Origin: Arenimonas sp.
Lineage (GTDB): Bacteria; Pseudomonadota; Gammaproteobacteria; Xanthomonadales; Xanthomonadaceae
Direction: 5' to 3'
Assembly: GCA_050737775.1 (NCBI GenBank)
Contig: JBOHYH010000171.1
Span: 8,300-72,299, forward strand
DNA: 64,000 nucleotides
Part shown: piece after piece, positions 1-64,000 of the stretch
How the letters are laid out: each line of letters begins with the position of its first letter
Numbering within the stretch: position 1 is the stretch's first letter
Translations under genes and position numbers: made by a program
Notes under the pieces: generated by a model
What the model was told of the DNA's origin: nothing
The model's input: only the letters and a program-made list of their open reading frames with translations
The model's database searches: none

Positions 1-68
1 AAAAAAGCATCGTTTTGAAGCAATTTGCTCCGCTTTTTGTATTCGTCAAGCAAATCGTTATATTTCAT
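1..68 (-). CDS. 5' part of a gene running off the left edge (MKYNDLLDEYKKRSKLLQNDAF...)
   Basis: ATG at 68 preceded by GAGGTG; open to the window edge; follows the repeat at 74-154 as the other array genes do. Confidence 0.5.
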   Translation of the reverse strand, partial: MKYNDLLDEYKKRSKLLQNDAF

Positions 69-73
69 ATTCA

Positions 74-154
74 CCTCTAACAAAAAAATAGTATGCCGAT
101 GTGAAATTGGAATACAGGATACGCAAGGAGGCCACCCTGATCGCCTAATTAAAC
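74..154 (-). repeat. Intergenic cassette-type repeat, copy 1 (degenerate attC-like)
   Basis: Core 98-144 matches 1413-1459 at 35/47 nt ungapped; the stop codon of 149..742 lies in the R''-like heptamer GTTTAAT; R'-like GTTAGAG at 80-74. Confidence 0.7.
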
Positions 155-742
155 GCTGTTGCGGACATAGTCAATTTGTCTCGGGAGCTCGCCCCAAAAT
201 GCTGCCACAGTTTTAATGAGCAGCCGAAGTTGGTCCATTGAAATTGAAACTATTGGAAGATGGCTATTATCTTCAGGAACAAAGAAAAAATCAGGGTGAG
301 CCTTCATGGCAGCGTCAAATTTTTTGCTAGGGCCATGCTTAAAGGCATTTACAACCATCCTAGCCCTGTCTAGTTCAAGCCAGTACTCTTCAGGCGCTGA
401 CGCCTCGAAAGTATTTAAAAGCACTCTCTTTCCGTATTGAACAATGTTTTCATGCGAAGGTAAAGTTGGGATAGTTAGATCAGATCGTTCTTTTTGTTCG
501 AGAAACAGCTCTTGAAGCTGGCGCTCCCACATATGATACGTCGATACGAAACCAAGTACTCCAAGCTCCTGTTTTGCCCAGTCTTCCGCAATACTCCCAA
601 ATATTTCGTCTAAGGACTCTTGGCTGGCTTGTTGTTCAATTACAGGAAAAAGTAACCCAAAGAAAAGTGTTTCTTGATGATAAGCATGCACAGCTTTGAC
701 AGTTAAGCCATCATGTGGATATATGTAGGTTATCTTGGTCAT
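149..742 (-). CDS. Hypothetical protein, possibly HEPN-like
   Basis: 197-aa ORF; helical, with WERQL...ELDRARMVVNAFKHG reminiscent of HEPN N-x3-H motifs. Confidence 0.55.
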   Translation of the reverse strand: MTKITYIYPHDGLTVKAVHAYHQETLFFGLLFPVIEQQASQESLDEIFGSIAEDWAKQELGVLGFVSTYHMWERQLQELFLEQKERSDLTIPTLPSHENIVQYGKRVLLNTFEASAPEEYWLELDRARMVVNAFKHGPSKKFDAAMKAHPDFFFVPEDNSHLPIVSISMDQLRLLIKTVAAFWGELPRQIDYVRNSV

Positions 743-747
743 CTAGC

Positions 748-827
748 ACCCAAAAAAAAGTGTCTACTGCCGGATGTGAAACTCGAAAGCAGGTCTTTCA
801 CTGGGATCACCGGTTGTGCAGTTAGGT
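748..827 (-). repeat. Intergenic cassette-type repeat, copy 2 (degenerate attC-like)
   Basis: Core 773-819 matches copy 3 at 31/47 nt; canonical R'' ACCTAAC contains the TAA stop of 822..1376; actgc/gcagt inverted arms at 766-770 and 818-822. Confidence 0.7.
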
Positions 828-1376
828 GCCATGCTCGTGAAGAAAGCGCTCCAATGCCACGTTATTGTGACTATTGAAGCCCTCAACAATAAGGCCGTCT
901 TCTGGAGAATACAGTAAGCCCGCAAAGGGGTCGACGTCACTTGGGATATGAGGAATTGGAGCGTCGCTTCTTAAGCTCCCTTGTATATACATAGCGGCCC
1001 CATTGACTAGTCTTATAAGCGCGATTCCATGTGTACGCGCAAATTCGATTGCACCCTCTTGAAAGGCAGAAGTACTCACAAGAATTGCCTTATTGGCACC
1101 AAGAGACTGCTGTTTCTGATGCAGTATTTGCACTAACTCCCTCTTAATGGGGTTCTTATGCTTCTTACATTCAACTAGGGTCTTGAAATGAACTCCACCA
1201 AGTGCCTTAAAGCGTACAACAACATCTATCTCATAATCACCATCAGTGCCGCTGAGAATTTCACGATGAGTCACTGAAAATAAGTTTAGTTCGTCTCCGC
1301 AGGATTCAAACCATTTTTTTACTTGGATCTCATATTCTTCCGGCGTGATATTCGAGACACTTTGAAAATGTTTCAT
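822..1376 (-). CDS. Mrr-like (Mrr_cat) restriction endonuclease domain protein
   Basis: EIDVVV...LVECKKH...ILVSTSAFQEGAIEFA...IALI motif series; ATG at 1376 (the ORF track extends to 1388). Confidence 0.85.
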   Translation of the reverse strand: MKHFQSVSNITPEEYEIQVKKWFESCGDELNLFSVTHREILSGTDGDYEIDVVVRFKALGGVHFKTLVECKKHKNPIKRELVQILHQKQQSLGANKAILVSTSAFQEGAIEFARTHGIALIRLVNGAAMYIQGSLRSDAPIPHIPSDVDPFAGLLYSPEDGLIVEGFNSHNNVALERFLHEHGT

Positions 1377-1379
1377 GGG

Positions 1380-1469
1380 CCCCAACAACCAAAATAAGGT
1401 GCCGACGCACCGGATGTGAAATAAAAAAGCAGTTTACGCACTGAGGTCACCTTGATTGCGTAGATAGGC
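1380..1469 (-). repeat. Intergenic cassette-type repeat, copy 3 (degenerate attC-like)
   Basis: Core 1413-1459; acgca/tgcgt inverted arms at 1405-1409 and 1457-1461; R''-like GCCTATC and R'-like GTTGGGG. Confidence 0.7.
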
Positions 1470-1476
1470 TGCTCAT

Positions 1477-2007
1477 TCAAACTATGCCCGCTAAGCGCTG
1501 CATTCGCCAAAGGCCCATTGCTTCGCAATAAGCGACCTCATCTGGCCATGTTTTGAGTGCTTTAACGTATGGACTTTTGTACGAAGATTCACGCTCCAGG
1601 CAAAGACCGTCCTCAAATCCCCAAAGGCATGCCAAGCGATCAGCAAGAAACTCTTCTCCATAATTTCCTAGCTCTTTGTACTGCGGCATTGTATCCATAA
1701 GTGAGCAATGATGGGCATGGGCATGTCCAATCTCGTGAGCAAGAACGGCCTCCATGACTATAGGTTGAAGAGCATTAAATGTGGATTTATTAATGTGAAT
1801 AGTATTAGTCGATCTGCGGTATGCAGCACAGGTATCTCTCATGACTTGGCTTCGCTCGGCCTCCGGGAGGCCAGAAAAGTCTTGTTCAAGCACAACATGA
1901 ATGCTTAAGTTTTGGAGCTCCCGTACATGGGAAAGCTTGTGCTGAACATCTTGGCAAAGATGGACAAGACTTGAATCAGATGGAATTAATTTAATAGGAC
2001 TGAACAT
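1477..2007 (-). CDS. HExxH zinc metallopeptidase-like protein (M48 or ImmA/IrrE-like)
   Basis: VLAHEIGH followed by EEFLADRLA. Confidence 0.7.
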   Translation of the reverse strand: MFSPIKLIPSDSSLVHLCQDVQHKLSHVRELQNLSIHVVLEQDFSGLPEAERSQVMRDTCAAYRRSTNTIHINKSTFNALQPIVMEAVLAHEIGHAHAHHCSLMDTMPQYKELGNYGEEFLADRLACLWGFEDGLCLERESSYKSPYVKALKTWPDEVAYCEAMGLWRMQRLAGIV

Positions 2008-2032
2008 TTTTTAGCCTAGAAACTAGTTAACC

Positions 2033-2075
2033 CAAAAGCGGGGTGAAATAAGAGTATCCCGCTGTTCAGATCATG
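2033..2075 (-). repeat. Possible degenerate fourth copy of the cassette repeat
   Basis: cggggtgaaataa ... gatca resembles cggatgtgaaataa ... gatca with slightly shorter spacing; preceded by acccaaaa as in copy 2. Confidence 0.35.
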
Positions 2076-2315
2076 GGCAAGCTTAACTACCACTTTTATT
2101 GAAAGAGGATGCATATCAGTAGCTGAGCGGTGGCCCTGTAAACTGTTGTCCTTCCCATTAAAATTTACCCAACTCAACGACTCCATAAAAGGCCCACAAT
2201 AGCTGTGTACGCTATGTAATTTGTTGGTGTGTTCGGGTTAGGTCACTTGGTCCAGTCACTCTTTCCGTTGTAGTCTCGACCTTTGAGATTGAGGAAAGCT
2301 AGGGTGACTCTCTAT

Positions 2316-3290
2316 ATGAGCCAAGTTATATCCAGGGGCAAGGTACCGTTCGGACTGCGGGACGGTAAGCTGCACTACGTGTCAGCAGTAGAGACAGGTC
2401 TCGCCTGCCATTGCGTTTGTCCTGACCCTAACTGTGCAAGGCCGTTGGTTGCTCGCAATCGACCCTCACCGACACGACAACGCATTTCTTACTTTGCACA
2501 TGCATCTCAGAGCCCCGGTTGTGGCGGACGCGAGAGTGCCCTTCATCGAATGGGCAAAGAAATAGTGTCGCGTGCAACAAGACTCATGCTTCCGGCTTGG
2601 TCAGCTCTGGATAAAGAATTTTTGTTTGGGGCAACCATCGCAACGCTTGCTCCTGGAAGTGCACAAGAAGTGACATTGAGCGGCAATCAGATGCGGCCGG
2701 ACCTGAGGGTTATTGCATTGAGTGGCCAAGCTTTGATCCAAGCTCTCTATGTCGAGATCAAAGTCTCGCATGCTGTAGATTTGATTAAACGTCAGCGCGT
2801 TATCGCCCAAGGCATAACAATGTTGGAGATCGATCTGTCGGATGTTTCCGATGAAGACCTGCAAGACGAAGCCGCATTCGCTCGGCACGCCCTCGAATGT
2901 GCCGACAACCGGCACTGGATTCATATTGGAAACGGTGCATTTCTGGCAAGCATGCTTGGGCAACCTGTCATTCAGGTGGTTAACCAAGACGTTAGAGAAA
3001 AACGTGTTCCTACTAAAAGTGGAGGGCAGCTAATTCTTCAAGAACAAGCAATGGTGCAACATATACCAATGCAGGAAGCACCCACCCCATTTTTCGGAGA
3101 GCTTGCGAACTACGTAAAGGAAAAACAGCGCATTGATCGCTTCGGGAATCACCTTCCCTATTCGAAAGGCCTTTATGTTGTGGGTCGAGATTCTGGGAGA
3201 GGCTATCCCTACGATGACAGTCACTTCAAGACACAGCTTCGCCCTATAGTTCAAGACTCTTGGTGGAACGCACAGAAACCTCTCCTCTAA
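2316..3290 (+). CDS. CoiA-like nuclease (N-terminal Zn-finger plus PD-(D/E)xK domain)
   Basis: CHCVCPDPNC...YFAH...C...ESALH N-terminus; RPDL...LYVEIKVSHAVD nuclease motif. Confidence 0.7.
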   Translation: MSQVISRGKVPFGLRDGKLHYVSAVETGLACHCVCPDPNCARPLVARNRPSPTRQRISYFAHASQSPGCGGRESALHRMGKEIVSRATRLMLPAWSALDKEFLFGATIATLAPGSAQEVTLSGNQMRPDLRVIALSGQALIQALYVEIKVSHAVDLIKRQRVIAQGITMLEIDLSDVSDEDLQDEAAFARHALECADNRHWIHIGNGAFLASMLGQPVIQVVNQDVREKRVPTKSGGQLILQEQAMVQHIPMQEAPTPFFGELANYVKEKQRIDRFGNHLPYSKGLYVVGRDSGRGYPYDDSHFKTQLRPIVQDSWWNAQKPLL

Positions 3291-3362
3291 GTGGAATGAG
3301 GGGCCTTTTTCAAGAAAACAACTTACCTTTTTCGCTCGACTGCTACTTAATCTGTACTTCCT

Positions 3363-4847
3363 TCACTCAAGTCCGAGCGCCCGTCGCACATCTCGGCGAA
3401 TCGTGGCCTCTTCGCTATCGAGATTCACAGCTACTTCCGGCACCAATGCTTGGTTATTGCCACGCGTGCGGTTTCGCCACACCTTGACGGGCATGACGAA
3501 CCGATTGCCGCTAGGCATCTCTGAACTGCTACCGACCAGATATACGCTATCGGCACCGGTAGTCTCGCCCACATGCACTACGCCGGGGACCCGCAACACG
3601 ATATCGGCGAAATCTAGACATGCGCTGACGCAGTTGCTGTCGGTCAACAGCGCAACCTTAGCGTTGAAACGACGTAGGTGACCACACCTGGCGACGACAG
3701 CTTCACGCGTGATCATGTGCCCGGCATCTTGCTCTACCCAAATCTGTCCGGCAGTTTTTGCGGTGACTACCTTGTCGCGGAATGCGATGTCGTCGGCCAC
3801 ACGCGGGCTATCGGCACCGTATAATTTCTTATTTTCTTCGATGTTCAAACCCAGGAATTGAATCAGGTAATCGGACACTCGCCATTGCGCGTAGTACCGC
3901 GGTAGCGAATCGAGATCGGTTTGGTCAAACTCGAGGCCACCCGTGGCGGCTTCGAAAATATGATCGCCGATGCTACTGTCGCCACCCCGGTTGCCGCGCG
4001 AATCGAACACGATTGCGCGGATATAATGCAACTTCGCAAGTTCGGCGAGCATCGTGGCCAGTGCCTGCTGATCGTCTTTATTCAGATGAAAATTTCCGGC
4101 GCGGACCCACAATATGCCGTCGTTTAGCTCGAAGCTGTTCGCGGAAGGCGTTCCCGGCTTCCGGAGTTGCGACACCGTATCGAAGAATTGCTCGGTGTAA
4201 ATCGGCTGGTAGTTGACTGGCAATCGTATTGTGTCGCCGTTGGTCTTTTGGAACGTGCACTCGCGCAAGTTCTCCGCGACCGGCAGTTGCATCCACAACA
4301 AACCAACACGGTGATTTCGGCTTTGTTCGCCCGTACGCAAGTCGGAAAACGGCGCGATCCTAGTTTGCATGACTTGCTCGGCTGATAGCCCGTCACAAGC
4401 TATCCAGGTGGCGCTCACCGGTGGCAGTGGGACGGACCAATTAGGCAGTACGGCGGCAACCACGTAATGTCCGCCCTCCCATTTCACATGCCAGCCATTA
4501 ACAAAAATTGGGAAGTTCTCGCGAATATCATCCGAGTAAACCAGATGCCCGTCCTCGAAGCCTGCGGCGTAATAGCGCACCACCAACTTCGCCGTGTCGT
4601 AACTCACGATATACGGAAGGTAAGTCTTGGCCTGCTCATAGCCTTGCTCGACCCAGAGCTTGAATTCGGGATTCGCCGGATCGATGACGCCTGGATGCCC
4701 CTCGAGGATACGTGCACGCATTGCATCGAGATCGACACGGGCCATTGCCTGCCAACGGTCGGCGTCAAGCGGGGAAGTTGCACTCGTCGCACTGGCTGTG
4801 AACAAGGTCAGTGCTGCCAGAACAGTCTGCGTCAATCCATTTCGCAT
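3363..4847 (-). CDS. Secreted S41-family (tail-specific) peptidase
   Basis: Signal peptide; FDSRGNRGGDS, CVSACLDF, VHVGETTGA and P...W motifs. Confidence 0.8.
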   Translation of the reverse strand: MRNGLTQTVLAALTLFTASATSATSPLDADRWQAMARVDLDAMRARILEGHPGVIDPANPEFKLWVEQGYEQAKTYLPYIVSYDTAKLVVRYYAAGFEDGHLVYSDDIRENFPIFVNGWHVKWEGGHYVVAAVLPNWSVPLPPVSATWIACDGLSAEQVMQTRIAPFSDLRTGEQSRNHRVGLLWMQLPVAENLRECTFQKTNGDTIRLPVNYQPIYTEQFFDTVSQLRKPGTPSANSFELNDGILWVRAGNFHLNKDDQQALATMLAELAKLHYIRAIVFDSRGNRGGDSSIGDHIFEAATGGLEFDQTDLDSLPRYYAQWRVSDYLIQFLGLNIEENKKLYGADSPRVADDIAFRDKVVTAKTAGQIWVEQDAGHMITREAVVARCGHLRRFNAKVALLTDSNCVSACLDFADIVLRVPGVVHVGETTGADSVYLVGSSSEMPSGNRFVMPVKVWRNRTRGNNQALVPEVAVNLDSEEATIRRDVRRALGLE

Positions 4848-4958
4848 CGTTTACCTCAGGTAGCCAGTTGAAGCGGGGTCTTCGAAAGAAGCTCAATTGC
4901 GCGCCGGTTATTTGGCCGATAGATATTTAGACCATTAAAAACAAACAGCTTTGATTAC

Positions 4959-5357
4959 TCATTTTTGTTTTTCATATGAGTGCACTTCAAGTATTTCGAC
5001 ATTTCCAATCAGTTTCCCATCTTTTTCCGCAGTGAACTTTCCAGAAAAATCTATCTTAAATGGAGTTGCGGGATGATAGATATCGCCAAAGACTGCACGT
5101 CGAAACGCTTCAGTCTTGGCACTCATTAGCGGCATAGGGTTCAGAGCAACATCAGGACAATTTTTATCCACCAAGACCGAACCATGCATTCGATCTGGTA
5201 AATAAGTGGCTCGAATTCGAACAGTTGCTTGATTCAGGTCATTTGCATTTTCAGCCATATCACAAATAGTCATAACTTTTTGACTACTTGTGCAGCTACA
5301 GAGCAGCAATGTAGAGAAGCCATATGCAAAAAGTAATTTCATAGCTTTTATTTGCAT
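4959..5357 (-). CDS. Putative lipoprotein, candidate immunity protein of the RHS toxin
   Basis: Lipobox-like LLLCSC; overlaps the RHS stop by 10 nt; small gene directly downstream of the toxin tip. Confidence 0.65.
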   Translation of the reverse strand: MQIKAMKLLFAYGFSTLLLCSCTSSQKVMTICDMAENANDLNQATVRIRATYLPDRMHGSVLVDKNCPDVALNPMPLMSAKTEAFRRAVFGDIYHPATPFKIDFSGKFTAEKDGKLIGNVEILEVHSYEKQK

Positions 5358-8300
5358 CCTAAGCCTCCTTTAGCACAAGCGGAAGTTACGGAGCCTTGGG
5401 CACCGACAGCAATTGCAGCTTCACGCTGTGCTTGAGTCATCCCGGGCAAATTCAAATTTGTTGTAGTCCCTAGCGCTTGATTCAGAACTGATTCGATTCG
5501 ATTTGAATTAAATTCTGTCGAAAACCTTTCTTTTAAATCATTAGGAAAATAACTTGGGAAAAAGGACTCCTGTCTGTCGATCTCATGATTTACTTCATGT
5601 GATAAGACACTCGCGCCCAGTTCAGCTTCTAACTTTGACGACGATTTCCCTTTATTATGTGCACCTAAATCTTTCGCCCATTGTTTCACCTGTGCAATAT
5701 CAATAGTAATGTGTCCACCCGGCTTACTATCTGCCATACCGGTTTTCGGCGTTCCGGGATCGAACGTAATTCCATTCTTTGTCCACGGCTGTCCAATCAT
5801 TGCTGAAATTCTCGATAATCGGTTATAGCTTTGACTGCCCGGTTTCATTTTACTCAGACCCAGGTTAAGTGCGCTGACGTAAGAATCTACACTTCCGCAA
5901 TCCTGTGGCATACCACTGCACCAATACCTGCCGTCAGGGTCTGTGAATTTATACGGGTTGTCCGCCGCATACCAAAACCGATTGAAATTCGTCCCAGCAT
6001 TGAGATCAGTAGTGACCGGATCAGGTGATAAAAATCTACCGATCAGCGGATCATAATAGCGCTGTTGTGCATAAGTTAACCCCGTTAACGAGTCGGTGAC
6101 ATGCCCCGTATAGCCAGGCCCTTGGTCATACATTTGATCGCTTGGTTCGCCATAAGGCGTGTAACGTTCAATTCTGGTAATAGTGCCGGCTTGATCGGTG
6201 TACGCGACCGGGCTACCCAGCGAGTCGGTGTGTAAATAAGTATTAATGTAAGTAGTCGTTTGTGCGTTTGTACCCGTTAGAGCTGCACTGCGTTGTGCCA
6301 CTAGCCTTCCGTTCAAATAGACGAAATCGGTCTTTTTGTTACTTCGTGAATCATCTTCCGTAAGCAATTGTCCATTGAGATCGTAAACAGAATAATTGAT
6401 TTTGCCATCACTTAGACGTGTGGTTTTAACGCGCCTGCCATGCCCGTCGTAAATATAACTTTCTTTGCCGGTGACTTGTGTGACGCGATTCAGTGCGTCG
6501 TAAACCATCGGTTGGCGACCGCTTGTGGTATTACCGTTAGCGTCATAGCTAAATTGGTACACCGTGACCGGTTGTTCCGGAATTTGACAGCAAGGTGCTG
6601 CAACCGCCTGGGTCGTTACTGGTCCACTAGGATTGGCAGACCTTGACGATACAGGCGCGCTCGATCTGTTATTACTATTTGATGCTGTAGCGACTACAAC
6701 ACTTTGCTGCTGGCCTCCTCCGGGAGGGTCGTCTCCACCACCACCCGGCGGAGTACCACCGCCGCCTGGTGGTGTCGTGCCACCGCCACCTTCCGGACTG
6801 AGATCGCCAATATCGGTTGCCAATGCAAAGTTATCGCATGTGGGTAGTGAAGTGCTCGCCGTGGTCGTTGACTGGGGACCGGGCGATGTTCCAAATGGCT
6901 TCGTAATTTTTGAGAGACGGTTATTCGCATCGTAAACATACGAATGCACGCGATTACCCATCGTGTATCCGCGGATATTATCCAGCACGTCATAACTTGT
7001 ATTTGCATAGGCCCACCACTGACGAGGTGCGTTTGTATTCAACAAGCGATCCAGCCCATCGTATTGCATATCGCGATCACCACCATTGCCGCTTGCGTTA
7101 TCGCGAATACAACGGATATTGCTGTTTTCGTCAAAAGCGACACGCTCGTCTTGAAGTAACGCCGTTCCAAGGCTATCGCTACGCTCAGCCGATAGCCCAC
7201 GCAAATTCGGCAACTGGCGATGTACGGCAGTATTGCCATAGGTAAAACCCGTCATCGCACCATTGCTTCGATAGCTTACAGTCGTCGCGAAAGCTCCGGC
7301 CTGAGTTACTTGACCCAACGCATTCGGTGAATACGCTACTGCTAAATTACTCGGCAAGGTTAACTGATCCTCCACACCATCAGCGTTGTAGCGGTGGGCG
7401 ATAGTTTTAGTGCGACTATCTAACGTCAGAATTTCGGAGGTTGGGAGATTAAGTTTGTTATAGGCATAATTCCATACGACACCGCCGTTACTGAGAGTTT
7501 TCAGCAATCCGCCCGGCAAATAATCGTAGGCTAGATCGCTTGTACTGTTTGGCACATCCATCGTTTTAATTCGGTTGAGAGGATCGTAAGTCCGAATCAT
7601 TCTGGCCGATGCTGGCACAGCGTCGCGATCGCAAACATGGATATTAGCGACCGTTTGACCCGGCGCGGACCACAAGAGATTGCCTGCAGGGTCATAACTC
7701 ATCACCAATGTGCCCGTTTCCGGTTCTGTACGCTGACACAAACGGTGCTGCGCATCATAGACATAGTGACGACTGACGAAATCTCCACCACTCACAGCAC
7801 CCCGCGAGATTGAGAGGGGTTTGCCAAAAAGATCGCGAGTAAAGATAGTCAACGCATCTTCTGGCGATTCAATACTCACCGGCAAACTCGTATCAGGCGT
7901 ATCCCATGCCATAAAGCTGGTGGTTGTACTGAAAAGCTTGGGATTGGTAGTTTTAATCAGAAAGCCGGGCAAATATTCTTTGCTGGTAACAAGCACACCC
8001 AGCTCGGAATCTTGTTTGATTTGGGTAACGCGACCTAGATCATCATATTGCGTGCGAGTGCCTTGGGTAATTAAATCGCCTTTACCAGGATAAGAGGCAA
8101 ACACCACACGCCCCTCGCCATCGTAGGACGTTCTGGAGAATCGTTGCGTGCTGAGGATGTTGGCATTGTCGTACTCCCGTTTAACCACGGGACGCCACAT
8201 CGCATCGAAATATGTTTCAGACCGGGAATTGCCGACGCTGATCATCTGCTTCCACGCACCCGCAGGAAGGCCATACGCGGGGGTGGCAAGTTTGTCGAAA

Positions 8301-10702
8301 GAGAGCGTCGTCGCATTCCATGCCACCGTGTCACCGGCGGGCGGTAAAATTTTGGTCAGACGACCTAACGGGTTGTATTCATATGCCGTTGTGTTGCCAC
8401 GAGCATCTGTGTTTGAAGTCACCCATCCTAGATCATTGACTGCAGCGGTCTCAAAACTACTGTCAGGATAGTCGACTCGTTGTGGCATGCCGCGTTTGTA
8501 CTCACTGAGTGTAGTGATCTTGTTATTGGCATCCTTGATGGTCGCGACAGTGCCGTTCGCATTGTAGGTCGTTATTGATTGCAGGGAGCCGAAGCTATAG
8601 GTTTGCAGCGGCAAATTGGAGGTGGCGTCATACTCGGTTCGACTGACTTCTTTCGTTGTTGCTGCGTCGCCGGTAATGCCTGTCGAGACTGAACTCACTC
8701 GGCCAAGCACCCATCTATTCAAATCATCGCGATACACCACCGTATCGGTTTTACTGGGTGCCAATACGCTAGATTTGGTAACACTGGTCGGGCGTGCAAA
8801 ACTGTCGTAACCATTTACGACTGAGTTGAAACTGACACCATCTTGAATAATGGTGGTGGTTTTCAACGGGCCAATGTACTCGGAACTAAACGTAGATACT
8901 TGTCCGCGCTGCGGACTTGCTGCGAAAGGCGTCGGAAAAGGCAGTCCTTGTTTTGCAAGCTCGTAGGTATTGCTTTGCGTACTTAGCGTTACGGCTCCTC
9001 GTCCTTTCTCAGAAAGTAGCATTTTGCCTTCGTTGTAATAGTAACTATTGCCAAAGGTGAATTTTTCCCAAGTTCCATTGCTATTACTTACTAGTGTGAA
9101 ATTCTTTCCAGCGCAGCTATCGGACTGACAGATCGGATAGGATGGCGCGAAACCCACCAAGCTCGTGGTGTAGCTGTAGTCTTGGGCGGTGGTTTGTATA
9201 CCGGCACCTGAAACACTCTTGCGCTTCAGCGCAAGCACATCGTAACGAACCGCATCCGTGTTTTGCTGAAAATTCTTGGCGTTAAACCACGGCGGCATCT
9301 TCGGGACGAAATACGTATTGGTTTGGCAGTTATTGGTCACATTGGACCGACCAAAACGTGTTGGCATCACCGTGAATTCACCAACAGCGCCAGACGGATG
9401 CTTGATGGTCCCTGTGTAAGTACGAATGACGGCATCACCTGGGGTTTCGCAAGTATGCGACTCCTCTCGGGTATCCAGGTTGATCCAATAGTCGACTTTT
9501 GCATCGCTGAGGCCAGCGAATGCGAATTCCCACGCACTACTGTCCGGCAAAATTACTTTCTTCAACAGAGGTTTTGCTGTCGTGAAGTACTCATACTCAT
9601 AGCGCCAAGTGCGCGTCCCATCAGTGACGCTTGAAACATAGTCCCGGTAGCCACCAGCAAGATAAGAAATGGTCAAAGTCCGCAGATCACTCGACTTAAT
9701 TTGTGTCAGCTTGACAGGGTAGTAAGGACTATTGGCGTAGGTGTATTCCACCCAGTTACCATGACGATCTTCTACCCGTGTTGCATACATCGCCATACGA
9801 GCACGACGCAATGCATAGCCTTGGCCTAACTCTAAGAGGGGTTCATAGGTTTGCGCCCGCCAGTCAAAGTAATACTTGGTGCCATCGCTTGTGACGGCGA
9901 CAAATCCTTCGCCCGTACCATTTTTAATGCTAGGCAAACACGAAAAAAATGTCTGGTTATTAGTTGACCAATAATAAGGCCCTCCTTGCGTCGGTTTGGC
10001 GGCATTGTTATTGATCAACAACAATTCACCGCCCCCTGGCATTTGCGCATGAAAGCCATGCCAATATTGACCGGGACGGATAAAGTTGTAGGTTTTCATT
10101 CCATACGTCATGGAATTGGGATTTGTGTCAGTAGACGTGGTTTGTATGTGGGGCGGCATGACTGAGGCAGCATTACTCACGCTGCAGCGTTGATCTTTCC
10201 ATTCCTCGATGGAGGCAAAACTGATGTTGGGGATATCTAACTGCCAATCTGCCAGCGCCGAGTCGTAAACGATATAGCCTTTTACGTTGCGAACCGAATG
10301 AGCGCGAGTAAAGGCAACGGGCAAAGCACTGTTTCCGGGCAGCGATATGTCGGTTGCCGAAAAAGACAGTCCGCCGTGACTTAGATCTACCTGATCGCCG
10401 AATAAATTCGGTCCTAAAGTCGTTATCGTTTTACCGTTTTGAACCGATTTTTCGTATTCACCATAGACATTGTTCTCAGACGAAACCGCTGTGCCGGAAG
10501 ATTGTGTCGTGGACCCACTGCTTTGGGTGCTCGAGTTCGTCGAAGGCGCAGAGTATTGAACTACGCTGTCGCCATTCACATACGATTGGCCGTTTTCCGA
10601 TACCGTTGGTGCAGGTAACGTTGGTAATTTGGTGGGGGATAGTTGTGCGGAGAGTTGAAAGCTGGAAGTTAGAAGCAGAGCGCCAAATACAATTTTTTTC
10701 AT
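5348..10702 (-). CDS. RHS/YD-repeat protein with Sec signal peptide and C-terminal HExxH toxin domain
   Basis: YD repeats; RHS core YLHTDSLGSPV...YTPYG...GYTGH...RYYDP...PYKFTDPDG; C-terminal HEVNH at 5585-5599. Confidence 0.92.
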   Translation of the reverse strand: MKKIVFGALLLTSSFQLSAQLSPTKLPTLPAPTVSENGQSYVNGDSVVQYSAPSTNSSTQSSGSTTQSSGTAVSSENNVYGEYEKSVQNGKTITTLGPNLFGDQVDLSHGGLSFSATDISLPGNSALPVAFTRAHSVRNVKGYIVYDSALADWQLDIPNISFASIEEWKDQRCSVSNAASVMPPHIQTTSTDTNPNSMTYGMKTYNFIRPGQYWHGFHAQMPGGGELLLINNNAAKPTQGGPYYWSTNNQTFFSCLPSIKNGTGEGFVAVTSDGTKYYFDWRAQTYEPLLELGQGYALRRARMAMYATRVEDRHGNWVEYTYANSPYYPVKLTQIKSSDLRTLTISYLAGGYRDYVSSVTDGTRTWRYEYEYFTTAKPLLKKVILPDSSAWEFAFAGLSDAKVDYWINLDTREESHTCETPGDAVIRTYTGTIKHPSGAVGEFTVMPTRFGRSNVTNNCQTNTYFVPKMPPWFNAKNFQQNTDAVRYDVLALKRKSVSGAGIQTTAQDYSYTTSLVGFAPSYPICQSDSCAGKNFTLVSNSNGTWEKFTFGNSYYYNEGKMLLSEKGRGAVTLSTQSNTYELAKQGLPFPTPFAASPQRGQVSTFSSEYIGPLKTTTIIQDGVSFNSVVNGYDSFARPTSVTKSSVLAPSKTDTVVYRDDLNRWVLGRVSSVSTGITGDAATTKEVSRTEYDATSNLPLQTYSFGSLQSITTYNANGTVATIKDANNKITTLSEYKRGMPQRVDYPDSSFETAAVNDLGWVTSNTDARGNTTAYEYNPLGRLTKILPPAGDTVAWNATTLSFDKLATPAYGLPAGAWKQMISVGNSRSETYFDAMWRPVVKREYDNANILSTQRFSRTSYDGEGRVVFASYPGKGDLITQGTRTQYDDLGRVTQIKQDSELGVLVTSKEYLPGFLIKTTNPKLFSTTTSFMAWDTPDTSLPVSIESPEDALTIFTRDLFGKPLSISRGAVSGGDFVSRHYVYDAQHRLCQRTEPETGTLVMSYDPAGNLLWSAPGQTVANIHVCDRDAVPASARMIRTYDPLNRIKTMDVPNSTSDLAYDYLPGGLLKTLSNGGVVWNYAYNKLNLPTSEILTLDSRTKTIAHRYNADGVEDQLTLPSNLAVAYSPNALGQVTQAGAFATTVSYRSNGAMTGFTYGNTAVHRQLPNLRGLSAERSDSLGTALLQDERVAFDENSNIRCIRDNASGNGGDRDMQYDGLDRLLNTNAPRQWWAYANTSYDVLDNIRGYTMGNRVHSYVYDANNRLSKITKPFGTSPGPQSTTTASTSLPTCDNFALATDIGDLSPEGGGGTTPPGGGGTPPGGGGDDPPGGGQQQSVVVATASNSNNRSSAPVSSRSANPSGPVTTQAVAAPCCQIPEQPVTVYQFSYDANGNTTSGRQPMVYDALNRVTQVTGKESYIYDGHGRRVKTTRLSDGKINYSVYDLNGQLLTEDDSRSNKKTDFVYLNGRLVAQRSAALTGTNAQTTTYINTYLHTDSLGSPVAYTDQAGTITRIERYTPYGEPSDQMYDQGPGYTGHVTDSLTGLTYAQQRYYDPLIGRFLSPDPVTTDLNAGTNFNRFWYAADNPYKFTDPDGRYWCSGMPQDCGSVDSYVSALNLGLSKMKPGSQSYNRLSRISAMIGQPWTKNGITFDPGTPKTGMADSKPGGHITIDIAQVKQWAKDLGAHNKGKSSSKLEAELGASVLSHEVNHEIDRQESFFPSYFPNDLKERFSTEFNSNRIESVLNQALGTTTNLNLPGMTQAQREAAIAVGAQGSVTSACAKGGLGCK

Positions 10703-10853
10703 GAAAGATAAATTCCAGTTTCAAATGCAATCAATAAAGATGTGGGGTGAACGGCACAGATTTTGTGCGTTATTCTAGTAGTTGTTTGTGAAGACCGCCA
10801 TCTTGGGCGAATCACAGTTAACGGATTTGCTGCTCGGTGTGCCCAATAATTAA

Positions 10854-11057
10854 TCAATGCTTTCGCACTTGATCATCATCGGGCAAGGTTTGATCAAGGT
10901 CTACGGCAACGCCTTCAACAAGACTCTGAATCTCCTCAAAATAACTAATCTGCACTGGAGCAATCTTACCTTGAGCAATATCGCGATCCAGTAGGTCCAG
11001 GATTCTATTTATGGAAGCATCGCTTTCATCGACTTTTATCCTAGCCATAGCCGTCAA
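10854..11057 (-). CDS. Small hypothetical protein
   Basis: 67-aa ORF co-oriented and directly downstream of the XRE gene. Confidence 0.45.
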   Translation of the reverse strand: MTAMARIKVDESDASINRILDLLDRDIAQGKIAPVQISYFEEIQSLVEGVAVDLDQTLPDDDQVRKH

Positions 11058-11096
11058 ACTCGCCTGGTTTTCTCAGAAGTGCCAGATTACACCTTT

Positions 11097-11339
11097 CTAA
11101 GCTAATTTTTTCTCGTATTCACGGCAAAACGAAGCCAGTGATCGGCCGCACACATCGCAAATATCCTTAAGCTGCATGACATCAAGCCGAATTACACCTT
11201 GTTCAATCTTGCTAATCAACGATTGGGGACGTCCCAAGGCTTTGGATAGATCTACCTGGGTCAAGCCAGCCTTCAGTCGCATCTGCCTAAGCAGCACGAG
11301 AAGCACCTCGTATTCGTCCCGATGGATGGTTTTTGGCAT
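11097..11339 (-). CDS. XRE-family helix-turn-helix regulator (controller-protein-like)
   Basis: LRQMRLKAGLTQVDLSKALGRPQSLISKIEQG. Confidence 0.9.
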   Translation of the reverse strand: MPKTIHRDEYEVLLVLLRQMRLKAGLTQVDLSKALGRPQSLISKIEQGVIRLDVMQLKDICDVCGRSLASFCREYEKKLA

Positions 11340-11372
11340 GACCGCTCAAACAGATTAGGCGGTCATTACCCT

Positions 11373-11449
11373 ATATCCTATAACGGGATATACCATTTTG
11401 GAATATTTACGTACAGATGGGTAATCATTAATATTCTAAAATAGGATAT
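11373..11449. promoter_or_regulatory. Three 19-bp palindromic operators (ATATnCYA-N3-YRGRATAT)
   Basis: atatccta-taa-cgggatat 11373-11391; atatacca-ttt-tggaatat 11388-11406; atattcta-aaa-taggatat 11431-11449. Confidence 0.7.
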
Positions 11450-11506
11450 TATTAGATCGCCACTCTGCCTATTCATAGGCCAACTACCTTACTACGGGGT
11501 CCAAAA

Positions 11507-12094
11507 ATGAAAAGAACGCTACTTGCTCTCACCTTATTTGCCGGCCTTGCTGGCACCTCTGCCAATGCTTCTGAATTGAGCTATAGCTTTATTGAAGCCG
11601 ATTACGTAAATGCTGGAGATTTGGGGATTAATTTCAACGGTGATTTTGACGGCGTCAGTCTTCGTGGCAGCGTGGCCCTCGGCGACAACTTCTACCTTCA
11701 AGGCAATTACGCCAATACCAGCGCCACATCTGACTTTGGTGTCGGTTCTGATTTTGACACCTACAGTTTAGGCTTTGGCTTTCGTCACAATATCTCCGAT
11801 AAGGCCGATTTGTTTGCCGACGTAAACTACGTGCATTGGAGCTTCGATACTTTGGGCTCTATTGGTGCTGACGATAACGGCTATCGTGTACGCGTGGGTT
11901 TCCGTGGTGCATTGAGCGACAAATTTGAAGGCACCATTGGCGTTACCCATGAAGATTTGGGTGATGCGGGTGATGCTGTCTCCTTGTCGCTCGGTGGCCA
12001 GTTGAAATTCAACGACACCTGGGGCGCCGTAGCAGAAGTAGAAGCCGGTGGCGACGATACCCGCTATTTAGTCGGTATCCGCGCCAGCTTCTAA
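11507..12094 (+). CDS. Outer-membrane beta-barrel protein, Ax21/porin-like
   Basis: Signal peptide, SYSFIEADY start, alternating beta-strand pattern, C-terminal F (GIRASF). Confidence 0.85.
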   Translation: MKRTLLALTLFAGLAGTSANASELSYSFIEADYVNAGDLGINFNGDFDGVSLRGSVALGDNFYLQGNYANTSATSDFGVGSDFDTYSLGFGFRHNISDKADLFADVNYVHWSFDTLGSIGADDNGYRVRVGFRGALSDKFEGTIGVTHEDLGDAGDAVSLSLGGQLKFNDTWGAVAEVEAGGDDTRYLVGIRASF

Positions 12095-12107
12095 TTAAAT
12101 GCCCAAT

Positions 12108-12132
12108 GAGCGGTGTCTAGTCGACACCGCTC
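12108..12132 (+). terminator. Stem-loop downstream of the porin gene
   Basis: gagcggtgtc / gacaccgctc perfect 10-bp stem. Confidence 0.6.
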
Positions 12133-12349
12133 GTTTGACGAAGCCACTTTTTGATTACGCGAGCAACAGGAATTGCTATGCAGTTGACCAATAGATCGGT
12201 TTTTATTCAGACAAGTCCCGAAAAAGACTCGTCATTCCCCTAAAACTGAAGGGTCTCAGGTTTTGCGACATATGAGCCTAATAGTAACCAACAGGAAACT
12301 AGCCGCTCAGGGAAAGGACACGCCGAGCATTGTCCTAAGGAGGTCTTCC

Positions 12350-12712
12350 ATGTCTATTTGGCAAATGGCGTCGGTGGAGCATCAACCACGCGTCACGCTT
12401 GTTCGCAGGCGAGCACTTCGATTATCAGCCCATGAAAAGACTATCGATTTAGTCCTTGGCTGGTACCTGGAAGATCATCACGCCCGTATGAGCACACCGA
12501 TAAAGCACCACGATGTACAAGCTCGCACGTTGGTTACCAAGAGTGGCCGTGAGTATTCGGTAGCAGGTGATTCCGAATACTGTGATGACGCCGAGTACGT
12601 TCTGGAACAGCATTTTGGGCCAACAGCGAGTACGGCAATCGATGTCAGTGCCGAGTATATTGGCGGGCTGCTAAAGCAAGCTTCGGAGAACAATCATGCC
12701 CTCGATTATTAA
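12350..12712 (+). CDS. Conserved-looking hypothetical protein (MSIW...VTKSGREY type)
   Basis: Strong RBS aaggaggt before ATG 12350; overlaps the next ORF. Confidence 0.65.
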   Translation: MSIWQMASVEHQPRVTLVRRRALRLSAHEKTIDLVLGWYLEDHHARMSTPIKHHDVQARTLVTKSGREYSVAGDSEYCDDAEYVLEQHFGPTASTAIDVSAEYIGGLLKQASENNHALDY

Positions 12713-12980
12713 ATTCTCCCCTCGCGATGTTCAATTAGAAATCCAAGATATCTACGGCGATTTGCTGAACCACTTGCGTGATGGAAGCCATCCGAATGAA
12801 GACCAGATGGGAGCGTGGATGGACAAACTGACAAGGATCGCTGCCGTAACCGACAGTTTAATTATCGCCTGCGAAGATTGGATAGATCATGGCAGAGACC
12901 CCTATGATTTCGAGGCTGTGAAACGGGCGGTTGCTCATGCACATGGCCAGCAAGATTATTCACCACGAAAACATCGATAG
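12696..12980 (+). CDS. Hypothetical protein
   Basis: 94-aa ORF coupled to the previous gene. Confidence 0.55.
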   Translation: MPSIIKFSPRDVQLEIQDIYGDLLNHLRDGSHPNEDQMGAWMDKLTRIAAVTDSLIIACEDWIDHGRDPYDFEAVKRAVAHAHGQQDYSPRKHR

Positions 12981-13009
12981 TACTAAAATGTAACGTCAAT
13001 TAATCAGAG

Positions 13010-13297
13010 GTGCTGCTCATGGACAGACTTAGTCTGGCGATCTTTTTGGTTGACTTAGCCTGGACTGAATACGAACAATGCTGCGCTGACGTCTGGCGCG
13101 AATTTGAGCGTATTGATCCAGCTCTTGCAAGAGAAGTCGAACGACTAGGCCTTACAGAGGAAGGCACAGCGGAATGGGTTTGCCCCAGCCCTTATGAAGG
13201 ACAATCCTCACCCGCTGAATTGCTCGTAGAAGGAAAACGCGACAAGATATTACGCAAGATAGAAGGTGTATTGCATGCGCCAGACCTGACCTCATAG
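13010..13297 (+). CDS. Xre/MbcA/ParS toxin-binding-domain-like (DUF2384-like) protein
   Basis: AEWVCPSPYEGQSSPAELLVEG resembles the W...P...GG.SP.ELL..G pattern. Confidence 0.5.
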   Translation: MLLMDRLSLAIFLVDLAWTEYEQCCADVWREFERIDPALAREVERLGLTEEGTAEWVCPSPYEGQSSPAELLVEGKRDKILRKIEGVLHAPDLTS

Positions 13298-13306
13298 ATC
13301 ACGCTG

Positions 13307-13339
13307 TAACAACATTCTTCTGCTTGAAGAATGTTGTTA
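13307..13339. terminator. 14-bp perfect inverted repeat between convergent genes
   Basis: taacaacattcttc-tgctt-gaagaatgttgtta. Confidence 0.65.
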
Positions 13340-13428
13340 TTTCACTTGTTAGAATAGCGCCTTCGTGATGAATCTTATCCTGAGGCGTACTTGATTATGG
13401 TGCGAGTGTCGAGTGCCATCCCATCTGA

Positions 13429-14208
13429 TTAACCCCTAAGTGCTTTACGACGACGCTGCGAAATTCCGAATTGAGCAATCGCAACAGGGGTCTTATCAAC
13501 GGCGCGTTTCAAGACGTGATGTAATCGCTCTTGCATATCAATGTCTATCATGAGGATAAGCGCGACAACACCTGCGCCTAGTAATATCAGAATCCCAAAA
13601 TGTTTAGGCAAGTCGAAGCCTGTAGAATCGCTGAGCGCTTGAAACGCCACAAACACAGCACTAACAATAACGATAACTCCTGAACGTTCTTTTAATAGTT
13701 TTATCGATAATGCAATGCGATCTGCAAATTCACACAATACGTCTCGCGAGATTTCAGAGCCCATAATTTCAGTGAACAGCGCTTCTTCTTTTAGTCTGTG
13801 AGCGTCTACCATCAATGTTTGATACTCACCTTTGTTCGAAATCATGTGGTATGCCTCTCTGGCAACCACGAATACAAAGGCTGTAAAACAGAACCCCACG
13901 ACAATGAAAAAAACACCTGCCGCATTTTCGATTACACGATCAGACAGATAGCCAAGCTGCTTGCCAAAGGCAAGCACGATGAAAAGCAAAATATCCAGAG
14001 AAAATACGCAAGCTGTGATTAACAGAACTTTTTCAAAAAGCCCAGGCTTCTTTTTGTCCGGGGCTAGCCTCGCCATGAAGTTATTGGTAACGGGCACATC
14101 ATTTATCAGCAGTGGCAATTCTTTGGCGATGATGGAACTCTGAACTTTGTTGCCTGGCTGTCCTTTATCAAACATTCTTCTTACACTCCATCTACTTGGT
14201 TGGATCAT
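13429..14208 (-). CDS. Hypothetical membrane protein (about 4 TM segments)
   Basis: 259-aa ORF with two pairs of hydrophobic helices. Confidence 0.65.
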   Translation of the reverse strand: MIQPSRWSVRRMFDKGQPGNKVQSSIIAKELPLLINDVPVTNNFMARLAPDKKKPGLFEKVLLITACVFSLDILLFIVLAFGKQLGYLSDRVIENAAGVFFIVVGFCFTAFVFVVAREAYHMISNKGEYQTLMVDAHRLKEEALFTEIMGSEISRDVLCEFADRIALSIKLLKERSGVIVIVSAVFVAFQALSDSTGFDLPKHFGILILLGAGVVALILMIDIDMQERLHHVLKRAVDKTPVAIAQFGISQRRRKALRG

Positions 14209-14774
14209 AGTTTTTTGAATTATTAACTTAATTTGGTAGTAACTGTCTCAGCTTCCAGCGAATTAATATTCACGAAGTTTTATAAAAAAGACTTTCTTTG
14301 TCTTGGAAGGGTTTCATTGCGTGCACAAAAACAATACGAAACTTAGTATAGGTTTTCTATACGCTGAACATCCAAGTCCATACATTGAAAATACGATTTC
14401 CTTTATAGGCTGCTAATAAAGCCTTTCAGCTCTTCGTAGCCGTTTCAGATGGTAATAATTTCTCGATTTCAAAGCGTTGCTATTCGCAGAATCCATACGG
14501 GTTGCGCATTGTTTTTCCATCAAAGAACGACATCCATTTGAATTGAATATTTTTTAACGTATCGGCTGTTATTTAGGGTTCTCATAACTTTTCGTTATAA
14601 GTCATTTGCTAACTAAGTGCTATTTCGACCTCCTTAACTAGGGGGGTTTGCACATTTTGGCATTCGCTGTCGGTATAGCTTTTTGATCATTTACTTCAGA
14701 AAAAACACTTCTTGTTACCAGCGGTAATTTTGAGTCTGATAGTCAAGTCCAGTTGTTCCGGAAAAGAAAGCTAA

Positions 14775-15071
14775 ATGCAGCTAATTCCACTTGCAGACCA
14801 GTTATTTCTAGAAGAGAAACTCTTGTTGGAATTTGGGCCGTATGTGCCCGTCGGCAAGGCTTGGCGTTTGCTTTCGTATCCGTCTCTAGATGCGGCAAGA
14901 AAATCCTTCAAGAGGGGCGTAGCTCCCCTTGACGCGATTCGATTAGATGGCCGCAGAGGGCAATTTGTATCCAGTGCTGCCCTGGCAGAGTGGCTGGCGG
15001 ACGCACTCCTAGTGGGTGCAAAGCAGAAAAAACATCACGTGCAAAACGATGAATCAACCCCAATAACCTAA
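14775..15071 (+). CDS. Small DNA-binding protein (excisionase/AlpA/PrtN-like HTH)
   Basis: FGPYVPVGKAWRLLSYPSLDAARKSFKRG...GRRG.FV...LAEWL winged-HTH-like pattern upstream of the transposase. Confidence 0.6.
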   Translation: MQLIPLADQLFLEEKLLLEFGPYVPVGKAWRLLSYPSLDAARKSFKRGVAPLDAIRLDGRRGQFVSSAALAEWLADALLVGAKQKKHHVQNDESTPIT

Positions 15072-15115
15072 CTTATGGAGGAGGCTACAACCGGGAACGT
15101 AACCTTATAAATAGA

Positions 15116-15140
15116 AAACCCAGTCGTGGGGACTGGGTTT
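15116..15140 (+). terminator. Hairpin between the HTH gene and tnsAB
   Basis: aaacccagtc-gtggg-gactgggttt perfect 10-bp stem. Confidence 0.6.
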
Positions 15141-15247
15141 AATTTCTACTTACATTGGTAGTGCGTCGAAGCCTACGGTGTGAGATTGAGACTTTTTTGT
15201 GCCGTTGTCAAGCACATGAAGGCAGCAGTCCCGTTTCGCCTAAAATC

Positions 15248-17770
15248 ATGCTGAACGACAAGGAATTCAATACCTATATCCAAGAGCAGGAAGTCTCGGC
15301 ATCCGCTACTTCCTATATCGATACCACTAGAAAATCCAACCCTGCAAAAGCCGCTGGTGATGGGGCTTTATTGAATATGTCTTGCCGACTGGCGAGCCGA
15401 AAAATGGGCCACATCGTACAGGCCGCAAGTCGCACTGTGGAACTGCCCTATGCTATTCATTGCGAACTGCACCCTACCGTCTTTGAATTTTGGGACCAGC
15501 CCCGTCCGATACGTCTCATCCGTGTAAGGCTAAGCAAGAAAACCAACAAAGACATTCGCCATGTTGCTTCTTATACCGGGGATTACTTGACGCTTTACGG
15601 TAGCGGACCGGCAATCGTTGAATGTAAGTCTGCATCGGCGTATGAAAAACTAAAATCGAAACGTCCCAGCGACTGGAGTATTTCAGATTCGGAAATTGTC
15701 TATTTTCCGGCACTGGTAGCAGCACAGAATCTTGGCTTAGCTCATATCGTGGTAATGCCTGAGTCTCATTACGCAATTCGCGTAAATAACTACGAGCTCA
15801 TGTACGCGTGTCGGTATAGCCAGGCACCAAAAAATGAAGCTGCACTTCTCGAAGAAACGCGGGCTAGTTTGGCGGACGATCCGAAAACTATTGCACAACT
15901 TTGTGAGGAAGTAGATGGGCTGAATGACAGCTTGATCATTCATTGGCTTTCGCGCTTTGAGCTTCATTCATGTGTGAGATCTCAGCTGCTGATGGAGCGA
16001 CATTCCGCCTATATCTATCTAAATGCAGATGACGCAAAAACTAGAGACGATTTCCTGAAAGCGGAGCAAGACAGGAACAATGGCTTTATCGACTCATCAA
16101 AACTATCTATCGTCCTAACGTGTTCGGCATCTGCATTAAGGACCGGCGAAGCACATCAGAAAAAATATCAGGAATTCCTGGATGGGAAACGCAGTAAAAC
16201 CAGGCATGAACGCCGCTTTCCAGAAGAACTAATACGCGAATGCATAAATCGTTCTGGAAATCCTCTGCATCTTTTTATTCCTAACTACAAGTGCCGTGGG
16301 AATCGAAACGACAGGTATTCGCCTAAGCAGATCGAAATTTTTAACAAGGCTCTTAAGCAAATAATGGCGTCGCCCAGTCGTGCCACGCCAACACGTGTCC
16401 TTGCTCGAATGGACAGGCTATCGAAAGCAGACCCAAGAAGTATTGAGCAAGTTTCGCTTGAATCTGTACGTCTACGTCTGAAAAAGGAAGATCAGGAAAA
16501 AATCGCCCTGGCTCATGCTGGTCTTCGTGGATTCCATGGTGAACGACCGCCGATCGATCCCCTCTTCGGCACGTTGCGTACCTGGGTGCCGGGACTTGTT
16601 GTACACATCGATTCAACGCAGTGGGACCAGCGGCTTTGGAAGGAATCAGGCTTTGCGGACATCCTGCCTTGCCCTTGGTGGTATGGCGCCTTTGACGAAG
16701 GAAGCGGTCGCTGTGTAGGAGCATCATTAGCCTTCGGTAAATCTGACACATTCGCAATGTCTCTAGTGATGCGCGATATGGCTCGTCGTCTCGGTTTTTT
16801 ACCTGCCTTCATCGTCACAGATCGAGGCTCAGAATTTCAGTCAATTCTTTTCGAAACACTCAGTGCATTATGTAGCGTCAGCACCTTTCTGAGACCCGCC
16901 GGAGGCGCACGTTTCAGCTCTGAAGCTGAAAATGGTATGCGCCTGCCAAATGTGCAAATGGCGCAGCGTTTGTCCGGTAGTACATTCCTGGATAAAGCTG
17001 GCCGAAGTGCTGATGGCAAGAAGAAAGGTCGTTATAACGCTCGAATGACGTATCAACTGGCTAGGCAAGCATTGATCTGGTATCTCTTCGAATTCTTCAA
17101 TAAGAACAAGCACGGAACAGCTCCCGACACGCCCGATAATCTGTGGGACGAGGGCCGACTTTGCTATCCGATGGTCGGTTGCGAACTACTCGAGCCCCAA
17201 AACTGGGCTATTGCTTCAAGCGTGCCAGTGAAAGGCACCGTCGAGCGATTAAAAGGGATTCGTACCTACTACCGCACCTACAGTTCAAACGAGCTCTCTG
17301 AAGCACTCAAACGCAACGAGACCCCTAGTCGCAATCGCATCGACCCAGAAATACCGACTCTAATGTATTCAACAATTCATGGCCAAGTAATTAAGGCGCA
17401 TGACAGACAACACCTTCGCCTCAGTTCCCTGCCAACCGAGGCTCAAGTAGCCGAGCAGTTTTTGCATCGTCTGCGGGCAAAGGAAAACAGCAACGATCGA
17501 CGCGAGCAGCGTATGAAACTAGATACACGACTCGACCAAATGGAGGAGGTGGCCGATCTACTCCATGACACTAAAAAAGCCGCTACAGGTACTGATATTC
17601 CTAAGAACAGTAACACCAGCGTCGAACCTGAAGTGCATAAAACTAGTGGGGCAGACGCGTCCCCTGTAGTTCCGGAAAAGCAAAAAACGTCGCTATTCGA
17701 TCAAATTGCAAAGACTAAACCCCCAACCCAACTTAAGGATTTTGATGATGAAAAAAATTCCAGTGTTTGA
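15248..17770 (+). CDS. tnsAB: Fused TnsA endonuclease - TnsB DDE transposase
   Basis: N-terminal TnsA-like S..E.......E.....EFWDQP...YTGDYL...IVECK; C-terminal DDE triad VHIDST / IVTDRGSEF / SEAENG; a single ORF. Confidence 0.85.
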   Translation: MLNDKEFNTYIQEQEVSASATSYIDTTRKSNPAKAAGDGALLNMSCRLASRKMGHIVQAASRTVELPYAIHCELHPTVFEFWDQPRPIRLIRVRLSKKTNKDIRHVASYTGDYLTLYGSGPAIVECKSASAYEKLKSKRPSDWSISDSEIVYFPALVAAQNLGLAHIVVMPESHYAIRVNNYELMYACRYSQAPKNEAALLEETRASLADDPKTIAQLCEEVDGLNDSLIIHWLSRFELHSCVRSQLLMERHSAYIYLNADDAKTRDDFLKAEQDRNNGFIDSSKLSIVLTCSASALRTGEAHQKKYQEFLDGKRSKTRHERRFPEELIRECINRSGNPLHLFIPNYKCRGNRNDRYSPKQIEIFNKALKQIMASPSRATPTRVLARMDRLSKADPRSIEQVSLESVRLRLKKEDQEKIALAHAGLRGFHGERPPIDPLFGTLRTWVPGLVVHIDSTQWDQRLWKESGFADILPCPWWYGAFDEGSGRCVGASLAFGKSDTFAMSLVMRDMARRLGFLPAFIVTDRGSEFQSILFETLSALCSVSTFLRPAGGARFSSEAENGMRLPNVQMAQRLSGSTFLDKAGRSADGKKKGRYNARMTYQLARQALIWYLFEFFNKNKHGTAPDTPDNLWDEGRLCYPMVGCELLEPQNWAIASSVPVKGTVERLKGIRTYYRTYSSNELSEALKRNETPSRNRIDPEIPTLMYSTIHGQVIKAHDRQHLRLSSLPTEAQVAEQFLHRLRAKENSNDRREQRMKLDTRLDQMEEVADLLHDTKKAATGTDIPKNSNTSVEPEVHKTSGADASPVVPEKQKTSLFDQIAKTKPPTQLKDFDDEKNSSV

Positions 17771-18854
17771 ACATCAGAAATTTAATGAGGCGCTTGATGA
17801 GTGTTACGACCTCATTCTAAATGCCCAACCTGGAGAACTCATCCATATCGTTGGTGCATCGGGCATTGGAAAATCAACGCTTCGCAACCGCTTGTTTCTG
17901 GAAATCGGTAAGTCCCTGGGTGATTTGCCCATTGGTGAATTACGGATTATTTCAGTCAATGCCAGTAACAATTCGAATTCTTACTATGATTCCAAAGATT
18001 TTTTCTCTCGATCGCTCATCTATGCTGGCGACCCCTTCCGTTTCGTACCAAATGCAATTGAGAAGTCGAACGATGCCGACTCATTAGATCGATACCTAGA
18101 GCGCCTCGTTAAATCAAAAGAATGGCTCGCCAAGAATATCCCGAATACTGAAACTGATATCCGCAGCGCATTTGAAAGAATCTGCACCGTTAGGGGAGTG
18201 CTCTTCTTTTTCATTGACGAGGCACATGTCATTCGAATCAACCATAAGAACCGCGATCCGTCCAATCATATTGAGTCTCTTAAAAATATTGCCGTAGAAT
18301 TGGGAATCGTGATCGTACTTTTTGGCACATTTGCGTTGCTGGAGTTGTGCAATTTCAGCTCAGAAGTCAATCGTAGGGGACCTGTAGTCCATTTCTCCCG
18401 GTATATGGAAAATGTTGAAGAACTGCCAGGCTTCCTTGACGTCCTGGAAAAGCTAGGTGCGGAATTCACGTTTTGCGATCCCGAGTTTATTCGAACACAT
18501 TGGGAGTATATCTATAGTGTGACGGTCGGGGTTATAGGTGAAGCACATGGCTTGTTTAGAAGAGCAAGCGCCAAAGCTTGGGTACGGTGCAGAAAAGCGA
18601 AAATTAGCAGAGTGACAATCATTTATGCAGACTTAAAGAATGCAGCACACCCAGTGGCAAGACTAAAGAAACTCTATTTCGATATTGCAGTCGGTGAGGC
18701 ATATTTCGAGCAAGCTACGGACGAACTGCTCGGAGAATTGCGTCATAAATTGATGACAAACACGCTGATTGAAAGCCCCACTGATGACCCAATATCTCCT
18801 AAACGTCGACCTGGCCTTAGAACTCTTGTCCGAGACAAGGTAGGAATACGGTGA
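17745..18854 (+). CDS. tnsC: TnsC/TniB AAA+ ATPase
   Basis: Walker A GASGIGKS, Walker B FFFIDEAH; RBS taagga before ATG 17745; overlaps the tnsAB end. Confidence 0.9.
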   Translation: MMKKIPVFEHQKFNEALDECYDLILNAQPGELIHIVGASGIGKSTLRNRLFLEIGKSLGDLPIGELRIISVNASNNSNSYYDSKDFFSRSLIYAGDPFRFVPNAIEKSNDADSLDRYLERLVKSKEWLAKNIPNTETDIRSAFERICTVRGVLFFFIDEAHVIRINHKNRDPSNHIESLKNIAVELGIVIVLFGTFALLELCNFSSEVNRRGPVVHFSRYMENVEELPGFLDVLEKLGAEFTFCDPEFIRTHWEYIYSVTVGVIGEAHGLFRRASAKAWVRCRKAKISRVTIIYADLKNAAHPVARLKKLYFDIAVGEAYFEQATDELLGELRHKLMTNTLIESPTDDPISPKRRPGLRTLVRDKVGIR

Positions 18855-20191
18855 CTATAAGTACTATATTAGCGCCGCTTAAACTACATGGGCCAGGCAC
18901 CGCATTAGCGGAGTCTGTCGAGTCTTATCTGTGCAGGCTTGCTCATGTCCATTGCGTTACTCCTCGGCAGTTGATCACTTTCACATTATATGCAGCTGCG
19001 CATCCGGATGTGTTCGGGGTTGAATCTGAGTTATCGTCCAATCAGAGCATAATGAAAGCGTTTAGAGTGACGAAATCTATTGTCTATTCAGATACCTGTG
19101 GCTATTCATCGACCACACTTCGAATCATTGAGCAACTGAGTTTATTGACTGGCCAAACAAATCTAGTATGTGGCTCGTTATTAAGATTTCGCCATATTCT
19201 GGCTCGCAATTGCGGAAACTGTTTCGCTAATTTCAGGCGTTGGTGCCCATTGTGTTATCAGGACCCCTTGTTCAATAAAGCAGAACCGTTGGCATGGGGG
19301 ACGAAGTTTATATCACGCTGCGAGATGCACAATTGTCTGCTCGTTGACCGCTGTCCTAAATGCTCGCAGTTTCAGTGTCATTTTCGTGCAACGAAAACCC
19401 GCCTCACCTGCAGTAGCTGCGGTGCTAATTTGGGATATCATGCGCCAAGTAAAGCGGAGCTTGGCCCTTGGGATATGTGGTGTGAAGCCAAGATGCGAGA
19501 GCTCATTACACACATTTCAGATGCTGAAATTTCACCTTTCGATACCAGCTGTATTTCCCGATTTGAAAGAGCATTCAGAATCTCTTATAAAGATAGATTA
19601 TCCAGACCACACTTCATATATTCAAACATTTCTAGCAGAAAAAGTAACTCGCGCAAGTTTACTGAAAAGTCTAGACCGCGCCTTGACACAATTTTTAGAA
19701 TTAGTGCGCACCAATCAGTATCGCCACTTCAATTCTTTCTCATCCCTGAGGTGTGTGCAACTGTGGTTTTATTTAAAGATTTTTTGCATGATATTCCGAA
19801 TATTCCATTATTTCGTCGAGACCCATCGCTCTACGATGATTTTTATTCGAGAATGAGAAAGCTAATGAGTGATTGCAGTCGTCTTCCGTCCCTTCGACAT
19901 CTTTGCAGTAACGCGGGAATTATAGTAGGAAGTATGCGAACGAATAATAAGCAGCTATACAATGAATACCAACTGTTGCGGGCTGCACGCGAGAAAGAGT
20001 ACAGATCACTTCAAATAAAGAACAGCAAAAAAAAGCTTGCCGAAATAATTCTATTACGCGAAGAAAAGCAGCTGGGAATTGGTGTTGTTATAATAGCGGA
20101 CGAGTTACGAGCTGCGGTCGGAACGTCAAAAAACTTATCCAGAAAAATAGCACGTGAAGCATTGTTAGAAAGAGGTCTTATTTCGCGATGA
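18851..20191 (+). CDS. tniQ: TniQ/TnsD family target selector with long C-terminal extension
   Basis: ESVESYLCRLAHVH N-terminus; RRWCPLC...W......CEMHNCLLVDRCPKC zinc motifs; GTGA overlap with tnsC. Confidence 0.9.
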   Translation: MTISTILAPLKLHGPGTALAESVESYLCRLAHVHCVTPRQLITFTLYAAAHPDVFGVESELSSNQSIMKAFRVTKSIVYSDTCGYSSTTLRIIEQLSLLTGQTNLVCGSLLRFRHILARNCGNCFANFRRWCPLCYQDPLFNKAEPLAWGTKFISRCEMHNCLLVDRCPKCSQFQCHFRATKTRLTCSSCGANLGYHAPSKAELGPWDMWCEAKMRELITHISDAEISPFDTSCISRFERAFRISYKDRLSRPHFIYSNISSRKSNSRKFTEKSRPRLDTIFRISAHQSVSPLQFFLIPEVCATVVLFKDFLHDIPNIPLFRRDPSLYDDFYSRMRKLMSDCSRLPSLRHLCSNAGIIVGSMRTNNKQLYNEYQLLRAAREKEYRSLQIKNSKKKLAEIILLREEKQLGIGVVIIADELRAAVGTSKNLSRKIAREALLERGLISR

Positions 20192-20330
20192 AATGAAAAC
20201 CTCTATCTTCTAAAGCATATCCACGATCTCATAAAGACAGCCAAAGTAGCCAGCAATGTTAAATATTTTCATTGCACCAAGATGTTGGCTAGGCTAGCCC
20301 ATATGAACGAACCCATATTAACGAGATTGC

Positions 20331-21764
20331 TTATTGTCCACATGGCAACGCAGCTCTGTCTGTCTTAGGCCAACATACTTCAAGAAAGGTACACGCTTGG
20401 CAACACACTCGGCTATCTATTGGGGCTATTTGACATCTATCATCGCGTCTATCCAAGACCAATTGGTGAGCGCAATGATGGGCTTGTCCGTCGACAAAAA
20501 GTGCTCTCGGTTTGTGAATGGATCGCGTGCTTAACTGCGTGTTGCCGCTGGGGTAACCCGCTGCGTCACAGGCCCGCCATTGATGAAACCTACACGGGTC
20601 TACAACTGGCGTGGTTATAAGATAGTGCGTCGCTTGTCCAGTAATCAGCATCCAATGATCGGGGTTTACTTCATCGACTTCTATATAAAGAGGTTCGATT
20701 TGTTTTCGTGAAAATGCACTGGTTCGAGGTTTATAGCCTGGGCATGCCGCCAGAGGGGCGGGTTCTAGCACCACTCCGGTCTCAGTCGAACATTGATTCA
20801 GCAGATCAACTGCACGAATTCTCATTTCTTCCAAGTGATCCGCTAACTTTTTCGGAGAATCTTCTTGGTAGTCTACGATCAGGCAGTCGGTATGATGCAT
20901 TATAGTGAGGAGAACATTGTCATCCCTCAGTATGATAAGTGATGGATATACAAGGATGCGCGGACTAAGGACAAACTTCTTGCTACCAGAAGACTCATAC
21001 CGAACATGTACGCCGTGGAAGACGGCTTTAATCTTGTGAACCTGAATATGCTGTGGAAGCTGTGCTGGCCGCAGCAGCTTCGGAGGCCGGGAAGCTAGTG
21101 ATTCGTATCCAAGCAAATCCAATATTTCTGTCGAGCGCTCAACAAATTGTGATCGATGAAAAATTGCGATTTGTTCGTCGTTAGCAGTATCGTTCTCAGA
21201 AAACGTTTCACTAGGATTATGGAAAACAACTAGCCACTGTCCGCTTGTGAGTACCGCTCGCTGAATGTCATGATTGTGATTCGTTTTAAGTGCGCGTACA
21301 TACCTCATAACTTGACCAAGAAAGCCGTGCCACGTTGCAAAAGTGGGAGAGTCAACTTCCGCGCCCTTGTTCTTGATGTGGTTTATGGATCTGACTATTA
21401 AATTGGATTCCGTTTCGTTTTCGTTTTTGTTTCTTGAAGTAATGAAAGGCACGTCCCATGCTTTTGCTTCTACCATCAATATTGGATTTCGTTCTATCTC
21501 CGTAATTCCGATGTAGTCCATAAAATTCGTTGTGTCGACTTTAATTCTGGCTTCCTGAGCAACAGTACCAGAACTACCGAAGGTCCAACCCAACGCTTTC
21601 AATACCCCATCAATGAAAAACTCACGAGTCGTGAACTCTAGAATATTTGGTGTTCCTGCACCTGAGTAAGCCTCCAACGGATCAGTACCTGTCACTTTTT
21701 CAATGTCGCCAAGAAGTCGTTCCATCTCCTTCTTGAACGTGTTCGAGGCGTCTAGGCTATTCAC
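20331..21764 (-). CDS. HsdR_N-like restriction endonuclease domain protein with Cys-rich C-terminus
   Basis: TTREFFIDGVLKALGW...QE...DY...PILMVEAK; C-terminal CRFHQWRAC, HHCAH and CCQACTFLEVC; ATGA overlap with the upstream STAND gene. Confidence 0.75.
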   Translation of the reverse strand: MNSLDASNTFKKEMERLLGDIEKVTGTDPLEAYSGAGTPNILEFTTREFFIDGVLKALGWTFGSSGTVAQEARIKVDTTNFMDYIGITEIERNPILMVEAKAWDVPFITSRNKNENETESNLIVRSINHIKNKGAEVDSPTFATWHGFLGQVMRYVRALKTNHNHDIQRAVLTSGQWLVVFHNPSETFSENDTANDEQIAIFHRSQFVERSTEILDLLGYESLASRPPKLLRPAQLPQHIQVHKIKAVFHGVHVRYESSGSKKFVLSPRILVYPSLIILRDDNVLLTIMHHTDCLIVDYQEDSPKKLADHLEEMRIRAVDLLNQCSTETGVVLEPAPLAACPGYKPRTSAFSRKQIEPLYIEVDEVNPDHWMLITGQATHYLITTPVVDPCRFHQWRACDAAGYPSGNTQLSTRSIHKPRALFVDGQAHHCAHQLVLDRRDDRCQIAPIDSRVCCQACTFLEVCWPKTDRAALPCGQ

Positions 21765-24700
21765 TGAAGTAAATCAGGAATGCGATAAAGTAAACGACGA
21801 GCGGAAGACCAACCTGCATTCATGAGAATTTCAAGCGAAGCAACCAGTAATTCACGGCGCTTACTTTCTTCAAATATATCTTTGTGATCTGCCAAAAATA
21901 CGCCGAAAATCTTGACGATTAAGTCTGCTCCCATAGATTCGTACTGGTAGCCACCCCGCTTTCCGCCTTTCAGAAGTGCACCTGCCGCTAGATCAAAAGT
22001 CTTTCCTGGATTGCATTTAATAAGTTGTTCCAAAAGCTGCAGCAGATAGTAAATCGTGTGAGGAGAGCCATATTCTGTTATTGCATCTATTAGCTCATGC
22101 ACTTCATTGAAGTATTGCTGGAGATCGTCCCTCTGCAGTTTGGCGTTCTCATCGTCTTGCTGTCTAGAGATACCTGCCGCAAAATATAGCTCGCGACAGG
22201 CTATGTCGATAACCTCTACACATTGCTTAGCTTGAGAAACGTTTTCGGCGGTAGGATTGGTGGTGTCATAAAATTCAGCCAATTGCTTATTTGCGCTCTG
22301 GATGCAGTCTAAATAGATTTTCTGAGCCCGCTGACGTATAGGAAGATCGCCAGGGTCTCCCTGTTTTAGTCCAAAAACTAGTGCCCCTCGAAGTGTCGTT
22401 AAAACACTTCGCACTGGGTCGAAGTTATTTTCCGCGTTTGATATCCAAGCGTTGATTCTCGCATGCGCTTTCGGAAGTTCGTGCGTGACCCACAATATCG
22501 AAAGCAAGCTCGCTACATTTGCTGATAAACGTCGTGTCGCGTCTTCGTTATTTTCAAATCGATCAAGCAGGTTCAAAAGCAGAAGCTCGATCCGTGCACG
22601 TTCTGTATGTAAATACTTGGAAATGACGGCAGAGATTAGGAGAACGAGTACGGCAATACTGGTTTCGGTAGCTAGGCGTCTCTCAATCCGAGTCCACATG
22701 CCGAATCGATCAATGTGCCATAACCTAACCAGCCTATGACATGCTTGCATGCGTACCGCCGGATGACGGTCCGCCAATGACTTATCAATCAATGGAGCTA
22801 AAGCAGCATACAAATCGGGGCGCTGAAACAGCAATTCCAGCGCGGCGGTTGCCGCTTCCACTCGTGCCGCGGGACTTCCCCAGCTCGGCGATTCTTCAAA
22901 CGAGACATCGGTCATGGAATCAACGTACGGATTTTGTGAATTTGACGCAATTTGAATGAAGTGAACCAACTCTGTCACAGCAGTTTCTGAGGTCTCCGCG
23001 GACAACAGCTTCGCCTCTAGTATTTTTTGTATACCCTCTCCGAGTATTCCCTCCGCATAACCGCGTAACTTTTCATGAACATTCTTCGTAGCATCCAATC
23101 GACTAACGAGATTTCTAAGAACCCGAAGAGCTTCGTCTAGTGTGAATGAAACTTGCGACTCATCGGCTTTTCTAAGATTCAATTTTTTAGTTAATGATTC
23201 AATCTTTTCAATGATTATCGCGTTTTCAGGAGCCTCATGGTCGAGGCCATCGATCCAAAAATACGGCGGGGTTGCGTGTGCGCTTGTTTTCACAACATGT
23301 AGTCGCTCGTTTTCTACCTCTTCGTCGACTTGTGTCTCCAAGAATTGTTGGGCACCCTTCGTCAAAAGGTAGCCTTTTCCAATTGCACTGAAAAGCCGGA
23401 TGAGTAGGTACCGTTTTGCATCCTCTGCGTGAACGAAACGCGAAAGATCAAACTCAAAGACTGCCTTCTCAAATTGCTGACGCTCAGATTCAGATCTGCG
23501 CACAATCCCGCAAACTAACAAATCTATTGCATCTTTTCGAGTATCAGGCGAGACGAGAAATGCCTCACTAGCCGCGTAAGGCCATAAAAAGTCGGTTAGT
23601 TCATCATTTCGCTTAGCACCCACCATAAAAAGGCGCGACCAGTAAACTGCCAGCGTCGCATTGCTTATCAGATAATCTGCCAATATGATCGCATGCGATT
23701 CAGGTACTGCTTTTAGATGGGACACGAACTTTGTTATGAGTACTTCGGCATCCTGGCCGTGATCGTCGTCAGGATTGTGCGCCCAGATATAACTCAAGTC
23801 CTCTTGCATCTTAGCAACGCGCCCGTTGACGTCGACTTGGTGGAGCTCGTGGGTCGACTCAAGATGGTGTGCACGATCGACATAGGCATTAACGGACCAC
23901 AGAAATGCCTTAGTTGCTACAAGCGGATCGGACTCTAAAAACTTAGGGAAATGTTCGCTTAATGAATAGCGCGCCATTTCGTAATCCTGGCGCGCATTAG
24001 ATCTAAGGGGCAATATCTGGCTCGCGCCTAAGAGCGTCTCACGGTCTTCAGTAATTTTCTTAGTATAAATTTCCCGATAAACAATGGCAGCAAATTCTGG
24101 ATCTACTTCAGATAAGGCTGCTATTTTTCTTGCGATTGCCGGGGCCTCTTCAAAACCCCAAGTTTTGAAGCGATTATGATCAAATACGCGGCCGAGCAAC
24201 ATTCGTGATTGATCTGGATCGGTTTCATATGTACTGATTACAAATTCAATGGCTGCTGTGCTTAGCATCACCGGGTTTTGAACCGTAAAAGCATGCTGCA
24301 GTAGTGCTCGTGCCGTTTCACCCATTTCTGAGTGCTGTACCGTTTCCTTGGCTCGGTCTATTAGGAGAAATCCTAAGGAACGAATGGTCCATGCATTAAG
24401 TACAACTCCGGGAGTAACCAATGCTGCTAGATGTGACCATGGTGAAAGTGGAAAATCACCTTCATCTTCAATCCGAACCGCAAGCGCACCTATTACTTGA
24501 GAAAAAGCGATTCTCTCGGCTTCACCACCGGCCAAAATAATTTCAGCTAGCGACTCTGTGTCAATTCGCTGCTCGGGAAGTTCCACTGAAATCCTACTGG
24601 TCGCACTGCGAATGACTGGGTCACCAGCCTGGTCTCCGAGTATTTCCACAACTCGTTTCCAAAATCGGAAGTGATTTGTCTCGCTTGCCCATAACTCTTT

Positions 24701-26626
24701 CAAAATGAAGGAGAACGCGGGAGCCAGCATTAGACCCAATGTTTTACTACCCTCAGCAGTTGCGTTTTGTTGGATGTGATTGTCCGAATCGAAATATACG
24801 CGGCTCGCAGCATAGTCAAAAAGTATATGGTGGCGAAATTGCACCCACCTATCAGCGTCCACGGAAATTAGAACCCCTTCTCGGTGCAATACTTCTAAAG
24901 TTTCCGGATCGCTATCAATCGCTGATGCACGCGATACTCGTAGTGAGTGTGAATTCACCATGGATTGGACTAGGCGGTGTAAGCATTTTTCAGCTGCAAA
25001 ACCGTGTCTCTCGATGCGCAGTTCCCAATAAAGGCTGAGCAGCTGCGTCTGAGTGGAAACATGAAGAACATTCGCAGTCGACACGCCGCTCGAAACTATT
25101 TCACCTAGCAAACGCGTGTTAAACGGCACCCTTGCCAAATCGTGAAGTCGACCTGGATTTCCTGTCAACAGTGCATTCAGTGGACTGTTGTTTGCAAGCA
25201 ACCTCTCTAGCTCTGTTTCTGACCAAGGCGGAATGCAAATGTGACGGATATTTGAAAGAGCTGGTTCAGCAAATTTTGACGATAAAGGCTGACCTTTAAA
25301 AAGCGATCGCAGCTGCTGCCCCATTCGCAAATCGAACGTACGGATGGACGCTACTACCTTCCAGCGCCCATTCTTTCGCATGACGCTCTCGATTAGTGCG
25401 CGATATACTGCTTCGCCTTTTCCACCTCGGGTGGCATCTAAGGCATCAATAATTAACCATGCCGGCTGAGATCCATCCCATGCATCAATGACATCTAGTA
25501 AAGGGTGGGCAAGATCTAGTTCCCTTGTAAGACCTTCCAGTGATTCAATCGAGTAGCTATCTACTGCAAGTTCAAGCACATCGAAACCTTGATATTTAAG
25601 GCTTGATGCCAAAGCGTTTAATACGCCGCTCTTTCCGGCACCGGGCTCGCCAACAATCAAGAAGGAACCATTTTGAGCAGCTGCCTCAACAATATCTTGG
25701 CACTCTCTCCTGATTGCGATTTGTTCAGTTGGACCAACGCTTATGATTTCGTACTGGTGTAGAGCTTTACCTACCCGCGTTGAGTGATCCCTCAGCTTTG
25801 CAATGTCAGCTCTGTAAGGCGGAGAGTATTCCAGTTTTGCACCTGATTTTATGATGGCTTCGCGAAGATCAGATGAACTTGCTCCTCCTCGGCGAGCCAT
25901 AAATTCCCCACAAATATGGCCCAACATCAACCTCGCCGCGCTTGCGCTTTCGGCATTTGGTAACACAGATTGCAATGTGTTTTGTAAAAGTGAATCGTCA
26001 GGATCGAACGTATATATAACAACCAAATGAGAAAGCTCAGCCAGGACCTGTTCTATGAATGGTTCGCTAGTTAGTGTTGGCCAAACTTCACGCACGCAAT
26101 ATTCGAAATCATTCAGGGCTTTGCGCTGCACATCGGACATTAGCGATTCGCCAGGCTCCCGTCGCTTTCTCAGTGCAGCTGGAAGGTCAACACGAATTTT
26201 AGCGGATGCTTGTGGACCAACGGCGAGTACCAAGCGATCTGTCGTCAGATCCAACGGTCTATTCCAATCGAGTTTCCCGTCGCCATCACGACACACCAGC
26301 CAATGGCGGACAAACTGTTCGACCGTCTTCCCAAACTGACTCTGTAAGTTGCGTGACAACGAGAGCGATGTCTTTGCCTGCACTGCAACAAAGCCACTGT
26401 CTGACGTTCCGATTAAAATGTCGTCAACCGGGGCTTCTGTTTCAAAGCGAAACCATAGAGGTTGAGCCGTGCCCAAATTTAGACGCTGATCAAGGGAGTT
26501 GCCTGCGAGCATCCATCCACCAATTAGAGCTCCTAGCTTTTGTTGAAAGAGGATTCCGGCTGCTGTCGCTGAACCGCCGCTATTTGCAAGCAATCCATCG
26601 TTGTCGTTTGTCGATGAGGTTGTCAA
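21761..26626 (-). CDS. Nuclease-STAND NTPase-helical repeat protein (AVAST/Avs-like)
   Basis: N-terminal GILFQQ...ETEAPVDDI...VQAK (Cap4/Mrr-like nuclease); Walker A GEPGAGKS; Walker B WLIIDALD; about 1000 aa of helical repeats. Confidence 0.8.
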   Translation of the reverse strand: MTTSSTNDNDGLLANSGGSATAAGILFQQKLGALIGGWMLAGNSLDQRLNLGTAQPLWFRFETEAPVDDILIGTSDSGFVAVQAKTSLSLSRNLQSQFGKTVEQFVRHWLVCRDGDGKLDWNRPLDLTTDRLVLAVGPQASAKIRVDLPAALRKRREPGESLMSDVQRKALNDFEYCVREVWPTLTSEPFIEQVLAELSHLVVIYTFDPDDSLLQNTLQSVLPNAESASAARLMLGHICGEFMARRGGASSSDLREAIIKSGAKLEYSPPYRADIAKLRDHSTRVGKALHQYEIISVGPTEQIAIRRECQDIVEAAAQNGSFLIVGEPGAGKSGVLNALASSLKYQGFDVLELAVDSYSIESLEGLTRELDLAHPLLDVIDAWDGSQPAWLIIDALDATRGGKGEAVYRALIESVMRKNGRWKVVASIRTFDLRMGQQLRSLFKGQPLSSKFAEPALSNIRHICIPPWSETELERLLANNSPLNALLTGNPGRLHDLARVPFNTRLLGEIVSSGVSTANVLHVSTQTQLLSLYWELRIERHGFAAEKCLHRLVQSMVNSHSLRVSRASAIDSDPETLEVLHREGVLISVDADRWVQFRHHILFDYAASRVYFDSDNHIQQNATAEGSKTLGLMLAPAFSFILKELWASETNHFRFWKRVVEILGDQAGDPVIRSATSRISVELPEQRIDTESLAEIILAGGEAERIAFSQVIGALAVRIEDEGDFPLSPWSHLAALVTPGVVLNAWTIRSLGFLLIDRAKETVQHSEMGETARALLQHAFTVQNPVMLSTAAIEFVISTYETDPDQSRMLLGRVFDHNRFKTWGFEEAPAIARKIAALSEVDPEFAAIVYREIYTKKITEDRETLLGASQILPLRSNARQDYEMARYSLSEHFPKFLESDPLVATKAFLWSVNAYVDRAHHLESTHELHQVDVNGRVAKMQEDLSYIWAHNPDDDHGQDAEVLITKFVSHLKAVPESHAIILADYLISNATLAVYWSRLFMVGAKRNDELTDFLWPYAASEAFLVSPDTRKDAIDLLVCGIVRRSESERQQFEKAVFEFDLSRFVHAEDAKRYLLIRLFSAIGKGYLLTKGAQQFLETQVDEEVENERLHVVKTSAHATPPYFWIDGLDHEAPENAIIIEKIESLTKKLNLRKADESQVSFTLDEALRVLRNLVSRLDATKNVHEKLRGYAEGILGEGIQKILEAKLLSAETSETAVTELVHFIQIASNSQNPYVDSMTDVSFEESPSWGSPAARVEAATAALELLFQRPDLYAALAPLIDKSLADRHPAVRMQACHRLVRLWHIDRFGMWTRIERRLATETSIAVLVLLISAVISKYLHTERARIELLLLNLLDRFENNEDATRRLSANVASLLSILWVTHELPKAHARINAWISNAENNFDPVRSVLTTLRGALVFGLKQGDPGDLPIRQRAQKIYLDCIQSANKQLAEFYDTTNPTAENVSQAKQCVEVIDIACRELYFAAGISRQQDDENAKLQRDDLQQYFNEVHELIDAITEYGSPHTIYYLLQLLEQLIKCNPGKTFDLAAGALLKGGKRGGYQYESMGADLIVKIFGVFLADHKDIFEESKRRELLVASLEILMNAGWSSARRLLYRIPDLLQ

Positions 26627-26725
26627 AAGGCGTCACACCCTATTGGCTGATATTTGGAAATACGGGTTATCGTAAGCGTATCACCATCCTGTTCAGCTTT
26701 GAGAGTAGAAATTGTGTTCGATGCC

Positions 26726-27766
26726 TCATACCTCAGCCTTGCTTTGGTTGGCGTGCCAATTCTTCCATTGGCTTCTCTCCTTAAGTACTTGATCAGCATT
26801 TACTATGCGGGGTCGCAGCATCGGAACTTCAATTGACGGAGCCGCTGAGAAAATCATCCGATGAGCATGCTCGGCAATGATTTGGCGAAATTTGTACGCG
26901 AGCTGCCATGACACCACGGCACTTCGGTGAGCGGGTCGATTACCTACCTTCGTATACAAGAGACATCTCGGCCCCAAAGGAAGCATTATTTCAGTTCCAG
27001 GATTTGCCCAGCCTCCGTTGAAGTCGTAGTCGCCATCGCGATAATAATTGAGGCGAATAACCGGATCGTCGCTTGTGAACCAAGTAGTGTCATCGGGCGG
27101 CGTCAGCAGCATCCACCTATTCAAATTGAGCGTTTCAAGAGTCTTGGTAAGTAGATGTTTAATGGAAAACAGCCACATAACTCTTCCAATTGTTGTTTCT
27201 ACCTTGACCACTCCTTCGTCATTGTCTGCGTTTTTCGTAATGCTAACGCGCATAGGGACATGATCCTTCCAACATGGCTCCGCCATTGGACGTGATCTTT
27301 CCGCGTTACTTGCTGACTCTAGATTACGCAATGAATTTCTCAGCGTGGCATCCACGAGTGCGGGAACTGTTTCATTCCACCTCTTAAGATTTTCCATGAG
27401 ACGCGCTGGTGTCCGCACATCTTGCGAAGCAACAAATCGAATTAGATGTCTCCAATCTGTCTTGCTTAACCGCGCACCGGTATTTGCATTGTGAATCGCC
27501 TCGGTCGCTGGCGACTCGAACTCTTGATCAAGCCATCTTTCGATTTGGTCTGTTTCTTCTCCCGCGACAACATGTGTATAGAGATGTTCGTGATATGCGA
27601 TGCCTTGCAGGGAGGATTGTTTCCAGACAGGGACACGGGAATCTGACACTAACGTGCGGTAAGTTGATATATGCCCGTTCGTAGCCCATTGCTTCAAATA
27701 CATACATGGAACGTAGTGATTTCTTCGATGAAGTTCCGACTGTCTCTCTGGAGTCTGTACTTCCAT
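26726..27766 (-). CDS. DUF4238 domain protein
   Basis: RRNHYVPCMYLKQW N-terminus and WFTSDDPV motif; RBS gagga before ATG 27766. Confidence 0.85.
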   Translation of the reverse strand: MEVQTPERQSELHRRNHYVPCMYLKQWATNGHISTYRTLVSDSRVPVWKQSSLQGIAYHEHLYTHVVAGEETDQIERWLDQEFESPATEAIHNANTGARLSKTDWRHLIRFVASQDVRTPARLMENLKRWNETVPALVDATLRNSLRNLESASNAERSRPMAEPCWKDHVPMRVSITKNADNDEGVVKVETTIGRVMWLFSIKHLLTKTLETLNLNRWMLLTPPDDTTWFTSDDPVIRLNYYRDGDYDFNGGWANPGTEIMLPLGPRCLLYTKVGNRPAHRSAVVSWQLAYKFRQIIAEHAHRMIFSAAPSIEVPMLRPRIVNADQVLKERSQWKNWHANQSKAEV

Positions 27767-27851
27767 GAATTCCTCTGGCAGATATGAAATTAGGTCTCTC
27801 CCAAACTGACAATGACTCATACGACTTATGCTATTACAACAGACAGAGTAT

Positions 27852-28814
27852 TCATTCAATCACTGTTCTATGTGTTGCTTCAGAAATTTCGTTTGTTGTG
27901 ATATTCCTCAAAGGGCCTGGACCGAAACAGTCTGCTATTTGCATGAAGGTACTGTTTTCGTCCATGTCATCGCCATGCAAAGATATCGCTTGCCACACTG
28001 TGCATCGCCTTACACTTGATGCTTCAACGACCGTTCCTACGGATATGTATCGAATCATGATACCGAGAGTGGCGGGCGAGGCCAGCATTTCAATCCATTG
28101 AGGCCTGAAGTATCTTGCGATGTAAGCTGTCAGATGGCTTTCCGCTGTTTCCTCCAGCTCATCTTCGGTTGTTGAATTGATCGGACCTTGAGCAAATCGG
28201 ATGGGTTTTGTTAGATCAATTACTATCACGCCTGGAGGTCCTCCGAATTCATATTGCTGCCCGTCCAATTGTGTTCTCGCTTTTCGCAATCGTTGCTCCA
28301 AACGATTCAATGACGATAGTCTTTTACACTCGGCTGGCCAGCGTTCACGTCCGACAGTGATGTCTCCTCCATTCGGAGAGAAGCCTCCAAATTGATTTTT
28401 ACGGTGCAGTGCAGCAGCAGCTGAGAATTCAAAGGCATAGTCTCTTGCTCTGTCTGATCCTTCAACGCTCATAAACTCGCGGCCGTCGCTAACCTGTCGC
28501 AATTTTCGGAGTACTTCACCATCTTGAAACACGTTTGGATTTAAAGCTGCAATATCGGTGATGTCTACTGCTTCAATAATTGCGTTAAGGAATCCATTGT
28601 CTTGTTGATGTTCCGTCAATTCGCTTTGCTCAGCAATGATGGCGCGATCAAGTATTTCGGAATACCTAGCCAGCCGCGTGCCGTCGATTCTGACGCCCAT
28701 ATCCTGCAGTGCATCTAATGCCGTCAGATATTCTTGATACAACTGAGCAAGCGGCTGTAAATGCAAAGGCATCAGATCTGGCTCTCCGGTAAGCGTTCTA
28801 TCTATATATTCCAT
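27852..28814 (-). CDS. Hypothetical protein with PD-(D/E)xK nuclease-like motif
   Basis: DYAFEFSAAA...GGDITV...WPAECKRL. Confidence 0.6.
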   Translation of the reverse strand: MEYIDRTLTGEPDLMPLHLQPLAQLYQEYLTALDALQDMGVRIDGTRLARYSEILDRAIIAEQSELTEHQQDNGFLNAIIEAVDITDIAALNPNVFQDGEVLRKLRQVSDGREFMSVEGSDRARDYAFEFSAAAALHRKNQFGGFSPNGGDITVGRERWPAECKRLSSLNRLEQRLRKARTQLDGQQYEFGGPPGVIVIDLTKPIRFAQGPINSTTEDELEETAESHLTAYIARYFRPQWIEMLASPATLGIMIRYISVGTVVEASSVRRCTVWQAISLHGDDMDENSTFMQIADCFGPGPLRNITTNEISEATHRTVIE

Positions 28815-29080
28815 TAGGCCGCGTGTAATGCAATAAGCTCATTACGCAATGCTTGAAAAAATCGTTCTTGCCGAGAATGCCTCAGTTGAGGATGTCGACG
28901 GGAATACAATAATGCGCGCTCAATGGGCTTGTCGGTGACAGAGTTCAAAGGCACATTTTGAGGGGCTCATAAAATGCTGCAATTTTATGAAGCGCGCAGT
29001 AATTTCTGATTTGCCAAAAGTGCCTGCATGCTCGAAAGACAAGAAAATCAATAGCTTAAAGACTAAAGATTTTCACAACC

Positions 29081-29148
29081 ATGTTTTGTCCGAAGCATTA
29101 ACAATCAAAACATGTCCGAACGGACAGAAATTGCTTGGTTGTCCAAAG
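29081..29148. repeat. Periodic tgtccRaa repeats, candidate TnsB-binding sites / transposon end
   Basis: tgtccgaag at 29087, tgtccgaac at 29113, tgtccaaag at 29140 (26-27 bp period); palindrome tgtccg-aa-cggaca at 29113-29126. Confidence 0.45.
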
Positions 29149-29171
29149 CCAAAGGGCCTGTTCGCAAAAAG

Positions 29172-29248
29172 TGGCGCGCCCGACAGGAGTCGAACCTGTG
29201 ACCCTTGCCTTCGGAGGGCAATACTCTATCCAGCTGAGCTACGGGCGC
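29172..29248 (-). tRNA. tRNA-Arg(CCG)
   Basis: 77-nt cloverleaf GCGCCCGTAGCTCAGCTGGATAGAG-TA-TTGCC-CTCCGAA-GGCAA...GGTTCGACTCC...CCA. Confidence 0.97.
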
Positions 29249-29444
29249 GTGGTGGTACATATCCGCTGAATGGATCACGGCAGCGGCGCATTGTAACCCA
29301 GCCGCCATTCAAGACGATATTTGATGGCGCAGCGCATCGATCAAGCTTACTGAGCATTTCACCACATGGTTCCGGAAAAGCAGGCGGGGACAGGCAATTG
29401 GGAGTTTTGTAATCGAGAACCATTTGCATTTAAAGCTAAAAGCA

Positions 29445-29463
29445 AATAAGATTGATTCTCATT
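29445..29463. promoter_or_regulatory. Fur box-like site
   Basis: aataagattgattctcatt resembles the Fur consensus and lies just upstream of a siderophore receptor. Confidence 0.7.
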
Positions 29464-29490
29464 TAAACCCCCTCTTGTGCAAGGAAAGCC

Positions 29491-31881
29491 ATGTCTCGCC
29501 GTTCTGTTCGTCCTGCCCGCCGTCTTGTTTCAGTTGCCATCAGTCTTGTCCTCAGCGCAGCAGCGACCTCTGCATTCGCCGACACCGACACCAGCTCCGT
29601 AGATACGCCTGATGCTGCCGACAAGGCAAAATCCTTACCTGCCGTTCAAGTGCAGGGCACGAACAAGCCAGAAGCCCGCTCTCCGAAATACACCGCACCC
29701 ATTCTGGATACCCCACAAACCATCACTGTCGTTACGAATAAAACGATCGAAGATCAAAATTTATTGTCATTACGCGACATCCTGAGCACCTTGCCGGGCA
29801 TCACCTTCGGCGCCGGTGAAGGCGGCGGCGGTTATGGCGACAGCATCAACCTGCGTGGCTTCAGTGCCAGCACCGACATCACCGTCGATGGCGTCCGCGA
29901 CAGCGCACAGTACTCGCGCACCGATCCGTTCAATCTGGAGCAACTGGAATTGGTGAACGGTGCCAACTCGGTGTACACCGGCGTCGGCTCGGTCGGCGGC
30001 AGCATCAATCTGGTCAGCAAAGCCGCGCATCTGGGTGACAGCCATCTCGCAACGGCTGCTCTCGGTACCGATAACTATGGCCGTCTGACGCTGGACAGTA
30101 ATACTCAAATTGGCGACAACATGGCGCTCCGCGTCAATGTGATGGCGCATCAGAATGATGCGCCGGGCCGCGACTTCGAAGACTACAAACGCTGGGGCAT
30201 CGCTCCGTCGTTCGCTATCGGTCTGGGCAGCGACACCACTTTCGTTCTCAACCTGCTGCATCAGCATGACGACAATCTTCCGCAGTACGGCGTGCCTTTC
30301 TATAACGGCGGGCCCTTGCCGGGCGTGGATTCCAGCAATTTCTACGGCTACCACAATATCGACAAGCAGGTCATCGACAACGACTCCCTCACTGCAATCC
30401 TGAGTCATCGTTTTAGCGACAATGTTTCAATTCGCAATCTCACCCGCGTTTCGAAAGTGGACCAGGTTTCCATCGTCGATGCTCCGCAAGGCGTGATCTG
30501 CCTGCCGAGCAATGTCACCCCTACCGGCACTTCTTGCACGGTCAGTGGAGTCGTAACACCACCGGGCTTTTTTCGCCCGGGCATTACCAACCCGCGTGGT
30601 TTTGTGCGTGATACCAGCAACACCGCACTGGTCAATCAAACCGACATCAACGTAAAGTTCAGCACCGGTAGCGTTGAACACAATATGGTGATTGGCGCTA
30701 CTTTCGCGCGCGAAACTTTCGAGCTTGATAATTCACGCTTGTTCCGCAATGCCGACGGTTCCGTTACCGGGCTGCTGCTGGTGCCAATGGACCTGTACAA
30801 CCCGGATTCTTTCTATACCGGCCCGATCAATTCGACATTGGTCGCAAAAACCGATGGCGAGCAAGACAATGCGTCGATCTATGTTTTCGATACGCTGAAG
30901 TTCAATGAACAATGGCAGCTCAACGGCGGCCTGCGTTACGAATATAACTCCGGCACTTCGACCCTTTATGCCGTTTCCACGACATTGCCCAACATCGGTG
31001 CCATCACCGGCGCATTGGCACCTGCCGACAACAGCGACAGCCTGTTCTCGTATCGTGCCGGTCTGGTTTACAAGCCGCAGGCCAACGCCAGTGTTTATCT
31101 GGCTTACGGCAATTCGAAAACACCTTCGAAAGCGTCGGTTAATGGCACTTGCACCGCTGAGAGCATCGCGGTTATCACCGCTGGCACGGCCAACTGCAAT
31201 GTTGATCCCGAAAGTGCGGTCAACTATGAACTCGGCACCAAGTGGGACATTCTCGGTGGCAAGCTGAGCCTGACGGCGGCCATCTTCCGCAACGAACGCG
31301 AAAACTATCGCGTAGCCGATCCTGATCCGACCAATGTCAGCGGCGAACAGGCATTGGACGGTCAGGCTCGCGTTGATGGCTTTACCTTCGGCGCTTCCGG
31401 TCTGTTGGCCGACAACTGGTCGCTCTTTGCCAACTACACCTATCTCGACAGTGAAGTCATCCGCAACGTGTCCGATTACTGTCTGGCAAATCCCGGCGTC
31501 GGCCTGTGCACCGGCGGCAATGCTCTGGATCCGGACTTCGTTGCCGGCGATCCATTGCTTGCCACGCCGAAACATTCGGCCAGCCTCTGGACCACCTACG
31601 ACATCAATCGCCAATGGCAAATCGGCTACGGTGCCACCTACCAAGGTGAAATTACCGTTCAACAACATTCGGCCACCAAGCCGACTGGCGAACTGGATAA
31701 CTACGGCGGTTACACCACCCATCGTCTGATGGCGGCGTATCGCGTGAACCGTGACTTCACTTTGCAGCTGAACATCAACAACGTCACCGACCGCGAGTAT
31801 TACACCCGCATCCGTAACAACGGTTGGGCAACGCCGGGCGATGCGCGCTCGATGGTGCTCAATGCCAGCTACCGTTTCTGA
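29491..31881 (+). CDS. TonB-dependent siderophore receptor (Fiu/PiuA-like)
   Basis: Signal peptide, plug DTPQTITVV...LRGF...DGVRD, C-terminal NVTDREY...ASYRF. Confidence 0.93.
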   Translation: MSRRSVRPARRLVSVAISLVLSAAATSAFADTDTSSVDTPDAADKAKSLPAVQVQGTNKPEARSPKYTAPILDTPQTITVVTNKTIEDQNLLSLRDILSTLPGITFGAGEGGGGYGDSINLRGFSASTDITVDGVRDSAQYSRTDPFNLEQLELVNGANSVYTGVGSVGGSINLVSKAAHLGDSHLATAALGTDNYGRLTLDSNTQIGDNMALRVNVMAHQNDAPGRDFEDYKRWGIAPSFAIGLGSDTTFVLNLLHQHDDNLPQYGVPFYNGGPLPGVDSSNFYGYHNIDKQVIDNDSLTAILSHRFSDNVSIRNLTRVSKVDQVSIVDAPQGVICLPSNVTPTGTSCTVSGVVTPPGFFRPGITNPRGFVRDTSNTALVNQTDINVKFSTGSVEHNMVIGATFARETFELDNSRLFRNADGSVTGLLLVPMDLYNPDSFYTGPINSTLVAKTDGEQDNASIYVFDTLKFNEQWQLNGGLRYEYNSGTSTLYAVSTTLPNIGAITGALAPADNSDSLFSYRAGLVYKPQANASVYLAYGNSKTPSKASVNGTCTAESIAVITAGTANCNVDPESAVNYELGTKWDILGGKLSLTAAIFRNERENYRVADPDPTNVSGEQALDGQARVDGFTFGASGLLADNWSLFANYTYLDSEVIRNVSDYCLANPGVGLCTGGNALDPDFVAGDPLLATPKHSASLWTTYDINRQWQIGYGATYQGEITVQQHSATKPTGELDNYGGYTTHRLMAAYRVNRDFTLQLNINNVTDREYYTRIRNNGWATPGDARSMVLNASYRF

Positions 31882-31910
31882 TCGACCGCTTGCTTGATAA
31901 TGTGCAAATC

Positions 31911-31937
31911 AATCCTCGGCCATAATGGCCGAGGATT
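31911..31937 (+). other. Intergenic 11-bp perfect hairpin
   Basis: aatcctcggcc-ataat-ggccgaggatt. Confidence 0.55.
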
Positions 31938-31960
31938 CTTGCATTAAAGAGAGAACACCT

Positions 31961-32647
31961 ATGTTGCTACATGTCCCCAATGTGCTGACGCCCGAGCAAG
32001 TCGCTCACTTCCGCACTCGCCTTGCCTCTGCCTCTTGGGCCGATGGGCGGATTACGGCCGGGCATCAATCGGGAAAGGCCAAAGACAATGAGCAATTGCC
32101 GGAAAGTGATCCTGTTGCCATCGAGCTTGGTGCATTGGTTCGCACTGCATTAAAAAGCAACGACAATTATTTTTCTGCCGCGTTGCCACGTGTGGTATTT
32201 CCGCCGCTGTTCAATCGTTATCGCGGCGGCCAGGCTTTCGGCTTCCATGTCGATAACGCCATTCGTTACGACCGCACCGGACAACTGGTACAGCCGGTAC
32301 GCACCGATTTGTCGGCAACCCTTTTTTTAACTGCGCCGGAAGATTACGACGGTGGCGAGCTGGTCATCGAAGACACTTACGGCACGCATCAGGTAAAACT
32401 GCCGGCCGGTGACATGGTGTTATATCCGGGCACCAGTTTGCATCGTGTTATTCCGGTGACTCGCGGTGAAAGGTTGGCATCCTTTTTCTGGATACAAAGC
32501 CTGGTGCGCGATGATGGTGATCGCCGCCTGTTGTTTGAACTCGATATTTCGATTCGCCGATTGACGCAAAGCAATCCGGATCATCCGGCATTGATTCAAC
32601 TGACCGGCGTTTATCACAATCTTTTGCGTCGCTGGGCCGAGGTTTGA
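31961..32647 (+). CDS. piuC: PKHD-type Fe(II)/2-oxoglutarate hydroxylase
   Basis: PPLFNRY...FGFHVDNA...[10 protein letters not shown]...YDGGEL...SLHRV. Confidence 0.92.
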
Positions 32648-33291
32648 TTGTGACTACCGATGATCGCATTGCGAAGCCGCTGGATCAAAAACGTCGTGCC
32701 TATTGGCTGAAGACCTTGCATCAATGGCATTGGATCAGCTCGGCGGTTTGTCTGGTCGCGATGCTGGGTTTTGCCATTACCGGTATTACTTTGAACAATG
32801 CTGCTTCGATTTCTGCCGAACCAGTAGTCACAACGAAAAAAACCACGCTTCCGAAAACATTATTGCCTTCACTGGAAAAACCTTCGTCTGATAAAGCACC
32901 CTTGCCTGAAAATGTCGCCGACTGGGTTAATGAAAACACCTCGATAAAAGTCGATGCCGTTGCCGGCGAATGGTCGGAAGACGAAGTCTATTTGACTATG
33001 CCGCGCGCCGGTGGCGATGCGTGGTTAAGTCTTGATCGCAGCACTGGCGCAATCGAGTATGAAGTCACCGATCGCGGTTGGGTTTCCTATTTCAACGACT
33101 TGCACAAAGGCCGCAACACCGGCAATGCGTGGTCGTGGTTCATCGATGCTTTCGCCGTTGCCTGCATCATTTTTTCCGGCACTGGTTTGTTTCTTCTGCA
33201 ATTGCATTCGCGCCATCGCCCCGGCACCTGGCCAGTGGTGGCACTCGGATTGCTGCTACCGGTTGTTCTAGTCATTCTTTTTGTCCATTGA
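32644..33291 (+). CDS. PepSY-associated TM helix protein
   Basis: [10 protein letters not shown]...AITGITLN...[10 protein letters not shown]. Confidence 0.88.
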
Positions 33292-33301
33292 TGAGGTTGT
33301 C

Positions 33302-33817
33302 ATGAAATTTTCTGCCGTTTTTTTGTTGTTTGCCGCGCTCGCTGCAAATCCGCTCGCTGCTGCCGAACTTACCGTGAGCGTGGAAATTCCGGCGTTGAAA
33401 GTTGCCGAATATCACAAGCCTTTTGTGGCGATCTGGGTTGAAAATGCAGACCAATCGGTCGCGGCAAACCTGGCCGTCTGGTATCAAACCAAAGCAGGCA
33501 AAGAACCGGGCACCAAGTGGTTGCCGGATCTGCGCCAATGGTGGCGCCGCAGCGGTCGTGATTTGACCATGCCGGTCGATGGCATCAGTGGCGCAACCCG
33601 TGCAGCTGGCGTGCAAACGCTGAGCTTCAATAGCAAGAAAGGCCCGCTGGCAAAATTGAAAACCGGCAGTTATTCGCTCGTGGTGGAAGCCGTGCGCGAA
33701 GACGGAAACCGCGAACTGATCAAGCTCCCTTTCAGCTGGCCAGCCAAAGCCGCACAGAATGCAAAAGCACAAGGTGAACACGAACTCGGTGCGATCAGCC
33801 TCGACATCAAACCTTGA
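33302..33817 (+). CDS. DUF2271 domain protein
   Basis: YHKPFVAIW...WLPDLRQWWRRSG...DGISGATR. Confidence 0.85.
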   Translation: MKFSAVFLLFAALAANPLAAAELTVSVEIPALKVAEYHKPFVAIWVENADQSVAANLAVWYQTKAGKEPGTKWLPDLRQWWRRSGRDLTMPVDGISGATRAAGVQTLSFNSKKGPLAKLKTGSYSLVVEAVREDGNRELIKLPFSWPAKAAQNAKAQGEHELGAISLDIKP

Positions 33818-33870
33818 TTCACAGCCAGTCCGTTGGTATCGATACACCCTAAATATTTTTTGGAGTCCCC

Positions 33871-34671
33871 ATGAAACTCACGATGAAATTTGCCGCACTC
33901 GCTCTTGCCGTTGCGCTTCCTTTTTCGGCACAAGCCCATAAACAATGGCTGCTGCCTTCCTCGACCGTTGTTGCACAGAATGAGTGGGTGACGGTCGATG
34001 CTGCTGTATCGAATGATGTTTTCTATTTCAATCATGTACCTTTACGCATTGACGCTCTGATCGTTACCGCACCGGATGGCAGCACGATTGCACCGCAAAA
34101 TCTGATGACCGGTAAATACCGCACGACGTTTGATTTGCAGTTGGCACAAAACGGCACTTACCGTTTAAGCAATAGCAACAGCAGTTTGAGTGCCAGTTAT
34201 AAAGTCGGCGAAGAAACCAAACGCTGGCGCGGTACTCCGGAAACCTTTGCCAAGGAAATTCCAGCCGATGCAAAAGAATTACAGGTCATGCAAGGGCAAT
34301 CGCGAGTTGAAACCTTCATCACCGCCGGCAAACCCACCGAACTGAAAGCCAGCGGTACTGGTCTGGAATTGGTTCCAGTCACCCATCCGAACGATTTGTT
34401 TGTCGGTGAAGCGGCCAACTTCAAATTGGTTATCGATGGCAAGCCGGCGGCCGGCCTGAAAGTTGAAATCGTCGAAGAAGGCATTCGCTATCGCAAGAAC
34501 CAGAAAGAAATCGCCGCAACCACAGACGCTGACGGTGCTTTCAGCGTGACCTGGCCCAATGCCGGTCGTTACTGGCTGTCGGTTATTACCACCGATGACA
34601 AAACCAGTTTGCCGCAGGCCAAACAACGCCGCCTGAGTTATGTCGCCACGTTTGAAGTGTTGCCGCAGTAG
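33871..34671 (+). CDS. DUF4198 domain periplasmic protein
   Basis: AHKQWLLPS...GLELVPVTHPNDL; gene context. Confidence 0.85.
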   Translation: MKLTMKFAALALAVALPFSAQAHKQWLLPSSTVVAQNEWVTVDAAVSNDVFYFNHVPLRIDALIVTAPDGSTIAPQNLMTGKYRTTFDLQLAQNGTYRLSNSNSSLSASYKVGEETKRWRGTPETFAKEIPADAKELQVMQGQSRVETFITAGKPTELKASGTGLELVPVTHPNDLFVGEAANFKLVIDGKPAAGLKVEIVEEGIRYRKNQKEIAATTDADGAFSVTWPNAGRYWLSVITTDDKTSLPQAKQRRLSYVATFEVLPQ

Positions 34672-34740
34672 GAGGCCGCTTGCGGGCGACTCCATTGCGC
34701 ACGTGAGTGATCATTTTGTCGGGCCCAAGGGCCCTCCTAC
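34668..34740. repeat. GTAG-family REP doublet (REPIN)
   Basis: gtaggaggccgcttgcgggcga 34668-34689 and tcgggcccaagggccctcctac 34719-34740 in inverted orientation. Confidence 0.7.
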
Positions 34741-34762
34741 GGTTTATTTTTTCGGCACAAAA

Positions 34763-35767
34763 ATGCAGCGTCTATTGATCGTCATCCTTCTGTGTCTGCT
34801 TGTCGGTTGTGCAAGTCTCGACACCCCGCGTGTCGAGACTTTATCCGGCGAGGCGATGGGTACGACATGGACAGTCAAATTTGTCGGCCCGAAAAAATCT
34901 CTGCATTCGAGCGATTTGCAAACCGGTATCCAGCAACAGCTCGATACCGTCGATACGCAAATGAGTACCTGGAAACCGCAATCGGATCTGAGCCGTTTCA
35001 ATTCCGCCGCAGCTGGCAGCTGGCAGACCTTGCCGCCGGAATTATTTTCCGTACTCGAACATTCATTGCAACTCGCCCGCGATACCGATGGCGCTTACGA
35101 CCCGACAGTTGGACCACTGGTGAATTTATGGGGGTTCGGCCCTGGTCCAAAAATCCGTACGACACCAGACACGGCAAGCCTCGCAAACGCGCGCGCACGA
35201 GTCGACTGGAATCGCATCGAACTGGATGTTGCACAACAGCGCGCACGACAACCCGGCGGTGTTTATGTTGATCTTTCCTCGATTGCTCCGGGTTTTGCGG
35301 TCGATCAAATTTCCCGCTATCTGCAAAGCGTCGGCTTGCAAAATTTTCTGATCGAACACGGCGGCGAATTGCGTGCCAGCGGGCATCGTCCCGGCGGTAG
35401 CGATTGGCGGGTCGGCATCGAACAACCCGACAGCAACGATGGCATGGCCATGGTGATTGTCTTGAACCATCGCGCCTCGGGTTCTTCCGGCGATTATCGG
35501 AAATTCTACGAACTCGATGGCAAACGTTATTCGCACCACATCGATCCGCGTACCGGCGCGCCGGTGACGCATGCTTTGGCATCAGTAACCGTGATCGCCG
35601 ACGACTGCATGACGGCCGATTCGACGGCAGCAGCGTTAAGCATTCTCGGCCCGGAAGAAGGTCTGGTGTATGCGAAGAAAAACAATATTGCCGCGCTATT
35701 CATTACTCGCGACCATGAAGGCTTCAGCTCGACGATGACCGACTCATTCAAGGCGGCACGTGAATGA
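34763..35767 (+). CDS. apbE: FAD:protein FMN transferase
   Basis: MGTTW...MSTW...S.LSRFN...DPTVGPL..LWGF...DLSSIA.G...SGDY...HIDPRTG. Confidence 0.92.
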   Translation: MQRLLIVILLCLLVGCASLDTPRVETLSGEAMGTTWTVKFVGPKKSLHSSDLQTGIQQQLDTVDTQMSTWKPQSDLSRFNSAAAGSWQTLPPELFSVLEHSLQLARDTDGAYDPTVGPLVNLWGFGPGPKIRTTPDTASLANARARVDWNRIELDVAQQRARQPGGVYVDLSSIAPGFAVDQISRYLQSVGLQNFLIEHGGELRASGHRPGGSDWRVGIEQPDSNDGMAMVIVLNHRASGSSGDYRKFYELDGKRYSHHIDPRTGAPVTHALASVTVIADDCMTADSTAAALSILGPEEGLVYAKKNNIAALFITRDHEGFSSTMTDSFKAARE

Positions 35768-37281
35768 GTGGTATTGATATGCCATCGATGCTGATCGCCA
35801 TTTTTCTGATTGTCTTGTGGCTGGTGTTTACCATTGCCAGTTTGCGCGCTTACAAAATTCGCGAAAATAAAAGCGGTTCCAACGCCGGGAATACCGCTGC
35901 AAAGCCGTTGCTGATTGCCTACGCCAGTCAAACCGGATTTGCCGAACGTCTGGCCGAACAAACCCTGAAAATGTTGTCGGACGCCGGCACGCCGACACAG
36001 CTTGTCTCGCTGAACTCGCTCAATGCCGACACGCTTGCGAATGCCGAGCATTTGTTGTTCATCGTCAGTACCACGGGCGAAGGTGATCCGCCGGACAATG
36101 CGATAGCGTTTGCCCGTCACGTCCTTTCAAAACCGGCTGAGCTTGCATCGCTGCAATTCGGCTTGTTGTCGCTAGGTGATCGTTCGTATCAAGAATTCTG
36201 CGGTTTCGGTCGCCGACTCGATGAATGGCTGCGACACAATGGCGCCACACCATTATTCGATTGCGTTGAAGTAGACGATGGCGATGCCGGAGCATTGCGA
36301 CATTGGCAACATCATTTAAGCCTGCTGGCCGGTCACCATGATTTACCGGACTGGTCGCCGCCGCGATATGGCAACTGGACGCTGTCGGCACGCAAACATC
36401 TTAATCCCGGCAGTGCCGGAGCGCCGGTTTTTCATATTGAATTGACGCCGCAATCCAATGAAGACGCATCATGGCAGGCAGGCGATATCGCCGAAATCGG
36501 ACCGGAGCATTCCGACCAGGTCGTCATCGATTTTTTGACAGCCTGCAAACTTGATGGCACTCGGCGTTTGGATGAAAATGAAACCACATTGGCGCAAGTG
36601 CTTTCACGAAGTGCATTGCCTCCACCTGAAAATATTCGCGGTTTATCGATGCAGGAGCTTGTCGCACGCCTGACGCTGCTTCCGCATCGCGAATATTCGA
36701 TCGCTTCGATTCCCGCCGATGGCAATGTGCAATTACTGATTCGGCAAATGCGGCGGCCCGACGGAAGTCTTGGACTGGGTGCGGGTTGGTTGACGGAATG
36801 CGCGCCGATCAATGCCCGCATCGGTTTGCGTCTGCGCAAAAACAGCAGCTTTCATGCGCCCACCGACGATGTTCCGCTGATCCTGATTGGCAATGGCACC
36901 GGGATTGCCGGGTTGCGTGCATTACTCAAGGAGCGCGCAGCAAAAGTGGGCACTCGGAACTGGTTATTATTCGGTGAACGCAATGCCGCATCCGACTTTC
37001 ATTACCGCGATGAATTACAGCTCTGGCATTCGCAAGGTCGGCTAGAGCGAATCGATCTTGCGTTCTCGCGCAACCAGACCGAATCGATTTATGTACAACA
37101 ACGGCTGCTTGAAAATGCAAGCCTCGTGCGTGCCTGGGTCACAGCGGGGGCTGCGATTTATGTTTGCGGCAGCCTGAAGGGCATGGCGCCGGGAGTCAAT
37201 GCGGCGCTGACGGAAATTCTCGGCACGGAAACGCTTGAGACTTTAACGGCGCAGGGCCGTTATCGTCGTGATGTTTATTGA
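35764..37281 (+). CDS. Flavodoxin-FAD/NADPH oxidoreductase (CysJ-like flavoprotein)
   Basis: YASQTGFAE flavodoxin; REYSIAS; IGNGTGIAG; YVCGS...RYRRDVY. Confidence 0.9.
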   Translation: MSGIDMPSMLIAIFLIVLWLVFTIASLRAYKIRENKSGSNAGNTAAKPLLIAYASQTGFAERLAEQTLKMLSDAGTPTQLVSLNSLNADTLANAEHLLFIVSTTGEGDPPDNAIAFARHVLSKPAELASLQFGLLSLGDRSYQEFCGFGRRLDEWLRHNGATPLFDCVEVDDGDAGALRHWQHHLSLLAGHHDLPDWSPPRYGNWTLSARKHLNPGSAGAPVFHIELTPQSNEDASWQAGDIAEIGPEHSDQVVIDFLTACKLDGTRRLDENETTLAQVLSRSALPPPENIRGLSMQELVARLTLLPHREYSIASIPADGNVQLLIRQMRRPDGSLGLGAGWLTECAPINARIGLRLRKNSSFHAPTDDVPLILIGNGTGIAGLRALLKERAAKVGTRNWLLFGERNAASDFHYRDELQLWHSQGRLERIDLAFSRNQTESIYVQQRLLENASLVRAWVTAGAAIYVCGSLKGMAPGVNAALTEILGTETLETLTAQGRYRRDVY

Positions 37282-37290
37282 TATCCGGCC

Positions 37291-37494
37291 TTAGCCGCGT
37301 TTGAACATGGCAGCATCGATAATCGACCAGATGTGAATTATCCAGCCCAGTAAAATCCACCACAGTACTGCCGCTGCAACAAACATGAAGAGCGCTTTCA
37401 ACACACGACCTTGCACCAGCTGCCCCAGACCGGGAATGAAAAAACTGCAGACCGCGGCAATCACATTACCGGCAGACCCTTGACCTGTACTCAT
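37291..37494 (-). CDS. Small membrane protein (67 aa)
   Basis: MSTGQGSAGNVIAAVCSFFIPGLGQLVQGR..., a TM2-like PGLGQ motif; the ORF track over-extends it to 37845. Confidence 0.75.
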   Translation of the reverse strand: MSTGQGSAGNVIAAVCSFFIPGLGQLVQGRVLKALFMFVAAAVLWWILLGWIIHIWSIIDAAMFKRG

Positions 37495-37584
37495 AAATGT
37501 TTCCTTCGTGGACAAAAAGCAGTACTGAAAAGTATAGCCTGCACAAGACTCGTTGATGGCACGATCTTCCGTTAATCTAGTGGC

Positions 37585-38472
37585 ATGACGATAGATGGCC
37601 TGAAAGCACTGATTCAAGAACGCACACCGCATTATTGGGCGCTGATTCGCGGTGACAAACCGGTCGGCGTACTCTTGCTGCTGTGGCCGACCTGGTGGGC
37701 CTTGTTTCTGGCCGCCGATGGCCTGCCTTCCATCAAGATCCTGATTATTTTCACGCTGGGCGTTTGGCTGACGCGCTCGGCAGGTTGCATCGTCAATGAT
37801 TATGCCGACCGCTGGCTTGACGGACAGGTCAAGCGAACACAACAACGGCCATTGGCAACCGGCAAGGTATCGTCACGCGAAGCCTTGCTCCTGTTTTGTG
37901 TCTTGATGCTGATCGCTTTCGGACTTGTTTGCCTGACCAACAAGCTCACGGTGTATATGAGTGTGATTGCGGTTTTTCTGGCAGCGACGTACCCATTTTT
38001 GAAACGCTACACCTATTTGCCGCAAGTCTATTTAGGCATCGCGTTTGGTTGGGGAATTCCGATGGCATTCACCGCCATCCAGGGGGAAATCCCGAATGAA
38101 GCCTGGTTATTATTTTGCGCCAATCTGCTTTGGACGACCGCTTACGACACCTGGTACGCCATGGTGGATCGCGATGATGATATTCGCATGGGGTCGAAAT
38201 CGACTGCGATTTTATTTGGCGATGCCGATTTGATTGCTTTGGGAATTTTGTATGCGGGTTTTATCTGGGCGATGGCTTTGTTGGGGCGCGGCACAAACCT
38301 CGGAATCAATTTTTATATCGGCCTCATGGTTGCCTGCGGTTTTATTGCATATCAGTTTTATCGCGGTAAAAGCCGTAAACGAGAAGATTGCTTTGTCGCG
38401 TTTTTAAATAACCAATGGGTGGGCTTGTCTGTGTTTGCCGGGATTGCGCTGGATTTGATTGGTAAAGCTTGA
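37585..38472 (+). CDS. ubiA: 4-hydroxybenzoate octaprenyltransferase
   Basis: [20 protein letters not shown]; [14 protein letters not shown]. Confidence 0.96.
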
Positions 38473-38505
38473 TCGGACTGCAGTATTTCGATGCCCATAA
38501 AGTCA

Positions 38506-38537
38506 CTGGGTCCCCGATAAAAGCATTCGGGGATGAC
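38506..38537. repeat. Short palindromic element (GTCATCCCCGAA...TCGGGGA type)
   Basis: tccccga-taaaagcat-tcgggga followed by tgac. Confidence 0.5.
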
Positions 38538-38595
38538 GGTATTTTGTATTTACTCTAAGAGGATTTTTAATCCCGAGTCCCTAGTCCCATCAATC

Positions 38596-39006
38596 TTATG
38601 ACAACTTTACTGATCGCAGCTTGACCCATGCCGCGAGCTCGGCCTCACTCAGGCGACCGGCTGCAAGGTCCTGAATAATGAGAACCGCTTCGGGCTCAGC
38701 TACTTCCAATTCATAGCCATTCATTTGCAGAAACACGTCGATAACTGCTAGGGCAACGCGTTTATTGCCGTCACTGAAAGCATGCAAGCGTGCAAAGCCG
38801 TATCCGTACGCCGCCGCCAATTCGAATAAGCCTGGTTTCGGTTTCTTATACGCGAGTAGCTGCAAGGGTTTTGCCAGAGCCGTTTCCAATAAATCGTCAC
38901 GGACCGCACCGGACAAGCCTCCATAATTACTTAATAGTCCTTGATGAAGCATTTTGACTAAACCTGCAGTTAAAAAAATCGTGGCTGACTTTTTTCCCGT
39001 CACCAT
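38596..39006 (-). CDS. doc: Doc/Fic-family toxin
   Basis: HAFSDGNKR Doc motif. Confidence 0.9.
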   Translation of the reverse strand: MVTGKKSATIFLTAGLVKMLHQGLLSNYGGLSGAVRDDLLETALAKPLQLLAYKKPKPGLFELAAAYGYGFARLHAFSDGNKRVALAVIDVFLQMNGYELEVAEPEAVLIIQDLAAGRLSEAELAAWVKLRSVKLS

Positions 39007-39008
39007 TT

Positions 39009-39233
39009 CTATTTAGCCAATTCACGGAATGCATTGCGGAATTTTCTATTGGTGCGTTCAAACGCTGCCATCCCCGCTTCAAAATCTGGGTCCGCCGCCG
39101 TGATCTGCACGCCATCGGGAATATCATGCGCATAAACGGTGTCGCCTTCTTTTATTTTCAGACGGTCCAGCATTTCTTTCGGCAAAATCACACCATAGGA
39201 GTTACCTATTTTCCGAAGTTTTAAATTCGCCAT
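39009..39233 (-). CDS. AbrB/MazE-type antitoxin
   Basis: LKLRKIGNSYGVILPKEML..L.IKEGD; directly upstream of doc. Confidence 0.9.
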   Translation of the reverse strand: MANLKLRKIGNSYGVILPKEMLDRLKIKEGDTVYAHDIPDGVQITAADPDFEAGMAAFERTNRKFRNAFRELAK

Positions 39234-39254
39234 GATGAGCTCCCATTTGCGATC

Positions 39255-39286
39255 AGCATTGTTATTACAAATGTTATAACAATGCT
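39255..39286. promoter_or_regulatory. Operator palindrome of the TA operon
   Basis: agcattgtta-N12-taacaatgct perfect 10-bp inverted repeat containing gttattac/gttataac boxes. Confidence 0.65.
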
Positions 39287-40017
39287 CAAGGTGTCGCAAC
39301 CCGCGCGATTACCCAGATATCCACTCGTTTGACCCCAGCCTTCAATAACACCTTCGTGCATTCCCGCACCGTGGTGCCGGTGGTCATCACGTCATCGATC
39401 AAGGCAATATGCGCCGGTATCGAGCGCCCCTTGACGACAAAGGCATTTTTCAGATTATTGTGCCGGTGGCTTGCATCAAGATAACTTTGCGCCGCAGTAT
39501 TGCGCGTTCTGAATAACAAATCGGTTCGCAGTGGAATGGCTTTGTGTCTTGCAATCATTTTCGCCAGCTCAAGCGCCTGATCAAAACCGCGTTTTCTGAG
39601 TCGGGCCGAGTGCAGAGGGACCGGCACCAAAACGTCGGGAGTGTCGCAAGCCGTCGTATGCCTGCAAAACAATTCCGCCAACAAGCGACCAGCCGCTAGG
39701 TCCTGATGAAATTTCAAACGCGGCACCAGGGTCGTGAGCGGCACCTGATATTGCATCGGTGCCACGCTACGCAGGAACGGCGGCTCTGCCTTAATGCAAT
39801 CGGCGCAGGCCTGTGCTGCAACGGCCAACGGCAAGGCACAGCGCTGACAGGCGAGCAGGTTGCCGGGCAGGCTCAGCCAGCATGCCTGACACAAATCCAT
39901 GCCTCCCATGCCGGGCTGATCACAAAGCAGGCAATGTGGCGGCAATAGCGACCAGAGCAAAGCCTTGACCATGTCGTCGACTTTTTTTCTCAGCTTTTGG
40001 TTGACAGGAATGTCCAT
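39286..40017 (-). CDS. comF: ComF family phosphoribosyltransferase-like protein
   Basis: CLLC...C..C zinc ribbon; VPVPLH..RL..RGF.Q; IDDVMTTG. Confidence 0.92.
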
Positions 40018-40066
40018 GCTGACCAGACTGCCTGTCTTTACAAGGCTTTACTGTCAGGAAATCCCT

Positions 40067-41086
40067 ATGTCTGCTGTCATCCGAAAACACTGGTCGCGCG
40101 AAGAAGTATTGAGCTTGATGAACCTGCCATTTCCGGTGCTGATGCATCGTGCCGGTGAAGTACATCGCGAAAACTTCAACCCACAGGAAGTTCAGGTCTC
40201 GACTTTGTTGTCGATCAAGACCGGTGGCTGTCCTGAAGATTGCGCCTATTGTCCGCAGGCCGCGCGTTACAACACCGGCCTGAAGGCTCATAAATTGCTG
40301 AGTCTGGACGAAGTTATCGAAAAAGCGACACAGGCAAAAAATGCCGGTGCGACACGCTTCTGCATGGGGGCGGCCTGGCGTTCGCCGAAAGACAAAGACG
40401 TCGCAAAAGTGGCCGAGATGGTCGGCGCCGTCAAAGCTTTAGGCCTGGAAGCCTGCGCCACTCTGGGCATGTTGAGCCCGCCACAGGCCGACACCCTGAA
40501 ACAGGCCGGTCTGGATTATTACAACCACAATCTCGATACCGCGCCCGAGCAATACGGCGACATCATCAAGACCCGCGACTATCAGGACCGCCTCGATACC
40601 CTCGAAAACGTGCGTCAGGCCGGCCTGAAAACCTGCTGCGGCGGTATTGTCGGCATGGGCGAAGCACGTGAGCAACGTGCCAATTTGCTGCATAGTCTGG
40701 CTGAATTACCGGAACACCCCGGCTCGGTGCCAATCAACCGCCTGGTGCAAGTCGAAGGCACGCCTTTGCACGGAACCGCCATGCTGGATGCGTTCGAATT
40801 CGTCCGCACGGTCGCCGTTGCCCGCATCATCATGCCGAAGTCGATGGTCAGGCTGTCGGCCGGTCGCGCCGAGATGAATGAGGAATTGCAGGCTCTATGC
40901 TTCCTGGCCGGTGCCAACTCCATTTTCTATGGCGAAAAATTATTGACCACTGGTAATCCAGATGTTGAAGCCGATCAAGCTTTATTCGCGCGTTTAGGTT
41001 TACGATCTATGCCCCTGATCGAAGAAAGCAAGACGGTACATGCCGATGTTTTGTGCGCCGACAAAACTCAGCCCTGTGCTGCCTGA
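40067..41086 (+). CDS. bioB: Biotin synthase
   Basis: [10 protein letters not shown] radical-SAM motif; YNHNLDT; SVPIN. Confidence 0.97.
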
Positions 41087-41095
41087 AATAATAAA

Positions 41096-42301
41096 ATGCC
41101 CCGGATTCTAATCACCGATAAAATCAAGGCCGAGAAACAGGCACGCATCAACAGTGCTTCGGTTCGACAGCGCCGCGTCATCCAAGCCCGCGATGGCGTT
41201 ACCGTCAAATGCGATGGCCGCGAATTGGTCAATTTCAGCAGCAATGATTATCTCGGCTTATCGCAACATCTGGACGTGGTCTCGGCCATGCAGGAATCGG
41301 CCGCCTATCACGGTGTCGGCAGCACCGGCTCTGCCCTGGTCTGTGGATATCACCAGGAACATGCGAATCTCGAAACGGAAATCGCCAGCTGGCTAGGATA
41401 TGAAAAAGCCCTGTACTTCGGCAGCGGGTATCTGGCCAATCTGGCCGTGATGCAAAGCCTGCTTGGTGCCGGTGATGTTTGCGTACAAGACAAACTCAAT
41501 CATGCCTGCTTGCTTGATGGCGCGCGTTTGGCTTATTGCGAATTGAAACGCTACCCGCATGCCGATGTCTCGGCGGCCTTACGTCAACTCAGTAGTCATC
41601 GCGATGGCGCCGCCATGCTCGCCACCGATTCGGTTTTCAGCATGGACGGTGACATGGCGCCCTTGCGTGATCTGGTGTTATTGACCCGCACACAAGACGC
41701 GATGTTGTATGTCGACGATGCACACGGCATCGGCGTGCTCGGCCCGGAGGGTCGCGGCAGCGTTGCCGCGGCAAATCTTTCCAGCAAGGAAGTGCCCTTA
41801 TTGGTGTTGCCGATGGGCAAGGCGTTCGGCGGACAGGGCGCTGTCTTGTGTGGCAGCGAAGCTGTCGTTGGCCATATCTCGGAAACCGCACGTCCGTATT
41901 TATTCAGCACCGCACCCCCGCCCGCCATGGCGGCGGCGATGCGTGCCAGTTTGAAGTTGATTCGCAGCGAGCCTTGGCGCCGGGCAAAACTGGCTTCGCT
42001 GATCGCACGTTTCAGACGTGCCGGTATGCGTCATGGTCTGCCCTTGCATGATTCGCAAACGGCAATTCAGCCCATCATGCTCGGCGATAATCAGAAAGCC
42101 TTGAAAATTGCCAAAGCGCTCGAAGCTCAGGGTTATCTGGTCAGTGCGATTCGTCCCCCTACGGTACCCGAAGGCCAGGCGCGTTTGCGAATAACCCTGA
42201 CCGCACTGCATACCGAAGAACAGATAGACGGTTTGATCAAGGCCCTGGCGTCTGCTCTGGAAGACCATCGCAATAGTGCCAAAGAAAACGCCAATATTTA
42301 A
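41096..42301 (+). CDS. bioF: 8-amino-7-oxononanoate synthase
   Basis: FSSNDYLGL; NHACLLDG; VFSMDGD; DDAHG; GKAFG. Confidence 0.95.
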   Translation: MPRILITDKIKAEKQARINSASVRQRRVIQARDGVTVKCDGRELVNFSSNDYLGLSQHLDVVSAMQESAAYHGVGSTGSALVCGYHQEHANLETEIASWLGYEKALYFGSGYLANLAVMQSLLGAGDVCVQDKLNHACLLDGARLAYCELKRYPHADVSAALRQLSSHRDGAAMLATDSVFSMDGDMAPLRDLVLLTRTQDAMLYVDDAHGIGVLGPEGRGSVAAANLSSKEVPLLVLPMGKAFGGQGAVLCGSEAVVGHISETARPYLFSTAPPPAMAAAMRASLKLIRSEPWRRAKLASLIARFRRAGMRHGLPLHDSQTAIQPIMLGDNQKALKIAKALEAQGYLVSAIRPPTVPEGQARLRITLTALHTEEQIDGLIKALASALEDHRNSAKENANI

Positions 42302-43057
42302 ATGCATATCGAACAACGCGGTACCGGCCCGGCGCTGGTGATGATTCATGGCTGGGCCATGCATTGTGAAATTTTTTCGCCGCTTATTTCATTGCTGGAA
42401 AAACAATTCACCTGCTATCTGGTGGACTTGCCCGGTCATGGCCGCAGTCTGAACGATGATTCGCATTTGAATCTGGCAGCCATTGCAAAAGAAGTTTCCG
42501 AACGTACGCCTGCCGCGATTTGGTGTGGCTGGTCACTCGGCGGATTAGTCGCGTTGCATGCGGCAAAACATCATGCAATGAATGGTTTGATCATGCTCTG
42601 TGCATCGCCGCGTTTCGTCAAAGCCGAGCATTGGCCGCATGGTATGGCAACCTCGATCTTCACCGGGTTTGCCGATGATCTGAAAAAAGATTATCGCGGC
42701 ACGCTCGATCGTTTTATCAGCCTCGAAGCACAGGGCTCGGATCACATGCGCGAGGAATTGCGTTTATTGCGCGATGCCGTGTATGCCTTCGGTGAGCCGG
42801 CCGAACGTGTGCTCTGCGAAGGCCTGGAATTACTCGAAAACACCGACCTGATTGATGCCTGTCGTGATTTGAAAGTGCCCAGTCTATGGTGCGCCGGAAA
42901 ACGTGATCGTCTGGTCTCGCCAACCGCCATGCAAACGGCGAGTGAATTGGCAAACGCTGAATTTATTGCGATTCAGGGCGGCGGTCATGCGCCGTTTTTG
43001 ACGCATGCCGATCAGGTGGCGGAAGCGATCATCCATTTTTCGAAAAAGCTGCCATGA
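42302..43057 (+). CDS. bioH: Pimeloyl-ACP methyl ester esterase
   Basis: IHGW; VDLPGHG; GWSLGG; GHAPF. Confidence 0.95.
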   Translation: MHIEQRGTGPALVMIHGWAMHCEIFSPLISLLEKQFTCYLVDLPGHGRSLNDDSHLNLAAIAKEVSERTPAAIWCGWSLGGLVALHAAKHHAMNGLIMLCASPRFVKAEHWPHGMATSIFTGFADDLKKDYRGTLDRFISLEAQGSDHMREELRLLRDAVYAFGEPAERVLCEGLELLENTDLIDACRDLKVPSLWCAGKRDRLVSPTAMQTASELANAEFIAIQGGGHAPFLTHADQVAEAIIHFSKKLP

Positions 43058-43962
43058 AGTTCCTGCGTCCGCCGACCCTGTTCGAAAATGCTTCACTGCG
43101 ACGCAATTTCGGTCGTGCTGCAACGAGCTATGCTCAAGTCGCCGTCTTGCAGCGCGAAGTAGAAAACCGCCTGGTCGAACAACTCGACTTTCTGGAAGAC
43201 CGCCAACCAATACGCATTCTCGATTTAGGCTGCGGCCCTGGCCGTGCCAGTGCCCTGATAAAAAAACGCTGGCCGAAAGCACAAGTCATTGCGATCGATG
43301 CCGCACTGCCCATGCTGAAAGAGGTGCTGAAACAAACCCGCTTCTGGCAGCTCGGCTTTTGGCGACCCATCCAACGCATCTGCGCCGATGTTTCGCAACT
43401 ACCGATAAGCGATGCCAGCGTTGATGTGATTTTTTCCAATCTGTGTCTGCAATGGGTGAATGATTTGCCGGCAACGCTGGCCGAATTTCGTCGCGTACTA
43501 AAACCGGACGGCCTGCTTTTATTTTCGACCTTCGGGCCCGATACCTTATTGGAATTACGCGAAGCTTATTGGCAGGCCGGTGAAAAAAATCCACCGCTCA
43601 GCCCGTTCGCCGCGATTCAGCAAATTGGCGATGCGATCATTGCGGCCGGCTTCAAAAATCCGGTACTGGATCGCGAGCTCTATCAGCTGACCTATTCCGA
43701 TGTGCGAACACTGATGAAAGAACTGAAAGCCATTGGTGCCACCGACGCCCGCCCGCAACGCCTGCGCGGCATGGCAGGCAAAACCCGTTTTCAAAATATG
43801 GGCGCTGCTTATGAAAAACTGCGTCACAACGGTGTATTGCCAAGTACCTGGGAAGTCGTTACCGCGATGGCCTGGGGTCCCGAACCCGGTGTCTCGCGTC
43901 GTGAACTGGGCACGGATATAGCGAGCTTTCCCGCCGATGCTATTCCCATTCGCCGCCGCTGA
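43054..43962 (+). CDS. bioC: Malonyl-ACP O-methyltransferase
   Basis: ILDLGCGPG; SNLCLQW; FSTFGP.TL.EL. Confidence 0.93.
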   Translation: MKFLRPPTLFENASLRRNFGRAATSYAQVAVLQREVENRLVEQLDFLEDRQPIRILDLGCGPGRASALIKKRWPKAQVIAIDAALPMLKEVLKQTRFWQLGFWRPIQRICADVSQLPISDASVDVIFSNLCLQWVNDLPATLAEFRRVLKPDGLLLFSTFGPDTLLELREAYWQAGEKNPPLSPFAAIQQIGDAIIAAGFKNPVLDRELYQLTYSDVRTLMKELKAIGATDARPQRLRGMAGKTRFQNMGAAYEKLRHNGVLPSTWEVVTAMAWGPEPGVSRRELGTDIASFPADAIPIRRR

Positions 43963-44172
43963 ATTAGGGCGAGGAAAAATCGTGGAGCGTCCGTTAGGCG
44001 CGAAAGCTCTCGCCGGATATTACATTTCCCTACGAGCACTCACGAGTGCGAAAACTCCTGCTGGATTTGATGCAAAATCAAAAGCCGCTCGCCCGTCACT
44101 TCGTGCCACCCTCTCCCTAAAAAACAGGGAGGGTGCTCCCACCAACACATGCAAACAACCCCATTGTTTTCA

Positions 44173-45129
44173 TCACCAAGGCAATGCCGACAAATCCACA
44201 TTGCCACCAGTAATGATCATACCGATTTTTTTGTCCTGAAATTGTTTTTTGTTTTTAATGAGTGCCGCCAGCACGGTCGCACAGGAAGGCTCGACAAGAA
44301 TCTTCAGACGCTCCCACATCAATCGCAAGGCTTCAATGGTTTCCTGATCGGCCACGGTGAAAATTTCGATGTCATGTGCCTGCATGATCTGCAGATTGAT
44401 TTCGCCGACCGTGGCACGCAAGCCATCGCAAATCGTGTTCGATACGATATCGGTAATGCGCGTGTTCGCACGCAGTGATTCATAAGCATCGGCCGCCGCT
44501 TCGGGTTCGGCACCGATAACGCGGCAAATTTTTGACTTCCCGGCAACCGCGATGGCGGTACCGCTAATCAGACCGCCACCACCCACGGGCGCAATCATGA
44601 AATCCAGGGGCGGGGATTGTTGTAAACATTCCAGCGCGGCGGTGCCTTGTCCGGCAATAACATGGTGGTTCGTATACGGATGAATTAATACGGCACCCGT
44701 CGCTCGCTGGATTTTTTCAGCCGTGTCATCCCGGTCCTGCATGGTGTTGCCGCAAAACGTGATCTTGCCACCGGCTTGTTCAATAGCTTTAAGCTTGGCG
44801 GGATTCGCACCCTCCGGTACCACGACGTAAGCAGGAATATTTCTTGTTTTTGCCGCCAAGGCCAATGCTGCACCGTGGTTGCCTGACGAATGCGTTACTA
44901 CGCCGTTCGCTGCCGTCTGTGCGTCCAGGCTCCAGACTGCATTACAGGCACCTCGAAATTTGAAGGCCCCGGCTTTCTGGAAATTTTCGCATTTGAAAAA
45001 CAGTTCGGCCTCGACCAGATCATTCAACGACCTTGACTGCAGCACAGGCGTAACCTGCGCATAAGGCGCAATTCTTGCTGCCGCTGTCAGTACGTCGTCA
45101 AATTTCGGTATGTGTTTTTCAACAGCCAT
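44173..45129 (-). CDS. PLP-dependent serine/threonine dehydratase or racemase
   Basis: KCENFQKAGAFKFRGA; HSSGNHG; PVGGGGL. Confidence 0.92.
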   Translation of the reverse strand: MAVEKHIPKFDDVLTAAARIAPYAQVTPVLQSRSLNDLVEAELFFKCENFQKAGAFKFRGACNAVWSLDAQTAANGVVTHSSGNHGAALALAAKTRNIPAYVVVPEGANPAKLKAIEQAGGKITFCGNTMQDRDDTAEKIQRATGAVLIHPYTNHHVIAGQGTAALECLQQSPPLDFMIAPVGGGGLISGTAIAVAGKSKICRVIGAEPEAAADAYESLRANTRITDIVSNTICDGLRATVGEINLQIMQAHDIEIFTVADQETIEALRLMWERLKILVEPSCATVLAALIKNKKQFQDKKIGMIITGGNVDLSALPW

Positions 45130-46065
45130 TTATTGCTCCGCTTTTTTTTGTCCCGATAAACTGCTGAGGCATGATCCAACCACGACCAGTACTGCGCCAA
45201 TATAACCCAGCGTCGTCACGTGCTCCGATGCAATGCTGGTAGGCGATATTGAATGCACGATGGCAACGCAGGCCAAACATAGTAAAGGCGTCACCGCCAA
45301 AATAGCCGACACACGTGATGCCTGCCAGTGCACCAAAGCCTCGGCAAATGCACCATAGGCAACCAGTGTGTTGATCGCGCAATAAGCCAACGCCCAGGCA
45401 TGTTTTTCATCGAGTGCCAATATTTCCAGTGGATGGGAAAACGGCAGTAACAGCACACTGGCAGCGGCATAGATAAAAAATAAAATCGTCTGCGAACCCA
45501 GTCGTAAAAGTAATTGTTTCTGTATCAGCGCATAACCGGCCCACACGACCGCAGCAAAAATGACCGCGCCCGAGCCGATCAAGTAGGCCTGCGTTCCCAG
45601 TGCAGTGCCTTTGAGCTGATCGCTGAAAAACAGCACCAGGCCACAGGCGATAATCGCCAAGCCACACCATTGCCCGAATTGATACAGCTCGCGAAAAATA
45701 AAAATGCCGCCAAGCGCCATCAGCAAGGGCGCCAGCTGGATCAGCAATTGGGCATTCGCCGGCGTGGTGTATTGGACGCCCAGCAAATAGAAAACATAAT
45801 TGCCGATCAACAATAATGCCCCGGCACTCAGATGCCACCAGCGTTTGCCATCCAGCGATTTAAATACCGACAAACCGCCACGCCAACTTAGCCATGCCAA
45901 CATCACAATGGTCGCTACCAGAAAACGAAACCAGGTGAGCGTGATGGCATCGAGTTGTTCCAGCGTTATCTTCAAAGCGATTGGCAGGCTGGCCCAGCAG
46001 GCCGCAGTAACGAGCGCCAGAAATAGACCCAATCGCCAACGGCCCGATGCTTGATGTAAGGCCAT
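45130..46065 (-). CDS. DMT/EamA family transporter
   Basis: About ten TM segments with duplicated EamA pattern. Confidence 0.88.
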   Translation of the reverse strand: MALHQASGRWRLGLFLALVTAACWASLPIALKITLEQLDAITLTWFRFLVATIVMLAWLSWRGGLSVFKSLDGKRWWHLSAGALLLIGNYVFYLLGVQYTTPANAQLLIQLAPLLMALGGIFIFRELYQFGQWCGLAIIACGLVLFFSDQLKGTALGTQAYLIGSGAVIFAAVVWAGYALIQKQLLLRLGSQTILFFIYAAASVLLLPFSHPLEILALDEKHAWALAYCAINTLVAYGAFAEALVHWQASRVSAILAVTPLLCLACVAIVHSISPTSIASEHVTTLGYIGAVLVVVGSCLSSLSGQKKAEQ

Positions 46066-46180
46066 TTCGTGTCCTTTCCTACGCTGTGCTGCACATACTA
46101 ACATTCCGCCGTATTCAGCCCAGAGTTAAGTCCGTATTCACTCGGATTGCACGACACTGCAAGCCACTCTGGAGTCGCTT

Positions 46181-47233
46181 ATGAAAACCAAGCTCGCTAT
46201 TCTTGCCTTCTTTTTGCTCAGCAGCGCCGGCTGCGTGACGACCCGCTATACGAGCGACATCGTTTATCGGGATGGCAGTTATTATTCGCCAGCCGATGAG
46301 CAATACGGCGATTATTATTACGAGCCGGAGCCGGATTATTCCTATTACGCCGACGATTATTATTACGGCTTCAACTCGGGTTATTACGGCAGTCACAATT
46401 CGTATCGGTGTCGGTTTTCCTATCACCATGATCGTTACTGCAATAACGGCTGGGGCGGCTCTTATCTGAACTTTGGCGGGCTGAGCATTATTTTCGGTAA
46501 TTCGAATTACTACGGCTACCGTTATGGCTACCCAAGTTATGCTTATTCGGGTTATGGCTATCATGGTGGCTACCCCTATTCCGGCTGGCATTCGCCAAGG
46601 CCGCAGCCACATAACAACGATCCAATTCCGCGATCAAAGCCTCGGGCCAATTACCGAACCCCGGATCCCTACTACAGCAATGCCCCCGGCATGCGCGTTT
46701 CCGGCGAACCTATGCGCGTACAAACCAAGCCGGGCTTGTTGAATGAAAGCCCTGAACAAACCGTGGCAGAACCGCAAGACCAGCAAAATCGCAATCCTTA
46801 TACCCGGACCCGTCAGCCCAGGCCGAATATTCGCCCTGAAATATGGCGCGATGACCAACAGGCAGATGGCGCGATCCTTATACGTGACAATGACGGACCG
46901 CAAAGACGCAGCAAGCCTGCCTTGCTCAATGAGCAGGACGCTTATGTGCCGATTGAAAAACCCCTCCGGCAAAACCGCCGGCTGCAGCCCTATCCGATGC
47001 CGGTCGATCAATCGCGTGAACGCCAGCGGACACCGGTCATTGAGTATTCTGAGACTGCTCCGGTTGAACGGGTACGCAATGATAATCGCCAAGAACGCCC
47101 CACACCCCGAATTGAGCGACCTGAACGGGTCGAACGGGTCGAACGGGTCGAACGGGTCGAACGCAGCGATCGTTCAGGCTCTGGGCGTGCAGCAAACCGG
47201 GAAAATGGTGACGATGGCAATGGCTCGAATTAA
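46181..47233 (+). CDS. Putative lipoprotein with Tyr/Gly-rich N-half and disordered C-half
   Basis: Lipobox SAGC; YYYEP/YYYG runs; ERV repeats. Confidence 0.75.
   Translation: MKTKLAILAFFLLSSAGCVTTRYTSDIVYRDGSYYSPADEQYGDYYYEPEPDYSYYADDYYYGFNSGYYGSHNSYRCRFSYHHDRYCNNGWGGSYLNFGGLSIIFGNSNYYGYRYGYPSYAYSGYGYHGGYPYSGWHSPRPQPHNNDPIPRSKPRANYRTPDPYYSNAPGMRVSGEPMRVQTKPGLLNESPEQTVAEPQDQQNRNPYTRTRQPRPNIRPEIWRDDQQADGAILIRDNDGPQRRSKPALLNEQDAYVPIEKPLRQNRRLQPYPMPVDQSRERQRTPVIEYSETAPVERVRNDNRQERPTPRIERPERVERVERVERVERSDRSGSGRAANRENGDDGNGSN
47123..47163 (+). repeat. 9-bp tandem repeat (gaacgggtc x4 plus a partial copy), in frame
   Basis: Copies start at 47123, 47132, 47141 and 47150; encodes (ERV)n. Confidence 0.9.
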
Positions 47234-47396
47234 TTCGTGAGCATTCTGCTTTGATGTTAATGCGGCGTTATTGACACAATGTGTCGCTTTTTGACCTAAA
47301 CTTGGCATATCGCTTGTCTGGCGCTCGGCGTTGATTCCCCCGGATCGCCCCTGTTCCTAAAAGAATCGGCCCGAGTGCCAGCATTTTTGAAACATA

Positions 47397-47430
47397 AAAA
47401 AGGCCGGGAGCTCCCCCCGGAGCTCCCAGC
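47397..47430 (-). terminator. Intrinsic terminator on the minus strand with no upstream CDS
   Basis: GGCTGGGAGCTCC-GGGG-GGAGCTCCCGGCC followed by a T6 run. Confidence 0.65.
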
Positions 47431-47626
47431 CAGCATCCCCCTCATGGTTCTGTGTCGCCCCTGTTCAGTCGAAACAGGCATGTAGGGTGCCTAGCGATAA
47501 AAGCAGGATGTGTGCCAAAACCCTGTTAATACTTGTTAAAACTTGTGTCATGCAATTTCGTCGTCGGGCTGAATAAACTTCCCCAGATCCATACGCACTG
47601 TAGTCATCAGCAAGTAAAATAAACTC

Positions 47627-49510
47627 ATGAAAAACGATTTCTTCCACTACGATGTGATTGTGATTGGTGGCGGCCATGCCGGTACCGAAGCTGCACTAGC
47701 TTCGGCGCGCGCTGGCGCGCGTACTCTATTGCTCACTCACAGTATCGAAACCATCGGCCAAATGAGCTGCAATCCCGCCATTGGCGGAATCGGTAAAGGT
47801 CATTTGGTAAAGGAAATCGACGCCCTCGGCGGCGCCATGGCGCGCGCGACAGACCGGGCCGGTATTCAATGGCGCACACTCAATGCCAGCAAAGGCCCGG
47901 CCGTGCGTGCAACGCGGGCGCAAGCCGATCGCCAGCTCTATAAATCCGCCATTCGCCATATCGTTGAAACCCAGGAAAACCTGACCCTGTTTCAGGCCCA
48001 GGTCGACGACATCATATTTGAAAATGGTCATGTTGCTGCCGTCGTCACGCAAAGTGGTTTGCGTTTCAAGACAAAAGCCGCCGTACTCACTGCGGGCACA
48101 TTTCTGGCCGGCAAAATTCATATCGGCCTGACCAATTACGCCGGTGGCCGTGCCGGTGATCCACCGGCAATGACCCTAGCCGAAAAATTGCGTGATGGTC
48201 CGTTTGTTATCGATCGCCTGAAAACCGGTACGCCACCGCGTATCGATATTCGTTCGATCAATTTCGAAGGCCTGGAAGAACAACCGGGCGACACGCCGAT
48301 TCCGACCATGAGCTTTATCGGTAACAAGAGCGAACATCCACGACAAATTTCCTGCTGGATCACACACACCTCAGAACAAACTCACGAAATTATTCGTGGC
48401 GGGCTTGATCGATCGCCCATGTATTCCGGCGTGATCGAAGGCGTAGGTCCGCGTTATTGCCCAAGCATCGAAGACAAGGTCGTTCGTTTTGCCGACAAGA
48501 ATTCGCACCAGATTTTTATCGAACCGGAAGGCCTGGATACCTTCGAAATTTATCCAAACGGCATTTCGACCTCATTGCCATTCGATGTGCAGTTCGCGCT
48601 TGTGCGTTCAATCAAGGGTTTTGAAAATGCCCATATCACACGCCCGGGTTATGCCATCGAATACGATTATTTCGATCCGCGCGGTTTGAAAGCATCGCTG
48701 GAAACCAAAGGCATCAACGGTCTGTTTTTTGCCGGCCAAATCAATGGCACCACCGGTTACGAAGAAGCAGGTGCACAGGGCTTGATAGCGGGTTTGAACG
48801 CCGCTCGCCTGACGCAGGACAAACCCGCGTGGACGCCACGCCGCGACGAAGCTTATATCGGCGTATTGATTGACGATTTGATTACCCACGGCACCACCGA
48901 GCCGTATCGCATGTTCACCTCGCGTGCCGAATATCGTCTGCAGTTGCGCGAAGACAATGCCGATACCCGCCTGACTGAAATCGGTCATCAAATGGGTATC
49001 GTCGATGAACAACGCTGGTCGGCATTTGCACGCAAAGCCGAGGCTGTAAAAACCGAAACCGAACGCCTGAATAAACTATGGGCGACGCCGGGCAATGCCT
49101 TGGGTGCTGCGGTTCAAGCGCAATTGAATGTCCCGATTACCCGTGAATGCAATGTGCTGGATTTGATCAAGCGCCCGGAAATCACTTATGCGAGTTTGAT
49201 GTCCGTCGCTGATCTGGGCCCGGGCGTGAGCGATGGAAAAGTGGCTGAACAAATCGAAATCAGCGTGAAGTATTCTGGCTATCTGGATCGTCAAAGAGAA
49301 GATATCGAACGTCAGCGCCGTCATGAAGACACGGCCATTCCGGTCGATTTCGACTATCAAACCATCTCGGGTCTGGGCAATGAACTCGAATCCAAATTAA
49401 TGAAAGTACGACCGGAAACCGTGGGCCAGGCTCAGCGCATTCCCGGCATGACACCGGCAGCCATTTCGCTCTTGCTGGTCACATTGAGTAAACGCCGTCG
49501 GGTTGCCTGA
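47627..49510 (+). CDS. mnmG: tRNA uridine-5-carboxymethylaminomethyl modification enzyme
   Basis: [12 protein letters not shown]; [15 protein letters not shown]; [11 protein letters not shown]; [12 protein letters not shown]. Confidence 0.98.
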
Positions 49511-49746
49511 AGCAAACGACCGCTTTAAAGCTGCCTATTGCAAAAAAATAGGCCTGATCGGGAAATAAATCGCAAAAAAACCACCTACGCAGTGGTATGG
49601 CGGCGAAAGTTCAATTAAAGTTAAGACTCTAACCGAGGCTCACCTCGGAGGTGGGCCGAAACGGACACGGGGGAGGGATTTACTGCAAAGTGAATCGGAA
49701 CCGTCATGTGGTGCTCAACATTTTTTTACATGCTCAGGAGTTCATC

Positions 49747-51645
49747 ATGCCCCGTATTTCCCATCTCGCCGCTGCTTGTGCTTTAGCCTTATCCGCTCAA
49801 GCTGCTCAGGCCCAACAATTTTCTGGTGTTATCAGTTTTGGTGACAGCCTGACCGATGCCGGCAACGTATCGACTATTGATGGAAACCCTGCAACCGTAG
49901 CAGGCAACAGCTTTACAACCAATAACGACCTCGTTGCTGCGCAACTTATTGCTGGCGCATTCGGTTTCAATCAACAGCATTCGGTAATCGGTGGCACCAA
50001 CTATGCCTGGGGCGGCTCCTGCGCCCAGTTCGCAACCTCGGCAACCACCCCGCTATGCGTTGCCCAACCCATCGCCGTCGGTCCGAACCTGTTTTACTTT
50101 GCCCGTCTTAATCAGCAAATTGCCCAGCATCTCAATGGCGGCAGAGCCGACTCAAACGCTCTTTATACCGTCTTGAGTGGTGCCAATGACATTTTTGCCA
50201 ACCTGGCGATCTGGGGTTCCGACCCTAATCCTGCGATAGCGCAAGCAACGATCAGGGCTCGAGCAGGCGATGTAGGTACTGCCGTGCTGACCAATGTAAC
50301 TACTCTAGAAACCGCTGGTGCGCGTTACATTGTGGTCTTTAACCTGCCCGATCTTGCCCGTACTCCGCAATTCAATACACTACCGGCGGCTCAACAAGGC
50401 GCAGCCAATCTGGCCTCGATCAGTTACAACGAAGCCCTAAATGCCGGTCTGGCCGGTCGTCAAAACATTATTCCAATCAATACCTTTGCGCTGGTAAATG
50501 AAGCGATTGCCAATCCGGCCTATTTCGGATTTACCAACGTCACGACTGTCGCATGTATTGGCGGCAGTTCACTGGCTTGCGGCGCCGCAGGCTCGGGCAA
50601 CCCTATCAACTACGCTGCTGGCACCAATAATACTTTCCTCTTTGCCGATCCCGTCCATCCGACCGGTGCAGGTCACCGTTTGTTGGCGAACGTGGTAGTA
50701 GCGACGCTTAAGGCCCCGGGCCAAGTCTCGCTTGCAGGCGAACTTCCATTACAGGTTTACGAGGACCATAGCGGTGCGATTGGTCAAGCCATGTTGAGCA
50801 ACAAGGTCGGTGAAGCAGAAGTCGGTACTTCGCGCGGCTTCTTCCAAGCGCAATTCGGTAATCAGGATTACGAAGCTACCGTCAACTCGCCTGGCTTGAG
50901 CACCAATAGCAATACCTTCACCGGCGGTTTTGAGTATCAATACAGCGAAGGCCTTAGCTTCGGTGCGGCTGTCAGCTTGGGTGGTTCGAACGGTGATTTC
51001 AGTGGCGGCGACATCGACGGCCAGGAAGTGCTGGGTTCGGTCTTTGCTACTGCGCATTTCGGCAAGGGCTATCTGAACAGTGTTTTATCCCTGGGTAGTA
51101 GCAGCATCGACATCAGTCGTCAAATCGTGCTTGGTCCATCGACCAGAGTTGAAGAAGGCAATGCCCGCGCTTCGCACAAGGCGTTTGAATTGGGCGGCGG
51201 CATCCTGTTTGGCGATACCCTGCGTCATGGTCCATTCCTCAGCGTCGCCTGGCAAAAAGTCGGTGTAGACGGCTACGATGAAAACGGTGGTGGCTCGACC
51301 TCGATGCGTTTCGACGGTTTTGATCGTGATTCCCTGATTGGCCGTATCGGTTACCAGTTGCAAGGTAACTTCGGCGGTGATCGCTCGATTCGTCCAACCC
51401 TGCGTGTCGCCTATGCTAGCGAAAACGAAGATGATGCCGTCAATGTCACCGCTGGCTCGACCTCGATGAACGGTCAATTCACGCTCGCCGGTATCGCTCC
51501 TTCGGAAGACTGGATTGAAGCAGACCTGAGCATCAATGTTGAATTCACCGATAAAGTTGAAGGTTTCCTCGGTTATCACGGTCGTTTAAGCGATGATAAT
51601 CAGGACAACAACAGCTTTAATCTCGGCGTCAATGTTGCTTTTTGA
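49747..51645 (+). CDS. GDSL esterase autotransporter (EstA-like)
   Basis: FGDSLTDAG; GANDI; FADPVHP; C-terminal autotransporter beta-barrel ending in F. Confidence 0.92.
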   Translation: MPRISHLAAACALALSAQAAQAQQFSGVISFGDSLTDAGNVSTIDGNPATVAGNSFTTNNDLVAAQLIAGAFGFNQQHSVIGGTNYAWGGSCAQFATSATTPLCVAQPIAVGPNLFYFARLNQQIAQHLNGGRADSNALYTVLSGANDIFANLAIWGSDPNPAIAQATIRARAGDVGTAVLTNVTTLETAGARYIVVFNLPDLARTPQFNTLPAAQQGAANLASISYNEALNAGLAGRQNIIPINTFALVNEAIANPAYFGFTNVTTVACIGGSSLACGAAGSGNPINYAAGTNNTFLFADPVHPTGAGHRLLANVVVATLKAPGQVSLAGELPLQVYEDHSGAIGQAMLSNKVGEAEVGTSRGFFQAQFGNQDYEATVNSPGLSTNSNTFTGGFEYQYSEGLSFGAAVSLGGSNGDFSGGDIDGQEVLGSVFATAHFGKGYLNSVLSLGSSSIDISRQIVLGPSTRVEEGNARASHKAFELGGGILFGDTLRHGPFLSVAWQKVGVDGYDENGGGSTSMRFDGFDRDSLIGRIGYQLQGNFGGDRSIRPTLRVAYASENEDDAVNVTAGSTSMNGQFTLAGIAPSEDWIEADLSINVEFTDKVEGFLGYHGRLSDDNQDNNSFNLGVNVAF

Positions 51646-51666
51646 TTAGTGCTCTAGAAGCAAATA

Positions 51667-51692
51667 AAAAGCCGCCTTCGGGCGGCTTTTTT
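51667..51692. terminator. Bidirectional intrinsic terminator
   Basis: aaaagccgcc-ttcg-ggcggctttttt. Confidence 0.85.
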
Positions 51693-52100
51693 ATGGCTGA
51701 ATGGGTGACACTTTGTTGTTTGCAGCCGTTTTTCTCGGCTTATGAATTCTTTGAAATTGACGTTATCCAAGTATCAGTATCGACCCTAGTTGAAGGCAAT
51801 ATTGAAGCGCAGCGTTTTCACTGCGCGCGGGCGGAAGCTGGCTTTCAACAGCAAAACTAGTCAAACAGCGCTCTTGCTTTTAAGAGCTTCTGGAGATAAC
51901 AGCTTTTCACGAATATTAAATTGCCACGGTGAACGGGGTCGTCAGATGCGAACACTCTATCGGGGGAGTTTTCGGATCTGAAAGGCCTTCTCCCAAAACG
52001 CATTTTCGTAACAACGGCCCCTTGCTGATCGCCTGACTGGCTTTTCTATGCGGGACTCGTTTGTCGCTCTTTCTGAGGATGGCATTTTAATCCGGACAAT

Positions 52101-52132
52101 AAAAAGCCGGGCCTCTTGCAAGGCCCGGCTTT
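52101..52132 (-). terminator. Intrinsic terminator of the adhesin gene
   Basis: aaagccgggcct-cttgca-aggcccggcttt with an A-run on the plus strand. Confidence 0.8.
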
Positions 52133-52148
52133 CATATGGACTAAGCCA

Positions 52149-55100
52149 TTACCAGCCGAACGATGCGCCTGCACCGGTCGCTGTTTTATCACCGTCAAAT
52201 GCTGCGCCGAAGCTGATGGTAACGCTGTCGGACAACGTGCGTTGGAAGCCCAAGGCAAAAGCGGTTTGACCGCCGTAGTTACCCAAGCCCACTGCCAAAC
52301 GGTTGTCTTTATCGTTACCCGAAGCAGCAGCGGTCATCTGCGCCATTGCTGCAGACATTGCACCGACTTGATCAACGCGCTTATCAAGCCCTGCGAGTTT
52401 GCCCTCGAAAACATCCAGCTGATCCTGGAAGCCATCGAGCTGAATCACGATGCCGGCTACTTGCGAATTGGTGTAGTTGTTCGCGGCAACCAAAACAGCG
52501 GCATCAGCGGATTGCATTTGATTCAAGTTGACTGCGTCGGTACCTTGAGTCGCTGCTGCCACGTTGATGATTTGGCGTTCGGTTCCGATGCCACCTACCG
52601 AAACCGTGTTGGCACGCGCTCCTGTCGTGGAACCTGTACCAATCGCCACGCTGTTCGCTGACGATGCTGTTGCACCGGCACCTATGGCCGTACTTCCCGC
52701 ACCGCTGGCAACACTGTTTGCACCGACTGCAGTGCTATTGGCCGTGGCAGCCTGGGCATTTGCACCTACCGCAGAACTGTTGGCTCCAACAGCATCCGCA
52801 CTGAAACCAATGGCTGAACTATTGGCGCCACTTGCATTGCTGTTGTTACCCGTCGCTACTGCATTGTTATTGGCAAAACTATAAGCACCCGAAGCAACCG
52901 AGTTGTTCGTAGCTGTGCTGTAATAGCCCGTTGCGGTCGAGGAAACATCTGCGGCAGAGTAAGCGCCAGTAGCTGTTGAATAGGCTCCTGCCGTACTTTC
53001 CGTACCGGTAGCTGTCGCGTAAATGCCGGTTGCCTGACTCAATGCACCGGTAGCCGTAGCTCCTTGTGCCAGCGCCGAGCTACCTGCGCCGGTGGCTGTC
53101 GAGTACAGTGAGTTGGCTATCGAGAATGCACCTGAAGCCGTACTAAAGTCGCCGCTGGCACTGCTTCCGGCACCCGTTGCGCTTGCATAGGCACCGGCCG
53201 CCGAACTGAAGGCGCCGGTAGCATTGCTGTAATCACCCGTAGCACTTGCGTAGGCACCAAGTGCCGTACTGTATTGACCCACTGCAGAGCTACTGTCACC
53301 GACTGCAGTACTCGAAGTGCCGCCGGCATAGGAGAACGAACCGAGAGCGATCGCGAAATCACCCGAGGCATAGCTGAAACGACCAACAGCGGTTGCATCA
53401 AAGCCGGTAGCCGAGCTGCGGGAGCCGACTGCCGTTGAACCAAAAGCGTAGGCTGAGCTGTAGGCGCCAAATGCCGAGCTGTTATCACCCGCAGCATTGG
53501 CATAAAAACCGCTGGCATTCGAGTAAGCACCCGAAGCATTGCTCAATGCACCGCTTGCGTTGGACAAATCACCCGTTGCACTTGCGTAGGCACCGTTGGC
53601 AGTACTACCCAAACCAGAGGCCAAGCTATAAGCACCGGTCGCGGTAGAGAAAGCATAAGTGGCCTGGGAACCAACACCTGACGCAGTCGAGTAAATACCC
53701 GAAGCTAAGCTAGAGGCACCAGTCGCGGTCGCGCCATTGGCAATTGCCTGGCTGCCAGTACCCACGGCGCTGCTATTGATGCCCGAAGCCAGACTGTTTG
53801 CACCAAATGCGCTGGCACCGTCGGCTGTGGCTTGGCTATTTGTACCAATAGCGCTGCTATTAATACCGGAAGCACTGCTGTTGGCACCGAAAGCACTGGC
53901 GCCGTCGGCAAGTGCATCGGCACTGAAACCGACTGCACTTGAGTTCAGACTAGTCGCCGTGCTGTAAGCACCAATCGCACTGCTGTTAATACCGGTGGCG
54001 GTACTGTAGTAACCGATTGCCGAAGCATTGGCACCAACGGCACCGGCGTACGCACCCACTGCAGTAGCGCCGACACCATTGGCGAGCGCATAAGCACCTA
54101 TGGCACTGCTGTAGTTTCCGTTCGCGCTGCTATAGGCACCAATAGCGCTGCTATTCACACCGGTTGCTGTGCTGTAATAACCAATTGCTGAAGCATTATT
54201 TCCCACGGCTGCCGAGTAAGCACCTACTGCTGTGGCACCCACGCCATTGGCAACGGAATACGCGCCAACGGCCGTGCTGTAAACGCCAATGGCCGTGCTA
54301 TTGGCACCGATTGCCGTGCTGTTGACATCAGTCGCCGTACTGTAATAACCCACTGCCGTACTGTTCACTGCATTGGCAACACTGTAAGCACCGAACGCCG
54401 AAGCTCCGTCAGCATTTGCCTGACTGAAGGCACCCACTGCACTGCTGTAATTGCCAGTAGCGCTGCTGTAATTGCCGGTTGCCACGCTGTAATTGCCAGT
54501 GGCAGTGCTGTAGTTGCCTACGGCAACCGAACCATTGGTTGCCGTGCTGTAAGCACCTACTGCGTTGGAAAAGTTTGATGCGGTACTGTAAAGACCGGTG
54601 GCTGTCGAACCATAACTGGCATTGGCGCCATAACCGGTGGCCGAGGAGCCATAAATCGCATAACTGCCGTTGCCGGTCGCCGTGGAGTAGAGCGCGGCAA
54701 AAGAATTATTACCGGTCGCGGTCGAATAGAACGCGGCATAGGCATTGTTACCGGTAGCGGTAGAGTAAATTCCAGCGATCGCACCGTCACCAATTGCCGA
54801 CGAGGCATAAATCGCATAACTATTATTGCCTACGGCGTTGGAAGCGTACGCGGCGTAGCTGTTGTTACCCGTCGCATTAGATCCGTAAATGGCCGTACTG
54901 CCATTGCCGATAGCGTTGGAATTGTTGCTGGCATTGCTGCCGCTGCCGACGGCATTGGAGGCATAACTGGCATTGCTGCCATTACCGGTAGCGCTGGAAT
55001 AACTATAAGCACTGGCACCGTTGCCTATCGCGCTGGAGTAATTGCCGGCAAAACTGTTGTTGCCCGCAGCCACCGAGCTACCGTAAGCCAGGCTGTTTAC

Positions 55101-55391
55101 GCCAGTGGCGGTTGAGCCGCCCGAAGCATCACTTTGATAACCCGTCGCCGTAGAGTCGCCGGTCGCATTGCTGTACGAACCGATGGCGGTACTATAATTG
55201 CCCGCTGCATTTGCTGCGTAACCGCAGGCGAGTGAATAGGTGCCTGAGGAAGTCGCTCCCCCGTTACCGCCACCATTTAAATCACAGGTATCGCCAGCAT
55301 GTGCAACCTGAATAGAAAGCCCTATTAATACTGCAGCAACCAATTGTTGGCGAATCGTCGCCCGGCGCGGATTAAACTTTTGACGCTTCAT
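52149..55391 (-). CDS. Trimeric autotransporter adhesin (YadA/XadA-like)
   Basis: Long array of A.G..S.A head repeats; neck RQIINVAAATQGTDAVNLNQ; anchor GAMSAAMA...AVGLGNY.G..A.A.G...W. Confidence 0.93.
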   Translation of the reverse strand: MKRQKFNPRRATIRQQLVAAVLIGLSIQVAHAGDTCDLNGGGNGGATSSGTYSLACGYAANAAGNYSTAIGSYSNATGDSTATGYQSDASGGSTATGVNSLAYGSSVAAGNNSFAGNYSSAIGNGASAYSYSSATGNGSNASYASNAVGSGSNASNNSNAIGNGSTAIYGSNATGNNSYAAYASNAVGNNSYAIYASSAIGDGAIAGIYSTATGNNAYAAFYSTATGNNSFAALYSTATGNGSYAIYGSSATGYGANASYGSTATGLYSTASNFSNAVGAYSTATNGSVAVGNYSTATGNYSVATGNYSSATGNYSSAVGAFSQANADGASAFGAYSVANAVNSTAVGYYSTATDVNSTAIGANSTAIGVYSTAVGAYSVANGVGATAVGAYSAAVGNNASAIGYYSTATGVNSSAIGAYSSANGNYSSAIGAYALANGVGATAVGAYAGAVGANASAIGYYSTATGINSSAIGAYSTATSLNSSAVGFSADALADGASAFGANSSASGINSSAIGTNSQATADGASAFGANSLASGINSSAVGTGSQAIANGATATGASSLASGIYSTASGVGSQATYAFSTATGAYSLASGLGSTANGAYASATGDLSNASGALSNASGAYSNASGFYANAAGDNSSAFGAYSSAYAFGSTAVGSRSSATGFDATAVGRFSYASGDFAIALGSFSYAGGTSSTAVGDSSSAVGQYSTALGAYASATGDYSNATGAFSSAAGAYASATGAGSSASGDFSTASGAFSIANSLYSTATGAGSSALAQGATATGALSQATGIYATATGTESTAGAYSTATGAYSAADVSSTATGYYSTATNNSVASGAYSFANNNAVATGNNSNASGANSSAIGFSADAVGANSSAVGANAQAATANSTAVGANSVASGAGSTAIGAGATASSANSVAIGTGSTTGARANTVSVGGIGTERQIINVAAATQGTDAVNLNQMQSADAAVLVAANNYTNSQVAGIVIQLDGFQDQLDVFEGKLAGLDKRVDQVGAMSAAMAQMTAAASGNDKDNRLAVGLGNYGGQTAFALGFQRTLSDSVTISFGAAFDGDKTATGAGASFGW

Positions 55392-55740
55392 ATATGCAGC
55401 CCCCTGATTAAAATGTGACGTGCTTCGCAAAACGCACGAACCCTTAATGTAACGTTAATTGATATCCCGAGTAAATGCTTTAACTGTTAATTCTTATAAG
55501 TCACGATGCTAGGCCATCTTATGCAGCATTTGTGTGACCAAATCCGTGAAAACGATCTTTAAGCATTCAGGTTGACCGACAACTGACAATAAGCGAATGC
55601 AATATCACACCTTTGGTAATGTGGACGTATTTCCAACCCGATACAGGTCAAACCGGCAAAGCCAGTCAAATCGTTCCAGTTTCAGGTCCTGCCAATTTGC
55701 TTTATGGTGTCGTTCCTGTTCAAGCGAGTGACCCGTCCAA

Positions 55741-57324
55741 GTGACTATCGATCTTTGGCAACAAGCAAACGAGCAATTCAAGGCCAAACAATTTCAGGCT
55801 GCCAAAAGCAGCTGTGAACAAGTGCTGGCGCAGCAGCCGGAACACGCAATGGCCTATTGCCTGCTTTCCTCCTGTTTTCAGAATCTGAACAGGCCCAGAT
55901 TGGCGACTTTCAATGCTTTTCAGGCCTGCAAACATGCCAACGCCACACTGACTGCCCGGGAAATACTTGCCATTAGTGCTGCCTGTCTCACGGTTGGCGA
56001 GACTTTTTTGGGACATAGCGTGCTTGGGTTTATCGATATCAACGACAAAAACAGTCGGGAGGCCCTGCTCGATATTGGTCGACAATACAGTGCGCTCGAA
56101 GATCAACCCGCTGCCTTGCGCTATATTCAACGGGCACATGCCGAAGGGTTCAATGGCTGGTTTGCCAACCATATTCTCAGCATTATTTTCAGTTTCACCG
56201 GACCGGTCGAAAACGCGATTTCGGCGAGCGAGTCCTCCATTTCAAAAAATCGCCTGCACGGCCATGCCCATTGGATGCGCGCACAATTTGGCAGCAAGGA
56301 AGGCAACGCACTTCGTGTCGCTCGCATGCGCGAAGTCCTGACCCAGCCGGATTTGTCCGTAGACGATAAAACCTACCTGCAATACGGCATTTTCAAGGAA
56401 CTCGATGCAATCGGTGATGCCGAAGCTGCCTGGCCTGCACTCGCGGAAGGCATGAAACACCGACGCGGCGTCATAAAATTCGGCATCGACCGCGAAAATT
56501 TATGCTTCGATAAATTGATTGCTGCTACCAATAATGATTTTCTTGAAGCACCGACCCAGGTGCCGCAGGAAGTCACGCCGATTTTCATCGTCGGCATGCC
56601 GCGAACCGGGACCACGTTGCTTGAACGCATTATCGGCAACCATCCACAGATAACGGCATGCGGCGAATTAAGCGATTTTAAAATTCAACTGCAATGGGCT
56701 GCGGACACGCCTTTGCCGGTGCAGTTGAATCCGGAATTCGGTGATTTGATTCCGAAAATCGATTTTCATCTGGTCGGGAACCGCTATCTGGAAAAAACCC
56801 ACCGCCTGATCGAAGGCAGAAAGTTTTTCAGTGACAAGTTACCAATGAATTACCTTTATGCTGGTTTGATTTTAAAAGCCATTCCGCATGCAAAAATTAT
56901 CAACCTGCGTCGCCACCCGATGGACGCATGCTTCTCGAACATGAAAGAGTTGTTCGCACATCACCATTACGCCTACAGCTATGACATGTTGGAAGTGGCA
57001 AATCACTACCGCAATTATTCGCGACTGATGAAGCATTGGCACAAGATTGCTTCCGGCCGCATTCTGGATGTTCACTACGAACATCTGGTAACGCAGCCGG
57101 AAGTAGAGGCGAGGCGCGTACAGGAATATTTGGGGCTGCCGGAAGTAGAGGGCGTTACCGATATTCTCGCCAATAAACGCATCACCACCACGGCAAGTAC
57201 TCTGCAGTTACGGCAGCCGATCCATAGCAAGAACATGGGCGGCTGGAAACGTTATGAAACGCCATTGGAACCCATGCGATTGGCAATGCTGGATGTCATT
57301 GAGGAATACGAAGCCTTGCTGTGA
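55741..57324 (+). CDS. TPR-containing sulfotransferase
   Basis: N-terminal TPR-like helices; PIFIVGMPRTGTTLLERI; DKLPMNY; RHPMDACFS. Confidence 0.9.
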   Translation: MTIDLWQQANEQFKAKQFQAAKSSCEQVLAQQPEHAMAYCLLSSCFQNLNRPRLATFNAFQACKHANATLTAREILAISAACLTVGETFLGHSVLGFIDINDKNSREALLDIGRQYSALEDQPAALRYIQRAHAEGFNGWFANHILSIIFSFTGPVENAISASESSISKNRLHGHAHWMRAQFGSKEGNALRVARMREVLTQPDLSVDDKTYLQYGIFKELDAIGDAEAAWPALAEGMKHRRGVIKFGIDRENLCFDKLIAATNNDFLEAPTQVPQEVTPIFIVGMPRTGTTLLERIIGNHPQITACGELSDFKIQLQWAADTPLPVQLNPEFGDLIPKIDFHLVGNRYLEKTHRLIEGRKFFSDKLPMNYLYAGLILKAIPHAKIINLRRHPMDACFSNMKELFAHHHYAYSYDMLEVANHYRNYSRLMKHWHKIASGRILDVHYEHLVTQPEVEARRVQEYLGLPEVEGVTDILANKRITTTASTLQLRQPIHSKNMGGWKRYETPLEPMRLAMLDVIEEYEALL

Positions 57325-57330
57325 TTTTCA

Positions 57331-57390
57331 TCGGGCCTAGAAGGCCCTCCTGCCGGGACACGCTTCGGTAGGAGGGCCTTCTAGGCCCGA
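57331..57390. repeat. REP doublet left of the RAYT
   Basis: tcgggcctagaaggccctcctgc and gtaggagggccttctaggcccga in inverted orientation. Confidence 0.88.
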
Positions 57391-57412
57391 CATCTATCAG
57401 GCCAGAGACAAT

Positions 57413-57907
57413 TCAACCCAAATCAAGCAATGGCCATTGCCAATGCGGAACATCCCAATACGCATACGCTTCGATTCTGTCTACCAAACCTGCGCGGATC
57501 GGATTATTCAATATGTAACGGGGCGCAATATCAATATCTTCATGCCTGCGTAATCCTCGATCAAAATAAGCTCCTTGCCAGATGGCACCGTGTCGACCCA
57601 AGGCATGATTGACTGCCTTTGCCACAGACGAATTTATTCTTGCCATGCTTGCCGACAAGGCTTTTGAATCATCAAGTTCAAGCAGCAGATGCATGTGGTC
57701 AGGCATCAGGACCCATGCGAGCAGCTGGACATATTTTTCAACATGTAGCTTATGCAAAGTCTTCGCTGCCGCGCGCGCGGCAACCTCTGGTTTCAAAAAA
57801 CATTCTCGTTTTGCGCAACAGACGGTAATGAAATAAATATGTCTGGCAAATGAGAACAGGCCTTTGCGCAAGGCGGCATGTCCCGGGTTTTTGGAAATTG
57901 CTTTCAT
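57413..57907 (-). CDS. REP-associated tyrosine transposase (RAYT, HUH/Y1)
   Basis: YFIT; AWVLMPDHMHLL (HUH); IWQ..YFDR..R; YI..NP.RAGL; flanked by REPs. Confidence 0.92.
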   Translation of the reverse strand: MKAISKNPGHAALRKGLFSFARHIYFITVCCAKRECFLKPEVAARAAAKTLHKLHVEKYVQLLAWVLMPDHMHLLLELDDSKALSASMARINSSVAKAVNHALGRHGAIWQGAYFDRGLRRHEDIDIAPRYILNNPIRAGLVDRIEAYAYWDVPHWQWPLLDLG

Positions 57908-57999
57908 AGCCCATTTTATGCGGCATAAAAACGAGCACCGCCAGGAATAGATTCTTTTTGTGTAGGTTTTTCCTGAAGATTTATTTAGCTTGAAAGAGG

Positions 58000-58054
58000 T
58001 CGGGCCTAGAAGGCCCTTCTACCATGCGCTTTGGCAGGAGGGCCTTCCTGTCCC
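58000..58054. repeat. REP doublet right of the RAYT
   Basis: tcgggcctagaaggcccttctac and gcaggagggccttcctgtccc. Confidence 0.82.
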
Positions 58055-58072
58055 AAACGATCTATCGGTCAA

Positions 58073-60547
58073 TCAGGTTCCGCGCGGCTTCGCGCGATGC
58101 GTGGCGGTGGCACTCCAGGGATCTTCCGGCCAAGGGTGTCTTGGATAACGCCCTTTCATTTCCTTTTTTACTTCCGGGTAGGTTCGCTCCCAAAAACCTT
58201 TCAAATCCTGGGTGATTTGCAAAGGCTTGCCGCCCGGTGAAAGCAAATGCAAAGTCAGGCCGATGCGGCCTTCGCAAATGCGCGGTGTGTCTGCCAAACC
58301 AAATAACTCCTGCAGTTTTATAGCCAGCACCGGCAAGGCATCGTGCCGATATTCAATCGCACGCTCCATACCGGAAGGCACCAGTATTTTCGTCGGTGCC
58401 AATTGATCGATCTTCTGTCGTGTCGACCAATCGATGTCGGATTTCAGCGCTTCGCTGAGTTCCTGTTCGCTTAAACCATCGAGCCTGGTTTTTCCTTGCA
58501 AGGCCGGCTTCAGCCATTGTTCCCTGCGCGACAATAATCCCTCATCACTAAAATCCGGCAAGCCCAACTCTGGCGACCACACAGAAAGACAACGCACGCG
58601 CTCACGCCATTGCATTAAATTCTCTGTCCACGATAACGCCGACAATCCCAATTCACCGATGGCATCGCACAATGCTTGCGCTGCTTTCAACGGGTCGGGC
58701 CGGCCGGCCGGCTTTGACTCCAGAATGATCTGATCAAAACGTTTTTCACGTCGTGCAATCAAACCGCGCGCACCGGCATCCCAGCGCACGCTGTCTTCTT
58801 CGCTGAAGCGTTCGGGAAAGTCCTGCTGCAAACGGATTTCATCCAGCGGTGCTGCCCGCAGAATGGTGCTGTCTTTATTTTCAAAACGGCATTCGCTGAT
58901 AGCAAGCCAGGGTTCGCCAAACAGTAAACTATCATCGAAAATTTTCGCCATGCGCCCGTTCGCCATTTGATAACGGCGCGGGTCATTCGGATGTTGTCTG
59001 GCGATACGCTCGGGAAAGGCATGAAGCAATAAATCACCCAGTGCATGTGCCGGTATGTTTTTTGTCGAAACCACATCGCATCGCAGGCGCCGCCGCCATT
59101 GCTGGCTTGCCTGATCGATTGCGGCGATACCCGTTCGATTGACATTATGTGCAAGACGCCCTGATCGATAAGCTGCAAGCGCCTGCCAACGCGAAGCCCA
59201 GTCATCGCTGCGCTCTCCCATCAAGGGATCGCGCGCTTCGATCAGGGCGGCCAAATCGCAAGCCAGCGATTTCTCATGTTCGTTGCCTGCCGCCAGAAGC
59301 ATGGCCGCAATTCGCGGATGCGTTCCAAACGATAGAATTTTTTTACCCAATGCCGTGATGTGCTGGTTTTTATCGAGAGCATTCAGTCGCTGCAATAATT
59401 CATGCGCGGCCGCCATCGCACCCACCGGCGGCGCTTCGACAAAGCGTAAATCCTTACTACCCCAGGCAGCCAATTCCAGACACAATGCGCTCAATTCGGT
59501 TTGCGATATTTCCGAACTCCGCATCGGCTCCAGCCGTTGCGATGCCGGCCATAGTCGATAACACCAACCCTCCGCGACACGGCCGGCACGACCGGCGCGC
59601 TGATCGGCCGAGGCCTGCGAGATATTGACGGTTTCCAGCCGCGAAAAACCCGAGTTCGGATCAAAACGCGGCTCTCGCGACAGACCACTGTCAATCACTA
59701 CACGAACACCCGGTAGTGTCACCGATGATTCGGCAATATTGGTTGCCAGCACGATGCGGCGTCTGCCATTTTTATCCGGCGCCAAGGCTTCGCTTTGTTT
59801 TTCAATCGGCATTTCGCCAAATAGCGTGATCAGTGAAATGAGATCCGATGCCATGCTTGAAAGTGCTTTTTCAAGTTGCCGGATTTCTTTCTGTCCTGGA
59901 AGGAAAACCAGCACATCGCCTTCGTGTTTTTGCAGAACTTCTTCGATGCAACGCTTGATTTGAAATGTCAGTGTTTCCTCGCGACGGGAAGGAAAATACG
60001 CTGTTGTCACCGGATAACTTCGTCCGGCACTGGTAATACGCTCCGCCTGCAGAAACTGTGCCAGCTTGTCGCCATCCAGCGTGGCTGACATCAGCACAAT
60101 TCTTAAATCTTCGCGCAAGGATTGCTGAATATCACAGGCCAGGGCCAGCCCCAGATCGGCACTTAAATGCCGCTCGTGAAATTCATCGAATAGAATCGCC
60201 GCCACCTCTTCCAGACCTGGGTCGTCCTGGATCATGCGAGTCAAAATGCCTTCGGTCACTACCTCAATTTTTGTCTGTTTCGAGATTTTACTTTCGAAGC
60301 GAATACGATACCCGACGGTTTCACCGACCGCTTCACCGAGCTGTTTCGCCATGAAACCGGCAGCGGCACGTGCTGCCACTCTTCGTGGTTCGAGTATCAG
60401 GATTTTCTTGTCACCACGCCAAGGCGCCTGCAATATGGCTATCGGCACCTGTGTTGTTTTACCCGCTCCCGGCGGTGCTTCGAGCACGAGACGAGAATGC
60501 ATTTGCAAGACCGACAAAATATCGGGCAATACGTCGGCGATTGGCAT
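58073..60547 (-). CDS. hrpB: ATP-dependent RNA helicase HrpB
   Basis: APPGAGKTT; FDEFHER; MSAT; QRAGRAGR; C-terminal KGRYPRHPWP; start codon uncertain (the ORF extends to 60724). Confidence 0.96.
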   Translation of the reverse strand: MPIADVLPDILSVLQMHSRLVLEAPPGAGKTTQVPIAILQAPWRGDKKILILEPRRVAARAAAGFMAKQLGEAVGETVGYRIRFESKISKQTKIEVVTEGILTRMIQDDPGLEEVAAILFDEFHERHLSADLGLALACDIQQSLREDLRIVLMSATLDGDKLAQFLQAERITSAGRSYPVTTAYFPSRREETLTFQIKRCIEEVLQKHEGDVLVFLPGQKEIRQLEKALSSMASDLISLITLFGEMPIEKQSEALAPDKNGRRRIVLATNIAESSVTLPGVRVVIDSGLSREPRFDPNSGFSRLETVNISQASADQRAGRAGRVAEGWCYRLWPASQRLEPMRSSEISQTELSALCLELAAWGSKDLRFVEAPPVGAMAAAHELLQRLNALDKNQHITALGKKILSFGTHPRIAAMLLAAGNEHEKSLACDLAALIEARDPLMGERSDDWASRWQALAAYRSGRLAHNVNRTGIAAIDQASQQWRRRLRCDVVSTKNIPAHALGDLLLHAFPERIARQHPNDPRRYQMANGRMAKIFDDSLLFGEPWLAISECRFENKDSTILRAAPLDEIRLQQDFPERFSEEDSVRWDAGARGLIARREKRFDQIILESKPAGRPDPLKAAQALCDAIGELGLSALSWTENLMQWRERVRCLSVWSPELGLPDFSDEGLLSRREQWLKPALQGKTRLDGLSEQELSEALKSDIDWSTRQKIDQLAPTKILVPSGMERAIEYRHDALPVLAIKLQELFGLADTPRICEGRIGLTLHLLSPGGKPLQITQDLKGFWERTYPEVKKEMKGRYPRHPWPEDPWSATATHRAKPRGT

Positions 60548-60617
60548 TGATGCAAGAGTCACTACAAGCTCTGTGATAAAAGAGACTTTGCATTGTACGT
60601 CAGCCATGTGGCTCGTT

Positions 60618-61703
60618 TTAGCGCGGGAGTGAAGTACCCAGGGGTTTTGGCTTTTGCGGTGGCGGTATTTTTTGTGCGGCCGAAAACACGACGTTGGCCA
60701 GATCCTCCAGAGCGAAAATTTCATCCCGCAAGCGCGGTCCGGAATCTTTCACGAAGAAAAATCCGGCAATGCGATTACGCTTGTCTACCCACGGCGTTGC
60801 CGCAAAGGCACCGGGGCTGGAAACACGCACCGCCACGCCATTGTAATCAACCGCTTCACGCCACTGCCCAATGCCGTAGCCAAGGCTTTCCTCGAACGGC
60901 GTGGATCCTACAATTAATCCGGCAGCCTGATCGGTTGCCATATAGTCCAGCGTTGTTTTATTCAAAAAACGAATGCCTTGATGCAATCCTTCGTTTTGAA
61001 TCATCGCCAGCACAATGCTGTAATCCTCCAATGTACTGCGAACTCCGCCGGCGATGCGGGCATTGTTGACGCGAACATAGCCCGCTTGCGTCGAGCCTGC
61101 GGCATAGTCGGTGTTTTGCAAACCTAGGGGCACAACCATTTCATCAATGAATATCTGGTCCCAGGTTTTGCCGGTAGCCAGTTCCGCCATACGACCGGCC
61201 ACCTGCATGGAGTTGCCACCGTATGCAAACGTAGTGCCGGGCGGATAAGACAAGGGCTCTGCCAAAATTTGACTGGTGCAATTATTCGAAGTGATAAAAG
61301 GATTGCCCAGACAATCATCTTCACCCGGATTCATGCCGGCAGTATGCGAAAACAATTGTCGCAAACGGATATTTTTCTTGTCGTCCGGAGCAGCGGCAAT
61401 GTATTGGCCAACGGTATCTTCCCAGGACATCTGACCTTTCTCGACCAGACGGGCCAAGGCCAAGGCCGACAACCATTTGCTGGCTGACGCAATTGCTACC
61501 CGGGTATTGCCGTTGTAGTTTCCGAAGTGGCTGGAATATACCGGCGTGCCGTTTCTCAGCAGCTTCAATGATGCCCCGTCCAGATGATAGAAGCTGATCA
61601 TTTCCTCGACATCTTGGGTAATAGGCGTTACGTCGTAGAGCGGCTTGGCCTGTGCCAAGCTACCGATGAAAGCCACGGTCAAAATCAGATAACGCAGTTT
61701 CAT
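60618..61703 (-). CDS. Serine hydrolase, beta-lactamase family
   Basis: IASASKW (SxxK); LFSHTAG; FAYGG; YGIG. Confidence 0.88.
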   Translation of the reverse strand: MKLRYLILTVAFIGSLAQAKPLYDVTPITQDVEEMISFYHLDGASLKLLRNGTPVYSSHFGNYNGNTRVAIASASKWLSALALARLVEKGQMSWEDTVGQYIAAAPDDKKNIRLRQLFSHTAGMNPGEDDCLGNPFITSNNCTSQILAEPLSYPPGTTFAYGGNSMQVAGRMAELATGKTWDQIFIDEMVVPLGLQNTDYAAGSTQAGYVRVNNARIAGGVRSTLEDYSIVLAMIQNEGLHQGIRFLNKTTLDYMATDQAAGLIVGSTPFEESLGYGIGQWREAVDYNGVAVRVSSPGAFAATPWVDKRNRIAGFFFVKDSGPRLRDEIFALEDLANVVFSAAQKIPPPQKPKPLGTSLPR

Positions 61704-61790
61704 AAACCTGTCGCATATTTTTCCGGATTGAATTCAGAATAACGTGTCCGAGCTGTTAAAGTTGACAACGTATTCAACACACTTTTTCTT

Positions 61791-62579
61791 ATGCAATTAA
61801 TCGATATCGGCGCCAACCTGGGCCATGAAAGTTTTCAGCATGATTTTGACGATGTGCTTGCAAGAGCGCGTGACGTCGGCATTATCCACATGATGGTGAC
61901 CGGCGCCTCGCGTGAAGGCTCGCGCGAGGCACTGCGTTTAGCTCGGCTGCATCCCGGTTATTTATCGGCGACCGCTGGCGTGCACCCACACCATGCGCTG
62001 GAAGTCACCGACGAAGGCATGACCGAATTACGTGCCCTGCATGCATTGCCGGAAATTCTGGCCGTCGGTGAATGCGGGCTGGATTATTTCCGCGACTTTT
62101 CGCCACGTCCGGCACAACGCAATGCTTTCGAAAAACAATTACAGCTCGCCGTCGAATGCGGAAAACCATTGTTCCTGCACCAGCGTGATGCGCACGAAGA
62201 TTTCATGGCGATGATGAAAAATTTCGACGGCCGTCTGAACAAGGCGGTGGTGCATTGTTTTACCGGCAGCAAAAAAGAATGCTTCGAGTATCTCGATGCC
62301 GATTACTACATCGGCATCACCGGTTGGTTGTGCGACGAGCGTCGTGGCGAGCATTTGCGTGAAATCGTGCCGCATATTCCGGCCAATCGTTTGCTGATCG
62401 AAACCGACAGCCCGTATTTGCTGCCGCGTTCGATCAGACCAAAGCCGAAATTGCATCGCAATGAACCGATGTACCTGAAACATATCGTGGAAGAATTGGC
62501 AAAGGATCGCGGTGAAGCCGTGGAAGACACGGCGAGCAGGAGTACTGCCAATGCGAGAACGTTTTTTGGTTTGCAATAA
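61791..62579 (+). CDS. tatD: TatD family hydrolase
   Basis: DIGANL; GVHPH; AVGECGLDY; FLHQR; VHCFTG; IETDSPY. Confidence 0.95.
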   Translation: MQLIDIGANLGHESFQHDFDDVLARARDVGIIHMMVTGASREGSREALRLARLHPGYLSATAGVHPHHALEVTDEGMTELRALHALPEILAVGECGLDYFRDFSPRPAQRNAFEKQLQLAVECGKPLFLHQRDAHEDFMAMMKNFDGRLNKAVVHCFTGSKKECFEYLDADYYIGITGWLCDERRGEHLREIVPHIPANRLLIETDSPYLLPRSIRPKPKLHRNEPMYLKHIVEELAKDRGEAVEDTASRSTANARTFFGLQ

Positions 62580-62581
62580 TT

Positions 62582-62648
62582 GTAGGGGCGCTGCTCGCTA
62601 CGTCCCTGGCCTGTCGCAGCGTTAGGGCGCAGCAAGCAGAGCCCCTAC
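62582..62648. repeat. GTAG REP doublet of a different sequence family
   Basis: gtaggggcgctgctcgctacgtccc ... gggcgcagcaagcagagcccctac. Confidence 0.75.
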
Positions 62649-62658
62649 GATTGCAAAA

Positions 62659-63435
62659 TCAGGAACGCAATCCCACACCTTTGGTCAGCAAACGCAATCC
62701 CAACCAACCGAGCGCGAGCACGAAGAAAACCATCACGCCAAAGGATGTCCATACTGGCAAATCGCTCGCACCATCACCCAGCAAACCATAGCGAAATGCA
62801 TTGACCATATAAAAAATCGGATTGGCGTGCGTCGCCGCTTCGGCCCAAGGCGGCAAGACTTTTACCGAATAAAAAACACCGCCCAAATAGGTCAGCGGTG
62901 TCAGAATAAAAGTAGGAATGATGGCGATGTCGTCAAACTTTTTGGCGTAAACCGCATTGACAAAACCCGCCAGTGAAAAGATGGTGGCGCCCAGAATCAC
63001 CGTACTAAACATCACGAAGGGATGCGGCACCCGGACATGGGTAAAGCACATGGCGATTGCCAGAACAATGATGCCGACCATCAAACCACGCAATACGCCG
63101 CCGGCCACATAACCCAGCAAGATCACCCAATTCGGCATTGGCGAGACCAGCAGTTCTTCGACATGTCTTCCGAATTTTGCACCGAAGAAACTCGAGCTGA
63201 TATTGCCGTAGGCGTTTTGAATGACCGCCATCATGACCAGACCCGGCACGATGAAATCCATATAGTCGAAACCGCCCATCGTCCCGATGCGCGAACCAAT
63301 TAGTTTTCCGAAAATCAGGAAGTACAAGGTCATTGTAATGGCCGGTGGCACCAGTGTTTGGCCCCAGATACGCAGAATGCGCATCACTTCACGGCGGGCA
63401 ATGGTTTTCAATGCAATTAAATTCGGGTTGGACAT
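62659..63435 (-). CDS. ABC-2 type transporter permease (YadH-like)
   Basis: QTLVPPAIT..LYF..FG; FIVPGL.MM; LTPLTYLGGVFYS. Confidence 0.92.
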   Translation of the reverse strand: MSNPNLIALKTIARREVMRILRIWGQTLVPPAITMTLYFLIFGKLIGSRIGTMGGFDYMDFIVPGLVMMAVIQNAYGNISSSFFGAKFGRHVEELLVSPMPNWVILLGYVAGGVLRGLMVGIIVLAIAMCFTHVRVPHPFVMFSTVILGATIFSLAGFVNAVYAKKFDDIAIIPTFILTPLTYLGGVFYSVKVLPPWAEAATHANPIFYMVNAFRYGLLGDGASDLPVWTSFGVMVFFVLALGWLGLRLLTKGVGLRS

Positions 63436-63478
63436 TATTTTTCCGGCTCTACGCTTCAGGTTTAAATCGATTTGCTAA

Positions 63479-64000
63479 TTACGCGGCTTTACTGGTGTCG
63501 CCGGTCAATTTCACGAACAATTCTTCCAGACGGTTTACTTTATTACGCATTGAACGCACGCGAATACCGGCTTGATTCAGTTCGCTGAAAATATGATTCA
63601 AATCCATCGCTCGCGGTTTTTCGACATCCAGTGTGTGGTCGTCGGTTGCCTGCAAACTGACTTTGTCTATCTGCGGCAAATTCGCCGGCAAGACGCCTTC
63701 GATGTCCAGCAGAAATCCTTCGACATCCAGTTTGGCCAACAGGGCTTTCATCGGACCTTGTTCGATGATCTGGCCCTTGTCGATGATGGCCAGATTACGA
63801 CAAAGATTTTCTGCTTCTTCCAGATAATGTGTCGTCAGAATAACCGTCGTACCGGCCTGGTTGGCTTCACGCAGGGTTTTCCACATGCCGCGCCGAATTT
63901 CGATATCCACACCGGCCGTGGGTTCATCCAGAATCAGCAATCTTGGTTTCGTCATCATCGCCCGGGCGATCATCAAGCGGCGCTTCATGCCGCCGGACAA
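63479..64000 (-). CDS. ABC transporter ATP-binding protein (YadG-like), partial
   Basis: LSGGMKRR signature; ILDEPTAG; TTHY; runs off the right edge. Confidence 0.92.
   Translation of the reverse strand: MSGGMKRRLMIARAMMTKPRLLILDEPTAGVDIEIRRGMWKTLREANQAGTTVILTTHYLEEAENLCRNLAIIDKGQIIEQGPMKALLAKLDVEGFLLDIEGVLPANLPQIDKVSLQATDDHTLDVEKPRAMDLNHIFSELNQAGIRVRSMRNKVNRLEELFVKLTGDTSKAA

What the first reader, a model, noticed from the sequence alone, without database searches (positions are those of the whole stretch)
74..1469. Array of single genes each followed by a conserved non-canonical ~80-90 bp repeat (atypical attC/cassette system, no integrase in view)
SEEN: three copies of a 47-nt core (98-144, 773-819, 1413-1459) with ungapped identities of 35/47, 31/47 and 27/47. 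The shared consensus is GATGTGAAAnnnnAAnnCAGnnnnnnCAnnGnGnnCACCnnnnnGC. Each copy sits directly after the stop of an unrelated minus-strand gene and before the next start. R''-like heptamers (GTTTAAT, ACCTAAC, GCCTATC) lie 1-3 nt beyond the core, and two contain the stop codon. R'-like heptamers (GTTAGAG, TTTGGGT, GTTGGGG) lie on the far side. Copies 2 and 3 have different but self-complementary 5-bp arms spanning exactly 57 nt (actgc/gcagt vs acgca/tgcgt), which looks like covariation. The array continues off the left edge. KNOWN: integron cassettes have this gene-site architecture, but attC sites are conserved in hairpin structure more than sequence. INFERENCE: either a decaying CALIN with an unusual attC family or a different cassette-capture system.
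Basis: partly seen in the sequence, partly recalled or inferred. Interest (0 to 1): 0.8.

Follow-up and report, generated by a model that had tools for sequence, protein, structure and literature searches.

The report
Decayed integron remnant without integrase
The three repeats are worn-down but ordinary integron recombination sites (attC) of this Arenimonas genome's own chromosomal integron family, next to a leftover attI site whose integrase gene is gone, so this is a fossil gene-cassette array and not a new capture system.

Summary
The three repeats exist as described and exceed chance. They are not an atypical site family. The same ~90-nt element occurs about 34 times in this genome, in tight arrays on small contigs. 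One copy lies beside a bona fide integron integrase on contig C47. The family consensus is a standard attC: an R box (GCCTAAC/GTTAGGC), an unpaired spacer, a 3-bp L box, extrahelical G and T on the arm opposite the AAC triplet, and a variable loop. The boxes of neighbouring sites are complementary, as expected when integrase-made cassettes are inserted.

A covariance model built only from the 29 copies outside the window finds just the three window copies in 64 kb. Their scores fall with distance from the right end: 75.9, 36.2 and 23.8 bits. Each has a mutated AAC or GTT triplet.

Window 2013-2084 is a remnant of the attI site. No intI lies on the 97.7-kb contig. The cluster is therefore a decaying, integrase-less integron remnant (a CALIN). 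It has three cassettes in view and probably a fourth off the left edge. It sits inside a ~31-kb insert next to tRNA-Arg.

The proposed 5-bp covarying arms are not supported. This is a known kind of element and of low interest.

The parts
1378..1471 (+). attC site w3. It is the best preserved copy and the closest to attI. The + strand is the recombinogenic bottom strand. R' is CCCCAAC (AAC intact). R'' is GATAGGC (GTT mutated to GAT). The L box, both extrahelical bases and both 6-bp stems are essentially intact.
   Evidence: Model R1, built without the window copies, scores it 75.9 bits, E=1e-20, full length. It is 83-88% identical to attC copies in other Arenimonas genomes.
739..829 (+). attC site w2, degenerate. 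R' is ATCTAGC, so the AAC cleavage triplet is mutated to AGC. R'' is GTTAGGT and contains the stop codon of ORF 822-1388. The stems are eroded.
   Evidence: R1 scores it 36.2 bits, E=2.4e-8, with several non-canonical pairs marked in the alignment.
73..156 (+). attC site w1, the most degenerate of the three. R' is CTCTAAC. R'' is ATTAAAC (GTT mutated to ATT) and contains the stop of ORF 149-742. About 9 nt of the 5' arm and loop are missing.
   Evidence: R1 scores it 23.8 bits, E=1.8e-4. nhmmer gives E=4e-12 over the right two thirds.
2013..2084 (+). attI remnant: AGCCTAGAAACTAGTTAACCCAAAAGCGGGGTG...CAAGCTT. The junction box GCCTAGA is mutated from GCCTAAC. intI, which should follow on the + strand, is absent.
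   Evidence: A profile of the attI and intI-upstream region from 9 Arenimonas integrons hits only three places in the genome: C47 (a member of the profile), C146, and C171:10312-10383 (window 2013-2084), E=1.8e-8. It is 41/47 identical to the attI region of Arenimonas LC038, score 62 against a shuffled maximum of 28. No TIGR02249 hit falls on C171.
1477..2007 (-). Cassette ORF 1 (attI-proximal), 176 aa, an HExxH zincin-like metallopeptidase.
   Evidence: Pfam: Peptidase_M48 at 1.8e-5, just above its cut-off, and SprT-like at 4.6e-5, just below its cut-off. Homologues at 41-62% identity sit in unrelated, non-integron contexts.
822..1388 (-). Cassette ORF 2, 184-188 aa, with an Mrr_cat restriction-endonuclease-like domain.
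   Evidence: Pfam Mrr_cat at 1.7e-15. Weak PADLOC hits to PDC-S02 and type IV REase models.
149..742 (-). Cassette ORF 3, 197 aa, no recognised family.
   Evidence: No Pfam hit reaching the curated cut-off, and no NCBIfam or PADLOC hit.
1..68 (-). 5' end of a fourth ORF, 226 aa in all, spanning C171:7687-8367 and running off the left edge. It is probably a fourth cassette. Its RBS (GAGGTG) is formed by the R' box of w1.
   Evidence: ORF list. A probable decayed attC right arm, GGATCACCTTGATCACATCGTTAGAGG, lies at C171:7668-7695 and overlaps its stop. Its GTTAGAGG is complementary to the unusual w1 box CCTCTAAC. nhmmer gives only E=0.28.
29172..29248 (-). tRNA-Arg(CCG). It marks the right border of the ~31-kb insert that contains the integron remnant.
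   Evidence: ARAGORN. In relative G059 this tRNA lies directly beside the EEP gene that sits at C171:4873-6156 here.

Best explanation
**What it is.** The repeats are attC recombination sites of the chromosomal integron family native to this Arenimonas (Lysobacteraceae) genome.

**Layout.** The window holds the attI-proximal end of a second, defunct integron platform. From right to left it has:
- an attI remnant at 2013-2084
- three gene cassettes on the minus strand, each ending in its attC
- probably a fourth cassette running off the left edge

The intI gene that should sit to the right of attI has been deleted. In IntegronFinder terms the cluster is a CALIN.

**How such sites work (established knowledge).** The bottom strand of each attC, here the + strand, folds into an imperfect hairpin. 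IntI binds it and cleaves between A and C of the 5'-AAC-3' triplet in R'. This excises or inserts a circle made of one ORF plus one attC.

**Current state (inferred).** The sites are no longer maintained.
- Each has lost one of the two conserved triplets.
- The stems are eroded.
- Preservation falls with distance from attI.

The cassettes are probably frozen in place. They would be expressed, if at all, from their own or read-through promoters.

**Shown versus inferred.**
- Shown: family membership, the canonical structure of the family, linkage of the family to IntI and attI, the attI remnant, the absence of intI, and the degree of decay.
- Inferred: that intI was lost by deletion and that the sites are now inactive.
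For: 1. **Genome-wide family.** nhmmer finds about 34 copies (E<=1e-4), arrayed 350-830 bp apart on C73, C75, C183, C149, C302, C328, C118 and others.
2. **Integrase.** TIGR02249 scores 483.8 bits (cut-off 265) at C47:798-1739. An attC lies 500 bp upstream and attI lies between them, in the divergent arrangement.
3. **Canonical structure.** A 22-pair R-box, L-box and stem structure is paired in 82.7% of cells. Slid controls give 24-41.5%. Compensatory changes occur in the L box and stems. Unpaired G and T sit at positions 16 and 23 from the R'' end, on the arm opposite the AAC triplet, as for attC_aadA7.
4. **Cassette signature.** The outer 5 nt of the right box of site n are complementary to the left box of site n+1 at 4.5/5 on average, with 12 of 22 perfect. 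The same site gives 2.1/5 and random pairs give 2.4/5.
5. **Independent model.** R1, built from the 29 copies outside the window, recovers exactly the three window sites in 64 kb.
6. **attI remnant.**
7. **Relatives.** In 60 genomes of the same genus, only the attC part of window 1-3300 has DNA matches, and it has dozens per genome. The cassette ORFs have none. In 25 of 37 related intI loci, all 67 forward-strand hits lie upstream of intI in one orientation.
8. **No intI.** No intI-like match falls anywhere on C171.
Against:
- The genome is a fragmented MAG (387 contigs, 3.1% contamination). It cannot be shown that C47, C146 and C171 belong to one chromosome.
- IntegronFinder's generic attC model could not be run.
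- Beyond position 2084 the similarity to intI-upstream sequence is weak, so the deletion breakpoint is not defined.
- The fourth site to the left is below significance on its own.
Confidence: 0.9

Rival explanations
1. The cluster is a CALIN made de novo. Cassettes were inserted at a secondary, non-att site by the IntI encoded on C47 acting in trans, and there was never a second integron platform here.
For: Secondary-site insertion is a documented route to CALINs (PMC4889954). An intact IntI exists elsewhere in the genome.
Against: An attI-like segment homologous to the attI regions of C47, C146 and Arenimonas LC038 lies exactly where the first cassette ends. A secondary-site insertion would not bring attI with it. 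The attI is closer to that of another species (41/47) than to the genome's own C47 copy (27/33).
Confidence: 0.05
2. The remnant is still functional. Despite the mutations, IntI supplied in trans can excise or reshuffle these cassettes, so the cluster is a live extension of the integron.
For: attC recognition depends mainly on structure. w3 keeps the L box, both extrahelical bases, both stems and the AAC triplet in R'. [quoted passage not shown]
Against: Each site has a mutated AAC or GTT triplet. R-box pairing in w3 is only 4/7. w1 and w2 score 24-36 bits against 74-106 bits for 28 of the 29 sites used to build the model. The complementarity of neighbouring boxes has decayed to 2-4 of 5.
Confidence: 0.1
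3. The repeats belong to a new cassette-capture system with its own, non-IntI recombinase and a non-canonical site.
Against: All canonical attC features are present in the family. The family is linked to standard IntI and attI here and in relatives. Cassette boundaries fall at the canonical G|TT position.
Confidence: 0.01
4. The repeats are a regulatory or structural intergenic element, such as a REP-like repeat, terminator, UTR element or transcription-factor site.
For: They are intergenic, follow stop codons and contain inverted repeats.
Against: Significant copies genome-wide (34 at nhmmer E<=1e-4) lie almost entirely in tight arrays on a few small contigs, not scattered upstream of core genes. 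No Rfam family matches. The window copies have lost their hairpin potential: their MFE structures at -4 to -10 kcal/mol do not form the attC stem. They have no T-run.
Confidence: 0.01

Closest known systems
CALIN (cluster of attC sites lacking an integron integrase), as defined by IntegronFinder (Cury et al. 2016, PMC4889954)
   Same: It has at least 2 attC sites in series, one per small ORF, and no intI nearby. The cassette genes have little or no annotation. Its attC sites are more divergent than those in the large array of the same genome.
   Different: An attI remnant survives here, which points to intI loss as the origin. Cury et al. found recognisable intI pseudogenes near only 15 of 279 CALINs. 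Here not even a pseudogene is detectable.
Sedentary chromosomal integrons of Xanthomonadales/Lysobacterales, for example the Xanthomonas ilvD-linked integron (Gillings et al. 2005; bioRxiv 10.1101/2025.06.18.660453)
   Same: The bacterial order is the same. The arrays have homogeneous, lineage-specific attC sites. intI inactivation is frequent. Additional CALINs occur at other chromosomal loci in about half of genomes.
   Different: The genus is different (Arenimonas). The locus is not next to ilvD but inside a ~31-kb insert at tRNA-Arg(CCG). intI is completely deleted, not merely inactivated.
attC_aadA7 and VCR, the model attC sites (Nivina et al. 2016, PMC5027507)
   Same: The bottom-strand R' is RYYYAAC and R'' is GTTRRRY. 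Both have an unpaired central spacer, an L box, extrahelical G16 and T23 on the arm opposite the AAC triplet, and a variable terminal structure.
   Different: The length is about 90 nt. The loop (GGATGTGAAACTTGAAT...) is conserved within the lineage. The window copies carry disabling-looking mutations in the core triplets.

Membership tests
integron attC site (family consensus in this genome) | R box: the bottom strand has 5'-RYYYAAC-3' (R') paired with 5'-GTTRRRY-3' (R'') | tested here: met
   The consensus is GCCTAAC ... GTTAGGC. The pairs TAAC/GTTA are kept in 27-29 of 29 sites.
integron attC site (family consensus in this genome) | Imperfect hairpin with an unpaired central spacer, an L box, extrahelical bases on the arm opposite the AAC triplet, and a variable terminal structure | tested here: met
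   82.7% of cells are paired, against 24-41.5% in slid controls. Compensatory changes occur in the L box (AA/TT to GG/CC) and the stems. Unpaired G (column 90) and T (column 81) correspond to G16 and T23. The loop varies in length (definition from PMC5027507).
integron attC site (family consensus in this genome) | One site per promoterless ORF, in arrays, next to attI and a divergent intI | tested here: met
   Arrays have 350-830 bp spacing. C47 has attC, attI and intI in that order. G066 has the same arrangement. In 25 of 37 related intI loci all hits are upstream of intI on one strand.
integron attC site (family consensus in this genome) | Cassette boundary at G|TT: the start of each cassette is complementary to its own R'' | tested here: met
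   Adjacent-site complementarity is 4.5/5, with 12 of 22 perfect. The same site gives 2.1/5 and random pairs 2.4/5. The test includes rare boxes such as GTTATAAGA/TCTTATAAC and the attI junction on C146.
integron attC site (the three window copies) | Match to a family model built without them | tested here: met
   R1 scores 75.9, 36.2 and 23.8 bits (E = 1e-20, 2.4e-8, 1.8e-4). No other hit in 64 kb has E below 2.
integron attC site (the three window copies) | Intact AAC and GTT triplets and a paired R box, as expected of a recombination-competent site | tested here: not met
   w3 has R'' GATAGGC. w2 has R' ATCTAGC. w1 has R'' ATTAAAC. The MFE folds no longer form the attC hairpin. The copies are therefore filed as decayed members.
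integron attC site | Recombined by IntI in vivo | not testable with these tools
integron attC site | Detected by IntegronFinder's generic attC covariance model | not testable with these tools
   That model is not available here, and Rfam has no matching family.
CALIN | At least 2 attC sites clustered with no integron integrase nearby | tested here: met
   Three sites lie within 1.4 kb. No TIGR02249 match falls anywhere on the 97.7-kb contig.
complete integron | intI present next to attI and the cassettes | tested here: not met
   There is no intI on C171. Similarity to the intI-upstream profile stops at window 2084.

The most novel reading that the evidence does not exclude
The integron remnant did not decay in place. 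It arrived as cargo of the ~31-kb insert at tRNA-Arg(CCG), which also carries TniB- and TniQ-like genes. That would make it a natural case of a chromosomal-type integron platform being picked up and moved by a mobile element, as Tn402 is thought to have done for the ancestor of class 1 integrons, followed by loss of intI. The attI being closer to that of another Arenimonas species than to the genome's own fits this reading.
Probability: 0.12. Interest if true: 0.45.

Novelty: new member of a known kind. Interest (0 to 1): 0.15.

Why it matters
The result matters little beyond annotation. It shows that a conserved repeat after every gene in this window is an ordinary, eroding attC array, and it removes a candidate new cassette system from the list.

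It has modest value as a clear example of one CALIN origin. Here intI is completely deleted while attI survives. In the 2016 survey most CALINs lacked any trace of intI, so this route could not be shown for them.

It also documents that Arenimonas genomes carry large chromosomal integrons. Related genomes have up to about 89 model hits. This genome has three attI sites but only one intI.

Tried and rejected
Tested on 29 family members: 61.5% paired, no compensatory change, no better than shuffles. Rejected as chance. The TGCGT segment belongs to the unpaired spacer and L region.
- **More copies to the left.** The covariance model with filters off over C171:1-8400 found nothing with E below 1.7. 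nhmmer on 12 kb gave one sub-significant right-arm hit, E=0.28. It is kept only as 'probable'.
- **A possible fifth remnant** after the trypsin-like gene (GGTAGGAAA at C171:6403-6411). Seen by eye only, too weak, and not claimed.
- **Rfam scan of 1-2400.** No match.
- **Earlier notes of this scan.** None exist for this genome.
- **The cassette genes as a conserved operon or defence system.**
  - Homologues of the 176-aa protein lie next to an IS, conjugation genes or an AddAB-like pair. They have unrelated neighbours and no attC.
  - PADLOC gives only weak domain-level hits.
  - The operon idea is rejected.
- **The 324-aa ORF at 2316-3290**, which replaces intI. No Pfam, NCBIfam, PADLOC or PDB match.
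- **Terminal repeats of a Tn7-like element** at the island ends. None were found. Only a ~34-nt imperfect direct repeat turned up.

Full report
**Observation**

The window is contig C171:8300-72299 of a 3.44-Mb, 387-contig genome. The three 47-nt cores are at the stated coordinates. Their ungapped identities are 35/47, 31/47 and 27/47. The repeat finder groups them as one family. The 20-nt core pattern matches exactly three times in 64 kb, where shuffles give 0.55 on average and never reach 3.

Each copy lies between the stop of one minus-strand ORF and the start of the next: 149-742, 822-1388 and 1477-2007. The three products are unrelated by Pfam. One has no hit reaching the curated cut-off, one has an Mrr_cat nuclease-like domain, and one is a zincin-like peptidase.

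**What the repeat is**

A profile made from the window copies and five obvious relatives finds about 34 copies in the genome. They are packed 350-830 bp apart on small contigs: C73 has 7, C75 has 5, C183 and C149 have 4 each, C302 and C328 have 3 each, and C118 has 2. Single copies lie on C126, C146 and C47.

C47 also encodes a true integron integrase. TIGR02249 scores 483.8 bits against a curated cut-off of 265. The repeat lies about 500 bp upstream of it, and the gene arrangement is divergent.

The well-preserved copies read GCCTAAC - 6 nt - AAT - AAGGTG - CCGACG - loop - CGGAGG - T - CACCTT - G - ATT - 5 nt - GTTAGGC. That corresponds to:
- a 7-bp R box with RYYYAAC/GTTRRRY
- an unpaired central spacer
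- a 3-bp L box
- two 6-bp stems
- a variable loop
- two unpaired bases, G and T

The two unpaired bases lie on the arm opposite the AAC triplet, at positions 16 and 23 from the outer end. Nivina et al. define the recombinogenic bottom strand in these terms and name G16 and T23 as the extrahelical bases of attC_aadA7 (PMC5027507).

On 29 copies outside the window this structure is paired in 82.7% of cells. When the partners are slid, 24-41.5% are paired. Compensatory changes occur in the L box and the stems. The + strand of the window is therefore the bottom strand, and the cassette genes are on the top (minus) strand, as expected.

**Evidence that the family has been recombined by an integrase**

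In an array, the first bases of a cassette derive from the R' of the preceding site and must pair with the cassette's own R''. For 22 neighbouring site pairs, including two attI junctions, the five variable outer bases of the right box of site n are complementary to the left box of site n+1 at 4.5/5 on average. Twelve pairs are perfect. These include rare boxes such as GTTATAAGA/TCTTATAAC. The two boxes of a single site agree at only 2.1/5, and random pairs at 2.4/5.

**Membership of the window copies**

A covariance model (R1) was built only from the 29 non-window copies with the structure above. With filters off, it finds exactly three sites in the 64-kb window:

| Site | Coordinates | Score | E-value |
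|---|---|---|---|
| w3 | 1378-1471 | 75.9 bits | 1e-20 |
| w2 | 739-829 | 36.2 bits | 2.4e-8 |
| w1 | 73-156 | 23.8 bits | 1.8e-4 |

Twenty-eight of the 29 copies used to build the model score 74-106 bits; the lowest scores 50.4.

The window copies are damaged:
- w3 has R'' GATAGGC in place of GTTAGGC.
- w2 has R' ATCTAGC, so the cleavage triplet AAC is now AGC.
- w1 has R'' ATTAAAC and has lost about 9 nt of its 5' side.

Their minimum-energy folds no longer form the attC hairpin. The complementarity between neighbouring boxes has dropped to 4/5, 3/5 and 2/5 going away from attI.

**The attI remnant and the missing integrase**

The DNA search of relatives gave one hit that was not attC. Window 2022-2067 matches Arenimonas sp. 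LC038 (G066) at the inner edge of its cassette array. In that genome the segment lies between the first cassette and an intI that scores 489 bits and is 75% identical to the C47 protein. It is therefore the attI region.

The window segment is 41/47 identical to it, with a score of 62 against a shuffled maximum of 28. A profile of the attI and intI-upstream region from nine Arenimonas integrons hits only three places in this genome:
- C47, which is itself a member of the profile
- C146:2433-2226, E=4e-37
- C171:10312-10383, which is window 2013-2084, E=1.8e-8

The match covers the junction box and the conserved ACTAGTTAACCCCAAAGTGGGGTG...CAAGCTT block, and it stops there. No intI-like sequence exists anywhere on the 97.7-kb contig. 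A 324-aa ORF with no family match follows instead.

C146 is syntenic with the LC038 integron but keeps only about the first 50 nt of intI. The genome therefore has three attI sites and one intI.

**Extent of the array**

The model finds nothing in the 8.3 kb to the left. The next gene, at C171:7687-8367, begins six bases after the R' box of w1. Its stop lies inside GTTAGAGG, preceded by GGATCACCTTGATCACATC. This resembles the attC right arm and is complementary to the unusual w1 box CCTCTAAC. The profile hit is the best sub-threshold match but reaches only E=0.28. I call it a probable fourth, more decayed cassette.

**Relatives**

IntI relatives identify the genus as Arenimonas, in the Lysobacteraceae.
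- In 60 genomes of the same genus, the only part of window 1-3300 with DNA matches, apart from the single attI-region hit noted above, is the attC. It has up to 51 copies per genome in arrays. None of the cassette ORFs matches.
- R1 gives up to 89 hits in one relative.
- In 25 of 37 intI loci from Lysobacterales, all 67 forward-strand hits lie upstream of intI and on the same strand.

Cargo is variable, the repeat is shared, and a recombinase is consistently linked. That recombinase is the ordinary IntI.

**Context**

In relative G059 the EEP gene (80% identical to C171:4873-6156) lies directly beside tRNA-Arg(CCG). Here the same tRNA is at window 29172-29248. Homology to G059 breaks at about C171:6210 and resumes about 20 nt before the tRNA. 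The integron remnant therefore lies at the far end of a ~31-kb insert. The insert also carries an Rhs toxin, TniB- and TniQ-like genes, a STAND-like NTPase and DUF4238.

Homologues of the 176-aa cassette protein occur elsewhere beside an IS, conjugation genes or an AddAB-like pair. They have unrelated neighbours and no attC. The window genes are therefore independent cargo, not an operon.

**Comparison with what is known**

Clusters of attC sites without an integrase are defined and common (PMC4889954). That paper also reports that attC sites are most alike in the largest arrays and least alike in CALINs, which is the pattern seen here. In Xanthomonas, a member of the same order, integrons are ancestral, intI is often inactivated, and about half of genomes have extra CALINs at other loci (bioRxiv 10.1101/2025.06.18.660453).

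It does not hold for large chromosomal ones.

**Limits**

IntegronFinder's generic model was not available. The genome is a MAG, so linkage between contigs is unproven.

**Verdict**

This is a real feature of a known kind, a decaying integrase-less integron remnant. It is of low interest except as a clean example of a CALIN that arose by intI deletion.

Noticed in passing
C171:~6211-37450 (window up to ~29151); tRNA-Arg(CCG) at window 29172-29248 (-): A ~31-kb insert lies here relative to Arenimonas relative G059, where the EEP gene and tRNA-Arg(CCG) are adjacent. An imperfect ~34-nt direct repeat (GGACAnAAATTGCTTG...AGCCAAA) lies at C171:6288-6320 and 37421-37455 (window 29122-29156). No tyrosine integrase is present on the contig.
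   Followed up: partly
window 15155-20191 (+): An 871-aa ORF with no family hit is followed by a TniB-like AAA_22 ATPase (17706-18854) and a TniQ-domain protein (18851-20191). This looks like a Tn7/Tn5053-like transposition module inside the insert. No terminal inverted repeats were found at the insert ends.
   Followed up: partly
window 4959-10702 (-): A 1784-aa Rhs-repeat protein with a variable C-terminal domain is followed by a 132-aa ORF with a lipoprotein-like signal, possibly its immunity partner. An S41-peptidase-like 494-aa ORF lies at 3363-4847.
   Followed up: no
window 21761-28814 (-): A 1621-aa protein has weak, below-cut-off hits to AAA_16 and STAND-type NTPase domains. Next to it are a 477-aa ORF, a DUF4238 protein (26726-27859) and a 320-aa ORF with no family. 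The content resembles a defence island beside the tRNA.
   Followed up: no
G000 contig C146:2150-2440: A second attI has only about the first 50 nt of intI left. It sits at the position syntenic with the intact integron of Arenimonas sp. LC038. The first cassette's R'' matches the attI junction 9/9. The genome has three attI sites but one intI (on C47).
   Followed up: partly
G000 C75:127-240 and C149:1816-1929: These are half attC sites. The left arm and loop are present and the right arm is replaced by unrelated sequence. They may be array ends or rearrangement breakpoints.
   Followed up: no
L009 (C171) 6415-7524 (-): A trypsin-like peptidase of 369 aa has a strong hit to the PADLOC candidate defence family PDC-S45 (E=6.5e-21). 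It lies just left of the cassette cluster. By eye, a GGTAGGAAA box 4 nt after its stop resembles a decayed R''.
   Followed up: no
window 50292-50332 (-): A short hairpin with TAAC...GTTA ends gives a weak R1 hit (10.5 bits, E=2.4). It is probably chance.
   Followed up: no

Follow-up and report, generated by a model that had tools for sequence, protein, structure and literature searches.

A probable Cas-free Tn7-like transposon with a TnsA-TnsB fusion next to a tRNA-Arg(CCG) gene in an Arenimonas-like bacterium

Genes and features of the locus

The window, by which we mean the whole 64,000-nucleotide stretch that was analyzed, lies on a contig (C171) of a genome placed as Arenimonas-like within the Xanthomonadales, in line with the Xanthomonadales-like host proposed in a preliminary description of this DNA; the host of the 31-kb element described below is an Arenimonas-like soil bacterium. 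The contig is part of a metagenome-assembled genome (MAG). The features of the locus, in window coordinates, are as follows:

822-1388, minus strand: Mrr-like endonuclease (Pfam; PDC-S02-like PADLOC match)
1477-2007, minus strand: zincin-like peptidase (Pfam)
3363-4847, minus strand: S41 peptidase (Pfam)
4959-5357, minus strand: small ORF downstream of the RHS gene, cargo
5348-10702, minus strand: RHS-repeat protein, 1784 aa (Pfam)
14775-15071, plus strand: conserved small ORF just upstream of tnsAB, 98 aa
15248-17770, plus strand: tnsAB, a TnsA-type endonuclease fused naturally to a TnsB DDE transposase, 840 aa from the ATG at 15248
17745-18854, plus strand: tnsC, AAA+ regulator, 369 aa (Pfam AAA_22/TniB matches)
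18851-20191, plus strand: tniQ/tnsD, predicted target selector, 446 aa (Pfam TniQ, E 1e-11)
20331-21764, minus strand: PDC-M54B, 477 aa (PADLOC full-length match, E 7e-174)
21761-26626, minus strand: PDC-M54A, STAND-type NTPase of 1621 aa (PADLOC full-length match, E 0; P-loop/STAND Pfam matches)
26726-28814, minus strand: DUF4238 protein (377 aa) and an overlapping 320-aa protein of no assigned function, cargo
29077-29145, no strand: tRNA-proximal transposon end, with internal sites on the plus strand at 29077-29092 and 29100-29118 and a terminal site on the minus strand at 29121-29140
29146-29171, no strand: host spacer of 26 bp between the transposon terminus and the 3' (CCA) end of the tRNA
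29172-29248, minus strand: tRNA-Arg(CCG) (ARAGORN), its 3' end facing the island

The tnsAB reading frame runs uninterrupted from 15155, or from the ATG at 15248, to 17770 (plus strand). Its product aligns with the TnsAB fusion of a type I-B CAST (9bw1_M, E 7e-29) over both parts, residues 36-262 of the query corresponding to the TnsA part and residues 482-758 to the DDE core. In an alignment of 17 sequences, the TnsA-type residues E65/D112/K127 and the DDE residues D455/D525/E561 are all invariant; with these six catalytic residues, the claim that a single ORF carries both TnsA-type and DDE motifs is borne out. No Pfam or NCBIfam model matches TnsAB. The next two genes follow with overlapping stop and start codons (26 nt between tnsAB and tnsC, 4 nt between tnsC and tniQ), so that the coupling of tnsAB to tnsC and then to a 446-aa tniQ with a long C-terminus also stands as first described.

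TnsC has its top PDB matches, over its full length, in the type I-B CAST TnsC proteins 8fcu_Q and 9g0f_A (E 1.8e-24). TniQ is composed of an N-terminal TniQ zinc domain followed by a helical C-terminal extension of about 240 aa, whose helices are kept in 7 homologues. Its PDB matches are TniQ 8fcu_P and TnsD 8v32_J, the sequence match to TnsD being confined to residues 14-230, and the best Foldseek match of its AlphaFold model, which is of moderate confidence (pLDDT 68), is again TnsD 8v32_J, at full length (E 1.5e-11, 471 columns, TM 0.44). The best PDB sequence matches of the three proteins are cyanobacterial type I-B CAST complexes (9bw1, 8fcu and 8v32), and cyanobacterial CAST structures are the only solved structures that they match; sequence searches extended to E values of 1-10 gave no match to the structures of Tn7 TnsA, TnsB, TnsC or TnsD.

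The 98-aa small ORF has homologues at the same position in three related loci, L014 (55% identical), L017 and L031. HTH_17 is matched in one member of this family alone, weakly (E 0.097), and the product is probably an AlpA/excisionase-like HTH regulator. Cargo genes lie on either side of the tns operon, those upstream of it spanning 822-10702 on the minus strand. They are predicted to encode defence and toxin functions (PDC-M54, the Mrr-like nuclease, the RHS protein and others), and the PADLOC assignment of PDC-M54 (20331-26626) as a two-gene candidate defence system agrees with the defence cargo that had been proposed.

Ends and extent of the element

The tRNA-proximal terminus lies at window position 29145, exactly where homology with the ends of relatives begins. 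Its outer 8 bp (29138-29145), overlapped by the terminal site, read inward TGGACAAC. The distal end (TGGACAACATTCCAATTACTGTCCG) is found at C171:6227, outside the window and 2,072 bp to the left of its first position; a second site at this end, at C171:6288-6307, is inverted. The two ends form an inverted repeat with 20 of 25 positions identical, including all of the outer 8. The proximal 25-mer has a single inverted partner at the opposite GC boundary, 31.2 kb away; when up to 5 mismatches are allowed, the 3.4-Mb genome holds this partner and one more match. In motif scans the predicted transposase sites, two distal and three proximal, cluster nowhere else on the contig. A one-mismatch match to the site on another contig, C357, has neither tRNA nor tns genes nearby and looks like chance.

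These ends delimit a transposon of 31.2 kb (C171:6227-37444, no strand), of which window positions 1-29145 form the in-window portion, and GC falls to 0.41-0.49 across exactly this interval (genome, 0.513). The island had been described as a 14.5-kb segment, 14775-29248, that ended at the CCA of the tRNA. The distal inverted repeat extends it to more than twice that length, and the terminus falls 26 bp short of the CCA.

Immediately outside each terminus stands a direct repeat of 4 bp, AAGC, whose proximal copy forms the first 4 bp of the spacer. The flanking repeat is likewise 4 bp in the related L014/L101 element, which carries CCCG on both sides; a Tn7-like transposon typically has 5 bp. 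The element ends in TGG...CCA and not in the Tn7-like 5'-TGT...ACA-3'; because about 20% of cyanobacterial TnsAB elements are likewise reported without TGT/ACA (PMC9881144), TGT/ACA termini are not strictly defining. The end positions are defined by inverted repeats and homology breakpoints, since same-genus genomes are too divergent to give an empty site (flanks not conserved, identity only ∼70%). A terminus at the palindrome TGTCCGAACGGACA (window 29126), picked by analogy with the TGT/ACA ends of Tn7, was rejected on two grounds: homology with L101 and Rhodanobacter runs on and breaks off only at 29145, and the outer 8 bp are shared with the distal partner. A distal end at 14.2-14.4 kb, upstream of the small ORF as in L014, was also considered; neither an inverted repeat nor a target duplication nor a site motif was found there.

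The element thus combines a TnsB-type DDE transposase and a TnsA-type PD-(D/E)xK endonuclease, an AAA+ TnsC and a TniQ-family target selector that share the operon of the transposase, and terminal inverted repeats with several predicted transposase-binding repeats, all of which mark Tn7-like transposons. The Cas effector genes and CRISPR array that mark a CAST were not found inside it: Pfam, NCBIfam and PADLOC scans of the ORFs gave no Cas family, and no CRISPR-like arrays or spaced direct repeats were found, as the earlier Cas-free reading had it. We conclude that the 31.2-kb element is very probably a Tn7-like transposon that lacks Cas genes and encodes TnsA and TnsB as one polypeptide.

Insertion next to tRNA genes and alternative explanations

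The position of the element relative to tRNA-Arg(CCG), which we take to be the likely attachment-site determinant, recurs in its relatives. In L101, the CCA end of tRNA-Arg(CCG) is followed by 26 bp of unrelated spacer and then by the transposon end; after the 26-bp spacer, the sequence reads TGGACAACCAAGCAATTTCTGTCCG in the window element and TGGGCGACCAAGCAATTAATGTCCA in L101. The L014/L101 element encodes TnsAB and TnsC that are 49% and 44% identical to those of the window element and carries different cargo. In Rhodanobacter spathiphylli B39, an element with a TnsAB 33% identical is separated from tRNA-Arg(CCG) by a 24-bp spacer; its distal end was not found with two sequence patterns. The tRNA and the transposon end can be aligned among these three elements, while the spacer cannot. 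The ends of five more distantly related elements lie 24-29 bp from tRNA-Met, tRNA-Leu(CAG), tRNA-Leu(CAA) and, in two cases, tRNA-Glu(CTC). The comparative data therefore comprise eight elements that lie in one orientation at a fixed distance of 24-29 bp downstream of a tRNA gene. That the two closest relatives with enough sequence both adjoin tRNA-Arg(CCG) supports the proposal of a Tn7-like family targeting this gene, and the homologues do not lie at unrelated loci. Judged by sequence, tRNA-Arg(CCG) is a new attachment site, and three elements define it with base-pair precision. A tRNA-like stretch beyond the distal end of L014 gave no Rfam match, and a suspected junction in another relative (L016, 7170-7206) has no site motif.

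The 3' ends of tRNA genes are classical att sites of integrases. This, together with the location of the tns operon in the middle of the island, away from its ends, and an imperfect direct repeat of ∼32 bp (GGACAnAAATTGCTTG...) at both boundaries, would suit an integrase-type tRNA island with a Tn7-like module nested inside it and the tRNA nearby by coincidence. We regard this explanation as highly improbable, since neither a tyrosine or serine recombinase nor a directly repeated tRNA 3' end at the opposite boundary was found: Phage_integrase (PF00589) has no match on contig C171 (nine elsewhere in the genome), Pfam scans gave no recombinase family in any ORF, the tRNA 3' segment has no second copy on the contig, not even of 12 nt, and beyond the left edge neither an integrase nor an attL copy of the tRNA was found. 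The preliminary description, which reported no integrase and no duplicated tRNA 3' segment, was correct on this point. Moreover, the boundary repeat, which was also considered as a pair of att cores for an integrase or as the junctions of tandem elements, turns out to consist of inverted copies of the transposase-site motif of the family, the boundaries bear the same terminal sequence as the ends of relatives, and the 24-29 bp distance from tRNA genes holds in all eight related elements. The Tn7-like ends do not map inside the island; they are its boundaries, one of them beside the tRNA. It is also unlikely that the island is composite, a short tnsAB element (∼14.2-29.1 kb) abutting an older transposase-less element, whose outer end would survive at C171:6227, or unrelated DNA, from C171:6227 to ∼14.2 kb. 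The closest relative does have its distal end only ∼480 bp upstream of the small ORF, and the non-coding 565 bp at 14210-14775 are patchily similar to the L014 distal region and contain short ATCCA-type repeats. Against this, there is no match to the terminal 25-mer or the site motif between window positions -1990 and 29070, no pair of TGT/ACA ends flanked by a target duplication turned up, and L031, L054 and L096 also have a distal end more than 8-10 kb upstream of tnsAB. Because the operon, in the middle of the element, lies 17 kb from the distal end, compared with ∼480 bp from the small ORF in L014, part of the left 17 kb could be a later acquisition.

A shared tRNA-Arg(CCG) position could also have been inherited vertically from one ancient insertion, leaving a fossil that no longer homes. 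Rhodanobacter belongs to the same order, and the L014/L101 host is close kin, with BioF 89% identical to that of the window host and the same bio-operon synteny. The proteins of the element (TnsAB 49%, TnsC 44%) are, however, far more diverged than this host protein, and cargo, spacers and flanking 4-mers all differ, so that the window and L014/L101 elements are separate and not one inherited insertion. Distant relatives, moreover, occupy other tRNA genes at the same distance, and the three tns ORFs and both transposon ends are intact. We therefore judge a fossil of this kind to be very improbable, and prefer an element that homes to the tRNA gene.

Proposed mechanism and relation to known elements

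Gene content, catalytic residues, ends, position relative to the tRNA gene and the recurrence of that position in distinct relatives are direct observations. By homology with the characterized relatives from cyanobacteria, they suggest the following sequence of events: the long TnsD-like TniQ would use its helical C-terminal extension to bind the tRNA-Arg(CCG) gene and would recruit TnsC, which would position the paired ends bound by TnsAB. The element would then insert in one orientation, ∼26 bp downstream of the 3' end of a tRNA gene that stays undamaged. Cut-and-paste is the probable mode of movement, given the conserved E/D/K triad of the TnsA type.

Tn7 uses TnsABC+D to insert at attTn7 downstream of glmS and TnsE for a second pathway; its TnsA and TnsB are separate, its termini are TGT/ACA, the sites within each end share one orientation, and it makes a 5-bp duplication. 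As in Tn7, a TniQ-family protein (predicted here) would read a conserved housekeeping gene, and the element lands a fixed distance past the 3' end of that gene, in a single orientation and with the target gene undamaged, using heteromeric TnsA plus TnsB chemistry and a TnsC adaptor. In contrast to Tn7, with its separate TnsA and TnsB, its glmS target and its TnsE, the window element has a fused TnsAB and lies at a tRNA gene.

Elements that combine a TnsAB fusion with a TnsD that homes to tRNA genes are already well established from cyanobacteria (Hsieh & Peters 2023, PMC9881144; PMC11406308), where they include the transposition cores of type I-B2 (PmcCAST/Tn7744) and I-D (McCAST/Tn7575, CyCAST) CASTs (Saito 2021; PMC9881144; Faure 2023, PMC10293859). 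These published relatives insert 29±1 bp (McCAST) or 30-33 nt (CyCAST) past tRNA-Leu, carry TnsAB sites of both orientations within one end, often have non-TGT termini, and require the C-terminal HTH of TnsD (PMC9881144, PMC10293859, PMC11837452). The window element resembles them in its one-polypeptide TnsAB with both active sites, its TnsC and its long TniQ (TnsD) with a helical C-terminus, in its short, fixed distance downstream of the tRNA (26 bp), in having sites of both orientations in an end, and in termini that need not be TGT/ACA. It differs in its gammaproteobacterial host, in its site at tRNA-Arg(CCG) instead of tRNA-Leu or tRNA-Val, in a tns operon transcribed toward the tRNA with cargo on either side, in the 4-bp flanking repeat and conserved HTH-like small ORF upstream of tnsAB, and in a TnsAB invisible to Pfam and NCBIfam models; the sequence relation to the cyanobacterial proteins is remote (PDB E 7e-29). 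Unlike the CASTs, it has no Cas genes, CRISPR array or second, small TniQ. Close kin of the tRNA-targeting elements are the cyanobacterial TnsAB-TnsC-TnsD elements that insert in CRISPR arrays, with a TnsD that lacks the C-terminal HTH and almost no cargo (PMC11837452). They share with the window element a minimal Cas-free set of tnsAB, tnsC and one tnsD; the window element, in contrast, has a long TniQ C-terminus, ∼25 kb of cargo and a tRNA-gene site.

The element is thus a member of the tRNA-homing TnsAB-fusion subfamily, insofar as pairwise PDB matches indicate kinship. The homing part of the earlier proposal, a protein-only tRNA-homing family, is supported; its principle is not new, given the cyanobacterial precedent, and our claim extends that known family (PMC9881144, PMC11406308). 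The novelty consists of a new attachment site and a new host phylum. A subfamily experimentally known only from cyanobacteria and their CASTs now reaches the Xanthomonadales, and a tRNA-adjacent defence and toxin island, of a kind normally credited to an integrase, was here brought in by a transposon. Such islands are probably under-annotated, as their transposase escapes Pfam and NCBIfam. With three proteins, no Cas and a defined offset of 26 bp, the core could serve as a simple candidate for inserting DNA at a specific site in Gammaproteobacteria, and the TnsD proteins of the family, as a natural series, lend themselves to work on how specificity for a tRNA gene is switched.

A broader reading, which we offer tentatively, is that the element represents a large, mostly soil-proteobacterial TnsAB-fusion branch whose clades each home to their own tRNA through a single TnsD, possibly keeping the distance of 24-29 bp at differing tRNA genes. 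The departures of such a branch from the cyanobacterial paradigm may include the target-facing tns operon, the 4-bp duplication, the TGG/CCA termini and the small HTH partner, and surveys based on the Pfam TnsA and rve models would miss it, as no Pfam or NCBIfam model detects its transposase. If real, it would constitute a compact, protein-only system of site-specific integration native to Gammaproteobacteria. Full-length TnsAB homologues of ∼800 aa (E<1e-30) fall into at least 178 clusters formed at 50% identity.

Transposition genes

The genes for transposition and the adjoining tRNA gene occupy these positions in the window:

14775-15071, +: small ORF (98 aa), directly upstream of tnsAB
15155/15248-17770: tnsAB, encoding an 840-aa fusion
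17745-18854: tnsC, matching Pfam AAA_22/TniB
18851-20191: tniQ, 446 aa, matching Pfam TniQ (E 1e-11)
29172-29248, -: tRNA-Arg(CCG), the only tRNA in the window, 3' end toward the island

Both tnsC and tniQ overlap neighbouring genes, and each tns gene is present once in the genome, with no tns homologue elsewhere. Neither Pfam nor NCBIfam has a model that matches the tnsAB product, at thresholds up to E 10. Among PDB sequences it matched one chain, 9bw1_M (E 7e-29), an 898-aa 'Integrase' whose entry also contains CAST TnsC and TnsD chains and which we take to be the PmcCAST type I-B2 TnsABCD transpososome. Residues 36-262 of the query match the N-terminal TnsA part of this chain, and residues 482-758 match its DDE core. 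In a 17-sequence alignment, the TnsA-type triad (E65, D112, K127; Tn7 TnsA uses E63/D114/K132) and the DDE triad (D455, D525, E561) are invariant. An exhaustive HMMER search of a library of 1.8 billion proteins returned 1,250 relatives (178 at E<1e-30), nearly all of them ∼800 aa long and aligned end to end. A search for Tn7-like elements seeded with Pfam's TnsA and rve models would probably overlook this branch.

The top PDB matches of TnsC are the type I-B CAST TnsC chains 8fcu_Q and 9g0f_A, over the full length (E 1.8e-24). For TniQ, the PDB sequence matches, to a small TniQ (8fcu_P, E 8e-14) and to TnsD (8v32_J, E 6e-12), cover residues 14-230 only; its whole length, including a helical C-terminal part, is common to seven homologues. 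In a Foldseek search with an AlphaFold model built from the alignment of these homologues (pLDDT 68, pTM 0.56), TnsD 8v32_J came first (E 1.5e-11, 471 aligned columns, TM 0.44) and a small TniQ second. Because TnsD ranks first for the model and the homologues share the whole length, the predicted target selector is TnsD-like. We place moderate confidence in its putative C-terminal DNA-binding part. The small ORF is kept at the same position in three relatives and may encode an AlpA/excisionase-type HTH protein, as a weak HTH_17 match suggests. Pfam, NCBIfam and PADLOC scans of the island ORFs found no Cas family, in agreement with the earlier description of the element as Cas-free; a search for direct repeats at regular spacing was likewise negative.

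Ends of the element and probable homing to tRNA-Arg(CCG)

The proximal end was located by comparison with the closest relative (TnsAB 49% identical), which is carried by a contig from farmland soil (L014, L016 and L101) that was traced to the far island end. In L101, TGGGCGACCAAGCAATTAATGTCCA begins after 26 bp of spacer that follow tRNA-Arg(CCG); read from the tRNA, the window likewise has 26 bp of spacer before TGGACAACCAAGCAATTTCTGTCCG. These spacers cannot be aligned with each other, whereas the tRNA and the transposon end can, with similarity beginning exactly at TGG, and this comparison fixes the predicted proximal terminus at window 29145. The terminal 25-mer has an inverted partner, TGGACAACATTCCAATTACTGTCCG, at contig position C171:6227 (20/25 identical, outer 8/8). 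This position is also the other GC boundary, 70 bp past the last host-like gene: GC is 0.41-0.49 between contig position ∼6,200 and window position 29,170, compared with 0.513 for the genome (a 3.4-Mb MAG of 387 contigs); the window itself corresponds to C171:8300-72299. Putative TnsAB sites (motif AACCAAGCAATTnnTGTCCG) are clustered at the two ends only, with none between; the distal end has the terminal site plus an inverted site 36 bp further in, and the proximal end has the terminal site plus two inverted sites. The mapped termini thus delimit a predicted element of 31.2 kb, C171:6227-37444. The Tn7-like element reported at tRNA-Arg is real, but its extent is not that of the island first drawn at window 14775-29248, where 14775 is just the start of the tns operon. 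The left 17 kb of the element may, less probably, be of composite origin.

AAGC lies directly outside both termini, as CCCG does in the relative, which suggests a target duplication of 4 bp, or of 5 bp if one mismatch is allowed; the preliminary description named a 5-bp duplication. No unoccupied site was recovered. The palindrome TGTCCGAACGGACA (29113-29126) was considered as a TGT/ACA terminus; it has no matching partner around 14.3 kb, and the comparison with relatives places the terminus at 29145 instead. With up to 5 mismatches allowed, the terminal 25-mer occurs at one further site in the genome, C357:10923-10947 (TTGTCAGCCAAGCAATTGGTGTCCG; 5 mismatches to the 25-mer, 1 to the 20-nt site consensus), on a contig without a tRNA. 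This is probably a chance match, although it could be a solitary end remnant.

Does the shared position reflect one inherited insertion or repeated homing? The hosts of the window and L101 are close, with BioF 89% identical and bioB-bioF-bioH-bioC equal in order and gene sizes. In contrast, identity between the two elements is just 49% for TnsAB and 44% for TnsC, and the relative has other cargo than the window (AbiE, a dCTP-deaminase-like protein, ThiF, and an RHS protein on the other side). These sequence comparisons therefore argue for two distinct elements, each inserted 26 bp from the same tRNA, and against a single inherited insertion. Rhodanobacter spathiphylli B39 has an element with 33% identity, and the tRNA-Arg(CCG) gene of this strain is on the strand opposite to tnsAB, 12.7 kb downstream of it, with 24 bp of spacer before TGGACAAAACACCATAAAGTGTCAG; the distal end of this element was not found. 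Relatives at 23-32% identity have ends 24-29 bp from tRNA-Met, tRNA-Leu(CAG), tRNA-Glu(CTC) (twice) and tRNA-Leu(CAA). Three lines of evidence thus indicate that the element homes to tRNA-Arg(CCG), as the preliminary description had supposed, and the tests it proposed gave spacers of 26, 26 and 24 bp in three elements. Its statements that no integrase and no duplicated tRNA 3' segment are present also hold for contig C171, which has no Phage_integrase match (nine occur elsewhere in the genome) and no second copy of the tRNA 3' end, down to 12 nt.

From homology and comparative position, we propose that the TnsD-like TniQ would recognise the tRNA-Arg(CCG) gene, TnsC would be recruited, and TnsAB would insert the element 26 bp downstream of the tRNA, probably by cut-and-paste.

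Five more distant elements share the geometry of the window element: tnsAB is on the + strand and the tRNA on the - strand, with the tRNA 3' end toward the element. The architecture before the tRNA is also shared, with repeats of AACCATnnnnTG[GT]CCG, an inverted copy and a short spacer in this order. The end of a distant relative, L061 (9352-9560), lies 24 bp downstream of tRNA-Leu(CAA) and contains the site TTAAACCATCGTTTGGCCG twice, both copies identical and oriented alike. Its tnsAB adjoins this end, with transcription leading away from the tRNA, opposite to the window element; the family therefore varies in how the operon is oriented to the end nearest the target.

In L014, the 90 bp directly outside the distal terminus of the 49%-identity relative (8971-9060) open with TGGCGCGCCTGGAGGGTCGAGAGC, which resembles the acceptor 3' and T-arm end of tRNA-Arg(CCG) (TGGCGCGCCCGACAGGAGTCGAACC) and is oriented like the real tRNA. 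Neither ARAGORN nor Rfam calls a tRNA in this stretch, which may be a decayed tRNA 3' duplicate from an earlier integrative element.

Relation to known Tn7-like elements

The element agrees point by point with the published description of a fused-TnsAB clade in cyanobacteria, most members of which use tRNA attachment sites and a TnsD-like reader (Hsieh & Peters, PMC9881144). In that clade McCAST inserts 29+/-1 bp past tRNA-Leu, TnsAB sites are oriented both ways in the target-proximal end, ∼20% of elements lack TGT/ACA termini, and the fused TnsA is active, since a D106A mutant yields cointegrates (PMC9881144). CyCAST homes 30-33 nt past tRNA-Leu (Faure et al., PMC10293859), and tRNA targeting requires the TnsD C-terminal HTH (PMC11837452); the subfamily is reviewed in an Annual Review article (PMC11406308). 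Unlike the cyanobacterial elements, the one in the window resides in another host phylum and at another attachment site, has neither Cas genes nor a second TniQ, is remote in sequence, with a transposase invisible to Pfam and NCBIfam, differs in the orientation of its tns operon, which cargo flanks on both sides, and has an apparent 4-bp duplication. Two papers came up in a full-text search of the literature for Tn7-like elements and tRNA-Arg, and the one listed concerns Vibrio cholerae and is unrelated. The element usefully extends a known kind and has some practical appeal; the principle is not new.

Host and cargo

Proteins labelled Arenimonas sp. MAG share 89-93% identity with host BioF, and those of Arenimonas oryziterrae ∼72%; the description of the host as Xanthomonadales-like therefore stands. 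In the L101 host, ubiA and a 78-aa ORF lie directly upstream of the tRNA-Arg gene (L101 5700-7500). In the window, ∼8 kb of additional genes (29400-37300; a 796-aa protein and others) separate the tRNA from ubiA (37585-38472), so the tRNA 5' side also differs between hosts.

The cargo flanking the tns operon comprises:

20331-26626, downstream of tniQ: PDC-M54 A (1621-aa STAND-type NTPase) and B (477 aa), full-length PADLOC matches
downstream of tniQ: DUF4238 protein, and a 320-aa protein with no assigned function
upstream of the tns operon: trypsin-like peptidase, PDC-S45-like
upstream of the tns operon: Mrr-like endonuclease
upstream of the tns operon: zincin-like peptidase and S41 peptidase
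within 4959-10702, upstream of the tns operon: RHS-repeat protein, 1784 aa
upstream of the tns operon: HTH_3 regulator and outer-membrane beta-barrel protein

The suggested defence cargo is represented by PDC-M54, an experimentally unvalidated candidate two-gene system of PADLOC. An overlapping 132-aa ORF with no family match lies downstream of the RHS gene, and together they look like a toxin-immunity cassette; the RHS protein of L014 is a different one (1575 aa), encoded on the opposite flank of the tns operon. ThiF/E1-like genes stand beside Peptidase_M78/HTH genes both in the Rhodanobacter element (L017 4347-8199), with E2 and JAB domains in addition, and in the farmland-soil element (L016 5087-7086); defence modules of this type, with ubiquitin-like conjugation genes, are a recurring cargo in the family.

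Follow-up and report, generated by a model that had tools for sequence, protein, structure and literature searches.

The question raised by this locus is whether a cluster of short repeats lying beside a tRNA-Arg(CCG) gene of an Arenimonas sp. genome (G000) is the end of a mobile element and, if so, where that element begins and ends. The DNA analyzed, hereafter the window, is a stretch of 64 kb corresponding to positions 8300–72299 of the 97.7 kb contig JBOHYH010000171.1 (C171). The G000 assembly is a MAG of 387 contigs, but both element junctions lie within a single contig and are syntenic with the congener G452. Because the tRNA-Arg(CCG) gene is on the minus strand (29172–29248), the repeats lie downstream of its 3' end. 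From the letters alone, it had been predicted that they form the tRNA-proximal end of a Tn7-like element, with three boxes as an array of putative transposase sites. Both proposals held, on the evidence of a tnsAB-tnsC-tnsD operon 9 kb away, a partner end in inverted orientation, an empty site in a congener, and an equal geometry in other genomes. It is very probable that a Tn7-like transposon of 31.2 kb, with genes for a TnsA-TnsB fusion, TnsC, and TnsD/TniQ, has its attachment-site-proximal end at positions 29075–29145. The features are listed in Table 1.

Table 1. Features of the element and its attachment site, in window coordinates
Feature	Position	Strand	Evidence
Left-arm cargo, same insertion, extending 2,072 bp past the window start to the distal tip at C171:6227	1..14649	.	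GC, distal end, G452 empty site
Internal end-like sequence: TGCACA, 12 nt, CTGTCGG, then degenerate boxes	14650..14720	+	Local alignment score 39 to right end
Small ORF upstream of tnsAB, 98 aa	14775..15071	+	Conserved with G368: 37.5% over 64 aa, 1.75e-8
TnsA-TnsB fusion transposase, 840 aa from called ATG (871 aa from longest ORF, start 15155)	15248..17770	+	Profile vs 9bw1_M
TnsC AAA+ regulator, 382 aa	17706..18854	+	PDB TnsC 8fcu_Q/9bw1 1.8e-24 over residues 27–381; Pfam AAA_22, TniB
TnsD/TniQ-family target selector, 446 aa	18851..20191	+	Pfam TniQ PF06527 1.1e-11, above cut-off
Right-arm cargo	20331..28814	-	Pfam and PADLOC
PDC-M54B	20331..21764	-	PADLOC
PDC-M54A STAND NTPase	21761..26626	-	PADLOC
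DUF4238	26726..27859	-	Pfam
320-aa protein without assigned function	27852..28814	-	
Third putative transposase-site box (29087 box)	29075..29095	-	Counterpart in left end 62 nt from that tip
Second putative transposase-site box (29113 box)	29101..29121	-	20-mer matches, register
Terminal site, att-proximal end: TGGACAAC, 11 nt, TGTC read inward; 3' CA tip at 29145	29123..29145	-	Inverted copy at contig 6227–6249
Host spacer, tRNA CCA to transposon tip, 26 bp; 29146–29149 AAGC is one target-duplication copy	29146..29171	.	AAGC at both tips
tRNA-Arg(CCG), putative TnsD recognition target (attachment site)	29172..29248	-	ARAGORN; Rfam tRNA 65.9 bits

The repeats themselves are present as had been described. 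The boxes tgtccgaag, tgtccgaac, and tgtccaaag start at 29087, 29113, and 29140, with spacings of 26 and 27 bp, catgttttg (29080–29088) is repeated in inverted orientation as caaaacatg (29106–29114), and the palindrome tgtccg-aa-cggaca (29113–29126) terminates 45 bp from the tRNA. Over both strands of the 64 kb window TGTCCRAA is not over-represented (4 found vs 4.7 expected), and three of the four matches fall within 61 bp on one strand, a cluster with a chance of ~1.75e-5 under random placement (Monte Carlo). As a shared box, tgtccRaa held only for its core: the trailing aag of the third box (29146–29148) is host DNA, part of an AAGC duplication, so that what the sites have in common is TGTCC / GGACA.

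Aligned with an empty-site relative, the congener G452 has an uninterrupted site, in which the left-flank gene, a 40-nt hairpin, tRNA-Arg(CCG), and a TonB-receptor gene follow one another contiguously. When the flanks in G000 are joined minus one AAGC, they are colinear with G452, and the junction shows no gap in length. Neither G452 nor 13 other relatives have the repeats downstream of tRNA-Arg(CCG), an outcome that favors the original prediction. The flanks outside the tips are the two halves of the hairpin, and the spacer plus the left flank rebuild the hairpin of the empty site; the native hairpin just after the tRNA was split by the insertion (contig 6190–6226, window -2109 to -2073, and window 29146–29171). 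Farther left lies a further hairpin with a T-run, in tRNA-strand orientation, which was presumably the terminator of the tRNA; it is now 31 kb from the tRNA (contig 6190–6212), and as a result read-through from the tRNA now enters the transposon end.

The opposite end, located 2,072 bp before the window start, had been out of reach of the initial reading. Searches of the window by exact motif, k-mers, and blastn-short, and a comparison of 18-mers with the sequence preceding tnsAB, found no partner end. The 8.3 kb left of the window contain one: at contig 6227–6249 the plus strand reads TGGACAAC, 11 nt, and TGTC, the inverted counterpart of window 29145–29123, and a TTTTGGACA box is found 58 nt inside that tip. 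The pairing of the two ends rests on anchored and local alignments, in which the right end has its best non-self match in the whole 97.7 kb contig at the left end (score 46; background 18.4 ± 4.9). The 23-nt terminal pattern has six matches in the 3.4 Mb genome, two of which are the two borders, in inverted orientation. AAGC flanks both tips (contig 6223–6226 and window 29146–29149; GCTT in the tRNA sense), the distal end together with its AAGC occupying contig 6223–6305. The element therefore delimited, contig 6227–37444 or window -2072 to 29145, is 31,218 bp long, and its GC content is 0.47 vs ~0.53 outside, with borders that coincide with the drop in GC.

These limits revise the terminus that had been proposed, an ACA at 29126 with gaaat as the target duplication and with tips of the form TGT...ACA. 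Since the inverted repeat shared with the other end runs outward past 29126, extending to 29145, neither that tip nor that duplication can stand: conservation in eight genomes starts at TGGACAA, the flanks at 29126 read ATTAC and GAAAT, and the real flanking direct repeat is AAGC. The actual tips are TGG...CCA. The true proximal tip is 19 bp nearer the tRNA than had been thought, 26 bp from its CCA, and the box at 29140 is the terminal site, TGGACAAC when read inward.

Measured from this tip, the proximal end has GGACA cores at 1, 28, and 54 nt and an inverted TGTCC at 19 nt, while the distal end has GGACA cores at 1 and 62 nt and its inverted TGTCC likewise at 19 nt. The 20-mer of the second box matches the third box and the inner site of the left end at no more than six substitutions, with one further match in the element (element position 3614), and the site 20-mers are almost confined to the two ends. 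The register recurs elsewhere. Rhodanobacter-type ends have a box in the same register as the second box, and the ends of the type found in G368, a genome of another family in the same order, also keep the register, including a palindrome centered ~26 nt from the proximal tip. The ends are inverted and asymmetric, with several internal putative transposase sites, a layout shared by the G368-type ends. In the TnsAB clade, the att-proximal end has been reported to carry sites in both orientations (PMC9881144), which the palindromic layout of the G000- and G368-type ends fits.

The second box and the TGTCC of the terminal site together form the palindrome at 29113–29126, and the palindromes of the original prediction are by-products of oppositely oriented half-sites, not RNA structure. 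A reading of them as RNA structure was rejected, with a fold z-score of -0.13 and no Rfam family beyond the tRNA. The broader alternative is that the repeats have nothing to do with transposition and are either native host sequence, such as a tRNA terminator or hairpins with a regulatory role, or a chance cluster; in its favor, the palindrome 29113–29126 with its T-rich tail was flagged as terminator-like on the tRNA strand. We consider this alternative almost certainly wrong, as the sequence is absent from the G452 empty site, whose native hairpin is the one split in G000, the tRNA's own hairpin-plus-T-run is the one now found at the far border, terminator-like structures are no more numerous than in shuffles (1 vs 0.5), the fold score is the one just given, and the cluster would arise by chance with a probability of only ~2e-5.

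The machinery expected of a Tn7-like transposon is encoded by three overlapping plus-strand genes at 15.2–20.2 kb, for TnsAB, TnsC, and TnsD/TniQ. Compared with solved structures, their products match the corresponding proteins of the tRNA-targeting PmcCAST (9bw1, 8fcu, 8v32). The TnsAB protein alone gave no Pfam match, which counts against the transposon reading. When built with its two closest homologs, P0002 (47% identity) and P0003 (38%), a TnsAB profile aligned with the TnsA part (1.9e-24) as well as the TnsB part (9.7e-29) of PmcCAST TnsAB (9bw1_M), the N-terminal 260 residues being those that align with the TnsA part. The nuclease columns (D, E-x-K) and the DDE columns (D, D, E) are invariant in the TnsAB alignment. 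TnsAB homologs carry PF08722, PF00665, and PF09299, with PF08722 matched in one homolog. The protein comprises a TnsB-type DDE (RNase H-fold) transposase, its profile also matching the TnsB of Tn6677 (9y7b, 2.1e-5), and a predicted TnsA-type endonuclease fused to it. A search of genome contigs found no close relatives of TnsAB, and a metagenome scan gave only distant or partial matches.

The tnsC gene overlaps the tnsAB stop, which places a TnsC/TniB regulator next to the transposase. In comparisons against PDB, the product of the third gene matched TniQ 8fcu_P (7.9e-14) and TnsD 8v32_J/9bw1 (7e-12), and it is 33% identical to its G368 homolog. Only four ORF pairs are shared between the element and G368, together with one short antisense ORF pair inside tnsAB. 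The fourth of these conserved genes, the 98-aa ORF upstream of tnsAB, has no Pfam or NCBIfam match; it may be a fourth core gene of the lineage, possibly a DNA-binding regulator. The core operon occupies a mid-element position and points toward the tRNA, which is unlike Tn7 and also counts against the transposon reading, as do the TGG/CCA tips and a duplication of 4 bp, against 5 bp in characterized Tn7-like elements.

In an alternative delimitation, the repeats are the proximal end of a shorter transposon of 14.5 kb (14650–29145) whose distal end is the degenerate TGCACA...CTGTCGG sequence at 14650, the left 16.7 kb being what is left of an older element in tandem, of which just the distal end survived. 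The 14650 sequence has the right orientation and the same 12-nt internal spacing, it precedes the small ORF and tnsAB by ~100 bp, the place expected for a canonical Tn7-like end, and if insertions recur at one set distance from the tRNA, an identical outer duplication would be formed again. A relaxed end pattern has an expectation of 0.22 per element. Yet there is no AAGC beside it and no proximal-type end of an older element, its terminal GGACA cores are degenerate, and its score is only the third-best non-self match in the contig, marginally above background. G368, G665, and G271 likewise have an internal core operon flanked by cargo on either side, and in G368 no internal end or operator site was found upstream of it. 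We therefore regard the shorter transposon as unlikely. The 14650 sequence may represent a relic end, an alternative end, or an operator. In G368, a 13/16 match (L039:13640) was also considered as an end and was rejected, as it is inside an ORF and has no tip.

The rest of the 31.2 kb transposon is cargo. In the right arm, PADLOC identified the candidate defense pair PDC-M54A/B, with E values of 0 and 7e-174. The contents of the left arm, by Pfam, are an Mrr-like nuclease, peptidases, an Rhs toxin, an outer membrane protein (OMP), and others. Window positions 74–2007 and 5348–10702 hold the Mrr-like nuclease, a zincin-like peptidase, an S41 peptidase, and an Rhs protein of 1,784 aa. Among the ORFs scanned for domains, which covered only part of those under ~120 aa and of the longer cargo ORFs, there is one TniQ match and no Cas domain; a CAST would require a second TniQ and/or a CRISPR-Cas module. 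The element shows defense cargo (PDC-M54, DUF4238, Mrr, Rhs) reaching a tRNA hot spot without an integrase.

Such a location could also suggest a tyrosine-integrase genomic island inserted in the tRNA 3' end, with the repeats as att or arm-type sites. The tRNA-Arg(CCG) gene is indeed an island hot spot in the genus, as the sequence downstream of it differs in every relative, and the congeners G022 (C56) and G017 (C404) have partial copies of its 3' half tens of kilobases from the gene, which indicate that in other strains this tRNA serves islands of the integrase type. In G000, on the other hand, where tRNA-Arg(CCG) is a single-copy gene, no direct repeat of its 3' end of at least 14 nt was found in the genome, an integrase domain is absent from the ORFs scanned, and the element is bordered, 26 bp past an intact tRNA, by inverted repeats and a 4-bp duplication, with no duplicated tRNA segment. 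An integrase island has, in our estimation, hardly any chance of being the correct explanation.

The Tn7-like reading is strengthened by the recurrence of the insertion. In eight genomes the end lies 23–26 bp after tRNA-Arg(CCG), and it is always the same end that faces the tRNA, so that insertion is specific in both site and orientation. Related TGGACAA ends were found at tRNA-Arg(CCG) in seven other Rhodanobacteraceae genomes. The spacers (23–26 nt) are unrelated among the genomes, and conservation therefore starts at the tip: across the eight ends of this type it begins at the T of TGGACAA, which is the T of the tip at 29145, and runs for ~80 nt. We also scanned 185,579 species genomes for the pattern of a tRNA end, 15–35 nt, TGGACAA, 12 nt, and TGTC, and obtained 15 matches. 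Five were true ends, and all five were at tRNA-Arg(CCG): Rhodanobacter sp. FW104-R8, R. glycinis, an R. denitrificans MAG, R. terrae, and Dyella agri. Among those five genomes, the transposase and the distal end were found in R. terrae only; with the queries used, neither was detected in FW104-R8, R. glycinis, Dyella agri, or the R. denitrificans MAG (L092, L094, L095, L096). These four genomes appear to hold orphan proximal ends (~80 nt, well conserved), which may be relics still occupying the attachment site.

Homologous elements of 40.3 kb (G368) and 57.8 kb (G665), together with one split between contigs (G480), have the same orientation to tRNA-Arg(CCG), with TGTC, CACC, and CTCC as their flank repeats. 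The TnsAB, TnsC, TnsD, and small ORF of G368 are 33–38% identical to those of G000, and its element has a GC content of 0.58 in a background of 0.67. Its ends start with TGGACAAAT, and 23 bp separate the CCA of tRNA-Arg(CCG) from the end that faces it. The TnsAB proteins of G368 and G480 are 33–35% identical to that of G000, while the TnsAB of G665 was matched only to the G368 protein (69%). In every case seen, the core operon points toward the tRNA from an internal position, at 17–43 kb from the distal tip and 9–15 kb from the proximal one. Two genomes were added by a family-wide search: G665, at the tRNA, and G559, not at a tRNA. In G559 (G559:C13:7177, L134), 12.5 kb separate a proximal-type end from a 75%-identical TnsAB gene, and the end has no tRNA within 1.5 kb; it may be an off-site insertion or a rearrangement.

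In all four elements for which both ends are available, a perfect 4-bp direct repeat abuts symmetric TGGACAA / TTGTCCA tips. The repeats are AAGC in G000 and TGTC, CTCC, and CACC, in the tRNA sense, elsewhere. A 5-bp target duplication fits only two of the four elements and would strip the terminal A from one end, and of a TGT...ACA tip only the 3' CA is kept. A sister lineage, in G271 and G348, has a TnsAB ~25% identical and is inserted 23–28 bp after tRNA-Arg(CCG), with tips TGTGCG...CGCACA. The G271 element (G271:C1:3461399–3477597) is 16.2 kb long and has a perfect 5-bp duplication, GAAGC. In the sister lineage too, the tns operon is flanked by cargo on either side and points toward the tRNA. 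In G348 (C16:395454 and 267199), a distal-type end is found 128 kb away in the wrong orientation, a layout that suggests a rearrangement.

We are inclined to think, with some reservation, that the lineage of TnsAB elements with TGGACAA ends combines a 4-bp stagger, vs 5 bp in every characterized Tn7-family element and in the sister lineage, with a mid-element operon that faces the attachment site. With the operon in such a position, cargo would accumulate on both sides of it. If true, the geometry of the transpososome has shifted within one fused-TnsAB clade. Two lineages at the same site, differing in their tips and in the apparent duplication (4 vs 5 bp), are a natural pair for studying what sets the stagger and end recognition. 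In the literature searched, no paper was found to pair Tn7-like elements with tRNA-Arg targeting or with a 4-bp duplication, a negative that does not show that none exists.

By analogy with Tn7 and with the TnsABCD pathway of PmcCAST/McCAST, from which we infer the assignments of proteins to DNA and the order of assembly, TnsD would bind the tRNA-Arg(CCG) gene, which is the only sequence conserved beside all the insertions. TnsC would then assemble beside TnsD and recruit TnsAB, which would be bound to the GGACA-core sites of both ends. The 3' CA tips would be joined to the target 23–26 bp downstream of the tRNA CCA, with a 4-bp stagger, and the densely packed three-site end would face the tRNA, as Tn7R does.

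The mobile element is fully delimited, with both tips, the duplication, the empty site, and an attachment rule. It also extends the tRNA-targeting TnsAB clade, so far mainly cyanobacterial or known from CASTs, to the Rhodanobacter order, with a new fixed target. A small, Cas-free, protein-guided set of TnsABCD could become a tool for site-specific integration.

In kind the element is not new, as tRNA-homing elements with fused TnsAB and non-TGT tips are already known (PMC9881144, PMC10293859). Tn7-like elements with TnsAB fusions that target tRNAs include PmcCAST I-B2, McCAST and CyCAST I-D, and Cas-free relatives (PMC9881144, PMC10293859; PDB 9bw1, 8fcu). CyCAST inserts 30–33 nt downstream of the tRNA (PMC9881144, PMC10293859), and the tips of McCAST are TAC/GTA, showing that non-TGT tips are tolerated (PMC9881144). 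With TnsA and TnsB in one polypeptide, a tRNA site, and a long TnsD that would read the tRNA, the G000 element belongs to this clade; like the other members, it has TnsC, a strict orientation, and an insertion point tens of base pairs past the tRNA. What is new is the host group (the Rhodanobacter order), the tRNA-Arg(CCG) target, the TGG/CCA tips, the internal operon, and the consistent 4-bp duplication. Unlike the tRNA-targeting CASTs, its host belongs to Rhodanobacter's GTDB order and is not a cyanobacterium, its target is tRNA-Arg(CCG), not a Leu or Val tRNA, no CRISPR-Cas or second TniQ was found among the ORFs scanned, its TnsAB is too diverged for Pfam, its tips are TGG/CCA, its flank repeat is 4 bp vs the 5 bp reported, and its internal operon reads toward the tRNA.

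The resemblance to integrase-type tRNA islands is in the position just downstream of a tRNA, the low GC, and the defense or toxin cargo; unlike them, the element has no integrase among the ORFs scanned and no duplicated tRNA 3' segment, and it is bordered by inverted repeats with a short duplication. With Tn7, whose attTn7 is downstream of glmS, it shares a TnsD-type insertion ~25 bp past a conserved gene, asymmetric multi-site ends with the packed array facing the attachment site, and defense or resistance cargo. Tn7, however, has separate TnsA and TnsB, a TnsE, TGT/ACA tips, and a 5-bp duplication, and its tns genes lie against the att-proximal end and point away from it, whereas the operon of the G000 element is internal and points toward the tRNA.
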